DNA of 64,000 bases from Alphaproteobacteria bacterium (GCA_963665325.3 CAXXWS020000001.1:132252-196251); one strand, 5' to 3'; shown: positions 1-64,000, counted from the first letter of the stretch. Notes: a model not told the origin generated them from the sequence alone. Made by a program: numbers and translations.

Positions 1-519
1 GTGACCGGCATGCGCAGCGGCGAAGTGGTCCGTCTCGACCGCGACGATGTCGATCTCCGGCAGGGGATCCTGACCATCCGCGAGAGCAAGTTCGGCAAGT
101 CGCGTCTCAACCTCTGCCATGACACGACCGTGCAGGCCTTGAGCGAGTACGCTGCCTGGCGGGACGAACGCTGTCCTCGTCCGCAATCTCCCGCCTTCTT
201 CCTGAACGAACGCGCGAAGCGGATCGGCAAGGCAAGCTTCCGCAAGACGTTCAAGACCCTGACGTGTCAGACCGGTCTGCGGGACCCCGCGGCTTCCCAT
301 GGACCCCGCCTTCACGATCTCCGTCACACCTTCTCCGTAAGAACTCTGATTCGGTGGTATCGCGACGGTGTTGACGTCGACCGCCACCTGCCACGTCTCT
401 CCACCTGGCTCGGCCATAGCTGTATTGCCGATTCCTATTGGTATCTCACCGCAGTTCCCGAACTCATGGCGCTTTCCGCCTGGCGTCTCGATGAATGGCA
501 GGGGAGGCACAGCTCATGA
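1..519 (+). CDS. ritB: RIT tyrosine recombinase B, C-terminal part
   Basis: TGMRSGE, HDLRH, LGH and catalytic Y motifs; identical to the C-terminus of 7316-8245. Confidence 0.9.
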   Translation: MTGMRSGEVVRLDRDDVDLRQGILTIRESKFGKSRLNLCHDTTVQALSEYAAWRDERCPRPQSPAFFLNERAKRIGKASFRKTFKTLTCQTGLRDPAASHGPRLHDLRHTFSVRTLIRWYRDGVDVDRHLPRLSTWLGHSCIADSYWYLTAVPELMALSAWRLDEWQGRHSS

Positions 520-1514
520 GTGCGATCGCCGATTTTGCCAAGCTGCTGGCCCTGTTCTTCTCCCGGTACCTCATGCAGCAACGTCAGGTCAGCCCCAACA
601 CCATCGCCAGCTACCGCGACACGTTCCGGCTTCTCGTCAACCATGCCAACAGGGTCCTCGGCAAGTCGCCACAGGACCTGTCTTTCGAGGATCTCGACGC
701 CGACTTCATCGGTGACTTCCTCAATCATCTCGAGCACGAGCGCGGCAACGATGTCCGTACCCGCAATGCCCGCCTGGCGGCAATCCGGTCTCTGTTCGGT
801 TATGTCGCCCTGCACGAGCCGCAGCATGCAGCCCTGGCTCAACGGGTCCTGGCCATACCGACCAAACGCTATACCCGACGAGAGGTCGACTTCCTCAATC
901 GCGCGGAGAGCGAAGCTCTCCTGCGGGCACCGGATCGGACCGGTTGGGTTGGGCGACGCGACTACTGCTTGCTGTTGGTGGCGCTGCAGACCGGCATGCG
1001 GAGCTCGGAGATCATCGCCCTGCGCCGCACCGATGTCCGCCTTGGTGACGGCGCTCATGTCCGCTGTCACGGCAAGGGGCGGAAGGAGCGCTCGATCCCG
1101 TTGCGCCGGGACTCGGTGGCGGCCCTCCGTGCGTGGTTGAAAGAGCGCGGCGGCGAGCCCTATGACCGGATCTTCCCGAACCAGCGCAGCAGACCGCTCA
1201 CGCATGGCAGTTTCGACTATCTCCTGGCTCGGAACCTCGCCGTCGCGCGGGCGGCCTGCACGTCGCTGGCGGACAAACGGGTCACGCCCCATACCCTGCG
1301 CCACAGCGCCGCCATGGAACTGCTTCAAGCTGGCGTTGACCGTGCAACCATCGCGTTGTGGCTCGGGCATGAATCCGTCGAGACCACCTACATCTATTTG
1401 CATGCCGATCTCGAACTGAAGGAGCGGGCAATGGCCAGAACGACCCCTGCCGGGACCCCAATGAGAAGGTACGAACCGCAGGACAGTGTCCTGGCGTTCC
1501 TGAACAGCTTGTGA
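516..1514 (+). CDS. ritC: RIT tyrosine recombinase C
   Basis: TGMRSSE, GKGRKER, HTLRH, LGHES..TT.IY; ATGA overlap with ritB. Confidence 0.92.
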   Translation: MSAIADFAKLLALFFSRYLMQQRQVSPNTIASYRDTFRLLVNHANRVLGKSPQDLSFEDLDADFIGDFLNHLEHERGNDVRTRNARLAAIRSLFGYVALHEPQHAALAQRVLAIPTKRYTRREVDFLNRAESEALLRAPDRTGWVGRRDYCLLLVALQTGMRSSEIIALRRTDVRLGDGAHVRCHGKGRKERSIPLRRDSVAALRAWLKERGGEPYDRIFPNQRSRPLTHGSFDYLLARNLAVARAACTSLADKRVTPHTLRHSAAMELLQAGVDRATIALWLGHESVETTYIYLHADLELKERAMARTTPAGTPMRRYEPQDSVLAFLNSL

Positions 1515-1596
1515 TTATTCCGGCATCTTGCGCTCGATGCTGCGCGAATCGGCGGGTCCGGCGACGAATCGGGAATAATCCGTGATCGGGGATAAC
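1504..1596. repeat. 93-bp RIT terminal repeat
   Basis: Same sequence as 9539-9631 and reverse complement of 6239-6331; contains TTATYCCCGAT sub-repeats. Confidence 0.92.
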
Positions 1597-1629
1597 GAGG
1601 CTTATTTCAGATCTGGAATAAGCCTCGTT
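1594..1629. repeat. 36-bp near-perfect palindrome at RIT/target junction
   Basis: AACGAGGCTTATT-TCAGATCTGG-AATAAGCCTCGTT. Confidence 0.92.
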
Positions 1630-2976
1630 GTTGGAGAAGGGTGTTCGCGGATCGGTGAGGAAGCGCAGGCACCCCTCCTTGTACTTCTGGAGCCGGAGGG
1701 CGAGGTTGTGACCGATGCGGCGCTTTTGTCGTCCACGCTTTCCGGTCCGGAGCGGTGGCATTTCTTCGTGAGAGGCGATGGCCCGCTCAAGGATGCGGTC
1801 CCAGGCTTGCGAGATGCGGGCCACCAGTGAGGCGGGCACGTCGCGATCATTGTTGCGGGCGAAGCGGGCGGCTCTGTTGGCACGGGTGAGGAGCCGGTAT
1901 GTGCTCGTTGCCCAGTCTTCCTTCTCGATCTCGATGAGGGCCTGGAGCTCACGCAGGTGATGGGCGTTGCAGGCCCCGTGACGCACGCCCTCGAGAGCGA
2001 AGTAGGTGGCGTAGTCGTCATGGATGACGATGCCGTTGAGCTTCTCGTCGATGTGGCTGCGCCCGGTGGCGACGCGCAGGATGGTGAGCAACGGGGTGCA
2101 CAGCACATGGAGCCACCGGGTCCGGGCGGCGATGCGGATGCCGGTCTCGTCGAGGTGTTTGACCGGGGCTGCGGTGCGGATGATCTCCGCGAGGCGATCG
2201 AGGAAGCCTTCGAAGCGCCGGGCGGTGCGCCTGCCCATGGCGACGATGGTGGCTGTTGAGAGCTTGACCGCGAAGAGGTCGCTCATGACCTCGGCGACGC
2301 GCTTCTCGGGAATGAACTGAGCGTGCAACAGGTAGGTCACCCACGCGGTGATGCGCGGCCCATACTGGACCGGAGCGCTCACGCCGTTCGGGAAGGCGGC
2401 TGTCGTCACGGTGCCGCAGGCGGCGCAGAGGCAGCGATGGCCGCGATGTTCGGTGACCTCGAGGGGCTGCGGCTCGGGCACATCGAAGACCTGCCGGCAG
2501 ACGGGGGCTCCGTGACGGTCAGCGTCCGACAGCGGCGCGCCGCAGCCCTCACAAGCGCACGGATCATGATCGACGACATGGTCGGGCGTCGCGGTCCGTT
2601 CCAGGGTGGTTCCCTTGTGGCCCGGCTGGCCGCCACTGGGCCTGTCGGACTTGCCGCGCTGGCTCCGGGTGCGCTTCTCCCGGTCACCGCTCTTCTTCTT
2701 CAGGCCGTCGCTGGCCGGCGGCCTGGAGCTGGTGGTGCTGTCGAGCGCGGCGCGGCGCTCGAGTTCGGCGATCCGCTCGCGCAAGCGGGCGTTCTCCTGC
2801 TCCAGCGCGTCGTTCTCCTTGACCAGGGCCGCGCTCAGGCGCAGCAACCTCTGGCCCCATTCCCGAATGGCTTTGACGGCGGTCATCGCGAAGGATTGTG
2901 GGGTAAAAAGGTCCTGCAGGCACGCGAAGGCCTCGTCGTGGGCAGCGAGGTCCTCGTGCCAGCGCGACACTGTCAC
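1627..2976 (-). pseudogene. tnpC: IS66-family transposase TnpC interrupted by RIT at PFSNN|
   Basis: SSRPPASD, GGQPGHKG, CxxC zinc fingers, HLDETG, CNAHHLREL motifs; reading frame breaks just before the catalytic AER motif. Confidence 0.9.
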
Positions 2977-3800
2977 GAACCCTCGTCGGCCTCGACGGCC
3001 ATGATCGCGGCCAGCACCGCCAGGCGTTCGCCCGCCGGCATGGCCTCGTAGCGCCGGCCCCAGTTGGCCGCCTTGCGCTTGATGGACTGGCGTTCGGTGA
3101 AGTTCCGGCCGGCGAAGCTCGCCCAGTGCACCCGGTCAGGCGCGAAGTTGAACCACACGACCTCGGTCCGCACCTGGGCCTGGGTCGTCACCTGCAGCGC
3201 CAGCCGGCGCCAGCCCGCCAGCAGCTCGTCATAGAGCGCAGACGGGTGGCCCGAGACCATCACCTGGCAGGGCAGACCCTTGAGCAGTTCGAGGAGCGCG
3301 ACGTGGTCGGCTTCCTCATACTCGAAGCGGTAGCGCTGCGACGAACGACGGGTCGCGTGCAGATAGGGCGGATCGCTGTAGACCAGCTCCGGGCCCAGGA
3401 ACGGGAACGAGGCCAGGAAGGAATGGGCGCAGCCGTGCACCAACTCTACCGGGTAGTCGCAGCCAAAGGCCTCAAGCGCCCGCTCGTCGCGGTCGATCCC
3501 GATCGAGCGCATGGCCGCCGGCTTGCGCTTCATCAGCGCCCCGCCTCCAAGATGGCTCTCGATATAGACAGAGTGCGGCGGCATCAGCGCAATCAGCGCC
3601 TGGCTCAGACCGGTCGTCGCCTTCGACCCGAAATACCCCAACGGCTGCTCCTCTCATGCGAGAGTGCAACCCATAGTTGCGTGGGCCTATACAGTCAAGA
3701 GAGGAAGGGGATCGACGACCCGCCGACCGCAAAACGGCGCCCACGGCCAACAAAACTCAGAACGCACTCAGAGCGCGCGGCAGGCTACCTGGGTAGTTAC
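1630..3800 (-). mobile_element. IS66-family (tnpC-only, ISBst12-like) element 1 with methyltransferase passenger; left part only
   Basis: End sequence GTAACTACCCAGGT (minus strand from 3800) matches the end of the sister copy at 28823-28836. Confidence 0.7.
2973..3641 (-). CDS. DNA adenine methyltransferase (Dam/D12-like)
   Basis: YFGSK, YIESHLGGG SAM-binding motif, DPPY catalytic motif; GTGA overlap with tnpC start. Confidence 0.85.
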   Translation of the reverse strand: MGYFGSKATTGLSQALIALMPPHSVYIESHLGGGALMKRKPAAMRSIGIDRDERALEAFGCDYPVELVHGCAHSFLASFPFLGPELVYSDPPYLHATRRSSQRYRFEYEEADHVALLELLKGLPCQVMVSGHPSALYDELLAGWRRLALQVTTQAQVRTEVVWFNFAPDRVHWASFAGRNFTERQSIKRKAANWGRRYEAMPAGERLAVLAAIMAVEADEGS

Positions 3801-4087
3801 AATGGCAGTTTCGTAGTAATTGCGGAAGCACTGGGTGCCGATGGATGGCAGCAGTCTGTTGATATCGGTCATCATCGGCATCCAGTTCTAGGTAAAGCCG
3901 GCAAACTGAACCGAGAGCGCCGCGTATCGGGGACGACCGGTCGTGCAGGGAGACTGGTTGCGGGTCAGTGCCATTGGTGTTCGGAAATTATGTAGGAAAC
4001 CTGGTATTAGCCATTCGGCTTCGGGTTAATTCCGGCAGGGGCCTGATCGTAGTACGCGAGGCGAAGTGGTGCGGGTGCAGGGGGTTG

Positions 4088-5029
4088 CTACTGCATCTTG
4101 TCGAGACCGAGCTCGAGTGAGCACGTGCCGACTGCGCGACCGGCGTTGAGGCGTTCTTGCGAAAACGCGTGTCTGAGGTCGGTAGAGACGATCAGAGAGA
4201 AGTGGCTCGGGTGGTCCATTCTGTCGTAGGCGCAGTCACACATTTTGATGATCTGGGGGCGCTGGACGTCGGTCAATGGAATGCCTTTTCGCAGTTTGGA
4301 TTGCTCGTCGAAGAAGGTAAGGCAGGTGTCGTTCACGAATTCCTCGCGTCGCCGTTGTTGTTCAATGACGGCCATTTCTCGAGCGAAGCCGGATGAGGAA
4401 GGGTGGTTTCCTGTTTTCGCGAGAGACTGCAGTTGGTCGGGTGGGACGAGTTCGACAACCGAATAAATCTTCGACTCTACTGCATCGGTGATTTGGTAGT
4501 CTCCGATGCCGAGGGCGACCTGGAGGACCGTGTAATTGGGTTCGAGGAAGTAGAGGACGAGATAGTCCGCAATGTCGAACAGGCAATTGTTCCGGAATGC
4601 GGTGATGGAGGCTATCCAGTCGTCGATGACCGCCGGATGGTCGGGACTGCGCCAGTTGAAGTCGTAGACGTAATCGGAGTGTGTGAGGATCCGGTCCTTC
4701 AGCTCAGCGTATACATCGGGGTGTTCGTCAGGTCCTGCCAGAATGAACGGGATGGCAGCGATGTAGGCGGGGGCATAAGGGACTTCGTGTTCGGAGAGCC
4801 CGTCCATGGCATTGCCTTTGTTGAACAGGGCGCCGAAAGTTCCGACCGCCTCTAGCTTTGGCGCGCATTGGTCACGCTCTGCGAGCAGGCGCTCGCTGTC
4901 GTCTTGGATTCTCTCCCGACGTTGTTGTTCGCTTTCGGATTTTGCCGCTTCTGCTTTTCGTTGCGAATCGGCTGAAGCTGGAAGGACAGCAAGTAGAGAA
5001 AGGGCACAGGTTAGAAGGAGACGCTTCAT
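4088..5029 (-). CDS. Exported hypothetical protein
   Basis: Signal peptide MKRLLLTCALSLLAVLPASA; several Cys; lower GC than its neighbours. Confidence 0.7.
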   Translation of the reverse strand: MKRLLLTCALSLLAVLPASADSQRKAEAAKSESEQQRRERIQDDSERLLAERDQCAPKLEAVGTFGALFNKGNAMDGLSEHEVPYAPAYIAAIPFILAGPDEHPDVYAELKDRILTHSDYVYDFNWRSPDHPAVIDDWIASITAFRNNCLFDIADYLVLYFLEPNYTVLQVALGIGDYQITDAVESKIYSVVELVPPDQLQSLAKTGNHPSSSGFAREMAVIEQQRRREEFVNDTCLTFFDEQSKLRKGIPLTDVQRPQIIKMCDCAYDRMDHPSHFSLIVSTDLRHAFSQERLNAGRAVGTCSLELGLDKMQ

Positions 5030-5096
5030 TTTCTGGACCTTGGCTAGATGTGCTGGGAGGTAATCCTTCGTTCGTCGGGTGATGGGGCTGGAGATT

Positions 5097-5978
5097 TCAT
5101 CGATTGAGGGTTCGCTTCCAGTCTTTTCGGAGGGGTCGCAGCCAGATGTCCTTCCTGGGCTCGGCCCGTTTCATGTGGGTGTCGTAGCGTCCCCGGCCCT
5201 GGGTGGTCCCGACCCGTATCCAGCCGGAAGCCCTGTAGACGGCGCCGGTATAGCGCGGGGTCTCGACGAAGGTCTCGATGAGCACGGGGGTGGTGTTGTA
5301 GCGTTCGGTCCAGTCGAGGGGCAGGCGGCGGCGCACGAGGGCGAGGATGTGCGAGCCGAGGTTGGGGATCTCGACCCATGGCAGGATGAGGAAGCGGGGG
5401 TTGTCGACCACCAGCGGCAGGTTCTTCTCGCGCATCTCGGGGGTCCATCCGATGAAGTCGTCGCGCGGGGCGAGCTTCCAGGCGGCGGTGGAGAAGCCGA
5501 GCATGGCGATGGGCCAGCCGTTCCGATCGTGGACGGCGTAGCGCATCTGGGCGCCGACCAGGGTCTTGTATCCGAGGTAGTGGTAGCGGGCGACGAACTC
5601 GTTCCACAGCCTGCCCTCGCGGGTCTCGCGCACGACGGTGCGCATCTCCAGCGGGCGGACCTCGTCGAGGGTGGTCGGAGCGGGGAACAGCGGCGGCTCG
5701 GTGTCCGGTCCGAAGACGATGGGCCTGGGCCGGCCCTGCTTTCCCCTCGGCGGCGGCAGGACGATCACGCCGTCGCGGTGCATGGCGAGCATGGTGACCC
5801 GGGCCATCATGTCCTTGAGCCCGCCGTCGGGCTTGAGCCAGCCGATGCGCCGGCAGAACTCTCGGGACAGGGCGGCTCGGGTGGGCTGCGGATCGGCGGC
5901 GATCAGGGCGCGCAGCAGCGCCATCTCGTCGGTGGTGAAGTCGCGGCCGTAGTAGCGGCACTCGATCGTGCCGGTCAT
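5097..5978 (-). CDS. DUF4338 (DruA-like) domain protein
   Basis: RYYGRDF, HYLGY, RFLILPWV...NLGSH, ETFV...GAVYRASGW motifs; ATGA overlap with tnpC stop. Confidence 0.82.
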   Translation of the reverse strand: MTGTIECRYYGRDFTTDEMALLRALIAADPQPTRAALSREFCRRIGWLKPDGGLKDMMARVTMLAMHRDGVIVLPPPRGKQGRPRPIVFGPDTEPPLFPAPTTLDEVRPLEMRTVVRETREGRLWNEFVARYHYLGYKTLVGAQMRYAVHDRNGWPIAMLGFSTAAWKLAPRDDFIGWTPEMREKNLPLVVDNPRFLILPWVEIPNLGSHILALVRRRLPLDWTERYNTTPVLIETFVETPRYTGAVYRASGWIRVGTTQGRGRYDTHMKRAEPRKDIWLRPLRKDWKRTLNR

Positions 5979-6238
5979 CCCGGCGTCGTGAACTTGCGCT
6001 TGCGCGCCTCGCTCATCGTCCAGGGCAGCCAGGGCGACAGGTCGTCCGGCGGCTTGCCGCCATTCTTCGCGCACGCCGTCAGCCATGCCTCCAGCCAGCG
6101 CAACACGTCGATGCCGTGCATCGAGAGCGTGCCCACCACGGAGTGCATGATCGCGGTGAACTTCGCGCCGTCCTCGCTGTTCGAACCGAAGCTCAATCGG
6201 CGCCGGATGACCGCGCAGCGCAGTCCGCGCTCGGCGAT
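5975..6238 (-). pseudogene. tnpC: C-terminal piece of IS66 TnpC 2
   Basis: IAERGLRCAVIRRRLSFGSNS...WLPW continues the MDNN of 9662-11527. Confidence 0.9.
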
Positions 6239-6331
6239 GTTATCCCCGATCACGGATTATTCCCGATTCGTCGCCGGACCCGCCGATTCGCGCAGCATCG
6301 AGCGCAAGATGCCGGAATAATCACAAGCTGT
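6239..6331. repeat. 93-bp RIT terminal inverted repeat
   Basis: Reverse complement of 9539-9631. Confidence 0.92.
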
Positions 6332-7319
6332 TCAGGAACGCCAGGACACTGTCCTGCGGTTCGTACCTTCTCATTGGGGTCCCGGCAGGGGTCGTTCTGG
6401 CCATTGCCCGCTCCTTCAGTTCGAGATCGGCATGCAAATAGATGTAGGTGGTCTCGACGGATTCATGCCCGAGCCACAACGCGATGGTTGCACGGTCAAC
6501 GCCAGCTTGAAGCAGTTCCATGGCGGCGCTGTGGCGCAGGGTATGGGGCGTGACCCGTTTGTCCGCCAGCGACGTGCAGGCCGCCCGCGCGACGGCGAGG
6601 TTCCGAGCCAGGAGATAGTCGAAACTGCCATGCGTGAGCGGTCTGCTGCGCTGGTTCGGGAAGATCCGGTCATAGGGCTCGCCGCCGCGCTCTTTCAACC
6701 ACGCACGGAGGGCCGCCACCGAGTCCCGGCGCAACGGGATCGAGCGCTCCTTCCGCCCCTTGCCGTGACAGCGGACATGAGCGCCGTCACCAAGGCGGAC
6801 ATCGGTGCGGCGCAGGGCGATGATCTCCGAGCTCCGCATGCCGGTCTGCAGCGCCACCAACAGCAAGCAGTAGTCGCGTCGCCCAACCCAACCGGTCCGA
6901 TCCGGTGCCCGCAGGAGAGCTTCGCTCTCCGCGCGATTGAGGAAGTCGACCTCTCGTCGGGTATAGCGTTTGGTCGGTATGGCCAGGACCCGTTGAGCCA
7001 GGGCTGCATGCTGCGGCTCGTGCAGGGCGACATAACCGAACAGAGACCGGATTGCCGCCAGGCGGGCATTGCGGGTACGGACATCGTTGCCGCGCTCGTG
7101 CTCGAGATGATTGAGGAAGTCACCGATGAAGTCGGCGTCGAGATCCTCGAAAGACAGGTCCTGTGGCGACTTGCCGAGGACCCTGTTGGCATGGTTGACG
7201 AGAAGCCGGAACGTGTCGCGGTAGCTGGCGATGGTGTTGGGGCTGACCTGACGTTGCTGCATGAGGTACCGGGAGAAGAACAGGGCCAGCAGCTTGGCAA
7301 AATCGGCGATCGCACTCAT
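6321..7319 (-). CDS. ritC: RIT tyrosine recombinase C
   Basis: Identical protein to 516-1514. Confidence 0.92.
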   Translation of the reverse strand: MSAIADFAKLLALFFSRYLMQQRQVSPNTIASYRDTFRLLVNHANRVLGKSPQDLSFEDLDADFIGDFLNHLEHERGNDVRTRNARLAAIRSLFGYVALHEPQHAALAQRVLAIPTKRYTRREVDFLNRAESEALLRAPDRTGWVGRRDYCLLLVALQTGMRSSEIIALRRTDVRLGDGAHVRCHGKGRKERSIPLRRDSVAALRAWLKERGGEPYDRIFPNQRSRPLTHGSFDYLLARNLAVARAACTSLADKRVTPHTLRHSAAMELLQAGVDRATIALWLGHESVETTYIYLHADLELKERAMARTTPAGTPMRRYEPQDSVLAFLNSL

Positions 7320-8245
7320 GAGCTGTGCCTCCCCTGCCATTCATCGAGACGCCAGGCGGAAAGCGCCATGAGTTCGGGAACTGCGGTGAGATACCAATAG
7401 GAATCGGCAATACAGCTATGGCCGAGCCAGGTGGAGAGACGTGGCAGGTGGCGGTCGACGTCAACACCGTCGCGATACCACCGAATCAGAGTTCTTACGG
7501 AGAAGGTGTGACGGAGATCGTGAAGGCGGGGTCCATGGGAAGCCGCGGGGTCCCGCAGACCGGTCTGACACGTCAGGGTCTTGAACGTCTTGCGGAAGCT
7601 TGCCTTGCCGATCCGCTTCGCGCGTTCGTTCAGGAAGAAGGCGGGAGATTGCGGACGAGGACAGCGTTCGTCCCGCCAGGCAGCGTACTCGCTCAAGGCC
7701 TGCACGGTCGTGTCATGGCAGAGGTTGAGACGCGACTTGCCGAACTTGCTCTCGCGGATGGTCAGGATCCCCTGCCGGAGATCGACATCGTCGCGGTCGA
7801 GACGGACCACTTCGCCGCTGCGCATGCCGGTCACCGCCAGCAGGCCCAGCATCGTCGAGCAGGTCCGCGGGCGGAGATGCCCGGACAGATCACGTGCGGC
7901 ACCGATCAGGTCTTCGATCTCGCCATCACTGTAGATGTAGGGCTGGGGGCGCTGGCGCCGATAGGGCAGGAGCCGCTGAGGCGGGACCTCGTGGCGCGGA
8001 TCGACCGCGTGAACATAGCGGGCGAACTGACGGACTTCCGACAGGCGGCGCGCCCGCCATTCCTGTTGGACGCCTTCCGGCTTGCTGGCCCACTCGATCG
8101 CCAGCGCGGCGGTGATGAACGGGGCCTCGCGCTGCGCCAGAAACGCGATGAACTGGAACAGGAGCCCGCGCGTCATCAGGAGCTTGGCCCCCAGGGAGCG
8201 GCGGAAGGCGAGATAGTCCTCACACAGGGTCCGAAGGCTTGTCAT
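7316..8245 (-). CDS. ritB: RIT tyrosine recombinase B
   Basis: YLAFRRSLG N-terminus, PYIYS, TGMR, HDLRH. Confidence 0.92.
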   Translation of the reverse strand: MTSLRTLCEDYLAFRRSLGAKLLMTRGLLFQFIAFLAQREAPFITAALAIEWASKPEGVQQEWRARRLSEVRQFARYVHAVDPRHEVPPQRLLPYRRQRPQPYIYSDGEIEDLIGAARDLSGHLRPRTCSTMLGLLAVTGMRSGEVVRLDRDDVDLRQGILTIRESKFGKSRLNLCHDTTVQALSEYAAWRDERCPRPQSPAFFLNERAKRIGKASFRKTFKTLTCQTGLRDPAASHGPRLHDLRHTFSVRTLIRWYRDGVDVDRHLPRLSTWLGHSCIADSYWYLTAVPELMALSAWRLDEWQGRHSS

Positions 8246-9492
8246 GCCGCACCTCCCGGCCACGCCGGGGCCAGGGGGCGAAGGGCGTCAAGATCGACCT
8301 TGGCGTAGATCCGCGTGCTGTCGGGACTGTGGTGCCGCAGGATCTGCCCGATCTCCTCGAGCGAGGCTCCGTTGCGCAGCATTCTGGTTGCCAGTGAATG
8401 ACGAAGAAGATGGGCCGCGCCCCTGCCCGGTCGTTCGATTCCGGCCCGTGCGAACGCATAACGAACGATTTTGACAACGGCGCACGACGACTGAAAGCCG
8501 CGAACCGGGGCATAGCGCCCCACAAACAGACGGCGTGTCGCACAAGTCGGCCGACCGGCTTGCAGATACGCAACGAGAGCTTCGCCGACCTCTTGGGGCA
8601 GGGGCAGAACATCGCGTCGGCCACCCTTGCCGACCACGGCAATCTCGGCGTTGCCCCAGTCGATGTCGTCCAGGGTCAGGCGCACGACCTCACAGGCCCG
8701 CAATCCGAGGAGCGCCAGCAACAGCAGAACGCCGTAATCGCGCCGACCAGTGACCGTGCTGCGGTCGCAACTGGCGAGTACCGCTTTGACCTGATCCGGC
8801 TCCAGCCCCTTGGGCAAGCTCGACAGGCGCCAGGTTCTGACCCCGGCTATCCCGTCGGCGATATCTGTGGCCATGATCCCGGATCGATACAGATACCCCG
8901 TGAAACTGCGCAAAGCCGCAACATGGACCCGTGTCGTCGCCGGACTGTGGCTCTGGCACGAGTGCAGAATGAACCCGTTGATGTCCTGGATACCCAGAGA
9001 CTCAAGCTCAGCAGGCCTGGACTCGAAACGATCGCCGAGAAAGGTTCGAACGGTCGACAGATAAGCCTGTACCGTGTTCAGGCTTGCGCCGCGTTCGCCG
9101 AAGAGGAAGCGCTCATACCGGTCTACGGCGTCCCCAACCGGGTCATCGCACGACGGTTCGGCCTCGACCGGCGCCAGACGGCCGGTCTCGCGTAGCCACG
9201 TCAACAGCTCCCGACCGTCGGACATGACGTTGGCCGTGTACTTGCCGAGGCGTGATCGGAAGCTACGAAACCGTTCGAGTTGCACCTCGTCCAGCGCCGG
9301 AAGGTTGAGCCCGTGATCCCCCAGCCAGCGGCTGAACTGGCCGACCAATCGAAGCTTCCGGCGTCCGGTCTTCCGCGCGTAGCCCTGATGCGCGAGCCAA
9401 TCCGCAAAATCATCAACATGGCTGGCGAGCGGGCCGGCATACAGCCGATCCCAGCCCGCTCCTGCCGCGAGAAAGAAGTGGGTTGTCGACAT
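8242..9492 (-). CDS. ritA: RIT tyrosine recombinase A
   Basis: GRRDY, LGLRACEV, HLLRHSLA, ILRH...ST.IYAKVD; AAGGAG RBS. Confidence 0.92.
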   Translation of the reverse strand: MSTTHFFLAAGAGWDRLYAGPLASHVDDFADWLAHQGYARKTGRRKLRLVGQFSRWLGDHGLNLPALDEVQLERFRSFRSRLGKYTANVMSDGRELLTWLRETGRLAPVEAEPSCDDPVGDAVDRYERFLFGERGASLNTVQAYLSTVRTFLGDRFESRPAELESLGIQDINGFILHSCQSHSPATTRVHVAALRSFTGYLYRSGIMATDIADGIAGVRTWRLSSLPKGLEPDQVKAVLASCDRSTVTGRRDYGVLLLLALLGLRACEVVRLTLDDIDWGNAEIAVVGKGGRRDVLPLPQEVGEALVAYLQAGRPTCATRRLFVGRYAPVRGFQSSCAVVKIVRYAFARAGIERPGRGAAHLLRHSLATRMLRNGASLEEIGQILRHHSPDSTRIYAKVDLDALRPLAPAWPGGAA

Positions 9493-9538
9493 CTGTCTTC
9501 TCCTTTGCATACGCTGGCGAGCGAGCCAGCGGGAGAAG

Positions 9539-9664
9539 ACAGCTTGTGATTATTCCGGCATCTTGCGCTCGATGCTGCGCGAATCGGCGGGTCCGGCGAC
9601 GAATCGGGAATAATCCGTGATCGGGGATAACGAGGCTTATTCCAGATCTGAAATAAGCCTCGTT
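9539..9664. repeat. 93-bp RIT terminal inverted repeat followed by 36-bp palindrome (9629-9664)
   Basis: Palindrome core CCAGATCTGA, i.e. flipped relative to copy 1. Confidence 0.92.
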
Positions 9665-11527
9665 GTTGTCCATGGGGATGAAGGGCTTGTCGAGGAAGAC
9701 GCACAGCCCCTCGCGATGCTTGAGCAGTCTGCGCAGCGGCTTGGCCTTGCGCGACCCGTCCGACAGGCTGGCCAGCTCCGCTTCGGCGTCCGCGAACAGG
9801 CGCTCGACGGCGGTCTTCAGGGCAGCCTGCGCCGCGTCGAAGGCCGGCGTCTGGCGTTCGGGTGCGCGAGCGGGGTCGTAATGTTCCAGCCGCTCCTTGT
9901 TCAGCCGGTAGATATCCGCGATCCGCTCGACCCAGCCATCGCTCCAGGCAGAGAGCCGGGCATGGCCGACCACGCTCTGGACGAAGTCGCGCCTCTGGTG
10001 GGCCCAGCACCAGCACAGGATCACCTTGCCGCCGAGTTCGCGCGCCAGCTTCCTGTAGGCGCTGTAGCGGTCGCAGACCACATACACGGTGCAGGCGGTG
10101 TCGCCGAACAGGCTCTTTGCGACCTCGGCGCTGCGCGAGGGGTCGATGAGGTAGTAGACTGCATCCTCGCTGACCGAGATCCACAGCCAGGCGCGGCTCG
10201 ACCGGCCGTTGCGGCGGTACTCCTGCACCCGCCAGCCGGTCTCGTCGGCATGGCGCAGCGTCGCCTTGTTCTGGTGCGCGAGGATCGCTTCGGCGAGCGG
10301 CTCGAACAGCGGCACGAAGCGCTTGATGCTGTCGGCCAGGGTTCCCGGCGAGATCGCCAGCCCCTGGTCCCCCATCCAGGCCGCGATCCGGTTCAGCGGG
10401 CGCAGGCAGACACAGTGCTCGAAGAGAAAGCGCGTCCAGACACCGATCCCGTAGGACGTGTTGTCGAACAGCCGCTCCGGCGGGGGCGCGGTGACTTCCA
10501 GGGGCGAGGACGCGCAGTCGCAACCCCGGCGCCAGCGTGTGCGGAGGATCCTGCGAATGTGGGCCTTGACCTCGATCTCGACGAGGCTCGTGGAACGCTC
10601 GCCGTTGGCGATATAGGGCTTGCCGCAGCAGGAGCAGGTGCGCGCGGCCTTCGGCGGATTGCGCCGTTCCTTCTTCTCGCCGAGCCCGGGCCGCGGGGTG
10701 CGGCCGTGGCCCGGCGCGCCGCGCTGCTGGCCGCGCTTGCGCCCCGTACCCTTCTTCTTCTGCTTCTCGCTCTTGCTCCCGAACAGCGCCTTCGACAAGG
10801 CGCTTCGGGTCGATTGCAGTCGGGCTATCCGGGCTTCCAGTCCCGTGTTCCGGGCCCGCAGCGCCTCTATCTTCTTGCCCTGGCGGGCGTTCGCCCTGCG
10901 CAGAGACGCGAGCTCGTCCTTGCGCTCCCGCGCGCGTTCCAGCGCCTTGTGCAACCGGGCATTCTTCCGCGTCAGGGAAGCGACTTCCCGGCGCAGCGTC
11001 CCGATCGTGTCCTTGTCGGGCTTCCGTGTCGGCGCGGTCTTGGGCGGCCGGACGGCAGCCGTATCCTTCGCGGCTTCCGACGCCCGCAAATCCTGGCGCA
11101 ACCGGACGACTTCCATGCGCAGCGACGTGATCGTGCCGCGCTTGCGCGAATCGACGCCGGCCTCCGAAAGCAGCTTCTCCAGCCGCGCCACTTCCGACTG
11201 GTGGAACAGCGCGTCCTTCGCCGCGCGCCGGACCTCCTTCACCTCCTCGACCGCCGCCTTGAGCTTGTCCCGGCTCTGGTCGAGGTTCCACTTCAGCGAA
11301 CCGGCCTGGGAACGGGCGGTCCGCTCCGCCACAAGCAACGCTTCGGCGCGCGCTTCCGCCGCGTCCGCCCGCGCCCGCTCCTGCTCCGCGCGGGCCTCCG
11401 CCTGTTCGCACAGGGACTGCCAGTCGGGAGGCTCGCACACCGATGCCGCCATGGAAGGCGACCAGAGCCCGTCGTCGCTCTCGGCCAGCGTCAGGGTCGC
11501 CGCAAAATCCTCGTCGCGCATCGCCAT
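9662..11527 (-). pseudogene. tnpC: IS66-family TnpC 2 N-terminal part with long coiled-coil extension, interrupted at MDNN|
   Basis: LFGSKSEK, GQQRGAPGHGR, CxxC, HADETGW, CDRYSAY, CWAHQRRDF. Confidence 0.9.
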
Positions 11528-11604
11528 GGGCGCGACGATAGCGAATCCCGGCCGGCGTTACCCGAGCCGCGCGCATGGCGCCCAAAACGAACTCGGACTG
11601 CCCA

Positions 11605-12243
11605 TCACCCGACGAACGAAGGATTACGCTGGGAGTGGTTGGGGGCGGACGTGGTTGGAGTCGGATTCCACATACGGGCGAGAAACTCGCGTGCCTCGAT
11701 GGCGATGGCCGTGGTGTACATCGCCGTTGTCGCTATGTCGGTATGACCCAGCACGGCTGCGATGGTGGGCAGCGGCACGCCGGCCGTGACGGCGGCGATT
11801 CCGAAGGCGTGGCGTAATCCCTTCGGACAAGCCTGCGGTCCGGAGATCCCGGCGCGATCCATAACGGCGACGATGCGCCGGTGGCCGGTTGCGCGCGACC
11901 AGGGCCAGAGCGGCTCGCCGGCGCGCCGGGCCGGGATGCCGCGCAGCCCGTGGACGAGTTCGAGCGCGCGGAGGGTCTCGGGCGGCAGAGGGACCTCGCG
12001 CCAGTGTTCGGCGCGCCTCTTGAGGCTGGATATCCGGATGGCGCTGGCGTCCAGGTCGATATCGGTCGGTCTCAGTGCGAGGGCCTCGGAGATCCGGGCT
12101 CCGCTGTGCGCCAGGGTCAGGGCGAAGGTCTGATGCTCGGGCTTCGGGGCTCGCGCAGCGGCCTGCAGGAACCGCTCGCGCTCCTCCCGGGTCAGGTATT
12201 TCCGGCCCTGGCGGTCGAACAGGGAGATGGCGTTTCCGGTCAT
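11605..12243 (-). CDS. Small catalytic-domain-only tyrosine recombinase; last codons replaced by IS66 insertion
   Basis: GARISEAL, KGLRHAFG, LGH...TTAMY; original end reconstructs across the TSD as NHSQHI-stop at 5044. Confidence 0.88.
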   Translation of the reverse strand: MTGNAISLFDRQGRKYLTREERERFLQAAARAPKPEHQTFALTLAHSGARISEALALRPTDIDLDASAIRISSLKRRAEHWREVPLPPETLRALELVHGLRGIPARRAGEPLWPWSRATGHRRIVAVMDRAGISGPQACPKGLRHAFGIAAVTAGVPLPTIAAVLGHTDIATTAMYTTAIAIEAREFLARMWNPTPTTSAPNHSQRNPSFVG

Positions 12244-12527
12244 GCTGCGAGGGCGGCGGCAATTCTGGCGACGAGGGCATCATCCACGACGATGCCTATG
12301 CGGTTGCTGTCGAGCATGCGGGATTCGAGGTCGGCGGCCAGGTGCGCATCGGCGTCGAGCGCGGCTTCAATGCGCGCTTCGTCGCCGATGCGGCCGAGAT
12401 GCCAGGCGATCCAGCCGGGGCGCCTTTCGATAGCGCGCTGGTGGACTTCGGCAGGGGTCAGGCGGCGGGCGCGGCCGTCGCCGATGAATTCGTGCTGGGA
12501 GGCGTCGATGTAGATTTCGTAAGGCAT
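12240..12527 (-). CDS. Hypothetical protein translationally coupled to the recombinase
   Basis: 95-aa ORF with ATGA overlap. Confidence 0.5.
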   Translation of the reverse strand: MPYEIYIDASQHEFIGDGRARRLTPAEVHQRAIERRPGWIAWHLGRIGDEARIEAALDADAHLAADLESRMLDSNRIGIVVDDALVARIAAALAA

Positions 12528-12739
12528 GGGCGGAGATTTCCGTGTCGGTCGGCAAGTGCGACATTACCCTTAGCGGTAGTGGCCGTCGAGTGGATTCCGG
12601 GGCCGCCTGCAAGGCTCCAGGAGCGCCGGTCGGGCCTCGCGGCGGGGTGAAGTGCGCCCCGGATTGAGACACTACCGGAATAGTGGATCACAACAAATCC
12701 TCACTTGACGGTGCCCTATTTTTTGTCGTGACATAAACA

Positions 12740-13015
12740 ATGCGGATCGAATACGACCCCGCCAAGCGCAGCACCACGCTTCGTGATCGCGGTCTCGACA
12801 TGGCCGACGCCAGCAACGTGTTCAACGGCCCCACTATCACCATTGAGGACGACCGCAGGGACTACGGCGAGCCCCGGCACATCACAGTCGGAATTCTCGC
12901 CGATCGCATGGTGTTCGTGGCATGGACCCCTCGCGGCGGTGCCCGCCGCATTATCAGCATGAGAAAGGCCAACGCTCGTGAACAAGACCTCTACAGTCCC
13001 CGACTTCGACGATGA
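12740..13015 (+). CDS. brnT: BrnT family toxin
   Basis: YDPAK...RG, EDDRRDYGEPR, RRIISMRKANARE. Confidence 0.92.
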   Translation: MRIEYDPAKRSTTLRDRGLDMADASNVFNGPTITIEDDRRDYGEPRHITVGILADRMVFVAWTPRGGARRIISMRKANAREQDLYSPRLRR

Positions 13016-13217
13016 CCTGCCGGACTTCAGCACACCCGAATGGCAGAAGAAATTCAACAAGGCCACGGTGCGCCGCGGCCGGCCTAAGTCCGATATGACG
13101 AAAGTACGCACCACGCTCCGCCTCGATCCTGACATCCTTGCCGCATTTCGCTCTGGCGGGCCCGGCTGGCAAAGCCGTATCAATGATGCGCTCCGAAAAG
13201 CGGCGGGGCTCACCTGA
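12978..13217 (+). CDS. brnA: BrnA family antitoxin
   Basis: RGRPK, TLRLDPDI...FR..GPGWQSRINDALR. Confidence 0.92.
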   Translation: MNKTSTVPDFDDDLPDFSTPEWQKKFNKATVRRGRPKSDMTKVRTTLRLDPDILAAFRSGGPGWQSRINDALRKAAGLT

Positions 13218-13365
13218 AGAGCCGATGCCGCGAACGTCGCGCTGTAGCGCGGGGCGAGAGCCCTCAACCGTCATCGGCTCCGGATCAAGAGGTTGGATAT
13301 GCGACGGTTGCTTGCCGAGGTGACAGAGTACCGGGACCGGTTCATGCGGGAATGAGAGCGTATTC

Positions 13366-13784
13366 ATGGTCGATCCGACTGACGCGGAACTCAAGGCTGC
13401 CGAGGCGCGCGGCGGCGAGATAATGAAGTCCGAACCCCGGCCACCGCCGCGCATTACGACCGCGAGACGGGCCGTGTGGTGATCGAACTTGCGAATGGCT
13501 GCACGTATATCTTTCCCGCGCAGCTGGCCCAGGAGCTGCACGGTGCCGACGATGACGCCCTGTCCGGCATCGTGGTCGATGGCGCAGGCTTCAACCTGCA
13601 CTGGCCCGCGATCGATGCCGACCTTTACGTCCCCGCCCTGGTCGCGGGCGTGTTCGGCACGCGGGACTGGATGGCGAAGGAGTGGGCGCGCACGGCCGGA
13701 CGCGCCACAACGCCCGCCAAGGCCGCGGTGGCCCGGGCAAACGGCGCGAAAGGAGGCCGACCGCGCAAGAGCCGGGCGAGTTAG
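13366..13784 (+). pseudogene. DUF2442 antitoxin-like protein with -1 frameshift near 13440
   Basis: LHWPAIDADLYVPALVAGVFG...NGAKGGRP; N-terminal MVDPTDAEL...EPR is in another frame (could be a sequencing error). Confidence 0.7.
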
Positions 13785-13880
13785 CAGTCTGTCGGACTTT
13801 GGGTCATCGATTGCGTATGGATTTGTCGCTGGCGGTTTTGTCGTCGGGCTGAGATTGAGCGCGATCCGGACCGGGGTATA

Positions 13881-14909
13881 ATGGGTCCCCGAAACCGGAT
13901 CGGACTTTCCATGCCCTGCCGCATCGTCCTGGCCGTTGTCACGGCCTGCGCTCTTGCAGCCTGCCAGACCGCGAAACCGGACGGCAGCGCCGCCGCGCCC
14001 GGCGTCGAAACCGTCCGCTATACGACCGCAAATGTATCGTCCGGTTTCGCCCTTACGGACGAACGGCTGTCGTCCTTCCCCGTGACGCTCTCCGGCAAGC
14101 TGTGGCTGCCCGAAGGGGACAGGCCCTTCCCGGTTGTCGTATGGGGGCATCCGGGCACCTTCAACAGTAACGATCTGGCGCAATGGCGGCGTGACCTGCG
14201 ACGCGGCCTTGCCGCCGAAGGCATCGGCATCTTCTTTGCCAATTCCTATTCCGGCAGGGGTTTGCCTCGAAAAGTCACCGCCAGGCGGCTGAATTCGACC
14301 AGTCGCTATGTGGACGGGATGCGCGCCCTTGTGGCGCTGGCCGGGCATCCGAGAGTCGATCCGCAGCGGATCGGGGTCAGCGGTGCGAGCTGGGGGGCGA
14401 ATGTCGCCATGCGGCTGCAATGGGAATCCTTCGTCGCCAAGGTCCTGCCGCCCGGCCTTCGCTATGCCGCCCATGTTCCGATCTATCCGCCCTGCTCCGC
14501 GATTATCAAGGATTACACATCGACCGGAGCGCCGATGCTGATCCTGATCGGCGAGAAGGATTACAACGACGCCAGCCGGTGCAAGGACCGGGTTGCCGAG
14601 CTTCGGCAGGCGGGAGCGCGGATCGATCTCGTGACCTATCCGGGCGCTCATCACGGCTTCCTGGCGTCCGTGCCTCCGCGAATGGTCGAGACCCCGGTTT
14701 ACCGGGACTGTATGCCCTACACTGTCGACAGGGCGAACGGTGTCCTTGAGATGAAATTCGGCAGCACGGCCGACATGCCGGTCAAGGAACTGGTCGGCAG
14801 GATGTTCAAGAGCGGCTGCATCGAGCCGCGCGGCATGATCGGCGGCAACGGCGCGGCGACAAGGGACGCGCTGAAGCGCATGATCGCTTTCTTTGCCGCG
14901 AACCTGTAG
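13881..14909 (+). CDS. Dienelactone hydrolase-family lipoprotein
   Basis: Lipobox LAAC; GASWG nucleophile, GEKD, YPGAHHGF. Confidence 0.85.
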   Translation: MGPRNRIGLSMPCRIVLAVVTACALAACQTAKPDGSAAAPGVETVRYTTANVSSGFALTDERLSSFPVTLSGKLWLPEGDRPFPVVVWGHPGTFNSNDLAQWRRDLRRGLAAEGIGIFFANSYSGRGLPRKVTARRLNSTSRYVDGMRALVALAGHPRVDPQRIGVSGASWGANVAMRLQWESFVAKVLPPGLRYAAHVPIYPPCSAIIKDYTSTGAPMLILIGEKDYNDASRCKDRVAELRQAGARIDLVTYPGAHHGFLASVPPRMVETPVYRDCMPYTVDRANGVLEMKFGSTADMPVKELVGRMFKSGCIEPRGMIGGNGAATRDALKRMIAFFAANL

Positions 14910-14959
14910 GGGCCTGGGCGGCGGCCGGGCAAGCCATCATGCGGGTCGTCAAGCTCGAA

Positions 14960-15030
14960 GTTGCCGTATCTCCACGATTGCCGGACATGCCTCTGCAAAC
15001 ATTGGAAACCCCGCCCGACGGAACCGGTTA
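14960..15030 (-). repeat. Orphan copy of the sequence upstream of porin 1
   Basis: Reverse complement closely matches about 31575-31645. Confidence 0.75.
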
Positions 15031-15061
15031 TGCGGGCCGGGTCCAACGGCTGCCTGTCGGT

Positions 15062-15338
15062 TCAGGCTTCGGCCGTTCCATCCCGGCGGGACAGCGTCTG
15101 TCCGAACGCAGCGGCGGACAGTATGGGCACGCAGAATTCTTCCGCGAGCGCCAGGAGATCGCCGTCGCCGGTCACAAGGGCATCGGCCTGCCCGGCAAGC
15201 GCGCGTTCCGGGGATCTACGGCCGGACGGATCGCGGCACTCGGGAACCCTCGGCGGGGGCTCCGGCACAGCGGTCGTCTCGCGGAAGGAAAGACAGTCGT
15301 CGAGAAGGTCCTGCCGGTCATCGCCGCTCAGCGGGAAT
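15062..15338 (-). pseudogene. PIN-family toxin C-terminal fragment
   Basis: CRDP...ALAGQADALVTGDGDLL; homologous to 51490-51720. Confidence 0.75.
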
Positions 15339-15612
15339 GCCGGCTGGAACCGGGGCCGCACCAACTCCGAACACTGGCGCTCGCGCGGGCCCCGGGCGAG
15401 TCTGAGCGTGTCGCTGGCGCTCCCCGCCGGCTTCACCGTCGGCCTGCGCGCCTCCCTGCAGCGCACCGAATACGGGGGCGGGACTTCGCCCACAACACCA
15501 TCGACCGCCAGCCGCGCGAGGATGAGACGCAGACGCTCTCGCTTTCGGCGCATAACCGCGCGGTGACGGTGCTCGGCTTCAGCCCGCGCCTCTCGCTTGT
15601 TCGCAAGGAGCG
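15327..15612 (+). pseudogene. SLAM C-terminal fragment
   Basis: NSEHWRSRGP...AHNTIDRQPREDETQTLSLS..NRAVTVLGFSPRLSLVR, nearly identical to the SLAM genes; frameshifted. Confidence 0.85.
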
Positions 15613-15631
15613 CGGCACCGTTTCACGCCCG

Positions 15632-16852
15632 TCATGACCAGAGACAAGACAGTGGCGCGGCTACCATCCTGTCACCGAACGGCACCAGCTCGGCGCTGTC
15701 ATAGAGAACGACCCCTTGACTGAAACGCTCCCCGCACGCTTCGGCCAAGGACCGTAGCCCTGCGAAATCGCCGGACCTCACAGTTGCAGCCGCCTTGATC
15801 TCGATTCCGGCGATCATACCATCATCGCGCTCCAGAACGATGTCCACTTCGTGCATCTGCTGGTCCCGAAAATGGTAAGGAGCCAGTTGCAGGTCGGACG
15901 CCGTCATCAGTTTCAGGATTTCCGAGAACGCGAAGCTTTCGAGGAGTCCGCCGAATTCTCCACGGTCCGCCTTCAGTCGGGCAAAGCTCAATCCGCGCGC
16001 CGCAGCAAGCAGACCGCAGTCGAGAAAATGCAGCTTGGGGGTCTTCACGATCCTCTTCAGCGCGTTCGTGTGCCAAGGCTGCAATGTGGCAACGACGAAG
16101 ACCTGCTCCAGCAGGCTGACATATCGCTGCCCCGTCTTGTGACTGACACCGATACCGGAACCAAACCGTGAATAGTTGACCAGCTTTCCCGAGTGCTCAG
16201 CCAGCAATCGGACGAATTTCGGCAGTTCGGTCAATTTCTCGATCTCGGCGATATCTCTCAGATCGCGCGTGAGAACCGACGCCAGCCAGGATCGGGCCCA
16301 GGTTTGCCGCCGCCGTTCGCTTGCCCGTGCCAGGGCCTCGGGGAATCCGCCTGCCAACACAGTCCGGACAAGCTCGTCACCGACCAATGCCTGACCGGCG
16401 CCCTGAAGCTCTCCTGCGAACGCCCGGTCAAGGAATGTCGGTCCCGTACCCTCGATTTCTGTGCGCGCCAGCGGAAGCATCCGAAGGGTTTCGATCCGGC
16501 CGGCCAGGCTGTCCGCGACGCGCGGCAAGGTCATCACATTCGCCGAACCGGTCAGCAGGAACCGGCCGGGCCGATAGTCTTCATCCACGGACTTCTTGAT
16601 CGCCAGAAGAAGCTCGGGGGCACGCTGGATCTCATCAATGGTTGCCTCGTTCAAACCGCGAACGAATCCGGCCGGATCGAATTGCGCGGCATTGAGCGTC
16701 GTTCGATCGTCAAGCGTTACATAGGTGCGATTTGTTCCCCCGATCTTGCGGACCAGTGTGGTCTTACCCGCTCGGCGCGGCCCCACGATCAAAACGACCG
16801 GCGTGTCCGAGAGGGCTTCTTCCGCCTTGCGCTCCAACAGGCGCTCGTACAT
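15632..16852 (-). CDS. AAA+ ATPase (AAA_14 + DUF4143)
   Basis: GPRRAGKTT, IDEIQRAP, FLLTGSAN, DSLAGR, EVDIVLE, IEIKA. Confidence 0.9.
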   Translation of the reverse strand: MYERLLERKAEEALSDTPVVLIVGPRRAGKTTLVRKIGGTNRTYVTLDDRTTLNAAQFDPAGFVRGLNEATIDEIQRAPELLLAIKKSVDEDYRPGRFLLTGSANVMTLPRVADSLAGRIETLRMLPLARTEIEGTGPTFLDRAFAGELQGAGQALVGDELVRTVLAGGFPEALARASERRRQTWARSWLASVLTRDLRDIAEIEKLTELPKFVRLLAEHSGKLVNYSRFGSGIGVSHKTGQRYVSLLEQVFVVATLQPWHTNALKRIVKTPKLHFLDCGLLAAARGLSFARLKADRGEFGGLLESFAFSEILKLMTASDLQLAPYHFRDQQMHEVDIVLERDDGMIAGIEIKAAATVRSGDFAGLRSLAEACGERFSQGVVLYDSAELVPFGDRMVAAPLSCLWS

Positions 16853-17104
16853 GCGAGCTATTTCCGTTTTCTTGTCGATTGGAAATATATACCATGATGA
16901 TTGGAGATCAATGATCTGACGATTGGTAATTTTGAGGTTGATAACTGGTACTTGCGATACCTGTTGCACCGTGTACGGCCACGGGCAGGTACTTGTGTCG
17001 CTTGGCCTGTCACGGGTGAAGCAGTCGATTATGTCCGCAATATCTTCGGGCCGCGAGGGTGCCGGAGGGGCGTTGCAACCCATCCCTCCGGCAGCCGGCC
17101 CGAA

Positions 17105-17180
17105 CCGGAAGGAGGCATGGGGAGTGCCTGCTCTGTCCGGGCTGGCCATTCTGCAACGCATACAACGCGGCGAATGGTAT
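17105..17180 (-). repeat. Orphan copy of the conserved post-SLAM non-coding motif
   Basis: Matches 35893-35967 and 60646-60720. Confidence 0.75.
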
Positions 17181-17205
17181 CGCTGCTCGGGGTTCTGGAG
17201 CGGCG

Positions 17206-17510
17206 ATGATCCCGGTTCCGAGCGGGGCGCGGGTCTGGCTTGCGACCGGAGTGACGGACATGTAGCGCGGGATGAACACGCTGGCGCTGCAGGTCCAGCA
17301 GGGTCTCGGTCGCGACCCGGACAAGCTCAAGGCGCGCTTCACACCGGACCGGGGCAGCATGCCCAGCGTCCGCACCGCCAAGCCGCTCCTTGCCGGCTAC
17401 GGCGGCCTGCTCGACGCGGGAGGCGCGGCATGACCGCCAACCAGGACAAGATCGCGACCGACCCCAACAAGGTTGATGCCATAAAGCTCGCGCTGATGCT
17501 CCGCGAGAAC
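17206..17510 (+). pseudogene. Fused IS remnants: IS66 tnpB start followed by IS21-like istA end / istB start
   Basis: [37 protein letters not shown]; then LKARF...YGGLL and VDAIKLALML. Confidence 0.65.
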
Positions 17511-17533
17511 CCGCGTTCGAACCGAGGCGGCGC

Positions 17534-18706
17534 CTATCCATGGATGCGTTTCATGAAGGCATCGAAAAGAGGCACGGTGAACGCCGCATACCCGTATCGC
17601 GGGCTATAGATCATGCCGCTGGCGATCAGCGCCTCCCGGGTCGGACCCATCTGCTGCGACGATTTCCCCAAGGCCCTGGCGATGTCTCCCGTCCGATGAG
17701 GACCGGGGCCACACCGCGCCATCGCGTACAGATAGGCCTTCTGCGGCTCCGACAGGCGTTCGTATCGCGACCTGAAGAAGTTCCGGTCGAGGCGCCCGAT
17801 TGCGGCTTCGCTCGATCTCGCGATGTCTTCTCCGGTAATGGGAGAGACCGCCGCCGTGTTCCAGGCCTGGTATCCCCATTCCTGAAGGAAGTAGGGATAG
17901 CCCCGGGTCTCGCGGATCACCCCGGCGATCGCTTCGTCGTCGAATTCGACATTCGCCTCCGCGGCGGGCTTGACCAGGGCGCGTCTCGCCTCCATCGGGT
18001 CCAGAGCCCCGATATCCGGATATTCGAAGAGACGCTCGGCATAGGTCTTCGCGTTTCCGGAGAGCCTGACCAGCAGCGGCAGTCCCGCGCCGACGACAAG
18101 CAGGGGAAGCCGTTTCTGATCGGTGCGGTGCACGGCCATGATGAGCGCCTCGAACTCCTCGGGCGGCAGGCTCTGGATCTCATCGATCAGGATCACGATC
18201 GAGGTACCGCGCGCCCTGGCCGCCTCACCCGCGGCCACGAAGACTTCGGCAAGGTCGCGGCTCAGCGTGCCGCTGTCCGCCACGCCCGGCTCGCCGTCGA
18301 TATCGACGGCGAATTCGACGCCCTCGACCGTCACCTTCACCGCGCCGACGAAACTCTTCAGAACCCGCAGACTCCTCTTGACGTGTTCGCTCACACCCTT
18401 GATGCGGTCGAGCTTCAGCAGAATCGAGCGCAGGGTGGCAATGACCGTTACCGACAGCGGCTCGTTGTTGGCGACCTCGATGAAATCCGTCAGCGCGCCC
18501 TCTTCCTCGGCCATCGCCTGGACTTCGTTCAGCAGGACCGTCTTGCCGACGCCGCGCAGCCCTACGAACATGAAGCTGCGGGCTGATCGGCCGGACTTGT
18601 TGCGCTGGATCGCGAGGCGGGCGTCGGCGAGAACGCCGTCGCGCCCCGCCAGCTCCGGGGGCGGCGTTCCAGCGCCAGGCGCATAGGGGTTCACGCGTGG
18701 GTCCAT
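17534..18706 (-). CDS. AAA+ ATPase (AAA_16-like) with C-terminal HTH
   Basis: NPYAPGAG.PPPELAGR, GLRGVGKT, LIDEIQ, YAERLF, GYPYFLQ. Confidence 0.88.
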   Translation of the reverse strand: MDPRVNPYAPGAGTPPPELAGRDGVLADARLAIQRNKSGRSARSFMFVGLRGVGKTVLLNEVQAMAEEEGALTDFIEVANNEPLSVTVIATLRSILLKLDRIKGVSEHVKRSLRVLKSFVGAVKVTVEGVEFAVDIDGEPGVADSGTLSRDLAEVFVAAGEAARARGTSIVILIDEIQSLPPEEFEALIMAVHRTDQKRLPLLVVGAGLPLLVRLSGNAKTYAERLFEYPDIGALDPMEARRALVKPAAEANVEFDDEAIAGVIRETRGYPYFLQEWGYQAWNTAAVSPITGEDIARSSEAAIGRLDRNFFRSRYERLSEPQKAYLYAMARCGPGPHRTGDIARALGKSSQQMGPTREALIASGMIYSPRYGYAAFTVPLFDAFMKRIHG

Positions 18707-19055
18707 TCAGCCGCTTCTACATGGTTTATTCGCAACCGGCATAAACATCGCCGGTCCGGCCCCCTGACCGCCACCGCCAGTTTACACCCCACTGCGATAA
18801 ACTTCCTACAAGTCAAGGCGCCTGGCTTTCTGACCGGCGTTCCGGTCTCGCCCCGGACCGTCGGGTACCTGCCCGCACGAGGGCGACGGCCCGCCGCGTG
18901 CCAGTCGCTTCGGCGCAACGGCGCGGCGTGGCGAAGGACGGAGACCCGCGCGTATTCCTCCCCGAACCCCGCATCCTCCATGAAGCGCGCCGTCGGCTCC
19001 TTCGATGCTGATTTGCCCTGCCGGCGGTGCCCGCTGTCGATTCCAGATGGCTGGA

Positions 19056-19949
19056 CTACCGAGAAGTCGAGGCGTGAGGAAGGGTTTCCCGAATGTCCGG
19101 GATGCCGGTCAGAAAGATCGCCTCATGCCGATGACCCGTATAGGCGCACAGGATGTATTCGTTCCAGTGATTCGGCTCCGGACCGTACTTCATCAGATGA
19201 CCGTGCAAGTCGTCCGTCCGGGGCGGTCTCTTCTGCGCCATCATCCGAGCCAGCTCGCGCTCCAGATAGTCGACAAAAGCCTCTTCGGGATAGTCCCGGA
19301 TGACATAGGGCGTGTTGATCACGATATGCCGGTGGCACAAAGGATGCGGCGGCGGAAGCACGCGCACGAACCAGATCTGGCCCTTGCCGCCGGAATAGCC
19401 GGCTGGAACCGCGCAGGAAACGGTCTCCCGCGTGCCGACCTCGCGCAGCAGAACGCCGTCGCCCTCGCTGCCGCAGTGTACATAGAAGCCCATCCGTGAC
19501 CGCTGCATCAGCCCGACGGTGTCCGTCAGCCAGGACGGGGAGTCGAGCTCGGGGGCGATGCGCAGGATGCAGCTGCCCATGGTCTCCCGGCTGCTCCCGA
19601 ACCGGACGTCGAACAGCGCCCACATCGTGAAATAGCTGACGGTCAGCGGGCTCATCGGCGGCCCGGACGGCATGTATTCGTCCTCGGCCTCGCCGACGAT
19701 CCTGACGAAGCCCTTCGCCTCTCTCATCGTGGACATGGATTCCGACATGATGGAGGCGATGTTCTGCGCCAGGGCGTAGATCCCGTGGCAGGGGTCATGG
19801 TCCGCGAACTTCGCGGGGACCGGACCCTCGCCGCCAAGACCAGCGTCGAGGGCCATCTTCCTGCCCTCCCGCCAGTTCGCCAGATCGACGACCTTCGAGC
19901 CGCGGGACGAAACGATCTTCTTCGCCATCTTGTCGGCAACGGAACCCAT
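19056..19949 (-). CDS. Hypothetical protein
   Basis: 297-aa ORF with typical codon bias; no motif recognised. Confidence 0.7.
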   Translation of the reverse strand: MGSVADKMAKKIVSSRGSKVVDLANWREGRKMALDAGLGGEGPVPAKFADHDPCHGIYALAQNIASIMSESMSTMREAKGFVRIVGEAEDEYMPSGPPMSPLTVSYFTMWALFDVRFGSSRETMGSCILRIAPELDSPSWLTDTVGLMQRSRMGFYVHCGSEGDGVLLREVGTRETVSCAVPAGYSGGKGQIWFVRVLPPPHPLCHRHIVINTPYVIRDYPEEAFVDYLERELARMMAQKRPPRTDDLHGHLMKYGPEPNHWNEYILCAYTGHRHEAIFLTGIPDIRETLPHASTSR

Positions 19950-20379
19950 GGCCTGTCTTGTAATCGCTTTCGTTCGCGAGGCTCATCCGTTCTGCTGCAA
20001 ATACCCGATCATCTATCCCTCCGCCTCACGGTGATCGCCGGGCGGCGGCGACAACCTGCTGCACGGTCGCCCGCGCGAGGTGGAATTCCCGTGCGATCGC
20101 CGCCGGTTTCAGTCCGGCCTCGAAGGCGGCGAGGATGAGACGCTCCTGTCCCAGTGTCACCGATGCGGCGCTGCCAGCCGTCGCCCGATTCTCCTTTGAC
20201 GGCCTTTCTGTCTTCCGCCCCGAGGCGGAAGACCCGCCCGGTAGGTCACGGCCTCGGCGCCGAACCTCTCCGGTCGCGGCCTTCGTGAGCCGGCCGAGCT
20301 GACCGTCGTCCAGCAGACGCAGGGACCGGTCCAGATCGACCGGCAGGGCGAGCCCCGGCGGCTGCCGTCCGGTGACTCC

Positions 20380-20792
20380 GGGCGATGGCGCTGCTGCGCC
20401 GCACCGCCTATGGCCCCGAGTGGCGCTGGATGCGGATGAAGCGCATCCGCGCGGTATGGCTCCACCTCGTCGCCCGTGTCGTGCGTCATGGGCGACGGGT
20501 CAAGGTCGTGCCTGGCGCCGGCGGCGCCCATCTCATGGCCGCGCGCCAGCGGATGAACCTTGCCATGCCGCCGCCGGCATCCGCGTCCGGCTGACCCCGG
20601 CGCGAACGGATCTGCACCGATAAAACAATCCGGCACGACGCCGGACGGAGCCGCGCGCGCCCAAGACGTCGGTGAAGACCCAACCATCCCGAAAATGCCG
20701 ACCTTCCCGCTCCGCAAAAGCCTCTTGCAAGCGACAACAGCCTGATCGACGACCCGGCAGAACCCGACAGCCTGCTGAACGCGGAAATCCGG
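20380..20792 (+). pseudogene. IS1380-family transposase C-terminal remnant and possible element end
   Basis: RMKRIRAVWLHLVARVVRHGRR motif typical of IS1380 C-termini. Confidence 0.55.
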
Positions 20793-20862
20793 CCGCAAAA
20801 GAAAGCAGCTCGCCGATCAGGGGCCTTGACGCAGCCTTGAACAGTTCCCATCGTGACCGGGA

Positions 20863-21687
20863 TTGAGGGGTCTTTCAGGAGCGTATGAACCCGTGACCGG
20901 ATTCGAGCAGGCATTCGGCGAAGCGGAACAAGCCGCTGAGGCGGCACGAAAGGCTGCAGCACGTCTGGTTTCTACAGCAAATGCGGTGAAAAGGGCAGCT
21001 CAGACCGGGAATATCGCGACGATGCGGCGCGAGCAGGGCAAACTTGGCGAAGCGCTGGACGCATTGCGGGAAGAGGTTGGACGCGCCGCCGCCTGCTGGC
21101 CGTTTTCCGAAGCCGAAGAGGCGGACTATCTGAAAGAAAAATACACGCCGGAATTGCTGGAGGCAGCGGCCAGGAAGGGCTTGAACATCTATGAGCGCGA
21201 CGGGCAATTCATATCCCCGCCGTCCATCTTGCGGATCCTGCCGGACAATCGTTCCGTCCAGCTCGACAGGAAACGCATTCCAACCATCCGTCCGACCTGG
21301 CTTGCGGAATTGCTGCTCCGCAACCGGGGTAAATCCAGCGGCTTCACCCCGCGGCGGTTTCTGGAAGCGCTCTACTCCGTGTACGCAGACATAACCGGTC
21401 CGTCGGCCCTGATGTCGCAGCAGGGGGGCGGCGTCGTGCCCCTCGCCCGCATATATCGGCTCCTGACCGCCTTGCCGGGCGTGGGCCGCAGCTACGACCG
21501 GATGGATTTCGGCAGGGATCTCTACATGCTGGATTCAAGGGGGCCGCATAGGACAAGGAAGGGTGCGGAGGTGTCCTTTTCGTCATCGGGCGGCAAGTAC
21601 CGCCCGCGCGACCTGTTCTATTTCGTCGATCCCGACGGCGTCAGCATCGACTATTTCGGGATCCGCTTCAGGGAAGTTAGCGAATGA
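20863..21687 (+). CDS. Hypothetical protein, first gene of ATPase/SNF2 operon (start may be GTG 20893)
   Basis: N-terminal coiled coil; ATGA overlap with next gene. Confidence 0.8.
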   Translation: MRGLSGAYEPVTGFEQAFGEAEQAAEAARKAAARLVSTANAVKRAAQTGNIATMRREQGKLGEALDALREEVGRAAACWPFSEAEEADYLKEKYTPELLEAAARKGLNIYERDGQFISPPSILRILPDNRSVQLDRKRIPTIRPTWLAELLLRNRGKSSGFTPRRFLEALYSVYADITGPSALMSQQGGGVVPLARIYRLLTALPGVGRSYDRMDFGRDLYMLDSRGPHRTRKGAEVSFSSSGGKYRPRDLFYFVDPDGVSIDYFGIRFREVSE

Positions 21688-22649
21688 ACAACAGGATTCC
21701 GCTCGAGGACTGGCTTGCGGTCATCGACCGGGAATATCTGTCTACCTTCATCCGCAACGGTGGTTCGGCCGTCAAATTCGCGGTTGCGGAAGAGGATCGC
21801 AGGCCGGGGCTGCGTACAGCGTTGATGTCGCAAGGTGAATCGCTCGGATACTTGTTCGTCGATCTGGATGCAGCGACATGCCGGGCCTATATGCCGCAGG
21901 ATCTTTTTTTCGGCGTCGCACGTCAGGTCGATTGGCGATCGCTGGCCCGTCACGTCATCCTGGGCTTCCTCGCAGAAGAAGGCTTCGCCGTCGAGGGCAT
22001 CGAAGCGCGGGAAGCACACGCGGTCGATGCGGCTATCGCCGGGAATGCCTCCGGGCGGGACTTTGTGCGCGGTGTACTGAGGCCATATCTCGAAGACCGG
22101 ATTTTCAGGAACGCCGACCTCGCCAAGGCTTTTCGAATCGCCATGCTGCATCTCTGCCGGTTCGAGCTCCAGGACGCTGCCGGAACCGACGGATATCCCG
22201 GCCAAGCCCTTCTGGACTGGCTGACCGGCGAGGACGGCAGGATCGGACAGTTGCGCGACTTCCAGATCCGGACCCGGATCGACCGGACGACGGCGCGGCA
22301 CTTCCTGGAGTCTGCCTGTCACTGGATGAGACAGGCAGGTTATGCCGGCACGATCATCCATCTGGACAATGTCCGCGTGACTGTGGGACGAAATCCACGG
22401 GATGGACTGAAATACTATACCAGGGCCATGACGTTGGATCATTACGAGGTCTTGCGGGAATTCATAGACGGCATGGACCGGTTGCCCGGCGTTTTGCTGG
22501 CAGTTGCAACCGGCTACGAGTTCCTGAATGACGATCCCGTCAGAGGCCGGGGCTGGGGTATCTACTCCGCCCTGCGTACGAGGATCATGGACGATGTCCG
22601 TGACAGGAATGTAGTGAACCCTGTCTCGTCGTTGGTCAGAATATCCTGA
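21684..22649 (+). CDS. DUF2791/BrxD-like P-loop protein with degenerate Walker motifs
   Basis: GGSAVKF without GKT; GYAGTIIHLDN; YEVLREFID; GIYSALRTRI. Confidence 0.7.
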   Translation: MNNRIPLEDWLAVIDREYLSTFIRNGGSAVKFAVAEEDRRPGLRTALMSQGESLGYLFVDLDAATCRAYMPQDLFFGVARQVDWRSLARHVILGFLAEEGFAVEGIEAREAHAVDAAIAGNASGRDFVRGVLRPYLEDRIFRNADLAKAFRIAMLHLCRFELQDAAGTDGYPGQALLDWLTGEDGRIGQLRDFQIRTRIDRTTARHFLESACHWMRQAGYAGTIIHLDNVRVTVGRNPRDGLKYYTRAMTLDHYEVLREFIDGMDRLPGVLLAVATGYEFLNDDPVRGRGWGIYSALRTRIMDDVRDRNVVNPVSSLVRIS

Positions 22650-22669
22650 GTGAGGAGCATGCCTCAGCC

Positions 22670-23947
22670 ATGACCGTGCAATCGGACGAGTTGGCAAATG
22701 TCGCATCCAGACGCGCGATAGAGGCACTCCGGAGCGGCGTGCCCAACCGGGATGCGGTGCGGGAGCTTGGGAGCAGCCAGCCAGATGTCGAACAGCGGTT
22801 TTCCCGTATGCTGGACAGTGCCGCCGATCTTGCGCGGCCCTTGCCTGTTACGCGCGGAATGCTGATTTCAGGAGACTTCGGCGCCGGGAAATCCCATCTC
22901 CTGGCTCACCTGGAGCAGATGGCGCTTTCTGAGAACTTCGTCACGAGCCGGGTGGTGATAAGCAAGGAAACGCCGCTCTACGATTTGGGAAAGGTGTACT
23001 CTTCCGCCGCGGACAGCGCCAGAATTCCGGACCGGAATGGGCGCTTCATTGAAGAACTGTCGCTCGCCCTGAAGCCCGGGACTGAAAGCTATGACCTGTT
23101 TTCCGGAGCTATCGCCAACGCCGCACTGGACGGCCAGTTGAGCATGATGTTTCCTGCGACCCGTGTTGTGCATGAGCGGTCGCACGATCAGGAGATCCTG
23201 AACGAGATAGAGTCGTTCTGGGCCGGAGACAGAATTTCGGTTGCAAGCGTAAGGAGAGGATTGCGATCAGTCGGCGAAGCGCAGAATTACCGTTTCTCCG
23301 CGCCGAAAGCCGCGGAACTCCCGCTGCAGCGGCTCCGGTTCGCCGCCGAACTCATCCGGGGGACGGGATACAAGGGATGGATCGTCTTCATGGACGAGAT
23401 CGAACTGATCGGCAATTACTCGATATTGCAGCGAGCCAGATCCTATGCGGAGCTTGCGCGCTGGACAGGATGCGTTTCGGGGGACAGCTATTCTGGCCTG
23501 ATCGCGGTCGGCGCGGTCACGGACGATTATTTTTCGACGGTCATCGGAGCGGACGGGAAACAGGACAAAGACAAGATCGGCCCCCGGTTGCGGGAAAGCG
23601 CGCGATACGGGAGTCTGGTCGAAGCAGCCGAGGTCGGCATGACTGCGCTGGAGCGGGATGTAGTCGAATTGAAGCCGGTCGGGGACGCCGACGTGGGCGC
23701 GGTATTGGAGAAATTGCGCGATGTCTACGAAAGGGCTTACGACTGGCGGCCGCCCCCGGCCTCAAGGACTTCGGAGAGCGCGGGGTACCGTAACCAGATG
23801 CGCTACAAGGTCCGGGCGGCGATCAACGAATGGGACTTGTTAAGGTTGTGTCCCGGCTATTGCCCGGACATTGAGACCGAAGAGTTTCGACGCAGTTATA
23901 AAGAGGATGCGCAACTCGAAAGGCCGGCCGCGGACGATGTGGAATAG
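22670..23947 (+). CDS. DUF2791/BrxD-like P-loop ATPase
   Basis: IEALRSGVP, GDFGAGKSH Walker A, GYKGWIVFMDEIE Walker B. Confidence 0.82.
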   Translation: MTVQSDELANVASRRAIEALRSGVPNRDAVRELGSSQPDVEQRFSRMLDSAADLARPLPVTRGMLISGDFGAGKSHLLAHLEQMALSENFVTSRVVISKETPLYDLGKVYSSAADSARIPDRNGRFIEELSLALKPGTESYDLFSGAIANAALDGQLSMMFPATRVVHERSHDQEILNEIESFWAGDRISVASVRRGLRSVGEAQNYRFSAPKAAELPLQRLRFAAELIRGTGYKGWIVFMDEIELIGNYSILQRARSYAELARWTGCVSGDSYSGLIAVGAVTDDYFSTVIGADGKQDKDKIGPRLRESARYGSLVEAAEVGMTALERDVVELKPVGDADVGAVLEKLRDVYERAYDWRPPPASRTSESAGYRNQMRYKVRAAINEWDLLRLCPGYCPDIETEEFRRSYKEDAQLERPAADDVE

Positions 23948-23977
23948 CGGTCGACTGTAGCCAGCCGGGATTCCGGA

Positions 23978-25942
23978 ATGGCGGGCGAATACAACGCATC
24001 CGGCGGCCGGGCTGATGTCGTGGCATGGCTGCGGATTGAGGAGGTTGATCGTGTCGCCGGGGTTCGCCTGGCGCTGCTGGAGACCTCGCTGGAGGGAGAA
24101 CTTCTTGGCTTCGGATTTGCGTGTGCCCGTCGGGGAGCAGTAGCAAGAACCGCCGAGGCGTTGTTGGGGGTTGCTGTCTTTGAACCTGCGGTGATCGTGG
24201 CGTTGGCGGACGAATCGTCCTCGCGAGCACTGCAGGACTCCTTTCGAATGTCCGCACCGCTCTGCCTTGTAGGCCCCAACGGCGAGAAGTCTGGATGCGA
24301 CCTTCTTTGGCCGAGCGCATGGCCTGCACCCGATTCTCACGCCGGTCGGGTTGTCTCGGCACTGAAGTCCCGGTGCAACGCATTCGAGCCGCTGGAGCGG
24401 GCAGCGAGGGGACTGAGTGAGGCCTTCGCCGATGCGCGGGTACAGCAGGCGGCCCGCATTGCCGGGCTCGATCTGTTGTTTTCCTTGCCGATGAAGGCTT
24501 CCGGGCCAGCAGACGGTGCCGGGACGGACCTAGACGAGCGATTGCGATCAGTACTGACCATACCACGAGAGCCGCCGTTCGCCGAGTCGGACCTGAATCT
24601 GGAATGGGCAGGCGAACTGATGCCCTTCCAGCGGGATGGAGTGAGGGCGCTATTGGAGATGGACCGGCTGTTGCTGGCGGACGATATGGGGCTCGGCAAG
24701 ACGGTTCAGGCCGTCGCCGCCTTGCGGATCCTGGCGGCACGGAGCGAACCCGGATCCAGTCTCGTGGTTGCGCCGGCCAGCCTGCTCGATCAATGGCGCC
24801 GGGAGCTCGCCAAGTGGGCACCTGAGCTTTCAGCAATCGTGGTACGCGGCGCGGCGGATGACCGGACATGGCAATGGCGGGCAGACAAGGATGTCGTTCT
24901 GTCGAGTTACGAGACGTTGCGCACGGACGTCCATCGTCTGCCGGCATTGCGGCCTCCGGGAGAACGCTGGAGTTCGGTCGTGGCCGATGAAGCACAGAGG
25001 ATCAAGAACCGCAACGATACCAGCCGGGCTGTCAAGGGGCTGCCGAGAATGCGCTCCTGGGCGCTGACCGGCACACCGGTGGAGAACCGGGAAGATGAAC
25101 TCGCGTCCATCATGGAGTTTGTGGACCACAATGGTAAGGAGCAGCCCATCCACTACCGTCCCGGTCCCGCGTTGCAGCGGCGCCACCGGGAGTTGCAGCT
25201 TCGCCGTCGCAAGGGCGATGTGCTGGCCGATTTGCCGCCGAAGCTCGAGTCCCGACTGACTTTGGCGCTCCGCCCCGAACAGCGGAGGAGCTACGACCGG
25301 GCGGAACAGGAGGGCATCGTTTATCTCAGGTCTCTGGGCGCCAATGTTACCGTCCGCCATATCCTTGAGTTGATTACCCGCCTGAAGCAGATATGCAATT
25401 TCGACCCGCAGACAGGCGTGTCCGCCAAAATGGACGACATCGACGAGAAATTGCGGGAAATCTTGTCTCGTGGGCACAAGGCGCTGATTTTTTCGCAGTA
25501 CACCAACGAAATATCGGGCGTGAAGGCGGCCGCGCGCCGATTGCAGGAGTTCGCCCCGCTTGTGCTGACAGGTGAAGTGCCGGTCGAGGTGCGTCCCCGC
25601 CTTGTGGAGAGATTCAGGACCTCGGACCTGCACAGGATCATGGTCGTGTCGCTCCGCGCCGGCGGCGTCGGGCTTAATCTTCAGGAGGCCTCTTATGTGT
25701 TTCATCTGGACCGCTGGTGGAACCCGGCGGTGGAGCGGCAGGCGGAAGACCGAGCGCATCGTATCGGGCAGACGGTCAAGCTCAATGTCGTCAAATATAT
25801 TTGCGCCGATACCATTGAGGAGCGCATAGACAGGATTCTCGTCGGCAAACAGGAATTGTTCGACCGCATCGTGGACGATGTCTCGCTGGACCTGTCGAAG
25901 CGGCTGACACGCCGCGAACTTCTCGCGCTATTCGGGCTGTAA
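23978..25942 (+). CDS. SNF2-family helicase/ATPase with unknown N-terminal domain
   Basis: LADDMGLGKT, DEAQRIKN, LTGTPVEN, GGVGLNLQ, WWNPAVERQAEDRAHRIGQ. Confidence 0.93.
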   Translation: MAGEYNASGGRADVVAWLRIEEVDRVAGVRLALLETSLEGELLGFGFACARRGAVARTAEALLGVAVFEPAVIVALADESSSRALQDSFRMSAPLCLVGPNGEKSGCDLLWPSAWPAPDSHAGRVVSALKSRCNAFEPLERAARGLSEAFADARVQQAARIAGLDLLFSLPMKASGPADGAGTDLDERLRSVLTIPREPPFAESDLNLEWAGELMPFQRDGVRALLEMDRLLLADDMGLGKTVQAVAALRILAARSEPGSSLVVAPASLLDQWRRELAKWAPELSAIVVRGAADDRTWQWRADKDVVLSSYETLRTDVHRLPALRPPGERWSSVVADEAQRIKNRNDTSRAVKGLPRMRSWALTGTPVENREDELASIMEFVDHNGKEQPIHYRPGPALQRRHRELQLRRRKGDVLADLPPKLESRLTLALRPEQRRSYDRAEQEGIVYLRSLGANVTVRHILELITRLKQICNFDPQTGVSAKMDDIDEKLREILSRGHKALIFSQYTNEISGVKAAARRLQEFAPLVLTGEVPVEVRPRLVERFRTSDLHRIMVVSLRAGGVGLNLQEASYVFHLDRWWNPAVERQAEDRAHRIGQTVKLNVVKYICADTIEERIDRILVGKQELFDRIVDDVSLDLSKRLTRRELLALFGL

Positions 25943-26299
25943 GGTGAAACCGGATCCCGGTAGCTCACCTTCGATGGCGAGTGCAATGTTCACATCTATG
26001 TTAGCCCAAGCCCAACTTGATGATCGTAGCCGATACCTTCAGCCGGTGTCGGACGTGGCCGAGTCCTCTGTGACCGGCCGGCGGCCTTCTGTCCGCTTGC
26101 GGAAAAGTGTACGAGGGTTCCAGCGCGGCAACGACGTTGAGTGTAGTCAGCCTGCGGCACGGTCCGTCGACCGCCGACTGCGCCTCCACGGCGCACAGAG
26201 GTCGTCACCCCGTAGTCCACCACAGGTTTCCGTAAAGAGACAGCGCGAACCGTTGCCTAGCAAGGGGTACCGGGTTTCCCCGCCCGGTAATCAGAAGGA

Positions 26300-26470
26300 G
26301 TTCGAAGCCCCGGTTGGGCGGGAAGCTGATGCGGTGCCGCTGACCATCAACCTCGACGCCACGATCATCGCCTCGGAAGAGCGCGAATTCCTGTTCACCT
26401 GGCGGACGGCGGAACGGATGGTTCCGGGTGAGCGGGGCTACCAGCCGCCGGGTGCTTTCTGCCTAGAAGT
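26300..26470 (+). pseudogene. IS1380-family transposase internal remnant
   Basis: LTINLDATIIASE...GERGYQP. Confidence 0.55.
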
Positions 26471-26646
26471 CAGGAGCCGCGTCAGACGCAGCACCGGCAA
26501 AACGGCACTGGTGCGTCGACCGCCCCGAAGGCGGCGGTCTGAGCGCGGGATGAACGGTGGTGCTCCCGAATGCTGCCCCACGAGCCCTTGTGCAGGGTCT
26601 GGAATGCAGCCTGCCAGCCTCCGACAGCAACAGCTCCTGATTATTC

Positions 26647-26697
26647 TTGACCGGCAAAACGGTCAATAGTATTATATTGACTGATAAAACAGTCAAT
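26647..26697 (+). promoter_or_regulatory. Two palindromic operators in the hipBA promoter
   Basis: TTGACCG-N6-CGGTCAA and TTGACTG-N6-CAGTCAA around an AT-rich -10-like stretch. Confidence 0.75.
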
Positions 26698-26705
26698 GCT
26701 TTGCC

Positions 26706-27041
26706 ATGCCGAGCGCGCCACGTTCATACTCGCGCCTTACAGAAGATGCGCTCCTTCTGCTGGGCAAGCAAATCAGGCTCGCTCGGAAACGCCGACGCAT
26801 GTCCGAGCACGATCTCGCGACCCGCATAGGCATCGCCAGAAGCACGTTGCAACAGATCGAGAAGGGCAAACCTTCCGTGGCGATCGGCCTCGTGCTGGAA
26901 GCCGCCACCCTCACCGGCGTCGATCTGTTCGTTCCGGAAGCGACGACTCTCGCGCCTCAGGTAGAGCGAACCGACGACAAGCTCGCCTTGATGCCCGGCT
27001 CGATCCGCAAGCCCCGACACGAGGTCGACGATGACTTCTGA
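26706..27041 (+). CDS. hipB: HipB-like XRE/HTH antitoxin
   Basis: IRLARKRRRMSEHDLATRIGIARSTLQQIEKG. Confidence 0.85.
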   Translation: MPSAPRSYSRLTEDALLLLGKQIRLARKRRRMSEHDLATRIGIARSTLQQIEKGKPSVAIGLVLEAATLTGVDLFVPEATTLAPQVERTDDKLALMPGSIRKPRHEVDDDF

Positions 27042-28329
27042 CGCGGCTCAGCTCCACGGGGCGTTCGTCTGGATATGGCTGCCCGGGAGGACCTCGCCGG
27101 TGGTTGCGGGCCATGTTCACGCGGAAGATGACCACTTCGTCTTCACATATGGTCGATCCTATCTCTCCAGAGACGGCGCGATCCCGATTTATGCACCCGA
27201 ATTGCCCTTGCGCCGTGGCGCCATCGTACCCGACCCGCCGCTGGAGATCGCCAACGCCCTGCGGGACGCTTCACCCGATGCCTGGGGTCGTCGTGTGATC
27301 GCCCATCGCCTCGCCGGCAGCTACGGCGAAATGAATGCGTTCGCCGATCTCGGCGAGCTCACCTCCATGCTTCGGTCCGGGTCCGACCGCACCGGCGCGC
27401 TCGACTTCCAGGCATCCCCCCGCGACTATGTTCCCCGCGAGGCCGACAACGAGACTCTCGAACGCCTGCTGGACTCGGCCGATCGGGTTGATCGCGGCCT
27501 GCCGCTAGCGCCGGACCTCGCCGAAGCGTTGCAGCACGGGACGGCGATCGGGGGAGCGAGGCCCAAGGCGCTCATCCGGGACGGAGACGCCAAGTATGTC
27601 GCGAAGTTCTCCTCCTCGACCGACACCTACAGCGTTGTCAAAGCTGAGTTCGTCGCCATGCGTTTAGCGGACCTCGTCGGGTTGAGCGTTGCCCCGGTCA
27701 GTCTCGCCCGGGCGATGAACAAGGATGTGCTGCTGATCCGGCGCTTCGACCGTGAGCGTGCGGAGAACGGTTGGACAAGGCGCGCTATGGTATCCGCGCT
27801 TACCCTGCTCCGTCTCGACGAACGCATGGCCGCCCATGCGTCTTACGAGACGCTCGCTGATATCGTTCGGGCGCGCTTCACCGACCCGGCTGAGACCTTG
27901 AGAGAGCTGTTCGCGCGCATGACCTTCAACATTCTCGTCGGCAACACAGACGATCATGCCCGGAATCATGCCGCCTTCTGGGACGGCGACAGTCTCACGC
28001 TCACGCCGGCCTACGACGTTTGCCCGCAATCGAGGACCGGACGCGAGGCTTCTCAGGCGATGCAAATCCACGGGCTCGAGCGTCGCAGCCAGCTCTCGTT
28101 GTGTCTTGCCGCTGCCACCAAGTTTCTCCTTACAGAGGAGCACGCCATGGCAATCATGGAGCAACAGATCGCAGTCATCGTGTCGAACTGGCAAGCGGTC
28201 TGCAACGAGGCGGCGTTGAGCGATGCCGATCAACACTTGCTGTGGCGGCGGCAATTCCTGAACGACCTGGCATTCGAGGGTCTTGAGGACCGGTTTGCTG
28301 ACGTCTTGCATGGTCGATCCAGAGCATAA
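27031..28329 (+). CDS. hipA: HipA-family kinase toxin
   Basis: PDAWGR, GGARPK, RRFDR, GNTDDHARNH, PAYD. Confidence 0.92.
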   Translation: MTSDAAQLHGAFVWIWLPGRTSPVVAGHVHAEDDHFVFTYGRSYLSRDGAIPIYAPELPLRRGAIVPDPPLEIANALRDASPDAWGRRVIAHRLAGSYGEMNAFADLGELTSMLRSGSDRTGALDFQASPRDYVPREADNETLERLLDSADRVDRGLPLAPDLAEALQHGTAIGGARPKALIRDGDAKYVAKFSSSTDTYSVVKAEFVAMRLADLVGLSVAPVSLARAMNKDVLLIRRFDRERAENGWTRRAMVSALTLLRLDERMAAHASYETLADIVRARFTDPAETLRELFARMTFNILVGNTDDHARNHAAFWDGDSLTLTPAYDVCPQSRTGREASQAMQIHGLERRSQLSLCLAAATKFLLTEEHAMAIMEQQIAVIVSNWQAVCNEAALSDADQHLLWRRQFLNDLAFEGLEDRFADVLHGRSRA

Positions 28330-28836
28330 TACAGGCCCGCCTCACTGGTGGCCCGCATCTCGCAAGCCTGGGACCGCATCCTTGAGCGGGCCATCGCCTC
28401 TCACAAAGAAATGCCACCGCTCCAGACCGGAAAGCGCAGACGACAAAAGCGCCGCATCGGTCACAACCTCGCCCTCCGGCTCCAGAAGTACAAGGAGGGG
28501 TGCCTGCGCTTCCTCACCGATCCGCGAACACCCTTCTCCAACAATGCCGAGCGCGACCTTCGAATGGGCAAGCTGCGCCAGAAAATCTCAGGCGGCTTCC
28601 GCTCGATGCAAGGTGCCCGCGACTTCGCAAACCTGCGATCCGTCATCGCCACCGCTCGAAAACAGCGCTGGAATGTCCTCGAAACCCTGGCGCACCCCGA
28701 TCCAATCCAGCTGATCCCCGTATTGCGCTTCTGAAATCCTGCGCTGCTCCGGGAAAGCGCCGCCTGACCCCTAGCTGGCCAGGACCATCAATCCATCACG
28801 TCCGACTGCTCCGCAGAATCAGACCTGGGCAGTTAT
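28330..28836 (+). pseudogene. tnpC: 3' end of IS66 element 1 family (tnpC C-terminus and right IR)
   Basis: Near-identical to reverse complement of 1630-1835; continues AERDLRMGKLRQKISGGFRS; IR ACCTGGGCAGTTAT. Confidence 0.85.
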
Positions 28837-28896
28837 ACCAGCGGTGCCGGGTTGAGACTCATGGGTTGGCGCCGTCCGCTCGGCGTTCCGGCCGTC

Positions 28897-29004
28897 TCCT
28901 CATCCTGAGTAGCGCCCGCGTCAGCGGGCGCGTATCGAAGGACCGGCACGCCGGTGGAAACGCCTCCCTCGATACGCGGCTGACGCCGCTACTCGGGATG
29001 AGGA
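28897..29004. repeat. Alphaproteobacterial REP-like palindromic element
   Basis: CCTCATCCTGAGTAGCG...CGTATCGAAGG / CTCGATACGC...CGCTACTCGGGATGAGG nested inverted repeats. Confidence 0.7.
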
Positions 29005-29330
29005 GGTAGAGGACCGGGCCGACGGCAGGGGCGCCCTCGCTATCGGTTCCGATCAACCGCCGCTGGTATTACGATCATTTTATTCACGTTTCCTCCTGCG
29101 GTCCTGTGATCGACCTCGCGCCCCTAACGTACCGGGAGGGGGAACATTGGATGCTGTTTCTGCTTCCTTCGGCCGCTCGGCGCAGACGTTCACCGGGGCT
29201 GTGAACTTGCTGCCTCAGCACAGAACTGCCGTGCACTCGCAGACTGATGGTTAGCGCGCCGTCTTCATACCGGCCGCAGCCAGGCTCGTGATCCTTGCAG
29301 GTACTTCCCGGCCGCCGGCCCATCGGGCCA

Positions 29331-29549
29331 TCAGGCGGCAACCTCCACCACCGCCGCCGTGCATTGTGGAGCCGGAACCGGATCACCGTGCTCCCGTAGG
29401 CTTTCGATGTGCAGAACGATGGCCGTTCCAATCTCCCGGATTGCCTCGTCGCGGGTCGCCCCCGTGGCCACGCATCCGGGCAAGTCAGGCACATAGGCGG
29501 CGTAGTTCCGAGGCGCCTTCTCGATCACGATCGTGTATTCCATCTCCAT
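29331..29549 (-). CDS. hicB: HicB-family antitoxin
   Basis: YAAYVPDLPGCVATGAT..EA...HIESLRE.G.PVP. Confidence 0.9.
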   Translation of the reverse strand: MEMEYTIVIEKAPRNYAAYVPDLPGCVATGATRDEAIREIGTAIVLHIESLREHGDPVPAPQCTAAVVEVAA

Positions 29550-29551
29550 CC

Positions 29552-29743
29552 TCACTTCTTCAGTCCCGCCTGCTTCAGGATGCTGGCCCAAGTGCCCGGG
29601 GGAAGGTCGTCGCCGGCCTTGCCGGCTATCGTCACTGTCCCCGGCTTGTCCGGATGCCGGTACTGGCGATGGCTGCCCCTGACTCGGACCATCGACCAGC
29701 CCTCCCGCTCGACGAGGCGGATTGCATCACGGACCTTGGGCAT
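29552..29743 (-). CDS. hicA: HicA-family toxin
   Basis: GW...RVRGSHRQYRHP...GT..SILKQAGL. Confidence 0.92.
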   Translation of the reverse strand: MPKVRDAIRLVEREGWSMVRVRGSHRQYRHPDKPGTVTIAGKAGDDLPPGTWASILKQAGLKK

Positions 29744-29802
29744 ACGGCACAGATGTCAACCGCGACACGTGACGAAACTCCGGCTCCCCCGTTCGACCGG
29801 AC

Positions 29803-30090
29803 TCACGACGAGGCGCCACTGATCACGGTATTGCGGAGCGCCGTGGCCGGTTTGAACGTCGGCGCGGTCGAAGCCTCGACCGCCACGGGCGCTCCCGTGC
29901 GCGGATTGCGTGCAGTACGGGCGGGCCGGGAGCGGGTGGCGAACTGGCCGAACCCGGCGATTCTGACTCCCTCCCGCCGGCCAAGCGCCTCGGTGACCGC
30001 CTCGAACACCACATCCACCGCAGCGGCCACATCCGTCCGGCTCAAGCCGGTTCGAGCGGCCACGTCGTCGACAAGTTCCGACTTATTCAA
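29803..30090 (-). CDS. HU/IHF-family DNA-binding protein
   Basis: NKSELV...GFGQF...ARNPRTG...PTFKP; TTG start. Confidence 0.9.
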   Translation of the reverse strand: MNKSELVDDVAARTGLSRTDVAAAVDVVFEAVTEALGRREGVRIAGFGQFATRSRPARTARNPRTGAPVAVEASTAPTFKPATALRNTVISGASS

Positions 30091-30424
30091 GCGCTCGCTC
30101 CCTAAAGACTTGCCCGGTTGCACCTCCGACCGCCGCTCGCTCGCGCGGTCGGATACCTCGCGACCAACGTAACACGAAACGCGGCTACGCCGATCCCGGT
30201 TCCACGCTCATCGACACTGCGCTGCGCCGGGCCCACGTCCAGAGCATTGATGCATGCGACCCACCGACAGGACTCCACAGGCTGCCGGTCCTGTGCGCCC
30301 GGCTCGACCGATCCGCCGCCATCGGTATGGTCGGCCATCCCACCGCCATGCCAGTCCATCGCCGGCCCGGCCGGGGTACGTACAGCCGGCCCGCCGACGG
30401 CGGAGCCGGGGACGCGCTGTCCGG

Positions 30425-30862
30425 TCAGGCCGCCTCGCCGACGGTCACGGTGAGCCGCTTGCCCAGCCGCCGCAGCGCCCGGTCGATCGTCGCCGCCTTC
30501 GTCGCATGGTCCGGGTTCAGCATGCGCCGGACCTCGCTCTCCACGACGTCGAGGTCGCGGGCCAGCTGGCGCTGCGATATCCCGGCGCCGCGCCACGCCT
30601 CGTAGAGCGCCGCCTTGAGCGCGGTCTGCACCGGCGGGACCACCAGGGGCCGTCGCCTCCCGGCGGGCGAGGGCTTGGGCAGCGCGCCGCCCTCGCGCAT
30701 CGTCGCCGCGATGAGCTCGCGCAGCAGGTCGCGCGCCTCGGCCAGCGCCTCGTCGCGCGTCGCGCCGTCGGTCGCGCCCCACCCGAAGTCGGGGAACGAG
30801 ACGACGTGGCGCCCATCCTCGTCGCGTTCGATGGCGGCGGGATAGTCGTAGCTGTCGGGCAT
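30425..30862 (-). CDS. hicB: HicB-family antitoxin with C-terminal HTH
   Basis: YPA...VSFPDF...TDGAT..EAL; ISQRQLAR...VRRMLNPDH. Confidence 0.85.
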   Translation of the reverse strand: MPDSYDYPAAIERDEDGRHVVSFPDFGWGATDGATRDEALAEARDLLRELIAATMREGGALPKPSPAGRRRPLVVPPVQTALKAALYEAWRGAGISQRQLARDLDVVESEVRRMLNPDHATKAATIDRALRRLGKRLTVTVGEAA

Positions 30863-30870
30863 CAGTCCTC

Positions 30871-31086
30871 CTACAGGTCGTTCGGGTCGATTCCGAGGTC
30901 GGCCAGCATCTTGCCGAGTAGCCCCCGGGCGATCTCCTTCCTGCGGTCCTTGACGGTGGTCTTTCGCTCACCGCCCACATAGAGCGTCCCGTGCGAGCCG
31001 GATCCCTCGGATGCGACGAAGCGCACCTCCACGCCCCGGCCCTTCGCCCACCGCCGGACCCGCGCGATGAACTGCCGTCCGGTCAT
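30871..31086 (-). CDS. hicA: HicA-family toxin
   Basis: GSGSHGTLY...TTVKD...EI..GLL.KML.DLGI. Confidence 0.8.
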   Translation of the reverse strand: MTGRQFIARVRRWAKGRGVEVRFVASEGSGSHGTLYVGGERKTTVKDRRKEIARGLLGKMLADLGIDPNDL

Positions 31087-31718
31087 CGCCCGACGATAGA
31101 CGCGAACAATTTTGCGCGCAACCGCCCAGGCAGAGTCATCGACCATGCGCCGCTCTGCGCAGCAGACCCTTCCGCCGTGCCCCGCTCGAACCCGGGGCCG
31201 GTCGGCGGACCGGGAATCATCGCGCCCGTCGGTCTCTTCCTTGCCGCGATACCCCGTCGGTGCACGGTCGCCGCCATGCGGGTTCGCACCGCGAAGAGGA
31301 GAGTTTGGCCGGAAGCGGGGCGGCGGGCGGGGTGTCCGGGGGAAGGCATCGCCGCCGTCGCCCACCACCGGCACGAGGGAGACGACAGCGATGGCGATAC
31401 CGGGCAACACGGCGAAGACGTTTCTGGTGGACGACTTCGGCTCCGGCCTCGAAGGCGACGACCGCTTCGTGGTCGAGCGGTTCAAGGCGCTCGCGGACGG
31501 CGATATTCGCCCGGACCTCACCAAGATCATCATCTGCACCGGCCTTCGCACCCGCGGTGGACGGCAAGCGTGGGGAACCGGGTCCGTCCGGCGGGGTTTC
31601 CAATGCTTGCAGAGGCATGTCCGGCAATCGGGGAGTTACGGCAACTCCCTGCGGACACGCCGTTTTCGCAACCCGCTGTGCGGCTTTCGATGCATCTGCC
31701 GGTCGCACATTGGGGATT

Positions 31719-32741
31719 ATGAGAAAAACCCTGCTTGCGACCTCCGCGCTGGCCTTGGCCGGCGCGCTGGCTGCCGGGCCGGCTTCGGCGGCCGACATGC
31801 TGAGCGTCGGCGTCGGCGGCTATATGCAACAGTGGATTGGTGCAGCCGACCGGACTGACGACAGCGACGAGGGCGGTGTCGACATCCAGTCGGACAGCGA
31901 AATCTATTTCAAGGGCTCGATGGAGTCCGACATGGGTCTCAAGTTCGGCGTGCATGTCCAGCTCGAGGCCAACAACGAAGCGCATACCGATCCGAAGGGC
32001 GACGACACCGAGATCGACGAGTCGTTCGCATTCATGAGCGGCGACTTCGGTCGGATCGAGATCGGCCAGCGCGACCCGGTCCATGCGCGCACGCATTACG
32101 GCATCAAGGATGTCGGCGTCGGCCTGAACGCAGGCGACACGCAGAAGTGGATCCCGGGCGCCTATCTCGACACCAATGGCTGGATCGGGGACAACCTGAA
32201 CGTCATCTACATCTCGCCGCGCATGAACGGCGTACAGGTCGGCCTGTCCTACGGGGCGGACTCGGCCAGCGAGAACTCGGTCACCAGCGCACCGAAGAAC
32301 AACGACAACGCCGTGGTCGCCGGCGGCATCAACCTGAACCAGGAACTCGCCGACGCCAGCGTCAAGATTTCGCTCGGCCACCGCGCCGCCGGCACGGACA
32401 TGGACGACGACACGTTCACCAACATGGGCCTTGCGGTCAGCACCGGCGCGTTCGGTTTCAACGTTGCCTATGCCGAGCGCGACAAGGGCACGGGCATGAC
32501 AAAGGACGAGTGGTCGGTCGTGGGCGCCAGCATCAGCTACGCGGACGGCCCGATGTCGGTCAGCCTGGGGCACATGCTCCACGATGTGGAAGACGGCACG
32601 GAGCGCAACGCGACCATGCTCTCGGCCAGCTATTCGCTGGCGCCGGGCGTCGCGTGGAAAAGCTCTGTCTTCGGAGTCGAGGATACCGCCAACGAGACCG
32701 AAGGCACGGCGTTCGTGACCGGCATCACGCTCGGCTTCTGA
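31719..32741 (+). CDS. Alphaproteobacterial outer-membrane porin (cassette 1)
   Basis: Signal peptide, G+.FG...LE, IDE..+.+SG.FG.+E+G, Y.SPR, Y.LAPG, C-terminal Phe. Confidence 0.88.
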   Translation: MRKTLLATSALALAGALAAGPASAADMLSVGVGGYMQQWIGAADRTDDSDEGGVDIQSDSEIYFKGSMESDMGLKFGVHVQLEANNEAHTDPKGDDTEIDESFAFMSGDFGRIEIGQRDPVHARTHYGIKDVGVGLNAGDTQKWIPGAYLDTNGWIGDNLNVIYISPRMNGVQVGLSYGADSASENSVTSAPKNNDNAVVAGGINLNQELADASVKISLGHRAAGTDMDDDTFTNMGLAVSTGAFGFNVAYAERDKGTGMTKDEWSVVGASISYADGPMSVSLGHMLHDVEDGTERNATMLSASYSLAPGVAWKSSVFGVEDTANETEGTAFVTGITLGF

Positions 32742-32830
32742 GCGGGCGCGGTAATCCACGCCACGGAGGAACGATCAAGACAATTTGCCCGGCTGGCGCG
32801 GCTGGCCCGGGTTGAAAGGAGAGAGGTTCG

Positions 32831-34408
32831 ATGAGAACCATGAAACATTGGGCTATCGCGGCGATGACCGCTACGGCCTTGGCGCTTGCCGGATGCGGCG
32901 GAGGCGGTAGCGGGCCGGCCAGCATGATGGAGGAGTCGACGCGGACACCGGCAGAGCTGGCAGCTACTGCTTTTGGCCTCCTCAACACTGCGGAGACTGC
33001 CGTCAATGCGGTGATGGACGATTCCGACGCAGCTACGGTCACGACCGCCGAGATGGCGGTGGCGGCTGCCGAGACGGCGGTCGCTGCGGCGAGCGCTGCG
33101 GACAACCATGCCGCGCTCAGCCAGCGCCTCGGAACTCTTCAGGGCTCGCTCGCAACCAAGAAGAGTTCCCGCCAGACCGCGATGAACAATGCCGCAGAAG
33201 CAGGGGACAAGGCCACGACCGCCACTGCCAAGGCGCTCAAGAAGGCCATTGATCTTGTTGGCGTGGCGCCAGCGGTCACCACTGCCACGATTCCGACGTT
33301 CGACCTCGATGGCACAAACAACTCCACAGCCATCCCCCTCAAGAAGGGCGACTCTGCCGGGTCGCTCGGAAACTGGGACGGCACGGATTACGCGGGGATG
33401 GTCGACACCGGAATTGCCAAGACCACGGGCATGTACCGGAGGTATTCCAATCAGGAAGAGGCCAAGTCAGTCAGCTTCGCTTCCGAAGCAGGTGAAATGG
33501 TCCACGAACTCCCCCGTTATGTACCTACAGAAGGTGACTCTGCGGGAGATTACGCTTTGACCGGCACCGGCACCACCGTCACCACCACCGGCAATCCTGA
33601 CGTTTCCACCGAGATCGGCGGCTTCCCGACGACAGGGACGCACGATTACGAGGAGGATGACACGGTAACGGGCACCTACATGGGCGGAGCCGGAACCTAC
33701 AAGTGCATTGCAGACACCTGTGCATCGAACGCCGAGGGTGCCTCTGGCATCAACCTTTCGGAAGGCTGGACCTTTACCCCCAGCGGCGGGTCCATGGTGC
33801 AGGACAAGGACGGCGAATACCTGCACTTCGGTTGGTGGATTCGCAAGGACAGCAAGGACGATCCGACCCATGCCGGTGTTCTTTACGGTACGACGGGCGC
33901 CATCCTTGTGACTGAGAGTACGATCAACGACGCCGATTCCGCCCTCGTCGGCCCGGCGACCTATGTGGGCGCCGCTGCCGGCAAGTTCGCAGTCAGCGAT
34001 CCGTTACGTCCGGGCGAAGACAATGCCGGGCACTTTACGGCGGATGCCGAACTGATGGCGGACTTCAAAGCGGGCGAGTCAACCCTGAAAGGTACCATCG
34101 ACGAATTCCGGCTGAACGACGGCAGCACCAATCCAGGCTGGATCGTTGAGTTGCAGAAGGCGATGTTCATCGACGATGACGACGCTTTCAAGACGGCTGA
34201 AACTCCCGCCGGAGACCAAACTGTCTGGTCTATCGGTGGCAACAAGGGTGCGGCAGCCGGTAGCTGGGAAGCGCAGATGCATGACGACAAGACGGCCGAC
34301 GACACCAATGTGCCACAATCCGTCGTCGGTAGCTTCAGCGCGGCAATCAGCACTACGCACTCAATGGTCGGTGCGTTCGGTGCCGAGAGGACCGAGAGGA
34401 CGGAGTAG
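32831..34408 (+). CDS. Surface lipoprotein with TbpB-like C-terminal barrel (cassette 1)
   Basis: Lipobox LAGC-GGGG; G.Y.C....C, YLHFGWW, Y.G.AAG, FTADA.L.A.F, terminal VGAFGA. Confidence 0.82.
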   Translation: MRTMKHWAIAAMTATALALAGCGGGGSGPASMMEESTRTPAELAATAFGLLNTAETAVNAVMDDSDAATVTTAEMAVAAAETAVAAASAADNHAALSQRLGTLQGSLATKKSSRQTAMNNAAEAGDKATTATAKALKKAIDLVGVAPAVTTATIPTFDLDGTNNSTAIPLKKGDSAGSLGNWDGTDYAGMVDTGIAKTTGMYRRYSNQEEAKSVSFASEAGEMVHELPRYVPTEGDSAGDYALTGTGTTVTTTGNPDVSTEIGGFPTTGTHDYEEDDTVTGTYMGGAGTYKCIADTCASNAEGASGINLSEGWTFTPSGGSMVQDKDGEYLHFGWWIRKDSKDDPTHAGVLYGTTGAILVTESTINDADSALVGPATYVGAAAGKFAVSDPLRPGEDNAGHFTADAELMADFKAGESTLKGTIDEFRLNDGSTNPGWIVELQKAMFIDDDDAFKTAETPAGDQTVWSIGGNKGAAAGSWEAQMHDDKTADDTNVPQSVVGSFSAAISTTHSMVGAFGAERTERTE

Positions 34409-34469
34409 CCGAACGGGGTCGGGTCTTGTTCATGTGAGAACCTGACCTGCCCCCTGGCTTTCAGTGACG

Positions 34470-34503
34470 AGGGCGGCGGCTTCGGTCGCCGCCCTTCTTT
34501 TTT
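34470..34503 (+). terminator. Intrinsic terminator between lipoprotein 1 and SLAM 1
   Basis: AGGGCGGCG-GCTTCGGT-CGCCGCCCT followed by T-tract. Confidence 0.85.
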
Positions 34504-34600
34504 CCGATTGCAGGACGACCCGGACACCGCAAAGATGCGACAGACCGTGCGCCGCCTTTCCGGCGGCTCCTCTCCGGGCGGCCGGGAGACAAGTGACGCC

Positions 34601-35877
34601 ATGACGCGGTTTCTCGCCGGCACCGCCATTGTGGGCCTGCTGATCCTGCTTCTGGCGGCGGTCGGCTGGGGCCCGAAGCCCGCCTTCGGCCAGGACGCGA
34701 CCGGCCCACGCTTCCGCGCCGGCATGGAGGCTCTCAACGCCGCCCATACCGCAGCGGACCGGGAGGCCCGCGACGAGAAGCTTGACGAAGCTATTGCGGC
34801 TTTCCGCGCCATCCTCGTGAACCGCCCGGAGCTTGTGCGGGTGCGGCTCGAACTGGCCCGCGCCTTCTTCCTGAAGGAGGAGGACACGCTGGCCCGGAGG
34901 CATTTCGAGCAGGTGCTGGCCGGCAGGCCGCCGCCCCCGGTGGTTGCCAATATCGTCCGCTTCCTGCGCATCATGCGTGCACGGCGGCGCTGGGAGGCCA
35001 GCTTCGGCATGGCCGTGGCCCCCGACAGCAACCTGAACGCCGCCTCCGGCGAACGCACGATCGTCCTGGACACGCCCTTCGGTCGCCTGCCCTTCACGCG
35101 CCAGGGCGACATTGCGCCGAAGTCCGGCCTCGGCCTCTCGGTCTGGGGTGGCGGCGAATACCAGTATCCGCTTTCACAGACTCTCCGGCTGCGCTCCGGG
35201 GCCAACGCCAGCATCCGGGAATACAAGGCGGAGACTTCGACCGTCATTTCCTCTCGGCGCATCTGGGCCCGCGCCGGTCGATCGATGCGAGGACGGAGGC
35301 AAGCCTGCTGGCGACCATGGACCGGCAGTGGACCGCCGGCAGGCCCGAGACCGACCGCTTCGGCCTGCGCCTGGAAGGCGAGCACCGGCTGACGCCGCGT
35401 CTTGCGATGTTCGGGCGGGCGAGCGCGGCCCGGCGCAACTGCCGCGACTGCAACCATCTCGACGGCCCGGAGGGGAATGTCTCGCTCGGAGCCACATGGG
35501 CCGTGCTGCCGATCCTGCGCCTCAGCGGCAATGCCAGCTGGAACTGGAGCCGCACCAACTCCGAACACTGGCGCTCGCGCGGCCCGCAGGCCAGCCTGGG
35601 CGCGTCGCTGGCGCTGCCAGCCGGCTTCACCCTCGGCCTGCGCGGCTCCCTGCAGCGCACCGGATACGAGGGGCGGGGCTTCGCCCACAACACCATCGAC
35701 CGCCAGCCTCGCGAGGACGAGACGCAGACGCTCTCGGTCTCGGTCCACAACCGCGCCGTGACGGTGTTCGGCTTCAGCCCCCGCATCAGCCTTGTCCGCG
35801 AGGAGCGCGAGACCAACGCCCAAGCCCTCGACTACAAGCGCAACCGCGCCGAGCTCTCCTTCGTGCGCCAGTTCTGA
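34601..35877 (+). pseudogene. slam: SLAM (TPR + DUF560 barrel), 1-bp frameshift at about 35228 (cassette 1)
   Basis: RVRLELARAFF TPR, APDSNLN, C-terminal FVRQF; AAGGC where paralogues have AAGGGC. Confidence 0.82.
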
Positions 35878-35997
35878 TGCGGAACGCATGCTTACCATTC
35901 GCGGCGTTGCACGCGTCGCAGAATGGCCGGCGCGGACAGAGCGGGCACTCCCCGTGCCTCCTTCCGATCGGGCCGCAATGGAAGAGGAGATCGGAAG

Positions 35998-36190
35998 ATG
36001 CCCGACATCAACATGAAATATCTGCGGACGTTCCTCACGCAGGTCAAAGCACGCAGAAAACCGCACGCCGCCCGGGAGGCACCAGGACTGCCGTCCTCGC
36101 CCACCTCGCGGCCGTGGAAAAGCTTGTCGGCAGACGCCTGGTTGAAAGGGGCAAACGGGGCGGGCGCAGTTGACGGAAGCCGGGGTCGCC
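35998..36190 (+). pseudogene. LysR-type HTH regulator remnant
   Basis: NMKYLRTFL / VEKLVG / QLTEAGVA in three frames, collinear with 42374-42853. Confidence 0.7.
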
Positions 36191-36304
36191 AACGGGAGAA
36201 GCCAACCTTGGATCGGCCGGGACCTCGACCTCTCCAGGAATCCGCTGCCGAAATCGCAACGAGTAGTTTGCAATGCTGTTCCGCCCCCTGCCCGGATCGA
36301 CCCG

Positions 36305-37150
36305 ATGATGCGCGGCGCGAGCCGGAGGCGGTTGTTCGGCTTGCAGACTGTTCTGGGCCTGGCGCGGCGCGGTTTCTTCATTCCATACGCGCGGGCTGAT
36401 GTCGTCGCGCCGCCGAAGCCGCTCGGATGGGTCGAGGCCCGCTTCAAGGCGGCCCTGCCGACATTCCTGGCGGCGATGGACGACCTCGACGACCTGGCGC
36501 CGGCGCTCAGCGCCATAGGCGGGGAGCCGCCGCCGGAGCCGCGCTGGGACCAGGACTGGTTTCCCCGGCTCGATGCCGCCATGCTTTATGCGCTCACGCG
36601 CCGACGCCTGCCGCGCCGCGCTGTCGAGGTCGGCAGCGGTCATTCCACGCGCTTCCTGCTTCGCGCGCTCCGGGATGGCGGCGCGGAAGCGGAAGTGACC
36701 GCGATCGATCCTGCGCCCCGTGCCGACCTTGCCGGACTCGGGAACCGCCTCAGGCTCTTGCGGCTTACAGTGCAGGAGGTGGGCCGGAAGCCTTTCGAGG
36801 CGCTGGAAGCGGGTGACTTGCTGGTGATCGATTCCAGCCATGTCGCCATGCCGGGCACGGACGTGGATTTCCTGTTCGGGCATATACTGCCGGAACTGCC
36901 GCCCGGCGTGTTGCTGCATGTCCATGATGTCTTCCTGCCGGACCCGTACCCGGGGGACTGGGCCTGGCGGGGCTATAACGAGCAATTGCCGGCGGTACTG
37001 CTGATCGCCGGCGGCTGGCGCCCGATCTTCGCCAGCCGCTACATGGCGACGCGGCATCCGGATCGCATCGCGAGTTCCGTCGTGGCCACTCTGCCCATGC
37101 CGCACGGAGCCCGGGACACGAGCCTCTGGCTTTGCAGGGAGCCAGCATGA
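36305..37150 (+). CDS. Class I SAM-dependent methyltransferase (Methyltransf_24-like)
   Basis: VEVGSGHST, AIDPAP, IDSSH...GTDV, HVHDVFLP..YP, YNEQ. Confidence 0.85.
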   Translation: MMRGASRRRLFGLQTVLGLARRGFFIPYARADVVAPPKPLGWVEARFKAALPTFLAAMDDLDDLAPALSAIGGEPPPEPRWDQDWFPRLDAAMLYALTRRRLPRRAVEVGSGHSTRFLLRALRDGGAEAEVTAIDPAPRADLAGLGNRLRLLRLTVQEVGRKPFEALEAGDLLVIDSSHVAMPGTDVDFLFGHILPELPPGVLLHVHDVFLPDPYPGDWAWRGYNEQLPAVLLIAGGWRPIFASRYMATRHPDRIASSVVATLPMPHGARDTSLWLCREPA

Positions 37151-37474
37151 TCGCCCGCGCGGCCCGGAGTTTCCCCGGCTCACGCAACGGCGCAGAAGCG
37201 ATGCCAGGACGTCGGTCGAGCTGGCCAGCGGATGACGCGATTTCGGTCAGAATCCCACCCGCCTGGCCCTCGGGCGGCGTGACCGTTGCGGGCGTCAGCG
37301 CGTCGAAGATGCCCGTAAAGCGTCCATGCGAGCCGTCCTCTTCGGCGAACAGCACATCGGTCGAGCCGACCGCGCGCCGGGGCTTGCCATCCATATCCGG
37401 CACATTCGACAACTGTCCGGGCCGGCCATTCTGCGATGCCTGCAACGCGGCGAATGGCAACGATGCGTTCCGCA

Positions 37475-38737
37475 TCAGAACTGGCGCACGAAGCTGAGTT
37501 CGGCGCGGTTGCGCTTGTAGTCGAGGGCCTGGGCGTTGGTGTCGCGCTCCTCGCGGACGAGCGAGAGGCGAGGGCTGAAGCCGAGCACCGTCACCGCGCG
37601 GTTGTGGACCGAGAGCGAGAGCGTCCGCGTCTCGTCCTCGCGCGGCTCGCCGCCGATGGTGTTGTGGGCGAAACCGCTGCCCTGATATTCCGTGCGCTGC
37701 AGGGACGCGCGCAGGCCCACGGTGAAGCCGGCCGGCAGCGCCAGCGTCGCGCCGAGGCTCGCCTGGGGCCCGCTTGAGCGCCAGTGCTCGGAGTTGGTGC
37801 GGCTCCAGCTCCAGCCGGCATTGCCGCCGACGCGCAGGATCGGCAGCGCGGCCCAGCCTGCCCCCAGCGAGACATCGCCCACCGGACCGTCGAGCCAGTC
37901 GCAGTCGCGGCAGTTGCGCCGGGCGGCGCTCGCCCTGCCGAACATCGACAGGCGCGCCGTCAGGCGGCGCTCGGCTTCCAGGCGCAGGCCGAAGCGGTCG
38001 GTCTCGGGCATGCCGGCGGTCCATTGCCGGTCCACGGTCGCCAGCAGGCTTGCCTCCGTCATCGCGTCGATCAGCCGACGCGGGCCGAGATGGGCCGAGA
38101 GGGAATGACGGTCGAAGGTTCCGCCCTTGTATTCCCGCAGGCTGGCGTTCGCCCCGGAGCGCAGCCGCCAGCGGCCTGCCCCAAGCGGATACTGGTATTC
38201 GCCGCCGCCCCAGACCGAGACGCCGAGGCCGGACTTCGGCGTGGCAGGCTGGTCGAGAGTGAAGGGCAGGCGGCCGAACGGTGTGTCGAGGAAGACCGTG
38301 CGCTCGCCCGACGCGGCGTTCAGGTTGCTGTCGGGGGCCACGGCCATGCCGAAGCTGGCCTCCCAGCTCCGCCGCGCGCGCATGACATTCAGGAAACTCC
38401 GGATATTGGCGGCGACGGTCGGCGGTACGTCCCCGGCCAGCACCTGTTCGAAATGCCGCCTCGCCAACGTGTCCTCCTCCCTCAGGAAGAAGGCGCGGGC
38501 AAGTTCGAGCCGCACCCGCACAAGCTCCGGGCGGTCCACCAGGATGGACCGGAAGGCGGCGATGGCCTCGTCGAGCTTCCCGTCGCGGACCTCGCCCTCC
38601 GGCAGCTTCATCGCCGCCGCCACCGCCTGCACACCGGCGCGAAAGCGCAGCGCGGTCCCGTCCTCCTGCGAAAAGGCGACGGTTGCGGTGACTATCACGA
38701 TGAGGCCGGCGAGGATGACAAGAATCAATAAACGCAT
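37475..38737 (-). CDS. slam: SLAM (cassette 2)
   Basis: Signal peptide, TPR, barrel ending FVRQF. Confidence 0.85.
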   Translation of the reverse strand: MRLLILVILAGLIVIVTATVAFSQEDGTALRFRAGVQAVAAAMKLPEGEVRDGKLDEAIAAFRSILVDRPELVRVRLELARAFFLREEDTLARRHFEQVLAGDVPPTVAANIRSFLNVMRARRSWEASFGMAVAPDSNLNAASGERTVFLDTPFGRLPFTLDQPATPKSGLGVSVWGGGEYQYPLGAGRWRLRSGANASLREYKGGTFDRHSLSAHLGPRRLIDAMTEASLLATVDRQWTAGMPETDRFGLRLEAERRLTARLSMFGRASAARRNCRDCDWLDGPVGDVSLGAGWAALPILRVGGNAGWSWSRTNSEHWRSSGPQASLGATLALPAGFTVGLRASLQRTEYQGSGFAHNTIGGEPREDETRTLSLSVHNRAVTVLGFSPRLSLVREERDTNAQALDYKRNRAELSFVRQF

Positions 38738-38761
38738 GGCTCAAAAATGGTCTCGCGGAAG

Positions 38762-38796
38762 AAAAAAACCCGGCGCGCACGGGAGCGCGCCGGGGT
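38762..38796 (-). terminator. Intrinsic terminator between lipoprotein 2 and SLAM 2
   Basis: CCCGGCGCGC/GCGCGCCGGG stem plus T7 on the minus strand. Confidence 0.85.
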
Positions 38797-38826
38797 CTTG
38801 TTGGTCACCAGTGGTGACGGAGGCAG

Positions 38827-40602
38827 CTACTCCGCGCCGAACCCGCCGGCAACCGCCGTGTTCCCGTCGATGGCAGCAAAGAAGCGCCCCGCGATTCCGC
38901 TGGGATACTCCCCGGCACGGCTGGGACCGTACAGTGTGTACTCCCAATTACCAGCTCTGTTGGCAGCGTCTCCCGACGTGACACTTCCTCCGGTAGCACC
39001 ACTGGTACCGGAGGCGAAAGCGGTCCGTTGCAAGTTCAACGTCCACCCGCTCATATCGACGCCATCGCCGTTCGTGAACCCGTCGATCGTGCCGCTGACA
39101 TCGGCACCCACGGTAGCGACACCGTATCTCGCCGTCAGCGACGCGTCGGCCGTGAACTCGCCGCGCGCGGCGGTGACGCCGGTAGCCGCATTGGCCGTCC
39201 TCGCATAGAGACCGCCCGCAGGCCCGGTATAGGTGAGGTTGAGCCGGGGCAACTGACCGGCGGCAAGGTTCGCGGCAGCGAACTGGTCTGCGCCACCGTA
39301 GAACACCTGCGCATTATACAGGAACGCGCCGCCCGGCCGTGCGGCTGCCGGCTCGTCCAACCACCAGCCGAAACTCAGCCAGTTGCTGTCCTGCCTGTGA
39401 AGTTGCGCATCGTTCCTGTTGTTAGCCTCCCGATCCGGTAGGAACGTCCAGCCGTTGTTCGCCACAAATGTCGCAGGTCCCGCAGCATTGGCCGGAGTTA
39501 TGGCAATCGTGCAAGGATCAGTGCTGCACGTATAGGTGCCGGAGGCTCCGTGGAAGGTGCCGGTAAACGACGCACCGAAATTCCTGGGGCCGGGAGTAGA
39601 GGTGGCACTATACGTGTAGGTGAGTGTCCTGGAGCCCGTTGCTCCCGGCGCCGGGAAGAACCTGGGATCGAGAAGCCCCTGCGCAGCGGCATCCCGCACG
39701 TCAGCCGCAGTGAGGGTCAAGCCCGCAGGACCGAGAACACCGGTAGTACCGGGAACATTCAAAGTGCCATCGGTCGAGGCACCCGGAAGATGCGCAATTT
39801 GGCCAGTACTCAGACCAGGCCTGTAGATCGACGACGCAACGTCAGCCTCGAAGTCTGCCCGCATCGCATTCGCGATGTTGGAGTAAACGGTGATGCTCTG
39901 CGTAGCACCGTTACTCAGCACCCTGCCGGCCCAACCGGTCGCTCCGGCGTCAGCCGCAGCCATGGCGTCGCCGTGCCAACCGGCCCGGTCCCGCGTGACC
40001 ATGAGATCGCCGGTCAGTCCGCGCGTGATGACAACGTCGGAATTGGAGCCAGCGGTCCAACCCGCCTGCGGTATGCGCACCGGGGTCACCGTAACCGGGT
40101 TCCCGGACGGGCCGCCGGTGAAGACATCGTTGGCACCGCCCGACCGCGTCAGCGCCTCGTGCAGGCCTGCGGCGCGACCGTCCAACTCTGTCATCGCGGC
40201 CATCTTCTGCATGGCGAGCGCGTCGGCAGCAACCTTGGTGAGCCCGGCTGTAGCCGCGCCGCCCTCGGAAGTGGCCATTCCGTCTTCGTCGAGCGTCACC
40301 GTGCAGTCCTCGCCGCCAGCCGGGCAACTGAACTCCACGCCCCCGGACGTGTCCATTCCACCGGCCGCGATCTCCAGCGGGAAGTCGGCAGTGTCAAGCA
40401 GGTACATGTCGCCCTCGGGAAGCGCCGGCAGCATCACGGCCGTCGAGGTCGGCGCCGGGGGCGTCGTCGGCTCCGGGGTCGGCGTGGTGGGCGTCGCAGT
40501 CGGCGCCACCATGCTACTGGAGCTGCCGCCACCGCCGCAGCCTGCGAGGGCCAGAGCCGAAGCGGCCATTGCCACAAAGGCCAGATGTTTAATGGTTCTC
40601 AT
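38827..40602 (-). CDS. Surface lipoprotein with TbpB-like barrel (cassette 2)
   Basis: LAGC-GGGG, Pro/Thr linker, CPAGGEDC, FGWW, terminal VAGGFGAE. Confidence 0.82.
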   Translation of the reverse strand: MRTIKHLAFVAMAASALALAGCGGGGSSSSMVAPTATPTTPTPEPTTPPAPTSTAVMLPALPEGDMYLLDTADFPLEIAAGGMDTSGGVEFSCPAGGEDCTVTLDEDGMATSEGGAATAGLTKVAADALAMQKMAAMTELDGRAAGLHEALTRSGGANDVFTGGPSGNPVTVTPVRIPQAGWTAGSNSDVVITRGLTGDLMVTRDRAGWHGDAMAAADAGATGWAGRVLSNGATQSITVYSNIANAMRADFEADVASSIYRPGLSTGQIAHLPGASTDGTLNVPGTTGVLGPAGLTLTAADVRDAAAQGLLDPRFFPAPGATGSRTLTYTYSATSTPGPRNFGASFTGTFHGASGTYTCSTDPCTIAITPANAAGPATFVANNGWTFLPDREANNRNDAQLHRQDSNWLSFGWWLDEPAAARPGGAFLYNAQVFYGGADQFAAANLAAGQLPRLNLTYTGPAGGLYARTANAATGVTAARGEFTADASLTARYGVATVGADVSGTIDGFTNGDGVDMSGWTLNLQRTAFASGTSGATGGSVTSGDAANRAGNWEYTLYGPSRAGEYPSGIAGRFFAAIDGNTAVAGGFGAE

Positions 40603-40687
40603 CGAACCCTTCTCCTTTCAACCCGGACCGGATTCGGCCGGGCAAACCGTTTGGATCGTTCCTTCGTAGGGTTGTTCGCCGCGCAGA

Positions 40688-42055
40688 TCAGAAGCTGAGC
40701 GTGATGCCGGTCACGAAGGCCGTGCCTTCGGCCGCATCCTGCTCGCCGAAGATGATCGAGCTTCTCGACGCGATGCCCGGCGCCAGCGTGTAGCTGCCGG
40801 AGAGCATGGTCGCGCTGACACTGGAGCCGTCATCGGCATCGGCCATCATGTGGGCCAGGCTGACCGCCATCGGGCCGTCCGAATACATCACGCCGGCGCT
40901 CGCCACCTCGTAGTCCCTGGAGGTGTCCTTCACGAGAACCGTCCGCGCGGTATCGTTCGACGGGTCGTTCTTGTCGCCGGACTCCGCGACAGCGGCTGTC
41001 GTTGCGTCGCCGTCATCGTCCCATGTGTGGCCGGCGACGACATTCACGTCCGGGCTCTTGGCGACCATGTAGGTGCCGCCGTCATGCACGGCGTAGGCGG
41101 CGCTGAAGCCGAACGCGCCCATGCCGACATTAATGCCGAAATTGGTGAACGTCTGGCTGTCGGCCTTCGAGGCCATGGTGTCGAACGCGCCCTTGTTCGA
41201 CGCCTCTGCCGCTGCGGCGCCGTTCGCCAGCGTGTCGAGGCTGGAGCTGGTGCCTTCGGCCTGCGCCGTCGCATAGTCCTCGATGGCCTTAACGTTGGCC
41301 ATGTACGTGCCGACCGAGATCGCAGCGTCGTTCATGCCCGACTTGAGCATCTCCGTCGCGCCGACCTGGCTCTTCTGGTAATGGCCGACGGAGAGCGAGA
41401 CGTTGGTATCGCCCACCGCGCCCGTGTAGTTCAGGCCCAGCGACACCGCGTCTTCGTCATTGTTCACCGGCGAGCCGGCGCCGCTGTCCTCGACGGACTC
41501 CGGGCTGTAGGACACGCCGAACTGCACGCCGCTCAGGCGGGGGGTGTAGTAGGCGATCTTCTGGCTGTCGCCGCCGATCAGATGGCCGGCCGTGCCGAGG
41601 CCCTTGCCGCTGCTTCTGGCGCAGCTGGTCAGGCCGTTGATGAACGAGGCGTCGCCGCAGTTCAGGCCGACGCCGACATCGCCGGTGCCGTAGTGCATGA
41701 GCGTCGTCGGGTCGTCCTCGGAGCCGAGCACGATCTGGCCGAACGAGCCGCCGACCGTGACCTGCGATTCATCGACCACGTCCGCATGGGTGTTGCCCTC
41801 GAACTCGACCTTCACGGAGAAGGTCAGCCCGCTGTCGGCCTCCAGCTTGCCCCTGAAGAAGATTTCGCTGTCCGAATACTGGCTGACGCCGCCATCGCCG
41901 GCGGCGCTGTCGAGACTGGATACACCAATCCATTGCTGCATGTAGCCGCCGACGCCGACCGTCAGCTTCTTCGGCATGTCATCCGCCGAGGCCGGCCCGG
42001 CAGCCAGCGCACCGGCCAGGGCCAGCGCGGAGGTCGCAAGCAGGGTTTTTCTCAT
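40688..42055 (-). CDS. Porin with long loop insertions (cassette 2)
   Basis: Same signal peptide and barrel ends as porin 1; 455 aa versus 340 aa. Confidence 0.85.
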   Translation of the reverse strand: MRKTLLATSALALAGALAAGPASADDMPKKLTVGVGGYMQQWIGVSSLDSAAGDGGVSQYSDSEIFFRGKLEADSGLTFSVKVEFEGNTHADVVDESQVTVGGSFGQIVLGSEDDPTTLMHYGTGDVGVGLNCGDASFINGLTSCARSSGKGLGTAGHLIGGDSQKIAYYTPRLSGVQFGVSYSPESVEDSGAGSPVNNDEDAVSLGLNYTGAVGDTNVSLSVGHYQKSQVGATEMLKSGMNDAAISVGTYMANVKAIEDYATAQAEGTSSSLDTLANGAAAAEASNKGAFDTMASKADSQTFTNFGINVGMGAFGFSAAYAVHDGGTYMVAKSPDVNVVAGHTWDDDGDATTAAVAESGDKNDPSNDTARTVLVKDTSRDYEVASAGVMYSDGPMAVSLAHMMADADDGSSVSATMLSGSYTLAPGIASRSSIIFGEQDAAEGTAFVTGITLSF

Positions 42056-42373
42056 AATCCCCATTCTCCTACTGTTTGAGCGCGCTAACATCGGCACGCA
42101 CACACTCTCAAGCGGAGCGCATGGCAGTTATAGCCGATTCGGTCCGAGACAGGCAACGGCATACAGGCCGGCAAGCCGGCAAACCTACCGTAAATCCCCC
42201 GCCATGGCAGACTTGCCACAGATTCCGGGGGGAGAGCGGGAAAGAGGACAAATTCTTGAGAATTTTTGTGGTTTGCGCTGGAAAAATTCTTGTGGTGTGT
42301 TCGGCGCAGAGGTTGTCGCCGCCGTGCCGAGGCTGGAGGCAGCCGGGCAGGCCGACCTGAAAGGACCCCCTCC

Positions 42374-42853
42374 ATGCCTTATATGAACATGAAATTCCTC
42401 CGCTCGTTCCTGGCGTTTGTGGACTATCGGAACGCTACCCAGGCCGCCGCTAGCCTGAACATCGCTCGCCACAACATCGGGTCCCATGTCGGCTTTGTCG
42501 AAAAGCTGGTGGGCAAGCAGCTGCTCGAAGCGCGCGCATCTCGCCCGGTTCCGGCCGGCGAGGCCGTGCGAACGCAGCTGACTGAAGCCGGGGTTGCATT
42601 CTATTCGAAGGCGCTCACGGCGATGCAGGCGCACGATGCTATGTTCGGTGCCGCCGAGCGGATTCCGGCGGACTCGCACATCATCCGCCTGACCGCAGTG
42701 GCCGGGCTGCTCGAACTGGCGCTCGATACGGCGCGGAACAACCTTTCGGACACGGACCAGAAGCTGCTCAACGCGCTCCTGTTCGAATCCGAACTGGAAA
42801 CCACCGGCGTTCCGACGGGCCGGTTGCACAGGAGCGACGGAACGCCCGGCTGA
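42374..42853 (+). CDS. Short LysR-type HTH regulator, divergent from porin 2
   Basis: NMKFLRSFL...AAASLNI...VEKLVG..LL...LTEAG; only 159 aa. Confidence 0.75.
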   Translation: MPYMNMKFLRSFLAFVDYRNATQAAASLNIARHNIGSHVGFVEKLVGKQLLEARASRPVPAGEAVRTQLTEAGVAFYSKALTAMQAHDAMFGAAERIPADSHIIRLTAVAGLLELALDTARNNLSDTDQKLLNALLFESELETTGVPTGRLHRSDGTPG

Positions 42854-43593
42854 AGCATTGCGGTGGGGCATGACCGTCAGCAGTCGGGTCCGGACCGTAC
42901 TCGCGCGCAGCCCTTCCCGGTTTTCCGTCCCAACATAATGACCGTTTCGGCCTTTCCGGGTCGTCGCGACAGCGGCGACCGCGATAACCGCCGTCCCGGC
43001 AATGCGCCAGACGAGGCGGGTTCCCGGGACGGCGAGGTCAGCCTTCGTCGCCATCGCGGCGCGGGCGGCCCCGGCTTCTTCAAGGTCTGCAACCCGCAGA
43101 CCGGGCCCGGCGGCCGGGCCGCTGTCGGGACCTCCCCGCCCGCGTTCCTCGGCATGCGGCGACACTTGCCGATTGTTGCCTTCGTCGTCCGGGCGCAGGG
43201 GAAATCCGCGAGCACCCGTTCAAGCGCCTGTTCGTCGGTCAGGCCCTCGCGGACGGCGGTGCCACCCGGCGCGTATCCTCTCCGCAACCAAGATGCGAGG
43301 CCGGAAACCCGGCAAACGCCCGAGAAAACGCCGCCTCGTCCGCGATGTCCCCGACACGCGACCGGCCGCATGCTGTTGAAGCCGGACCTGGCGCCCGAAA
43401 GATCAAACCGCCGTCCGCGGGCACCGGATACGACCTGTCGTCGCCGACGAACCCGCATTGTCCTCGCCCAGACCGGGAACGGGGGTTCGGAAAGAGCACA
43501 TGCGTCGAGTCCGGGGGCGGTGGCACTGCCCCGATATCGTTGAACGCGGCAACGGCAACCCTCCGGCAGCGCCCCGGGCTCTCCCGGGGTTTC

Positions 43594-43680
43594 GAACTGT
43601 CCCCGTATGCGGGGAAACGCCTCGCGATTAGCAATGCCAACTCACTGATCCATGGGTCTATCCCCGATCAGCGGGGAATG
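43594..43680 (-). CRISPR. Degenerate type I-E mini-array: two repeats, one spacer of about 33-34 nt
   Basis: Minus strand CATTCCCCGCTGATCGGGGATAGACCC-spacer-CGTTTCCCCGCATACGGGGACAGTTC; about 61-bp period; 150 bp downstream of cas6e. Confidence 0.75.
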
Positions 43681-43829
43681 TCATTCATGCCGGAAGCCCG
43701 GCGGCCCTTCCGCAGTCGAATTCGATGTCCCGGTCTCACCGCCCGGACACCGGTTCGCCTTCACTCCATTCCGCTCCCTTCAACATCGGGCAGCCTGACG
43801 ACGAATACGACGATCGCAAAACGTCTTCG

Positions 43830-44624
43830 TCAAGACTGCGACAATATCCGACCCGGAGGCCGCAGCAGCAGCATACCGTACCCGTAGGCGCAATGCCGAC
43901 CGATACCCCGTTCCAGCAACTCGCCGAACCCGGACCCATCCGAAATCGTGATCGCTCCCTGAATCGTGGTGTCCGGTCCTTCCACGCCCCCATTCCGAGC
44001 GGCCCGATCACGCCGGAAACCCGCCAAACGGCTGGATGCACGGTCCAATGTCACCCACGGCGTCAGCCGTTCCGACAGCCAATCGAGATAAACCGCTTCG
44101 CGCGTTCGTCCTGCCTTTTTCATGCCGTCCGGGTCCGCTCCGAATTCCGTCAATACCTCCAGCATGAACGCGTCCAGTTCAGCGCCTGCCTTGTATGTCC
44201 TGCCGTTCGCGGTCTCGAGGTCCCCGGTCAGCCTGCGGACCGGTCTTGCACGCAGGTCGAATCCCAGTTTCTGGCCGACCCGCCATTCCCCGGGCATCGT
44301 CTTGCTCTGCATTGCTTCGGTCCGCAGCACGGCAAGATGATCTGGCAAGGCGTAGCAGCGCGCCCGTCCGGCAAGCTCCTCGGCATTGCATCTCGAGTAG
44401 GCGTACAGATAACCCGTTGCCCGCCGGGGTGGAACGAGCAGGCGGAACGGGCGCAATAATCCCGGGCCCAGGGCTTCATCCAACAGGTGGTGCAGCGCCC
44501 GGCCTTCATCGAAATCGAAGAGCCTTCCACGGTGCCTGACCCATCCGCGTTCGTCCGCCCATAACCCGAGGGCTTTCGTCTCCATGGGAACCCGGACGAG
44601 GTAGAGTGGACCCCGTTCCGTCAT
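43830..44624 (-). CDS. cas6e: Type I-E Cas6e/Cse3
   Basis: DEGRALHHLL, F.LR..PVRR, GIGRH.AYGYGMLLL glycine loop. Confidence 0.92.
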   Translation of the reverse strand: MTERGPLYLVRVPMETKALGLWADERGWVRHRGRLFDFDEGRALHHLLDEALGPGLLRPFRLLVPPRRATGYLYAYSRCNAEELAGRARCYALPDHLAVLRTEAMQSKTMPGEWRVGQKLGFDLRARPVRRLTGDLETANGRTYKAGAELDAFMLEVLTEFGADPDGMKKAGRTREAVYLDWLSERLTPWVTLDRASSRLAGFRRDRAARNGGVEGPDTTIQGAITISDGSGFGELLERGIGRHCAYGYGMLLLRPPGRILSQS

Positions 44625-45343
44625 GGGGCCTCCCTTGCCGGGAGGGTGCCTTCGACCACTCTGCGCGAGCCGCCGTGCAGTCCACGGAGCCAATTTCGCC
44701 GGTCCTGCAGGTCCCGTACCCTGCCGGCGCTGTCGAGTTTATCCTCCGGTCCTTCCCCGGCCGGCCAGAGTGCACGGCATCCCCGCCCGATGCTGGGCAG
44801 TGCGCAAAGCGCCCCGTAGACGTTCCCGGCCACCACCCAGCGCGCCGCGCCGGGATCCAGCAGGGGCGTCGAAGGCAGGCACGGCTTTCGCCCGAGGAAC
44901 AATGGCCGAGCCGGGTGATCAAGCGCCCGGGCAATCTCCTCGATTTGCGGAGGGTCTTCGGCCGGATCCAGACGCAGTACTAGCGTCACTGCCGCGTCTG
45001 CTTCGTAATCGCGCCGCCTGCGGTGCGGGGCCGCGTAGCTTGACCCGGTCCGACCTTCGGGCGAGCCACATGTGGTCCATCCCCAATCCGTCCGGTCGAG
45101 CAGCACATTCTGCACATCGGTCAGCCTGGTTCCCTCGCGGTCGCGGCGGGCACCGAACACAAGTCGGTCTTGGAGGGACTGGAGCGAGTTACGGTCCCGG
45201 TAGTCCCAGCCCAGGGCATTGCCGATCAGTCCCGCCAGCATTGAAGATCCGGGAAAGTCCCGTACCGGTCCCCAATGGTCGACCGCGACATCTCCGAAGG
45301 CCATCAGCGGGGCCTGCAGCCTCAGGACCAGCCAACGTCTCAC
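44621..45343 (-). CDS. cas5e: Type I-E Cas5e
   Basis: LRLQAPLMAFG, P..SMLAGLIGNALG, PARPLFLGRKPCLPS. Confidence 0.93.
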   Translation of the reverse strand: MRRWLVLRLQAPLMAFGDVAVDHWGPVRDFPGSSMLAGLIGNALGWDYRDRNSLQSLQDRLVFGARRDREGTRLTDVQNVLLDRTDWGWTTCGSPEGRTGSSYAAPHRRRRDYEADAAVTLVLRLDPAEDPPQIEEIARALDHPARPLFLGRKPCLPSTPLLDPGAARWVVAGNVYGALCALPSIGRGCRALWPAGEGPEDKLDSAGRVRDLQDRRNWLRGLHGGSRRVVEGTLPAREAP

Positions 45344-46491
45344 GGCATGTCCCTTGCGACAACACCCGCAGCCCACTCGGCGATATCCGCCAGCGATCCG
45401 CGTTCGGAGCCCGGGATCGCCTCGTCTGCAAGCGACATGAACCGCCGTTCCTCTCCGGTCGCATAGACATCGTCCAGAGCCCGCAGGTGCGAAGCCAGTG
45501 CGGCGACGGCCCGTTCGACATTCGCCGGGCATGGGGTGCGCCAGGCTCCCGCCAGGCTGCGCGGTTGCCGGCGTCCGGCCTCGAGCAGCATGAAGGCGGC
45601 CCGCCCGTAGGGTGCGGTCGAACCCTGCTTGGCTCCGGGAGAAATTTCGGCGACCAGATAGACGAGATTGTGCAGCACCCGGCCCGCTAAATCGGCATCG
45701 TCTCCGAGATTCGAAACAAGTCCGTTCAGGTCAACGACGACATAGCCGTAGAATAGGCCGGAAGTCAGTTCGGTTTCGTGCATGAGATCGGTCGACGGCT
45801 CGTCTGCCGCCAAATCGTCGACTGCCGTCAGGAAGTCGTACTCCGCTTCTTCCGCATGTACCGTGAAAGCGTGGGCGACATGCACCGGGGCAGTGATATT
45901 GGCGGCCGGATCCGAAGTGACCATTCGCCCGAACAGCGCCGCCGCCAGTCCACCGGGCAGCGCCGTCGCTTCCCGCATGGCCCGGAAATTCGCATGGTAA
46001 TCGTCGCGCCAGGTCTTGGCCGCCTTTGCCGCCAGTTCCGCGGCTCGCTCAACGTCTCCGTCTCCGGCATCGAGCGCGGCATTCGCGAGGCGTTCGGTTT
46101 CGCTCCTGAGCCAGTCGATCTCCGGAGCGCCCAGCAGCAGGGTCTGGCGGGACTTCTTCTCGACTCCCCGCGGCCCGTAAACGGCCGCCTGCACTTCCGG
46201 TTCCAGGGCTTCGACGATTTCATCGGGAAATTGTTCGCGAAGCGGTTTCATGACCTTGGTTGTCACCAGCTCGCGGGACCTGAAATCCTCCGTCACGCCC
46301 GCGATGCCATACAGGGAATGCACGTCTTCGGCATGCCGCCAGTGCCGCTTGAGGCATTGCGACGACACCCTGGTGCGCAGCACGCCGCCAAAGGGAAGCC
46401 GTTTCGCCAGTCCGCTGTCGTCCCGGTTCAGCAAGGCGGCGGTATAGGCGCTCAGAGTATGGATCTGGAGAAAACGCGGTTGCGCTGTCAT
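45340..46491 (-). CDS. cas7: Type I-E Cas7/Cse4
   Basis: LNRDDSG.AK, RVSSQCLKRHWR, ALFGRM, VAHAFTVH. Confidence 0.95.
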   Translation of the reverse strand: MTAQPRFLQIHTLSAYTAALLNRDDSGLAKRLPFGGVLRTRVSSQCLKRHWRHAEDVHSLYGIAGVTEDFRSRELVTTKVMKPLREQFPDEIVEALEPEVQAAVYGPRGVEKKSRQTLLLGAPEIDWLRSETERLANAALDAGDGDVERAAELAAKAAKTWRDDYHANFRAMREATALPGGLAAALFGRMVTSDPAANITAPVHVAHAFTVHAEEAEYDFLTAVDDLAADEPSTDLMHETELTSGLFYGYVVVDLNGLVSNLGDDADLAGRVLHNLVYLVAEISPGAKQGSTAPYGRAAFMLLEAGRRQPRSLAGAWRTPCPANVERAVAALASHLRALDDVYATGEERRFMSLADEAIPGSERGSLADIAEWAAGVVARDMP

Positions 46492-47070
46492 TCAGGCCGA
46501 GCCCTCTTCGTTCGCTGTTTCCGTCTTCCATTCGGCCCGGTCCAGGCGCCGGTAGTAGGCCCGGGCCAGAAACGGACCGTACCTCTCGGGCAGCAGCAGG
46601 GCATAGGCAATGTCCGGGACGTTCACGCCGCTTCCGGGAACGATCGTTCTCGACAGAGAGCGGGCTGCGCGCTGGAAAAGAGCCGCGCGCTGCGCCCCGT
46701 GCGTTCTCATGAGCAGCGCCAGCCTTCGTTCGCTCAGCGCCGGGTAGGGACGCTCGGCATTCCCTGGCCATCCCGGGTCGCCTCCGTCGCACAACACCGC
46801 ACCGAGACGCCGCGCCCCATTGTGCAGTTGAATCCCTTCGCGCGGCGTCAGAATGGCAAGTGTGCGGACGATCGCCATCCACTCTCTTTCGCGGTCGGAC
46901 CGCCCGATCGTTCGGGGGTGTCTCGATGCGAGCCTCCAGAAAACGGGAGCGCCGACACCGCCGCTCATTCGCCCGAGTTCGGCCAGCGGACCGGGTCCGA
47001 GTTGCCGGAGCGTCGCCGCCGCCGAAAGGGCGGCCTTGCCGATGTCGTTATTTCCGACGTCGTTACACAC
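46492..47070 (-). CDS. cse2: Type I-E Cas11/Cse2
   Basis: GPLAEL.RM, FWRL, LG..L, LSERRL..L, ARAYYR; lies between cas8e and cas7. Confidence 0.85.
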   Translation of the reverse strand: MCNDVGNNDIGKAALSAAATLRQLGPGPLAELGRMSGGVGAPVFWRLASRHPRTIGRSDREREWMAIVRTLAILTPREGIQLHNGARRLGAVLCDGGDPGWPGNAERPYPALSERRLALLMRTHGAQRAALFQRAARSLSRTIVPGSGVNVPDIAYALLLPERYGPFLARAYYRRLDRAEWKTETANEEGSA

Positions 47071-48580
47071 GAGCCGATTTCATCGCATGTTCGAACAGTT
47101 CGGGAAATTCCCGTCGAACCATGTTGGCAAGCGCCCGATCCGCACGCGCATGCGCCGCGGCCCGCTTCAGCGCCGGGCATCTCATACCGGGCAGCGCCAT
47201 TGCGAACTCCCGCTGCGTGACTCTCCAGAGAGTTTCTAGAAACTCGAACCTTGCGTCAGCATCTCCGAAACGGCGCAGGAGGTAGGGGAAGAACATCCGG
47301 TCCGCTGCGTAGTGCAGCCTGCCTTCCGCTTCCCGGGCCCGGGCAAAGTGTTTCGCGCCGACCGCTTCCGGATTTCCCCCGGCGGCCGCCAGGGCGAGCG
47401 AGTATCCCAGCGCCCGCTGGAATTTATCGATTTCCTCCATTTGGGCTCGCGCCTCTCCCGCCGCATCGGACGATGGCGGGAGCGTCTTCCCCGCCGGCAT
47501 CGCCACGATACGCGACTTGAACCCCTCCGTCTTGCCGGGGCCCCGCGACAGGGCTTCAGCGATGAGCACCATGTCACGGCCCTGCTCCACTTCCCCCCGC
47601 TGCGCCAGGACCGGAAGGGTCCAGTCGCCCGAAAAGAGAAGCTCACACAGCTTCGAATAGTCGAGCCGCGCTTCCCCCACCGTCAGGCTCTTCCGTTCCT
47701 TCCTGTGAACCGGCGCCCAGGGATCGCCTACGTCTCCCCTCCAACGCCTGGCGTCGATCCGCGCAGCACGGGATGTCGACCCGAACGCGAGGAACCTGCC
47801 GCCCTTCTCGACGAGGCGTACGCGGCGGCAGACTTCGATGAACCAGGGATCCAGGCTTGCAAGGTCGAGCTGCTGTCCTTCGGGCCAGTCCAGACACCAG
47901 AGCGCTGCTGGGCCGCCGACCGTTCCGCGCGAAGCGCCTTCCCCTGCCGCGCGCTGCTCCAGGAGGCGCCCGACGTCGCGCGCCCACCACGCTGACGGAT
48001 CCAGCGACAGGTCTACTCCTCCCCTCGCCGGCGCCAGTCCGACAAGGGGACGGCTCGCATACCCCCCGTTCATGCGGGCGATCCCGTTCTTGCCGTTGCC
48101 GCTATATCCGCTCATCGTTTGCAGGCACACCAGCGCCAGAATCCAGTCTTCCGCCGTGGCCCGCCGGTTGACCGCCCGTTTCACGTCATGGTTGCGCGCC
48201 GTAATGAGGACGTCCAACGCGTCCGGCGTCTCGATCGCTCTCCACCTCAGTCCGCCGGGGTCCGGAGGCTGCAGGAAGGCTGGAAGGTCGGGCTCCCGGG
48301 CGACGAGTCGCCAAGGCGCGTCGCCGGGATAACTTGGGACAAGTCCGCGCAACATTCCGGCCCATACACCCGGCTGCTGCGGCAGTTGCCTCCGCCCCGC
48401 CTGCCAGAGAGCAAAAGCGGCGAGCTGGACCAAGAACATGTGCCAGGGCGCCCGCTGATGCGCGCGCAGCGACGGAAATTCAGTCACCTCCCCACGTGTC
48501 ATTGCCGCAAACAGTTCCGGTAGGGAAACCCTTCGATCGGGCCGAACGGCAATTGCCCCGTCGGTTATGAGATTGACCAT
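47063..48580 (-). CDS. cse1: Type I-E Cas8e/Cse1
   Basis: LRAHQR.PWHMFLVQL, PAFLQPP, NHDVK, ARMNGG, FIEVCRRVRL, GDPW. Confidence 0.9.
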   Translation of the reverse strand: MVNLITDGAIAVRPDRRVSLPELFAAMTRGEVTEFPSLRAHQRAPWHMFLVQLAAFALWQAGRRQLPQQPGVWAGMLRGLVPSYPGDAPWRLVAREPDLPAFLQPPDPGGLRWRAIETPDALDVLITARNHDVKRAVNRRATAEDWILALVCLQTMSGYSGNGKNGIARMNGGYASRPLVGLAPARGGVDLSLDPSAWWARDVGRLLEQRAAGEGASRGTVGGPAALWCLDWPEGQQLDLASLDPWFIEVCRRVRLVEKGGRFLAFGSTSRAARIDARRWRGDVGDPWAPVHRKERKSLTVGEARLDYSKLCELLFSGDWTLPVLAQRGEVEQGRDMVLIAEALSRGPGKTEGFKSRIVAMPAGKTLPPSSDAAGEARAQMEEIDKFQRALGYSLALAAAGGNPEAVGAKHFARAREAEGRLHYAADRMFFPYLLRRFGDADARFEFLETLWRVTQREFAMALPGMRCPALKRAAAHARADRALANMVRREFPELFEHAMKSARV

Positions 48581-48693
48581 TTGTCGCTTCCCGCACAATG
48601 TTCGTTACGTTCGCCGCCGCCGTCGAGGGCGCATTTCGGTAACCGTGAAAATACCCTCTGCGAGTTGAGGGCCGTGCGTGCGCCGCCTCCCAA

Positions 48694-48780
48694 GACAAGG
48701 GAGTGGATGCCCGTCATGTCTCCAGGCTGTCTCTTTTGAGACCGCATCCAGAAGTCTGAAGGCTTCGAGCCCAGGATCAT
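48694..48780 (-). pseudogene. Possible cas3 N-terminal stub
   Basis: MILGSKPSDFW...G....HSLV resembles the start of a Cas3 HD domain (P..FW.K...HPL..H) at the position cas3 normally occupies. Confidence 0.35.
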
Positions 48781-49018
48781 CGGGGTCGGCTTCTCGCTAG
48801 CTTGTGGCTGGCGCAAACCTGAAATACCGCAGAGCCTGCCCCCGGGGCTCGAAGCCGGCAACCCAAGAAGCTCCCGCGGTCCGTCGTAATGAGAAACCGA
48901 ACGGATTCCGCCAGTGTGAGCCCTTGACCTATTCTTGCAAGCCCCAGTAGATGGAGCGCGTTCTGGAATGCTGCGTTCCTAGCGTTTCCGCGCGCAGGTT
49001 GGAAACGAATGTAAACGA

Positions 49019-49240
49019 ATGTACACCACAACACAGATCATCCAAGGGTTCCTGGCTGGCAGCCTCACGCGAGAAGAGGCGATGCACAAGCTGCATATGT
49101 CCTCATACTCCCAACTGCTGAACGCATTGGCCGACCGCGGAGTAGAACCGCCGAAGCCGCCTCCCGAACAGGTTCGAGCGGAGCTGGAAGCGGCGAGGCC
49201 GATCCTGCGCATGATGGAGACCAATCGTCATGGCTCTTGA
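49019..49240 (+). CDS. Small putative antitoxin (HTH-like)
   Basis: 73 aa, G.LT..EA...L....Y..LL..LA..G; overlaps the PIN gene; tandem AAACGAATGT repeat over its start. Confidence 0.6.
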   Translation: MYTTTQIIQGFLAGSLTREEAMHKLHMSSYSQLLNALADRGVEPPKPPPEQVRAELEAARPILRMMETNRHGS

Positions 49241-49814
49241 ACTCGCCATTCCCGACAGCGGTCCTCTGATATCTCTGGGCCGGGTGGCTCGGCTGGACCT
49301 GCTCGATCGGTTCAACTGCCCCATCGTGATTACCGACATGGTCGCCGATGAGGTGCTACGCGGTTTACCGGGCGCGCCGGACGCCGCAGTCTTTCGTGAC
49401 TGGTTCAGCGGCCGGGGCAACAGGATCCAGACGGTAGAGACAAGCATTGGGATTCTCTGGAGCGCAATACCTCCCGAGCGGCGAGATATCCTGAAGAGGA
49501 TCCGGGACGCCGGTGAGACGTCGATCTGGCAATTTTCCAACACGATCAGGGAAACCATGGGTCCCGGCGATTACGGCCTCCTTCTGTTCGAGGAGAGCCG
49601 GGTAAAGACGATGGATTTCGGGCCTCGCCTTGCGAAAATCACAACTTGGTCGTTTCTGATTGGACTGGAGGAAATGGGTGCCATTCCTTCAGCTGAAGAT
49701 TTCCATCGGGATATTGCGGACGCCAACCGGATAATTCCGAAGGACCCTTTCGAGTACCGAGCGGAACGTGCGGAACCAGGCACAAGTTGGACGGACATGT
49801 ACGACATGACATGA
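49230..49814 (+). CDS. PIN-like domain protein (putative toxin)
   Basis: PDSGPLISL...LDLL, V.DEV, DAGE. Confidence 0.7.
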   Translation: MALELAIPDSGPLISLGRVARLDLLDRFNCPIVITDMVADEVLRGLPGAPDAAVFRDWFSGRGNRIQTVETSIGILWSAIPPERRDILKRIRDAGETSIWQFSNTIRETMGPGDYGLLLFEESRVKTMDFGPRLAKITTWSFLIGLEEMGAIPSAEDFHRDIADANRIIPKDPFEYRAERAEPGTSWTDMYDMT

Positions 49815-49965
49815 AGAACACTGGGGGAGGAAGCTTGGCAAAGACCCCTGGCGCGGTTGTGCTGACCGACAACCGGGAGGACCTTGTCGACGGCTTCACG
49901 CCTTCAGTGCGGTACCGGAGGCGCTTAGAATTTCGAGGAAAACTGAGACGGCGGGGTATCCGGGG

Positions 49966-50886
49966 TCAGGACCAGCGATCCAGACCGGTTTCGCGCACAG
50001 CTGACCGCACCCTGTCGTGATAGCGCTTCTCGGTGTCCCGGGCGGCCTGCGGACGGGTCTCCCAAGCCTCGTTGCAACGGTTCAGGAACCGGTCGGTGTT
50101 TTCTGTAGCCGCTTCCAATTCCTCTTTCAGGAGAAAGGTGAGTTCGTTCTCCTCCTCGGTGAACGACCCTGCGGTGCTGTTGCCCTCTGAAAGCGAGAGG
50201 TTATCGATAAACCGCCGACACGATATTTCAACGAGATCCACGGCTCCGGACGACAGGTCATCCTGCCAAGTTTCCGGGATGACGGCGCCAAGCATGGCCG
50301 CGAACGCCACCTCGGGCAAGGGACGTGCTTCGGACTCCGCCAGATGCTTCGTGTGCTCGAAAAGGCCCATTACCGCGACTGGCGGGTTCGCGATCCCGCG
50401 TGCCGAAAAGTGCCTTGCGAGCACCTCCCTGTAGATGGTTCTGCGGTTGCGGCTCGCCAGCACATCGATCCCGTGCACCCAGGCCTGAGCGTAGATCTGC
50501 TGATCGTTCCCGTTCCTGTCCGTGAAAGCGGCGCTCGGCAGGGCGGCAGCGGCGTGACGGTAACTCTCACTGCCCAGATCGGGGAAAAACAGGTAGGCTG
50601 TATCGTTGCGTAGGGATTCTGCCCGCCACCACTCATATGCTGCATCGCTCGCAGCCACCGCGGCGGCGTCGGTTTCCTGCGGGCTCCAGTTCCGGTTACG
50701 CCTGCGGTATCCCTGGATGTGTTCCGAGGCTTGCATCGGCAAGTGATTCTCAAGCTCCCGATGCACCATGGGCAAAATGGCGACGGACCGCCCGCGCAAC
50801 TCTTCCAGGGCGGTCAGATACCGGCGCGGCGTGGGCTGGCGGATGATATTGGTGTCAGCCGCAACTGCCGCGCGGAGGCCGGTCAT
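49966..50886 (-). CDS. PIN-like domain protein with C-terminal extension
   Basis: AADTNII, V.REL, NDQQI.AQA...G.DVLASRN. Confidence 0.6.
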   Translation of the reverse strand: MTGLRAAVAADTNIIRQPTPRRYLTALEELRGRSVAILPMVHRELENHLPMQASEHIQGYRRRNRNWSPQETDAAAVAASDAAYEWWRAESLRNDTAYLFFPDLGSESYRHAAAALPSAAFTDRNGNDQQIYAQAWVHGIDVLASRNRRTIYREVLARHFSARGIANPPVAVMGLFEHTKHLAESEARPLPEVAFAAMLGAVIPETWQDDLSSGAVDLVEISCRRFIDNLSLSEGNSTAGSFTEEENELTFLLKEELEAATENTDRFLNRCNEAWETRPQAARDTEKRYHDRVRSAVRETGLDRWS

Positions 50887-51260
50887 TCGTATGCCGCCCT
50901 GGCGAGCGTCGCGAGCCGCTTCCGGTCGGCCTGACAGGCCTCATACAGCTTCATGTCCCCCACCTCCCAGGCCCGCATGGCCATTTCGAAGGGCGTAAGC
51001 TCGCCATACTCGCGGAACATGTCCAGCGAGGCCTCCACATAGGCCGCCCTCTCCGGTGTGGTCCCGAGAACTGGAATGACAGCGTCCCGGATTGACCGAT
51101 GCAGACGTGCCTCGCTCTCTCTGGCTTTGACGCCGGCGATTTCCGAAGAAGCCACGAGCCCTCTCCTGTCCGTCGGTCCCGGTTGCCGTTCCTGAACGCC
51201 AAATATGACCTTTGAGGCCGCTGACGACAAGCGATGAGACCGGCCACAGGAACATAACAA
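50883..51260 (-). CDS. Small hypothetical protein coupled to the PIN-like gene (start uncertain)
   Basis: ATGA overlap; helical C-terminus. Confidence 0.45.
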   Translation of the reverse strand: MLCSCGRSHRLSSAASKVIFGVQERQPGPTDRRGLVASSEIAGVKARESEARLHRSIRDAVIPVLGTTPERAAYVEASLDMFREYGELTPFEMAMRAWEVGDMKLYEACQADRKRLATLARAAYE

Positions 51261-51479
51261 GAGCGGGCCGGCGGTATTGCGTGGCTCCGATACTCCCGAC
51301 GCCTCTAGAACCGCACCGAAAGCGTGAAGCCGTCAATCTATTTTTGTAAATCCCTTCGAGAAGGACCGCTATTCTAGCGCCATCCTGAGTGTCGTGCTGG
51401 TCGGCGACAACCACCTGCTCGCCAAGCTGCGCTGTCCCGACTTCCAGCCCATCGCATCGCGCATCCGACAGCGTCTCGC

Positions 51480-51895
51480 CATGACGCGTGCCGAACCGAA
51501 ATTCCCGCTGAGCGGCGATGACCGGCAGGACCTTCTCGACGACTGTCTTTCCTTCTGCGGGACGGTCGCTGTGCCGGAGCCCCCGTCGAGGGCTCCCGAG
51601 TGCCGCGATCCGTGCGACCGGAAATTCCTGGAACTCGCGCTTGCCGGGCAGGCCGATGCGCTTATGACGGGCGACGGCGATCTCCTGGCGCTCGCGGAAG
51701 AATTCTGCGTGCCCATGTTGATCGACGCCGTGCAATCCGATTCGGCTGAATTCGTTCGCGGTTTGAACGAGGCTCCCATCGATGAGATCCAGCGTGCCTC
51801 CGAGCTTCTTCTGGCGATCAAAAAGGCCGTAGTTGAAGACTATCGGCCCGGCCGGCTCCCGCTGACCGGTTCGGCGAATGTCATGACCTTGCCAG
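51480..51895 (+). pseudogene. Chimeric remnant: PIN toxin fragment fused to AAA_14 ATPase fragment
   Basis: CRDPCDRKFLELA...GDGDLL followed by IDEIQRA.ELLLAIKK...LTGSANVMTLP (copy of about 16525-16690). Confidence 0.75.
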
Positions 51896-51899
51896 GATC

Positions 51900-52216
51900 C
51901 GCTCGTTGCCGCCTACCATCGCCATCACGGACCCCGATTTCGGCGCGCTCAGCGTCACGTCCCGGCTGGGCCAGTGCGTGATGCCGCCGTCGATTTCCTT
52001 GCGCCCGAGGCGGCGCCTGCCCGGAACTTCGCCCTCCAGCACCGACCGGAAGCGCTCGGGATCCACCGGACCGGAGAGGCCGAGCGCCTCGGCGCCCCCG
52101 ACCGCACAGGCGCTGACCTCGCGGTGCGCCCCGTCGTCCTTCGCATAGTAGCCATCCTTCTCGAAATAGCGCACGCCCTGCGCCGGCGAGGCGATCTTAC
52201 CGATGGACGTTACCAT
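51900..52216 (-). pseudogene. TrwC/MobF relaxase N-terminal fragment
   Basis: YFEKDGYY, A.ALGLSG.VD, D.TLSAPKS.SV. Confidence 0.82.
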
Positions 52217-52435
52217 CGAATGCGTCCTCCCGGCTCGGTGGACAAAGCAGTCCGGCGGACGCGGAAATGCAGGGGTAGTGTCTGTCCATACGGGCTAGAT
52301 ATGCGCTCGCAGACCTTTGAACAAAAAGCGAATATACCTGCGTCCATCATTGCCCTTCTGTGGCCGCAAATGGCGTCGAATGTCCTCCCGACAAGGGCTT
52401 GTATCTTGCACGGCCACGCCGTACATATGCGCGGC

Positions 52436-52726
52436 ATGATCGTCCGCTCCATCCGCCATCGGGGAGTCCGCCAGCTATACGAGAACAATTCGTCCCGGCT
52501 GCTCAAACAGGACCTGGTGGAGCGGCTGCGCGGCATCCTCGCCGCGCTGGCCATGGCCGAGACCATGGAGGGCTTCATTCGCGATGCGGCACCCGGATGG
52601 CGGGTTCACCGGCTTTCCGGCGAGCGCCGGAACGAATGGAGCGTTTCCGTATCGGGCAACTGGCGGATTACATTCGAGGAACGGGACGGCACAATCGAGC
52701 GCCTGAACTTGGAGGACTACCACTGA
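52436..52726 (+). CDS. higB: HigB-like (RelE/ParE) toxin
   Basis: SIRHRG...LY, HRLSGER...WSVSVSGNWRITF...LEDYH. Confidence 0.9.
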   Translation: MIVRSIRHRGVRQLYENNSSRLLKQDLVERLRGILAALAMAETMEGFIRDAAPGWRVHRLSGERRNEWSVSVSGNWRITFEERDGTIERLNLEDYH

Positions 52727-53031
52727 TGACCGACAGCGGCATCAAGATGGGGATGACGCCCCCGCACCCCGGCGCCTTCATCCGGACCGAGGCCCTTGAG
52801 GAGTTGGGATTGAGCGTTTCGGCGGCGGCGCGGATTCTTGGCGTGCGCCGGGCGACGCTATCGGACTTGCTAAACGGCAACGCCTCGCTGTCGCCCGAAA
52901 TGGCGATGCGGGTGGAGAAGGCGTTCGGCCTCAGCATGGACCTGCTGCTCCGGATGCAGGCATGGCATGACGCGACGCAGATGCGGGCCCGGGCCGACGA
53001 GATCGACGTTCGGCGCTATCAGCCAGCATGA
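52726..53031 (+). CDS. higA: HigA antitoxin
   Basis: PPHPG..I....L..LGLSV..AA..LGV.R..LS.LLNG...LSPEMA. Confidence 0.92.
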   Translation: MTDSGIKMGMTPPHPGAFIRTEALEELGLSVSAAARILGVRRATLSDLLNGNASLSPEMAMRVEKAFGLSMDLLLRMQAWHDATQMRARADEIDVRRYQPA

Positions 53032-53179
53032 TTGTCGCAGCCAAGCGCAGGCAGAGCGTGCCTAGTTCTGGCAACTCATTGATTCCATACAAGAAATACC
53101 CCGATACGCCGTTTAGCAAGGCTTGTCCGCAGGGTCAAGTTCTCCTTCCAAGGTCACCGAATCCGGGAAGGCGGAAGCG

Positions 53180-53404
53180 ATGCAGCAAGACGGAAACGGC
53201 CGGGAACGGGCGCCATCGTACGGCCCGACCGCGAACGACAACCTCGGCTCGAAGGTCGGGACTGGCGGTGGGCCGGAAGCCCGGATCGAGGACGCGGTGA
53301 TGCATCTTGCCCGGCTGCTCGGGCGGCTGATCGCGCGCGGACGGTTCGCCCGGCCGGAAGCCGCCAACGACAATGCGCCGGAGAAGGAGGCGAACGACCG
53401 ATAG
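53180..53404 (+). CDS. Small hypothetical protein upstream of serine recombinase
   Basis: ANDN repeats, HLARLLGRLIAR. Confidence 0.5.
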   Translation: MQQDGNGRERAPSYGPTANDNLGSKVGTGGGPEARIEDAVMHLARLLGRLIARGRFARPEAANDNAPEKEANDR

Positions 53405-53417
53405 GAGACCCGAGACC

Positions 53418-54733
53418 ATGCCCCTTCGCTGCGCGCTCCATGCCCGTTATTCGTCCGACCAGCAGCGGGCGGCGTCCATCGAGGGTCAGTTCCGGGTCTG
53501 CCGCGAGCTTGCCGAACGCGAGGGCTGGAAGATCGTCGTCTGTTATCGCGACGCGGCCATATCGGGCGACAGCGTGATTCTCCGCCCCGGCGTCCAGGGG
53601 CTGCTTGAGGACGCAAGGCGGGGCCTGTTTGAGGCCGGGATCGTCCGGCGCATCTTCCGGGAGTTCGCTCAGGGGACCAGCCCGCGCGCGATCGCGCGGC
53701 GTCTCAACGAGGACGGCATCCCCGGCCCAAGGCCAGGCTCTGGACCGACTCCGTCCTGCGCGGCCACGCGAAGCGGGGCACCGGGCTGCCAACAACGAAC
53801 TCTACATCGGCCGTATGGTGTGGAACCGCCAGCGCTTCATGAAGAACGCGGACACCGGCAACCGGGTCGCGCGGATCAACACCGGAGGAATGGATAATCG
53901 CCGAGGTTCCCGAACTCCGCATCGTGGACGGCGAACTGTCGCGGGCGGCGAAGGCCCGGCAGGGGGAAATCTCGAAGAAGTACGCCACGTCCATCGCGGC
54001 CACGCGCGCGGCCAATGCCAACCGGCTGAACGGCACCCACCGGCCCCGCTATCTGCTGTCGGGCCTGCTCGAATGCGGCGTGTGCGGCGGCTCCTACGCA
54101 AAGCGCGGCCAGGACCGCTACGGCTGCGCCAACCACGTCATGTCGGGATCGTGCGCCAACAGCAGGAGCATCCGGCGCGTCGAGATCGAAGAGCGGGTCA
54201 TGGCGGGGCTCAGGGAGAAGCTGATGGAGCCCGAGGCCGCCGCCGAGGCGATGTGAAGGCGTATGCCGAGGAGCTCAAGCGCGAGCGCCGCGCATCGGGC
54301 GCCACGGACCGGAAGGAGCTTGCCGACATCGAGAAGAGGATCAAGGCCATGGTCGCGGTGATCGAGGATGGCGCCTATGTGCGGGGCAATGGAGCGCATG
54401 CGCGAGCTTGAGGCCCGCCAGGACGAGATCAACGAGCGTATCGCCGCCGTTCCGGCCGGCATGCCCGACATCCACCCGAAGATCGCGGACATCTACCGGC
54501 GCAATGTGGCGCGGCTCGCCGAGGCGCTGGCCGACCCGCGCGACCGCGACGAGGCGGCGGAGGCCATTCGCGGGCTGATCGAGCGCATCGTGCTCGCCCC
54601 CGGCGAGAAGCGCGGCGAGATGAACGCCGCGCTGCATGGCGACCTCGGCACCATCCGCAAATGGGCCGGGAACGGCAGCCGGAAAGGGGGGCGACCGACA
54701 CTCCGCAGCGCGGAATGTCGGTCTCGGTGGTAG
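53418..54733 (+). pseudogene. Large serine recombinase, decayed (deletion and frameshifts)
   Basis: ARYSSDQQR..SIE.Q...C, RRIFREF..G.SPRAIARRLN, NELYIG, YLLSGLLECG.CG, IRGLIE.IVL.P across frames. Confidence 0.85.
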
Positions 54734-54753
54734 CGGGGGATCGGGTCGAATCG
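54728..54753 (-). other. tRNA 3'-end-like att remnant
   Basis: Minus strand CGATTCGACCCGATCCCCCGCTACCA at the end of the recombinase. Confidence 0.45.
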
Positions 54754-54895
54754 CCTGACGAGGTCATCGGCCTGAACCCTTGCGGGGCGCATGAGGACAA
54801 TCTTGCGGGCATCATGTCCTGAACGGATCCGTCGGATCGTCAAAGCGCGAGGGTGTCGGCGGCGTCCAGTCGCCTGAACCTGAACCGGAAGGATT

Positions 54896-56002
54896 CTATC
54901 CCCTTGTCGTTTCCGGTGCGCGGGAGACATCGTTCCCAGCCTTGTCCGGGGCGTCCGGCAATGGCAGGAGGTCCTGCACTTCGGGCGCCAGGCCTTTCCG
55001 GCCCCGATCCGCCGCCTTGCGCCAGGCCGGCCCCCGCGCGCGCATTTCCTCCCAGGCATCCAGGAGTTCTTCCGGGCGGTCGCTCGCCAACACCTGCACA
55101 AGGAGCGCCGCCTGTTCCAGATCCTTCCGCGCCTTGGTGCGGCCCGCCGAGTCCGTGCGCCTGCGCGCCGCGACGAGCAGTTTGTGGATGGCAAAGCGTT
55201 CCGGAGCGGGAACCTTGACGGGGATTCCCGTGCCGTGAAGCACAAGCGCCTCGATCTCCTGGTACAGGAGGAAGTCGAGGAACCGGAGCGGCTGGGCGTC
55301 GCCTTCCAGGGCGGGGAGATGCACGGGCCGATCCCGGGTCGGGCCGCTCATGGGGGCGAGCACGTCCACGACGAACCTTTCCTCGCTTCCGCCCCGGATA
55401 GCGTAACGAAGGGTCCGGCGCGGATCGAAAGGCGACGGGACGGCCTCGAATGCGGGATCGACGCTCTTCAGGACGGACAGCAGGTCCGGCTCGATCCGGT
55501 CGCCCACGGCGATCGAGATGGCGGGGGACTGGCCGATATCCACGTCACCCGTGCGCGCTGCCGCGCCCGGCGCCCTGAAACCGAGCATGGGCGGGTAGCA
55601 CTGGAAGGCGAGGGATCCGACGACCACGGCACGGAGCCGGAAGGCGCCGGCATCGGCCAGGGCGGCCAGCACGTTGCCGCTGAGGCCGTCAGGAGCGGGC
55701 ATTCCCCCGGCGCGCAGGGCCCGGACCATGCCGATCCGGTCCTTCCGGGCTTCGGCGCGTTCCACCCGATCCTCAATCCTGCGACGGATTTCAGGCGTGT
55801 CCGGACCGAGATACCTCGCCGGCGGGCGATGCCCGTTGCGCGTTGCGGGATGCCAGTACCAGTAGTCTCGCCCCTTGACGACGTGCTTGTGCGGAGTTCC
55901 TCCCGCATCCATGATTTCCCGGAAACTGCCTGTCCAGGCCCGATCGGCCAGTTCCGCGTAAACCGTCTGCATCGCGACAGGCAGGCGTTGAAAGGTCCGC
56001 AA
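54896..56002 (-). CDS. GSU2403-family nucleotidyltransferase-fold protein
   Basis: QTVYAEL, GRDYWY, YLGPD, FRLRAVVVGS.AF..Y, TGDVD, VPAPERFAIHKL, KARKD..QA. Confidence 0.82.
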   Translation of the reverse strand: MRTFQRLPVAMQTVYAELADRAWTGSFREIMDAGGTPHKHVVKGRDYWYWHPATRNGHRPPARYLGPDTPEIRRRIEDRVERAEARKDRIGMVRALRAGGMPAPDGLSGNVLAALADAGAFRLRAVVVGSLAFQCYPPMLGFRAPGAAARTGDVDIGQSPAISIAVGDRIEPDLLSVLKSVDPAFEAVPSPFDPRRTLRYAIRGGSEERFVVDVLAPMSGPTRDRPVHLPALEGDAQPLRFLDFLLYQEIEALVLHGTGIPVKVPAPERFAIHKLLVAARRRTDSAGRTKARKDLEQAALLVQVLASDRPEELLDAWEEMRARGPAWRKAADRGRKGLAPEVQDLLPLPDAPDKAGNDVSRAPETTRG

Positions 56003-56477
56003 GAGGGTGTCCCCTTTTTTCGCTGTAAACACTTTAGCATTTTGTTTGCAGCAACCGGCTAGAAGGATCAATCTATCTTTGTAAGCCCCTTCCGATTGGC
56101 CTTGAGAGTCCCGGGTTTCCGGTTCCGTCGGTAACGCTCTGGAACCCCCTCGGCGACGGCCTTGAGGAACCTCTCTTCGGGCAAGGCGGTCGCGCCGTCG
56201 TTGCGCCGGACGGCAACCAATATTTCCGCCGCGCCCGGCGGGCTCCACCCAGCTCCATGCCTCCGGCACCGTTAACGGTCGTCCAGACGCGCCCGCCTTC
56301 ATGCCGGCTGTGTACGAAGAGGCGCCTGGTGCCCGAGGGCAGGAGGCGGACATCGAACCCCGTCAGATCGCTGTCTCGGATAATTCTATAACTCCTTCAG
56401 AATAAGACATTTTCCTGATGCGCCGGACAGCCTGGCATGCGGCTTTCGAAGCATCTTCCGGTCGCACATTGGGGATT

Positions 56478-57500
56478 ATGAGAAAAACCCTGCTTGCGAC
56501 CTCTGCGCTGGCCTTTGCCGGCGCGCTGGCTGCCGGGCCGGCCTCGGCGGCCGACATGCTGAGCGTCGGCGTCGGCGGCTACATGCAGCAATGGATCGGT
56601 GCAGCCGACCGGACTGACGACAGCGACGAGGGCGGTGTCGACATCCAGTCGGACAGCGAAATCTATTTCAAGGGCTCGATGGAGTCCGACATGGGTCTCA
56701 AGTTCGGCGTGCATGTCCAGCTCGAGGCGAACAACGAGTCGCACAAGGACGATCCGGGCGACGACACCGAGATCGACGAGTCGTTCGCATTCATGAGCGG
56801 CGACTTCGGTCGGATCGAGATCGGCCAGCGCGACCCGGTCCATGCGCGCACGCATTACGGCATCAAGGATGTCGGCGTCGGCCTGAACGCAGGCGACACG
56901 CAGAAGTGGATCCCGGGCGCCTATCTCGACACCAATGGCTGGATCGGGGACAACCTGAACGTCATCTACATCTCGCCGCGCATGAACGGCGTACAGGTCG
57001 GCCTGTCCTACGGGGCGGACTCGGCCAGCGAGAACTCGGTCACCAGCGCGCCGAAGAACAATGACAACGCCGTGGTCGCCGGCGGCATCAACCTGAACCA
57101 GGAACTCGCCGACGCCAGCGTCAAGATTTCGCTCGGCCACCGCGCCGCCGGCACGGACATGGACGACGACACGTTCACCAATATGGGCCTTGCGGTCAGC
57201 ACCGGCGCGTTCGGTTTCAACGTTGCCTATGCCGAGCGCGACAAGGGCACGGGCATGACAAAGGACGAGTGGTCGGTCGTGGGCGCCAGCATCAGCTACG
57301 CGGACGGCCCGATGTCGGTCAGCCTGGGGCATATGCTCCACGACGTGGAAGACGGCACGGAGCGCAACGCGACCATGCTCTCGGCCAGCTATTCGCTGGC
57401 GCCGGGCGTCGCGTGGAAAAGCTCTGTCTTCGGCGTCGAGGACACCGCCAACGAGACCGAAGGCACGGCGTTCGTGACCGGCATCACGCTCGGCTTCTGA
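56478..57500 (+). CDS. Porin (cassette 3), near-identical to porin 1
   Basis: Same 340-aa length; differs only in one signal-peptide residue and one short loop. Confidence 0.9.
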   Translation: MRKTLLATSALAFAGALAAGPASAADMLSVGVGGYMQQWIGAADRTDDSDEGGVDIQSDSEIYFKGSMESDMGLKFGVHVQLEANNESHKDDPGDDTEIDESFAFMSGDFGRIEIGQRDPVHARTHYGIKDVGVGLNAGDTQKWIPGAYLDTNGWIGDNLNVIYISPRMNGVQVGLSYGADSASENSVTSAPKNNDNAVVAGGINLNQELADASVKISLGHRAAGTDMDDDTFTNMGLAVSTGAFGFNVAYAERDKGTGMTKDEWSVVGASISYADGPMSVSLGHMLHDVEDGTERNATMLSASYSLAPGVAWKSSVFGVEDTANETEGTAFVTGITLGF

Positions 57501-57589
57501 TCGGCGCGGCAACCCAGAACACAGAGAGACAATCCAAACGGTTTTCCCGACCGGGCACGTCCGGATCGGGTTGAAAGGAGAAGGGTTCG

Positions 57590-59251
57590 ATGAGAACCAT
57601 GAAACATTGGGTACTGGCGGTAGCGGCCGCTTCGGCCCTGGCACTCGCAGGCTGCGGCGGAGGCGGAGGTTCACCGCAGTCGGCAACGGACGGCCTGTCG
57701 CTGGAAGACCGGCAGATGACGCAGCGCGGCGCCATTGAGTCCGCAATCACCATGGCGCAAACCGCCGTGGCTGCTGTGAACGACGAATCCACCGACAGCG
57801 ACGTCAGCGATGCCGAGATGGAGATCGCGGACGCCAGAAGCGCGATCGCGGCTGCGGCCGATGTTCCGGCGGCAGAGAAGACCGCGCGCACCGGACAGGT
57901 CGATGGGCTCGAAAGAGAACTGATGGCCGCCAAGAAGAGCCGCACTGCTGCAATCAGCGCCGCAAACGAGAAAGCGCGCATCGCGGCCCAAGCCACGCGG
58001 AACGCCGCCTCCATGAAGGTCGCTGAGGCCATCAATGCCCAAGATCGCCGTACGCAGACGGCCAGGACAATGGTTCCGGCGGAGTTTATGCCTACTAACG
58101 CTGACACTGCGGCCAACGTGTTGACGATCACTCGTGGTTCGGGCGCGGCCAAGATCACCCCCTTCCAGAGTGCGGCGGACAAGAAGACGAAGCCGTTCGT
58201 GACGGGTGCCGCCCAGGACGCCGGAACAGGATGGTCGGGCATGACGTTCACGCGCTCCGGCACAGCGTCCAAGAGACCCTTCACGGAGATGGCGGCCGTC
58301 TATACCGACATTGAGCAGGCGGCCGATGCGCTGTGGGCGACGCAATTTGCAAGCGCCGCAGGCGGCATCGGAACGGTTGACACTAGCTCCGGCGCGGTGG
58401 CTCTGACGTTCGTCGCCGGAACCGACAACGAGGACGCAGAGCGTTTCGTGGGTGGGCTTCTGCCAAATGCTCCTCAGAGCGACGATGACGCATCCGAGAG
58501 GACTCTGGCGGCAGCAGCCAGCGTCAGCGGCATGTTTTATGGCGTCAGCGGCAGGTTCGTTTGCGGCTCCGCTGATTGCATCGTGACTCGGGATAGCAAG
58601 GACAAGGTGACAAATACCGGCACCATAACCTTCACGCCGACCGCATACGACGCTGACGTGACCATGGCGAAGTATGCTACTCCCGACGCGGATTACACGA
58701 GCTTCGGCTATTGGATGGAGAGCAAGAAGCAGCGTGACGACAGTTACAATCACGACATCCGGACGTTCCATCATGGTATGGGCGGGGCGCTCGCTACCCT
58801 CACCTCGCTTGAGGGGTCCGCAGAGTATTACGGTGCGGCGGCCGGGGTGTATGTGAAGAAGGACGGCGCCGGCGATTCTCTTGTGGTCACCGACGGCGAC
58901 TTCACGGCTGACGCCATGCTGACCGCCAGGTTCGGCGGGGACACTATCGCCGTCAGAGACCGGAACAAAATATCGGGAACCATCTCCACCTTCATGGATG
59001 GAAGCACGAACTTGGGCTTCGCTGACCTCAAGATGGGGGCTGCTGACATAGACACAGCAACCACAGTAGGTTCCTTCGCTGGTGAAACGAACGGCGGCGG
59101 CACAAGCGGCAACTGGAGCGGACAGCTCTACGGAAGCCCCGGTACCGACACCGCCGAGGCCATGAGGTTCCCCATTAATGTGTCCGGCGAGTTCACTGGC
59201 CACTTCAGCAACGGCCATGTCGCCGGCGCATTCGGGGCCGAGAAGGACTAG
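57590..59251 (+). CDS. Surface lipoprotein with TbpB-like barrel (cassette 3)
   Basis: LAGC-GGGGG, Ala-rich helical stalk, C....C, YTSFGYW, terminal VAGAFGAE. Confidence 0.82.
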   Translation: MRTMKHWVLAVAAASALALAGCGGGGGSPQSATDGLSLEDRQMTQRGAIESAITMAQTAVAAVNDESTDSDVSDAEMEIADARSAIAAAADVPAAEKTARTGQVDGLERELMAAKKSRTAAISAANEKARIAAQATRNAASMKVAEAINAQDRRTQTARTMVPAEFMPTNADTAANVLTITRGSGAAKITPFQSAADKKTKPFVTGAAQDAGTGWSGMTFTRSGTASKRPFTEMAAVYTDIEQAADALWATQFASAAGGIGTVDTSSGAVALTFVAGTDNEDAERFVGGLLPNAPQSDDDASERTLAAAASVSGMFYGVSGRFVCGSADCIVTRDSKDKVTNTGTITFTPTAYDADVTMAKYATPDADYTSFGYWMESKKQRDDSYNHDIRTFHHGMGGALATLTSLEGSAEYYGAAAGVYVKKDGAGDSLVVTDGDFTADAMLTARFGGDTIAVRDRNKISGTISTFMDGSTNLGFADLKMGAADIDTATTVGSFAGETNGGGTSGNWSGQLYGSPGTDTAEAMRFPINVSGEFTGHFSNGHVAGAFGAEKD

Positions 59252-59317
59252 CCTTCGCCCTGATCACTGACCTGCAACCCTGGTCGCTTCGGCGGCCGGG
59301 GGCGCGGGGGACTATCC

Positions 59318-59350
59318 AGGCCTGCGGGGCACCGCCCCGTGGGCCTCTTT
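59318..59350 (+). terminator. Probable terminator between lipoprotein 3 and SLAM 3
   Basis: AGGCCTGCGGGGC-ACC-GCCCCGTGGGCCT plus short T-tract. Confidence 0.65.
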
Positions 59351-59373
59351 CATCCGAGCCAGCGGAACGTGAT

Positions 59374-60630
59374 TTGCGCCTCCTGATCCTCATCATCTTC
59401 GCCGGCCTTCTCATCCTCGTCGCGGCGACTGCCGCCTTCGGCCAGGACGCGACCGACCGGCGCTTCCGCGCCGGCATGGAGGCTCTCAACGCCGCCCATA
59501 CCGCACCGGACCGGGAGACCCGCGACGAGAAGCTCGACGAGGCCATCGCCGCCTTCCGCGCCATCCTGGTGAATAACCCGGAACTTGTGCGGGTGCGGCT
59601 CGAACTCGCCCGCGCTTTCTTCCTGAAGGAGGAGGACACGCTGGCCCGGAGGCATTTCGAGCAGGTGCTGGCCGGCAGGCCGCCGCCCCCGGTGGTCGCC
59701 AATATCGTCCGCTTCCTGCGCACCATGCGCTCCCGGCGGCGCTGGGAGGCGCATTTCGGCGCGGCCCTTGCCCCCGACAGCAACCTGAACGCCGCCTCCG
59801 GCGAACGCACGATCTTCCTCGACTTTCTCGGGCAACGCATACCGTTCACCCGCCAGGGCGACATCGCGCCGAAGTCCGGCCTTGGCCTCTCCATCTGGGG
59901 TGGCGGCGAATACCAGTATCCGCTTTCACAGACTCTCCGGCTGCGCTCCGGGGCGAATGCCAGCATCCGGGAATACAAGGGCGAGGATTTCGACCGCCAC
60001 TCCGTCTCGGCGCATCTCGGGCCGCGCCGGCTGATCGATGCGAGGACGGAGGCGAGCCTGCTGGCGACGGTGGACCGGCAATGGGCCGCCGGCAGGCCCG
60101 AGACCGACCGCTTCGGCCTGCGGCTGGAAGGCGAGCACCGGCTGACGCCACGTCTCGCGATGTTCGCCCGGGCGAGCGCCGCCCGGCGCAACTGCCGCGA
60201 CTGCAACCATCTCGACGGCCCGGAGGGGAATGTCTCTCTCGGGGCCACATGGGCCGCACTGCCGATCCTGCGCCTCAGCGGCAATGCCGGCTGGAACTGG
60301 AGCCGCACCAACTCCGAACACTGGCGCTCGAGCGGCCCGCAGGCCAGCCTCGGCGCGTCGCTGGCGCTGCCGGCCGGCTTCACCCTCGGCCTGCGCGCCT
60401 CAATGCAGCGCACCGAATACCAGGGGCGGGGTTTCGTCCACAACACCATCGACCGCCAGCCGCGCGAGGACGAGACGCAGACGCTCTCGCTCTCGGTGCA
60501 CAACCGCGCGGTGACTGTGCTCGGGTTCAGTCCCCGCCTCTCGCTCGTCCGCGAGGAGCGCGACACCAACGCCCAGGCCCTCGACTACAAACGCAACCGC
60601 GCCGAGCTCTCATTCGTGCGCCAGTTCTGA
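59374..60630 (+). CDS. slam: SLAM (cassette 3)
   Basis: Intact paralogue; TPR plus barrel ending FVRQF. Confidence 0.85.
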   Translation: MRLLILIIFAGLLILVAATAAFGQDATDRRFRAGMEALNAAHTAPDRETRDEKLDEAIAAFRAILVNNPELVRVRLELARAFFLKEEDTLARRHFEQVLAGRPPPPVVANIVRFLRTMRSRRRWEAHFGAALAPDSNLNAASGERTIFLDFLGQRIPFTRQGDIAPKSGLGLSIWGGGEYQYPLSQTLRLRSGANASIREYKGEDFDRHSVSAHLGPRRLIDARTEASLLATVDRQWAAGRPETDRFGLRLEGEHRLTPRLAMFARASAARRNCRDCNHLDGPEGNVSLGATWAALPILRLSGNAGWNWSRTNSEHWRSSGPQASLGASLALPAGFTLGLRASMQRTEYQGRGFVHNTIDRQPREDETQTLSLSVHNRAVTVLGFSPRLSLVREERDTNAQALDYKRNRAELSFVRQF

Positions 60631-60752
60631 TGCGGAACGCATGCTTACCATTCGCGGCGTTGCAGGCGTCGCAGAATGGCCGGTGCGGACAGAGCGGGCA
60701 CTCCCCGTGCTTCCTTCCGACCGGGGCCGGCGGCCCTCGCCCGCAATGGAAG

Positions 60753-60945
60753 ATGCCCGACATCAACATGAAGTTTCTGCGGACGTTCCTCACGCAGGTC
60801 AAGGCACGCAGAAAACCGCACGCCGCCCGGGAGGCACCAGGACTGCCGTCCTCGCCCACCTCGCGGCCGTGGAAAAGCTTGTCGGCAAACGCCTGGTTGA
60901 AAGAGGCAAACCGGGCGGGCGCAGTTGACGGAAGCCGGGGTCGCC
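60753..60945 (+). pseudogene. LysR-type HTH remnant (duplicate of 35998-36190)
   Basis: Same sequence and same frameshifts. Confidence 0.7.
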
Positions 60946-61059
60946 AACGGGAGAGGCTAACGTTGGATCGGCCGCGACCTCGACATCTCCAGGAATCCGC
61001 TGCCGAAATCGCAACGAGCAGTTTGTGATGCTGTTCCGGCCCCTGTCCGGATCAATCCG

Positions 61060-61200
61060 ATGAGGCGCGGCGCTGGCCGGCGGCTTCTGCTCGGCTTGCA
61101 GACTGTTCTGGGCCTGGCGCGGCGCGGTTTCTTCATTCCATACGCGCGGGCTGATGTCGCCGCGCCGCCCATGCCGCTCGGATGGGTCGAGGCCCGCTTC
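61060..61200 (+). pseudogene. Truncated copy of the methyltransferase at 36305
   Basis: GLQTVLGLARRGFFIPYARAD...WVEARF, after which similarity stops. Confidence 0.8.
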
Positions 61201-61326
61201 TCTCCGTCAGGGATCCGCACGCCGACACTATACACGCCCTCGGCCTGAGCGGCACGGGCGGCGGGCGCAGCGCAGGCGAACTTTGTAACCGGTCTACGGT
61301 GCATCCTGCTCTTTCCGGCTGCCCAG

Positions 61327-62595
61327 TCAGAATTGCCTAACGAAGGAGATTTCGGCGCGGTTGCGGCCGTAGTCGAGCGCCTGGGCGTTGGTCTCGCGCT
61401 CCTCGCGGACAAGGGTGAGGCGGGGGCTGAAGCCGGCAACAGTGAAGGCGCGGTTGTGCACCGAGGCCGACAGGGTCCGCGTCTCGTCCTCGCGCGGCTT
61501 GCGGTCGATGGTGTTGTGGGCGAAGCCGCTGCCCTGATATTCGGTACGCTGCAGGGAGGCCCGCAGGCCCACGGTGAAGCCCGCCGGGAGCGCCAGGGTC
61601 GCGCCGAGGCTGGCCTGCGGGCCGGCGTTCCGCCAATGCTCCAGGTTGACGCGGCTCCAGCTCCAGCCGGCATTGCCGCCGACGCGCAGGATCGGCAGTG
61701 CGGCCCAGCCTGCGCCAAGCGAGATGTCTCCCACCGGGCCGTCGAGCCAGTCGCAGTCGCGGCAGTTGCGCCGGGCGGCGCTCGCCTGCCCGAACATGGC
61801 GAGGCGCGGCGTCAGGCGGCGCTCGGCTTCCAGCCGCAGTCCGAAGCGGTCGGTCTCGGGCATGCCGGCGGTCCACTGCCGGTCCACGGTGGCGAGCAGG
61901 CTCGCCTCGGTGCGCGCGTCGATCAGCCGGCGGGGGCCGAGATGTGCGGAGACGGAATGGCGATCAAAGGTCCCGCCCTTGTATTCGCGGACGCTCGCGT
62001 CCGCCCCGGAGCGCAGCCGCCAGCGGCCCGCTCCGAGCGGATACTGGTATTCGCCGCCGCCCCAGACCGAGACGCCGAGGCCGGACTTGGGCGCGATGTC
62101 GCCCTGGCGGGTGAAGGGCAGGCGGCCGAAGGGCGTGTCCAGGAAGATCGTGCGCTCGCCCGATGCGGCGTTCAGATTGCTGTCGGGGGCCACGGCCATG
62201 CCGAAGCTGGCCTCCCAGCGCCGCCGCGCGCGCATGATGCGCAGGAAGCGGACGATATTGGCGACCACCGGGGGCGGCGGCCTGCCGGCCAGCACCTGCT
62301 CGAAATGCCGCCTCGCCAGCGTGTCTTCCTCCTTCAGGAAAAAGGCGCGCGCCAGCTCCAGCCGCACCCGTACAAGTTCCGGGCGGTTCACGAGGATCGA
62401 CCGAAAGATGTCGATGGCCTCGTCGAGCTTCTCGTCGCGCGTCTCCCAGTCGTCTGTCGTACGGGCCGCGTCGAGGGCCTCCATGCCGGCCCGGAAGCGC
62501 ACGGCGGTCCCGTCATGCGCCGCGCCCCATGCCGTCGACGCCAGAATCATGGTCAGAACGCCCAGCAGGGCGACGCAGATGAGGAAGGATTTCAT
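61327..62595 (-). CDS. slam: SLAM (cassette 4)
   Basis: Signal peptide, TPR, barrel ending FVRQF. Confidence 0.85.
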   Translation of the reverse strand: MKSFLICVALLGVLTMILASTAWGAAHDGTAVRFRAGMEALDAARTTDDWETRDEKLDEAIDIFRSILVNRPELVRVRLELARAFFLKEEDTLARRHFEQVLAGRPPPPVVANIVRFLRIMRARRRWEASFGMAVAPDSNLNAASGERTIFLDTPFGRLPFTRQGDIAPKSGLGVSVWGGGEYQYPLGAGRWRLRSGADASVREYKGGTFDRHSVSAHLGPRRLIDARTEASLLATVDRQWTAGMPETDRFGLRLEAERRLTPRLAMFGQASAARRNCRDCDWLDGPVGDISLGAGWAALPILRVGGNAGWSWSRVNLEHWRNAGPQASLGATLALPAGFTVGLRASLQRTEYQGSGFAHNTIDRKPREDETRTLSASVHNRAFTVAGFSPRLTLVREERETNAQALDYGRNRAEISFVRQF

Positions 62596-62612
62596 GGCCC
62601 GGACCGGTCAGG

Positions 62613-62647
62613 AAAAAACCCCCGGCCCGCACAAAGCGAACCAGGGG
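62613..62647 (-). terminator. Intrinsic terminator between lipoprotein 4 and SLAM 4
   Basis: Minus strand CCCCTGGTTCGC-TTTGT-GCGGGCCGGGGG-T6. Confidence 0.8.
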
Positions 62648-62702
62648 CTGAAGCGGGTGGATCGAGGGGCGCATGGCCGCCTCGATCCGGGGTTAGTTGC
62701 TA

Positions 62703-64000
62703 TTAGGGGCTGGTGGCGAACGCGCCGGCCACGGCCGTGTTCTTGTTGATCGCCGCGCGGAACGAGCCCGCAATGCCGGTCGGGTCGGCGTTGTTCATAC
62801 CGGAGCCATACATCTGGAACTCCCAGGCGCCGATATTGTCGTTGGTCCCGCCTGTGACCCTGCTGTTCGTGGTACCTGCTGCTGCGGCTGTGGCACCTCC
62901 GGTGGTGCTGTCAATAGCCGTCGGGGCCAGCGTCAGCGACCAGTCGTTGGCAACGCCGTCGTCGCGCACGAAGCCGACGATCTTGCCGTTGACCATGCCG
63001 GCGGCGGTAGCGCCGCCAAATTTCGCCATCAGCGTGGCGGTCGCGGTGAACTCGCCATGCGCGGCATCGTCCCCGGTGACCGCAAAGAGGCCGGCCGCCG
63101 GGCCGCTGTAGTCGGCATCTCCCTCCAGCGCGTTGATGTTAGCCACGGGGAACATCGCGCTGCCGCCGTAGAACACCTCCGCATCGTAGAGATACTGCCC
63201 CTCTGCCGCTGCCGCGGTCGGGGTCTTCACCCACCAGCCGAAGTGCATGTGGTCGGCATCCTGCAGGATGATCTGCGGATTGTTGTCCACGTCCGGCGTG
63301 AAGGTCCAACTACCGGTCGTTGCCGTCCCATTATATGCTGGCGCCCTACTCGTGCTCTGGTCGGAGACCTGCACTACGCAATCGCCAGCGGCGCAGTCAT
63401 ATGTGCCGGGAGCACCGTGGAAGGTTCCCGTGAAGCTGCTGCTCTTCTTGCCCGCGCCCTCGCCATCGTCATAGGTGTAGGTGTTGTCGCCCTTGCCCTC
63501 GCCCTTCGGCTGCGGGAACTTGGTCGGGTCGAGCAGTCCAGCATTGCCGAGGGTCGCCATGGCGGTGCCATCCGAGATAGACACGACCCCGCTGGAGATG
63601 GAGACAGTCGCCCCAGCGATCGTCGTTACCGTATCGGGATACTGCGTCAGGAACGCCTTGTGCTTCGCCGCGTCGATGTTGGTGTAAACGACGATTTCCT
63701 CCGTCTTGCGGGTCCGCTTGTGGCCCTCGAAGTCGGAGACGGCGTTGTCGGCCATGCCGCTTGTCCAGCCGGACGTGCCGCCCAGCTGGCCATTCGTGAC
63801 CATGGCGTCGCCGGACATGCCGCGCACGATTACGAGGTTGTCCTTGGTGTCGGCTGCGGCTTCGCCGATAATTTGCTGTCCGCGGGTGCCGGTGGCATCC
63901 GTCAGGGCGCTGTGCATTCCCAACGAGCGGCCGCTGTTCTCGTCCATCGCGGTCATCTTGGCGCTGCGGATGGTGGTCATGGCAGTGGCTGAGTAGGCGG
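62703..64000 (-). CDS. Surface lipoprotein with TbpB-like barrel (cassette 4), N-terminus beyond the window
   Basis: Most similar to lipoprotein 2 (LLDP..FP.P, SFTGTFHGA.GTY.C, FGWW, NTAVAG.F). Confidence 0.8.
   Translation of the reverse strand, partial: AYSATAMTTIRSAKMTAMDENSGRSLGMHSALTDATGTRGQQIIGEAAADTKDNLVIVRGMSGDAMVTNGQLGGTSGWTSGMADNAVSDFEGHKRTRKTEEIVVYTNIDAAKHKAFLTQYPDTVTTIAGATVSISSGVVSISDGTAMATLGNAGLLDPTKFPQPKGEGKGDNTYTYDDGEGAGKKSSSFTGTFHGAPGTYDCAAGDCVVQVSDQSTSRAPAYNGTATTGSWTFTPDVDNNPQIILQDADHMHFGWWVKTPTAAAAEGQYLYDAEVFYGGSAMFPVANINALEGDADYSGPAAGLFAVTGDDAAHGEFTATATLMAKFGGATAAGMVNGKIVGFVRDDGVANDWSLTLAPTAIDSTTGGATAAAAGTTNSRVTGGTNDNIGAWEFQMYGSGMNNADPTGIAGSFRAAINKNTAVAGAFATSP

Follow-up and report, generated by a model that had tools for sequence, protein, structure and literature searches.

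A Cascade-only type I-E CRISPR module with a fixed guide resembling a porin gene family: a candidate RNA-guided silencer of porin alleles

Background

What is a type I-E Cascade kept for in a genome that encodes neither its Cas3 nuclease nor the Cas1-Cas2 genes of its type, and that holds a single spacer beside it? The question is raised by a 64,000-nucleotide stretch of alphaproteobacterial DNA (hereafter the window; its genome is G000), for which a preliminary description had proposed an RNA-guided regulator or mobile-element silencer. The natural conversion of CRISPR effectors into gene-directed binders has so far been argued from isolated self-targeting spacers; here, nuclease loss, long-term selection on the binder, an identifiable target family, and target-site lesions in a related genome occur together, and this co-occurrence makes the question of conversion directly testable.

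Results

An intact Cascade operon and a two-repeat mini-array

The module spans positions 43592-48580 of the window on the minus strand and consists of intact, overlapping cas8e, cse2, cas7, cas5e, and cas6e genes followed by a mini-array (Table 1). The cas7 ATG directly follows the cse2 stop codon, and the cas7/cas5e and cas5e/cas6e junctions overlap by GTGA and ATGA, respectively; these junctions and the intact reading frames bear out the earlier account of five full-length, coupled cas genes. All five I-E effector subunits (Cas8e, Cse2/Cas11, Cas7e, Cas5e, and Cas6e) could be assigned, Cas8e below the model cut-off and Cse2 by homology only. Cas8e scored 51.8 bits against TIGR02547 in an HMM search, under the cut-off of 70.05, and is 49-51% identical to Cas8e in three canonical I-E loci (L021-L023), and Cse2, for which HMM and PDB searches gave no match, is 44-52% identical to the product of the cse2 slot in canonical I-E loci. 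The cas6e profile matches CasE/Cse3 structures, and the LHHLL histidine and the GxGRHxxxGxG motif are invariant in all seven aligned sequences. An AF2 model of Cse2 was of poor quality. Pfam and NCBIfam searches found no HNH or other nuclease domain in any of the five proteins, in keeping with the earlier remark that there is no HNH fusion, and Cas5e (240 aa) and Cse2 (192 aa) carry neither a fused nuclease nor an extra Pfam or NCBIfam domain, so that the I-E2 and I-E3 arrangements are both absent.

The array, at 43592-43682, has the two repeats and one spacer that had been described, with R2 degenerate. The 5'-handle part is kept in repeat 1 and the hairpin part in repeat 2, which is the anatomy of CreR/CreA elements, and the R1 handle is identical to that in the repeats of canonical relatives. 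A consensus scan of the array region returned no sigma-70 promoter and no terminator, the hairpin at 43572-43589 not being called as one.

Table 1. Positions in the window of the Cascade module, its mini-array, and the porin-related features
Feature	Coordinates	Strand	Remarks
cas8e	47063..48580	-	505 aa, ATG at 48580
cse2/cas11	46492..47070	-	192 aa; assigned by position, size, and homology to the canonical slot
cas7	45340..46491	-	383 aa; TIGR01869 302.9 bits, PF09344 300.8 bits
cas5e	44621..45343	-	240 aa from GTG at 45343; TIGR01868 179.1 bits
cas6e	43830..44624	-	264 aa; PF08798 82.8 bits
Leader/promoter-like block	43775..43840	-	contains TTGACG; overlaps cas6e stop; conserved
Repeat R1	43654..43682	-	29 nt; hairpin CCCCG/CGGGG; 5' handle ATAGACCC
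Spacer (guide)	43621..43653	-	33 nt, ATGGATCAGTGAGTTGGCATTGCTAATCGCGAG
Terminal repeat R2	43592..43620	-	degenerate: handle part decayed, hairpin retained
G+C hairpin	43572..43589	-	CCCCGGG-AGAG-CCCGGGG; immediately past R2; no T tract
Porin gene adjoining module	40688..42055	-	PF13609 97.8 bits
Guide-like site in adjoining porin	41909-41941		codons 39-49, after TAC; 19/28 paired positions, mismatched at seed position 4
Guide-like site in porin paralog, allele ATGCAACAGTGGATTGGT	31824..31856	+	match to S1
Guide-like site	56583..56615	+	in porin paralog 56406-57500, PF13609 125.1 bits
LysR-type HTH gene	42266..42853	+	PF00126 28.1 bits; divergent from porin, convergent on array

A genome without the cognate nuclease or adaptation genes

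A search of the whole 5.58-Mb, 100%-complete G000 genome found no I-E cas3, cas1, or cas2 and no further I-E repeats, the genome holding only two two-repeat arrays and no multi-spacer I-E array; a complete I-E system, with Cas3, Cas1e-Cas2e, and a multi-spacer array, is absent. The preliminary description overlooked a second copy of the module, the end of contig C5 repeating window positions 42030-55350 with 100% identity, and a complete type I-G system with Cas3g on contig C4; the sole Cas3 of G000 is of this I-G type. The module lies among broken mobile-element genes (TrwC, PIN/AAA, serine recombinase), and the flanking ORFs are only relaxase, recombinase, PIN, and HigB fragments. A TniQ model had no match in G000, but its control matched nowhere either. 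In a related module-bearing genome, G011, the best cas3_core match reached 33 bits against a cut-off of 102.45 bits, and two cas1 genes were found, one at a locus that also holds a 1046-aa ORF and repeats of 36 nt, the other at an untyped locus. Neither G000 nor G011 yielded a cognate Cas3 or adaptation genes that could act in trans.

Distribution and selection

Four lineages carry this Cascade-only locus: G000 itself, a pair of diverged copies in G011 (G011a and G011b), and one metagenome lineage (M). All four share the junction from the cas6e stop through the conserved leader to R1, the spot at which the nearest canonical relatives (64-67% Cas7 identity) carry cas1e-cas2e and long arrays, with cas3 upstream. 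We read the loss of cas3, cas1, and cas2 as a single deletion that the lineages probably share by ancestry. All five cas genes are open in four of four lineages, and, in comparisons at dS 0.10-0.50, dN/dS was 0.21-0.29 for cas8e, 0.11-0.20 for cas7, 0.16-0.24 for cas5e, and 0.14-0.25 for cas6e (0.11-0.29 across these four), with cse2 the least constrained of the five at 0.41-0.79. Neutral evolution was not seen; the cas genes are under purifying selection, after the gene loss. No conserved partner gene accompanies the module, synteny stopping 58-114 bp upstream of cas8e on one side and, on the other, at the array or shortly past it.

Conservation extends to the array. The leader block is aligned identically to that of G000 at 60-62 of 66 positions in each of the three other lineages, and in the 92 nt beyond it identity falls to 57/103 columns. 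Between G000 and lineage M, the promoter block (60/66), R1 (25/29), and R2 (26/29) stand as islands between flanks identical at 57/103 and 62/124, and the 5' part of the spacer is conserved along with them. The hairpin stems of the repeats are invariant across lineages and the loops vary. The guide, earlier described as fixed, is indeed inherited across lineages and not replaced: G011a has the same spacer with three changes (3/33, about the locus-wide rate of 6.5%), and the spacers of lineage M and of G011b S2 are exactly 12 nt shorter, with conservation in lineage M limited to the 5' 18 nt. By analogy with an E. coli Cascade reported to be active with a shortened spacer (PMC5159557), this length should be compatible with Cascade assembly. 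The G011b array is separated from its promoter by an IS of ~4.1 kb.

The guide matches a porin family

Read in the sense direction, codons ~39-49 of the porin family adjoining the module, in the first strand after the signal peptide, correspond to the spacer; this identification, made by sequence comparison, is new here. The preliminary description had left the target unnamed, and it appears to be the 5' coding region of the flanking family. The G000 spacer agrees at 22 of 28 paired positions with the porin beside Cascade on the 12-kb contig of lineage M, and equally with four further porin alleles in the genus, and the likeness extends over all 33 nt. A scan of 11.2 million positions of the G000 genome gave a best non-self site of 21/28 and none of at least 22, so the match lies far above chance, as expected of a crRNA directed at host genes, and is best in the porin alleles of relatives rather than in the host's own.

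Type I-E Cascade leaves every sixth base of the guide unpaired, and spacer S1 of G011b matches the G000 porin allele ATGCAACAGTGGATTGGT at 15/15 paired positions, the sole differing bases being those at 6, 12, and 18; all six genome sites that match S1 at 14/15 or better are porin sites. Within the first 18 nt, the five spacer variants differ at positions 4, 6, 9, 12, 13, 15, and 18. At positions 4, 9, 13, and 15, the two alternative bases are those also seen among the porin alleles, and positions 6 and 12 are the sole variable ones outside the porin repertoire. The candidate PAM at the porin sites is TAC or TAT (TTT in lineage M) and differs from the AAG given for canonical I-E systems (preprint 10.1101/2023.03.10.532045).

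The LysR-type gene between porin and array has accumulated 3/2/12 substitutions by codon position relative to G011a. In G011b, a gene 42% identical to it sits just upstream of cas8e.

The anatomy of the array invites a different account, in which a regulatory RNA of the CreR/CreA kind would serve autorepression by leading Cascade to its own promoter, or addiction by leading it to the promoter of a nearby toxin. CreR/CreA elements are described as degenerate two-repeat, one-spacer elements that guide Cascade to bind and not to cut (10.1101/2023.03.10.532045), and the module shares with them the two degenerate repeats around one spacer, the asymmetric conservation of the handle part in the first and the hairpin part in the second, and, in lineage M, spacer conservation confined to the 5' 18 nt. 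As that preprint presents them, however, known CreR elements belong to complete systems with Cas3 and normal arrays and match cas or toxin promoters partially beside an AAG PAM, whereas in the module the nuclease is wholly absent and the match falls within porin coding sequence, which explains the spacer better. No PAM-flanked partial match to a cas or toxin promoter was found in cis, whether upstream of cas8e, in the leader, or in the window beyond chance, and in lineage M the small ORF in the leader has not kept its length. We regard this account as very unlikely.

Matched porin alleles are missing or broken in two module-bearing genomes

In 14 genus genomes without the module, the seed ATGGA is present at 33 of 42 motif sites, with at least one such site in 12 of the 14. 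None of seven sites in G000 has this seed (two more porin sites on C5 also read ATGCA), and its porin alleles are all mismatched at seed position 4. Module-bearing genomes lack an intact, well-matched porin allele, as shown for two genomes; these are related and their sites are paralogous, and the pattern is not made of independent cases.

Four of the six porin paralogs in G011 contain exactly one in-frame stop each, all inside the guide-like site, three at guide position 4 and one at position 12. Apart from this stop, each stays open as far as a normal C-terminus, and the translation of one differs from that of its intact twin by the stop alone. Among 37 family genomes, stop-bearing versions of the motif occur only in G011 and in none of the other 36, and no spacer of the other array of G011 matches porin loci. 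Three of the four stops are C-to-T changes on the strand expected to be displaced. As single lesions in otherwise intact genes, the stops are recent, far younger than the gene loss, and the one at position 12 is not a simple escape because the base there should not pair.

Chance alone could be suspected behind both the spacer-porin likeness and the clustering of stops, since the numbers are small (two genomes and one metagenome lineage) and the paralogs are related by gene conversion. Yet the 22/28 match seen within a 12-kb contig is reached nowhere in 11.2 million positions, S1 attains 15/15 at porin sites only, and four single stops fall in an 11-codon window of genes of 352-470 codons in the sole genome of 37 with three such guides; coincidence is highly improbable.

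The stops might instead be ordinary escapes from cleavage by a nuclease acting in trans, either the I-G Cas3g or an unrecognised partner. Seed position 4 was mutated three times, which resembles classical escape, and G000 has a complete I-G system at hand, but Cas3g is expected to be specific for its own Cas8g, G011, home of the stops, has no Cas3 helicase above 33 bits, and the module has neither a flanking partner gene nor a nuclease domain of its own. Cutting in trans is thus improbable.

The locus could also be a relic of autoimmunity. In that case a once-complete I-E system would have taken up a porin spacer, and self-cutting would have led to loss of cas3 and cas1-cas2 and to escape alleles, leaving a remnant that no longer acts on porins and that is kept for another reason or has not yet decayed. 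A spacer porin-derived across all 33 nt, carriers without matched intact alleles (G000 itself without a target), an array disrupted by an IS, and spacer changes between G000 and G011a at about the locus-wide rate would all follow. Against such a relic stand the dN/dS values of four genes (0.11-0.29) in all four lineages with the shared cas1-cas2-less junction, the conservation islands at promoter, repeats, and 5' spacer between flanks of 50-55%, and the G011 stops, which are recent single lesions in otherwise intact genes. We consider it unlikely.

Discussion

The locus is best explained as a derived type I-E system reduced to five Cascade genes and one crRNA gene, and we favour, at a probability of roughly 0.55 and from sequence comparison, the reading that it binds certain porin alleles under RNA guidance and without a nuclease. 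In the mechanism that we propose, the conserved block over the cas6e stop would drive transcription of the mini-array, and Cas6e would cleave both hairpins, releasing a single crRNA that carries ATAGACCC as its 5' handle together with the fixed guide. Since the guide is the porin sense strand, Cascade would pair with the template strand, where it would open an R-loop beside the Tyr codon TAC/TAT. With neither Cas3 nor another nuclease to follow, bound Cascade would be a roadblock, silencing the porin alleles that match the guide, and the R-loop would leave the porin site single-stranded and prone to mutation.

Selection keeps the module, and the two carrier genomes for which this was shown have no intact, well-matched allele; its most likely function is therefore the RNA-guided exclusion or silencing of particular porin alleles, not adaptive immunity. 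Of the function suggested earlier, an RNA-guided binder or silencer fits, whereas a generic mobile-element silencer fits less well because the guide matches porins and the G011 copies are broken there. Since G000 has no good target of its own, the module looks antagonistic, more a means of excluding alleles than of simply regulating a resident gene; the mismatch of the G000 porins at seed position 4 counts against activity in present-day G000. Also weighing against the favoured reading are the failure of the consensus scan to find a sigma-70 promoter or terminator at the array, candidate PAMs unlike the canonical AAG, the stop at position 12, the IS between the G011b array and its promoter, spacer change between G000 and G011a at about the locus-wide rate, and the weak constraint on cse2.

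The module shares with canonical type I-E systems of the E. coli type the set and order of the five Cascade genes, hairpin repeats of 29 nt, and an 8-nt 5' handle; it differs in that its genome has no cas3, cas1, or cas2, its one spacer is inherited and does not belong to a growing array, and its guide matches a host gene family. Among the Cas3-less derived type I systems described in the literature, namely I-E2 (Cas5-HNH), I-F4 (Cas8-HNH), I-E3 (Cas11-nuclease), and CASTs (PMC12669027, PMC10910872), type I effectors likewise occur without Cas3 and often without adaptation genes, but these have exchanged Cas3 for an HNH or PD-(D/E)xK domain or joined a transposon, and the module has no such nuclease domain. 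Type IV-A, as summarised there, interferes without a nuclease by blocking transcription (PMC12669027); crRNA-guided binding without target cutting and residence on accessory replicons would be common to both, although type IV-A uses another effector family, a DinG helicase, and multi-spacer arrays against plasmids, in place of one fixed porin guide.

Outer-membrane porins commonly serve as phage receptors. If the favoured reading holds, the module would be a natural counterpart of CRISPRi that acts on such porins, and it may give the first natural example of a Cascade causing R-loop-linked mutation at its target. A dCas9 R-loop in yeast is reported to raise mutation at its target, partly through cytosine deamination on the displaced strand (PMC6411842), and the proposed R-loop and the C-to-T stops on the would-be displaced strand of the porins resemble this. 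The yeast case concerns a laboratory Cas9 in a eukaryote, and mutagenesis by a natural Cascade is proposed by analogy.

A fuller allele-excluder scenario, which we hold as possible but doubtful, has Cascade silencing rival porin alleles at their 5' end, R-loop hypermutation producing the single-stop pseudogenes, and guides tracking alleles in a selfish drive. Such mutation would be expected as C-to-T change in the displaced strand and at the bases that are flipped out. The module always travels with a mismatched porin next to it on accessory replicons and for that reason could be such a drive, in which host porins would be replaced by the module's own linked allele. Without Cas1-Cas2, point mutation, duplication, and 12-nt deletion would be the means by which guides evolve to track porin alleles, and the spacers of the four lineages show such a route for guide change.

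Results

Gene content of the Cascade locus

The window (C2:132252-196251) lies at the end of a 196-kb contig of the source genome, G000 (5.58 Mb in five contigs, C1 to C5, with about 67% G+C), and its five Cascade genes are full length and coupled through junctions that abut or overlap (GTGA, ATGA), as the preliminary description had claimed. Profile searches placed Cas7 (302.9 bits), Cas5e (179.1 bits), and Cas6e (Pfam, 82.8 bits) clearly in type I-E families; Cas8e scored 51.8 bits, under the 70.05-bit cut-off, and Cse2 matched no family or PDB entry. All five genes are 44-67% identical to their counterparts in three canonical I-E loci. Single-sequence PDB searches with Cas6e, Cse2, and Cas8e gave no hits or only spurious ones, and the AF2 model of Cse2 (mean pLDDT 41.3) was too poor for use. 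Family HMM searches detected no extra domain in any of the five proteins, in agreement with the claim that an HNH fusion is lacking. The absence of cas3, cas1, and cas2 likewise held genome-wide, HMM and tblastn searches of G000 returning none of I-E type, and repeat searches turned up no I-E repeats beyond the mini-arrays. The TniQ profile had no match in G000, its control likewise having matched nowhere.

The mini-array, described at the outset as two repeats around one spacer, has this structure and starts 148 nt past the cas6e stop. Rfam held no family matching the array, and a simple consensus scan found neither a sigma-70 promoter nor a terminator there. The R1 loop is complementary to spacer bases 4-9, and in the MFE fold this loop-spacer pairing replaces the R1 hairpin; the loop reads CCGATC in G011a, one of two module copies in the relative genome G011. 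A conserved 16-codon leader ORF was dropped as a candidate, only 5 codons remaining in a metagenome lineage, M. The module locus was found in contigs of four DNA sequencing runs from two studies, and among the differences listed for the contig in the table, none falls in the array.

Positions of the features, in the window unless another contig or locus is named
Feature	Position	Description
cas8e-cse2-cas7-cas5e-cas6e	43830-48580	- strand; five open, tightly packed genes
Mini-array	43592-43682	R1, spacer, R2
R1		first repeat of mini-array; GACATTCCCCGCTGATCGGGGATAGACCC
Spacer		33 nt, directly after R1
R2		after spacer; degenerate, hairpin retained
R1 loop	43663-43668	CTGATC
Spacer bases 4-9	43645-43650	GATCAG
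Stretch downstream of array	42860-43590	~730 nt; no family match
Span aligned to G011a	42372-48694	93.5% nt identity
Span aligned to G011b	43657-48583	88% identity
Span aligned to lineage M	43531-48638	89% identity
Span of a DNA-run contig	42034-45344	3311 nt; 21 differences
Block shared with C5	42030-55350	100% identical to last 13.3 kb of C5 (G000:C5:359473-372793)
Porin/Slam cassettes	31000-42100, 56400-64000	repeated; porin (PF13609), Slam (PF04575 + TPR_Slam), large family-less ORFs
Match to type I-G array region of G000	37045-37061	17 nt, exact (E 0.003, window alone)
Mobile-element gene fragments	51328-54733	
TrwC relaxase N-terminus fragment	51881-52294	
PIN_3/AAA_14 piece	51394-51981	
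HigB-like toxin	within 51974-52726	
Serine recombinase	53331-54256	split
Type I-G locus	G000:C4:818-830 kb (L007 4786-15726)	adjoins 1160-aa MobF/TraI-like relaxase
IS in G011b	L017 ~11975-16065 (G011:C3)	ends 19x in G011; apparent ATAGA target duplication
I-E-like locus L019	G005:C3:1394-1398 kb	Cas7 + Cas5 beside cas1 match at C3:1394229-1394888

Distribution among related genomes

A search of relatives for the same Cascade-only locus, proposed in the preliminary description, located it in G011, which holds two diverged copies (G011a and G011b), and in lineage M, a fourth lineage consisting of three near-identical metagenome contigs; among 37 family genomes the module clade is confined to G000 and G011. 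HMM searches for Cas3 in G011 gave nothing above 33 bits, and of its two cas1 genes, one belongs to an untyped locus and the other to a locus, classified solely from its architecture, that contains a 1046-aa ORF and repeats of 36 nt. The nearest relatives outside the genus are ordinary I-E systems (64-67% Cas7 identity), in which cas3 lies upstream, cas1e-cas2e separates cas6e from long arrays, and the repeat ends in the same handle as the module's, ATAGACCC. Two other family genomes carry canonical I-E systems unrelated to the module, the plasmid collection yielded only distant canonical I-E systems, and viral contigs yielded no such system. The distant I-E-like Cas7 and Cas5 of locus L019 in genome G005 show 29-32% identity by tblastn, and the genome search gave 41-50% across pieces of Cas7; judged by sequence, the locus is probably another I-E lineage within the genus.

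Selection and conservation

The Cascade-only I-E module is under selection. None of the five genes is interrupted in any of the four lineages, and dN/dS by the Nei-Gojobori method, at dS of 0.10-0.50, was 0.21-0.29 for cas8e, 0.11-0.20 for cas7, 0.16-0.24 for cas5e, 0.14-0.25 for cas6e, and 0.41-0.79 for cse2; the neutral evolution that this comparison had been proposed to detect was not borne out. The cas6e-leader-R1 junction is common to all four lineages; thus, the state without cas1-cas2 is older than their split, and constraint acted in that state. The main rival explanation, that the module is a relic of past autoimmunity, would account for the origin of this state but leaves the long constraint unexplained, and we consider it unlikely.

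The single crRNA gene is conserved as well. Between G000 and lineage M, conservation around the array occurs in islands comprising a promoter-like block (60/66), R1 (25/29), and R2 (26/29), with 57/103 positions conserved in the distal leader and 62/124 downstream of the array. The repeat stems are invariant and the loops variable, and Cas6e has kept the His of its LHHLL motif, which we take to be the catalytic residue, and a glycine-rich C-terminal motif in seven of seven sequences. The stretch downstream of the array differs from G011a by three indels (12, 13, and 9 nt) and only 28 substitutions (3.8%), a level below that of the synonymous positions in the cas genes.

Comparison of the spacers indicates that the guide is inherited, not replaced. 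Relative to G000, the G011a spacer is changed at guide positions 18, 24, and 28 (counted along the 33-nt spacer), and that of lineage M keeps its first 18 nt except positions 6 and 9 and is missing exactly 12 nt. The R1 handle of G011b is interrupted by an IS of about 4.1 kb, behind which two short spacers, S1 and S2, lie between good repeats; the 12-nt deletion is common to S2 and the lineage M spacer. Spacers shortened in this way leave E. coli Cascade functional (PMC5159557). A second, different spacer after R1 in G011b was withdrawn, its sequence being the end of the 19-copy IS.

Search for the target of the guide

An exact search of viral contigs with wildcards at every sixth base returned no protospacer, and plasmids and phages gave chance matches only (17-25 nt, E of at least 3). 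Within G000, no target was found at up to nine mismatches to the 33-nt spacer; a seed-type scan yielded 11 non-self sites where about 10 were expected and was rejected as chance, its sole AAG-flanked site lying inside an ORF, and a CreR-type cis target was looked for and not found. When a PAM was sought from the 53-repeat array of the canonical relative L021, plasmid matches were to other arrays only and there were no phage matches. Neither the spacers of G011's other array nor those of the G000 type I-G array matched the porin site described below.

Scanning each lineage's own locus led to one homologous place, the porin gene adjoining the module, where the site encodes the motif G-[YF]-M-[EQ]-Q-W-[VI]-G directly after the signal peptide. 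In an I-E guide, each sixth base flips out and is not required to pair, which leaves 28 paired positions of 33. The G000 spacer agrees with the lineage M porin at 23/33 positions, or 22/28 without every sixth, and four more alleles of the genus score 22/28; over 11.2 million positions, the best non-self G000 site reached 21/28 and none reached 22. Between S1 and one G000 porin allele, 15 of 15 paired positions agree and the only mismatches are at 6, 12, and 18; each of the six top-scoring G000 sites for S1 is a porin site. Across five spacer variants, only positions 6 and 12 go outside the porin repertoire, and at positions 4, 9, 13, and 15 the spacers show the two bases that also alternate in the porin alleles. 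By this sequence agreement, the guide is derived from the porin family. Since the spacer has the sequence of the porin coding strand, pairing of the crRNA would be with the template strand. Nearly all alleles have TAC or TAT immediately before the site, and the porin next to the Cascade of lineage M has TTT there.

Porin alleles and stop codons

Among the seeds of the porin site are ATGGA, which fits the G000 guide, and ATGCA, which differs at guide position 4. In 14 module-free genomes of the genus, ATGGA accounts for 33 of 42 motif sites (porin context checked for sites with fetched flanks), and 12 of the genomes have at least one such site. The nine porin sites of G000 are all ATGCA and confined to the accessory contigs C2, C4, and C5; no member of the family turned up on C1 or C3, the two largest contigs. 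Both seeds are represented among the guides of G011, which has six porin paralogs. In four of these, a single in-frame stop interrupts a reading frame that otherwise runs to the normal porin C-terminus; three paralogs carry TAG or TAA at guide position 4, and the fourth carries TGA at position 12. One stop-bearing paralog equals an intact paralog in translation save the stop. The intact paralog beside Cascade b has lost its Met codon (seed positions 1 and 3), and the other fits S1, the guide separated by the IS, save at position 15. Stop-bearing versions of the motif occur in one of 37 family genomes, G011, whose other CRISPR array had no match to the porin loci. The two complete module-bearing genomes carry no intact matched porin alleles, and single nonsense mutations cluster within the guide-matching site. 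A relic of autoimmunity leaves these recent stops unexplained too.

Three of the stops are C-to-T changes on what would be the displaced strand of an R-loop, and the fourth is G-to-A at a flipped-out position. R-loops of dCas9 are mutagenic in yeast in this manner (PMC6411842); R-loop mutagenesis as the source of the G011 stops is a suggestion only.

Discussion

We propose that a crRNA is made from the mini-array, that Cascade would bind matched porin alleles beside the TAY flank, and that binding may silence these alleles and select for, or cause, changes in the site. The RNA-guided regulator or mobile-element silencer first envisaged is partly supported, by constraint in the cas1-cas2-less state and by an inherited guide, and is sharpened to a porin-family match with a candidate function. 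Against a porin-binding role stand the flank, which is unlike AAG, the canonical I-E PAM (10.1101/2023.03.10.532045), the lack of a present-day target in G000, and the small sample of related members.

As the tests for cas3 and cas1-cas2 were negative, the module does not amount to a complete I-E system; it is not I-E2 or I-E3 because it is without a nuclease fusion, and not CreR because a cis promoter target was not found. We regard it as a variant of type I-E with a putative function. A Streptomyces I-E variant reportedly occurs with a STAND NTPase. In function, the proposed module would resemble CRISPRi, type IV-A interference, and CreR/CreA guides. The Cas3-less type I variants described in recent classifications (PMC12669027, PMC10910872) have gained HNH or joined transposons, and one of these papers mentions that an incomplete I-C may bind DNA; their lists of rare variants may include Cas3-less I-E loci. 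In the article texts searched, we found no description of a Cas3-less I-E Cascade with a fixed guide matching a porin.

Genomic surroundings and possible second copy

Contig C4 carries a full type I-G system (Cas3g, Csx17, Cas7g, Csb2, Cas4g/Cas1g, and 14 repeats of about 37 nt). The block repeated at the end of C5, where its left flank is a different porin allele, holds a LysR-like gene, the array, Cascade, and mobile-element debris. Identity stops some 90 bp upstream of the guide-like site, in codons of the porin signal peptide, and the other boundary of the block is the C5 end. The block has arisen by recent duplication or gene conversion, or else marks a repeat at which the assembly broke; provided that the assembly is correct, G000 carries two copies of the module. 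The porin/Slam cassettes comprise many paralogs, 75-98% identical, on C2, C4, and C5, and the end of C4 (1093-1103 kb) repeats the porin/Slam stretch at C2:99-110 kb with equal spacing and identity, which suggests assembly breaks in these cassettes.
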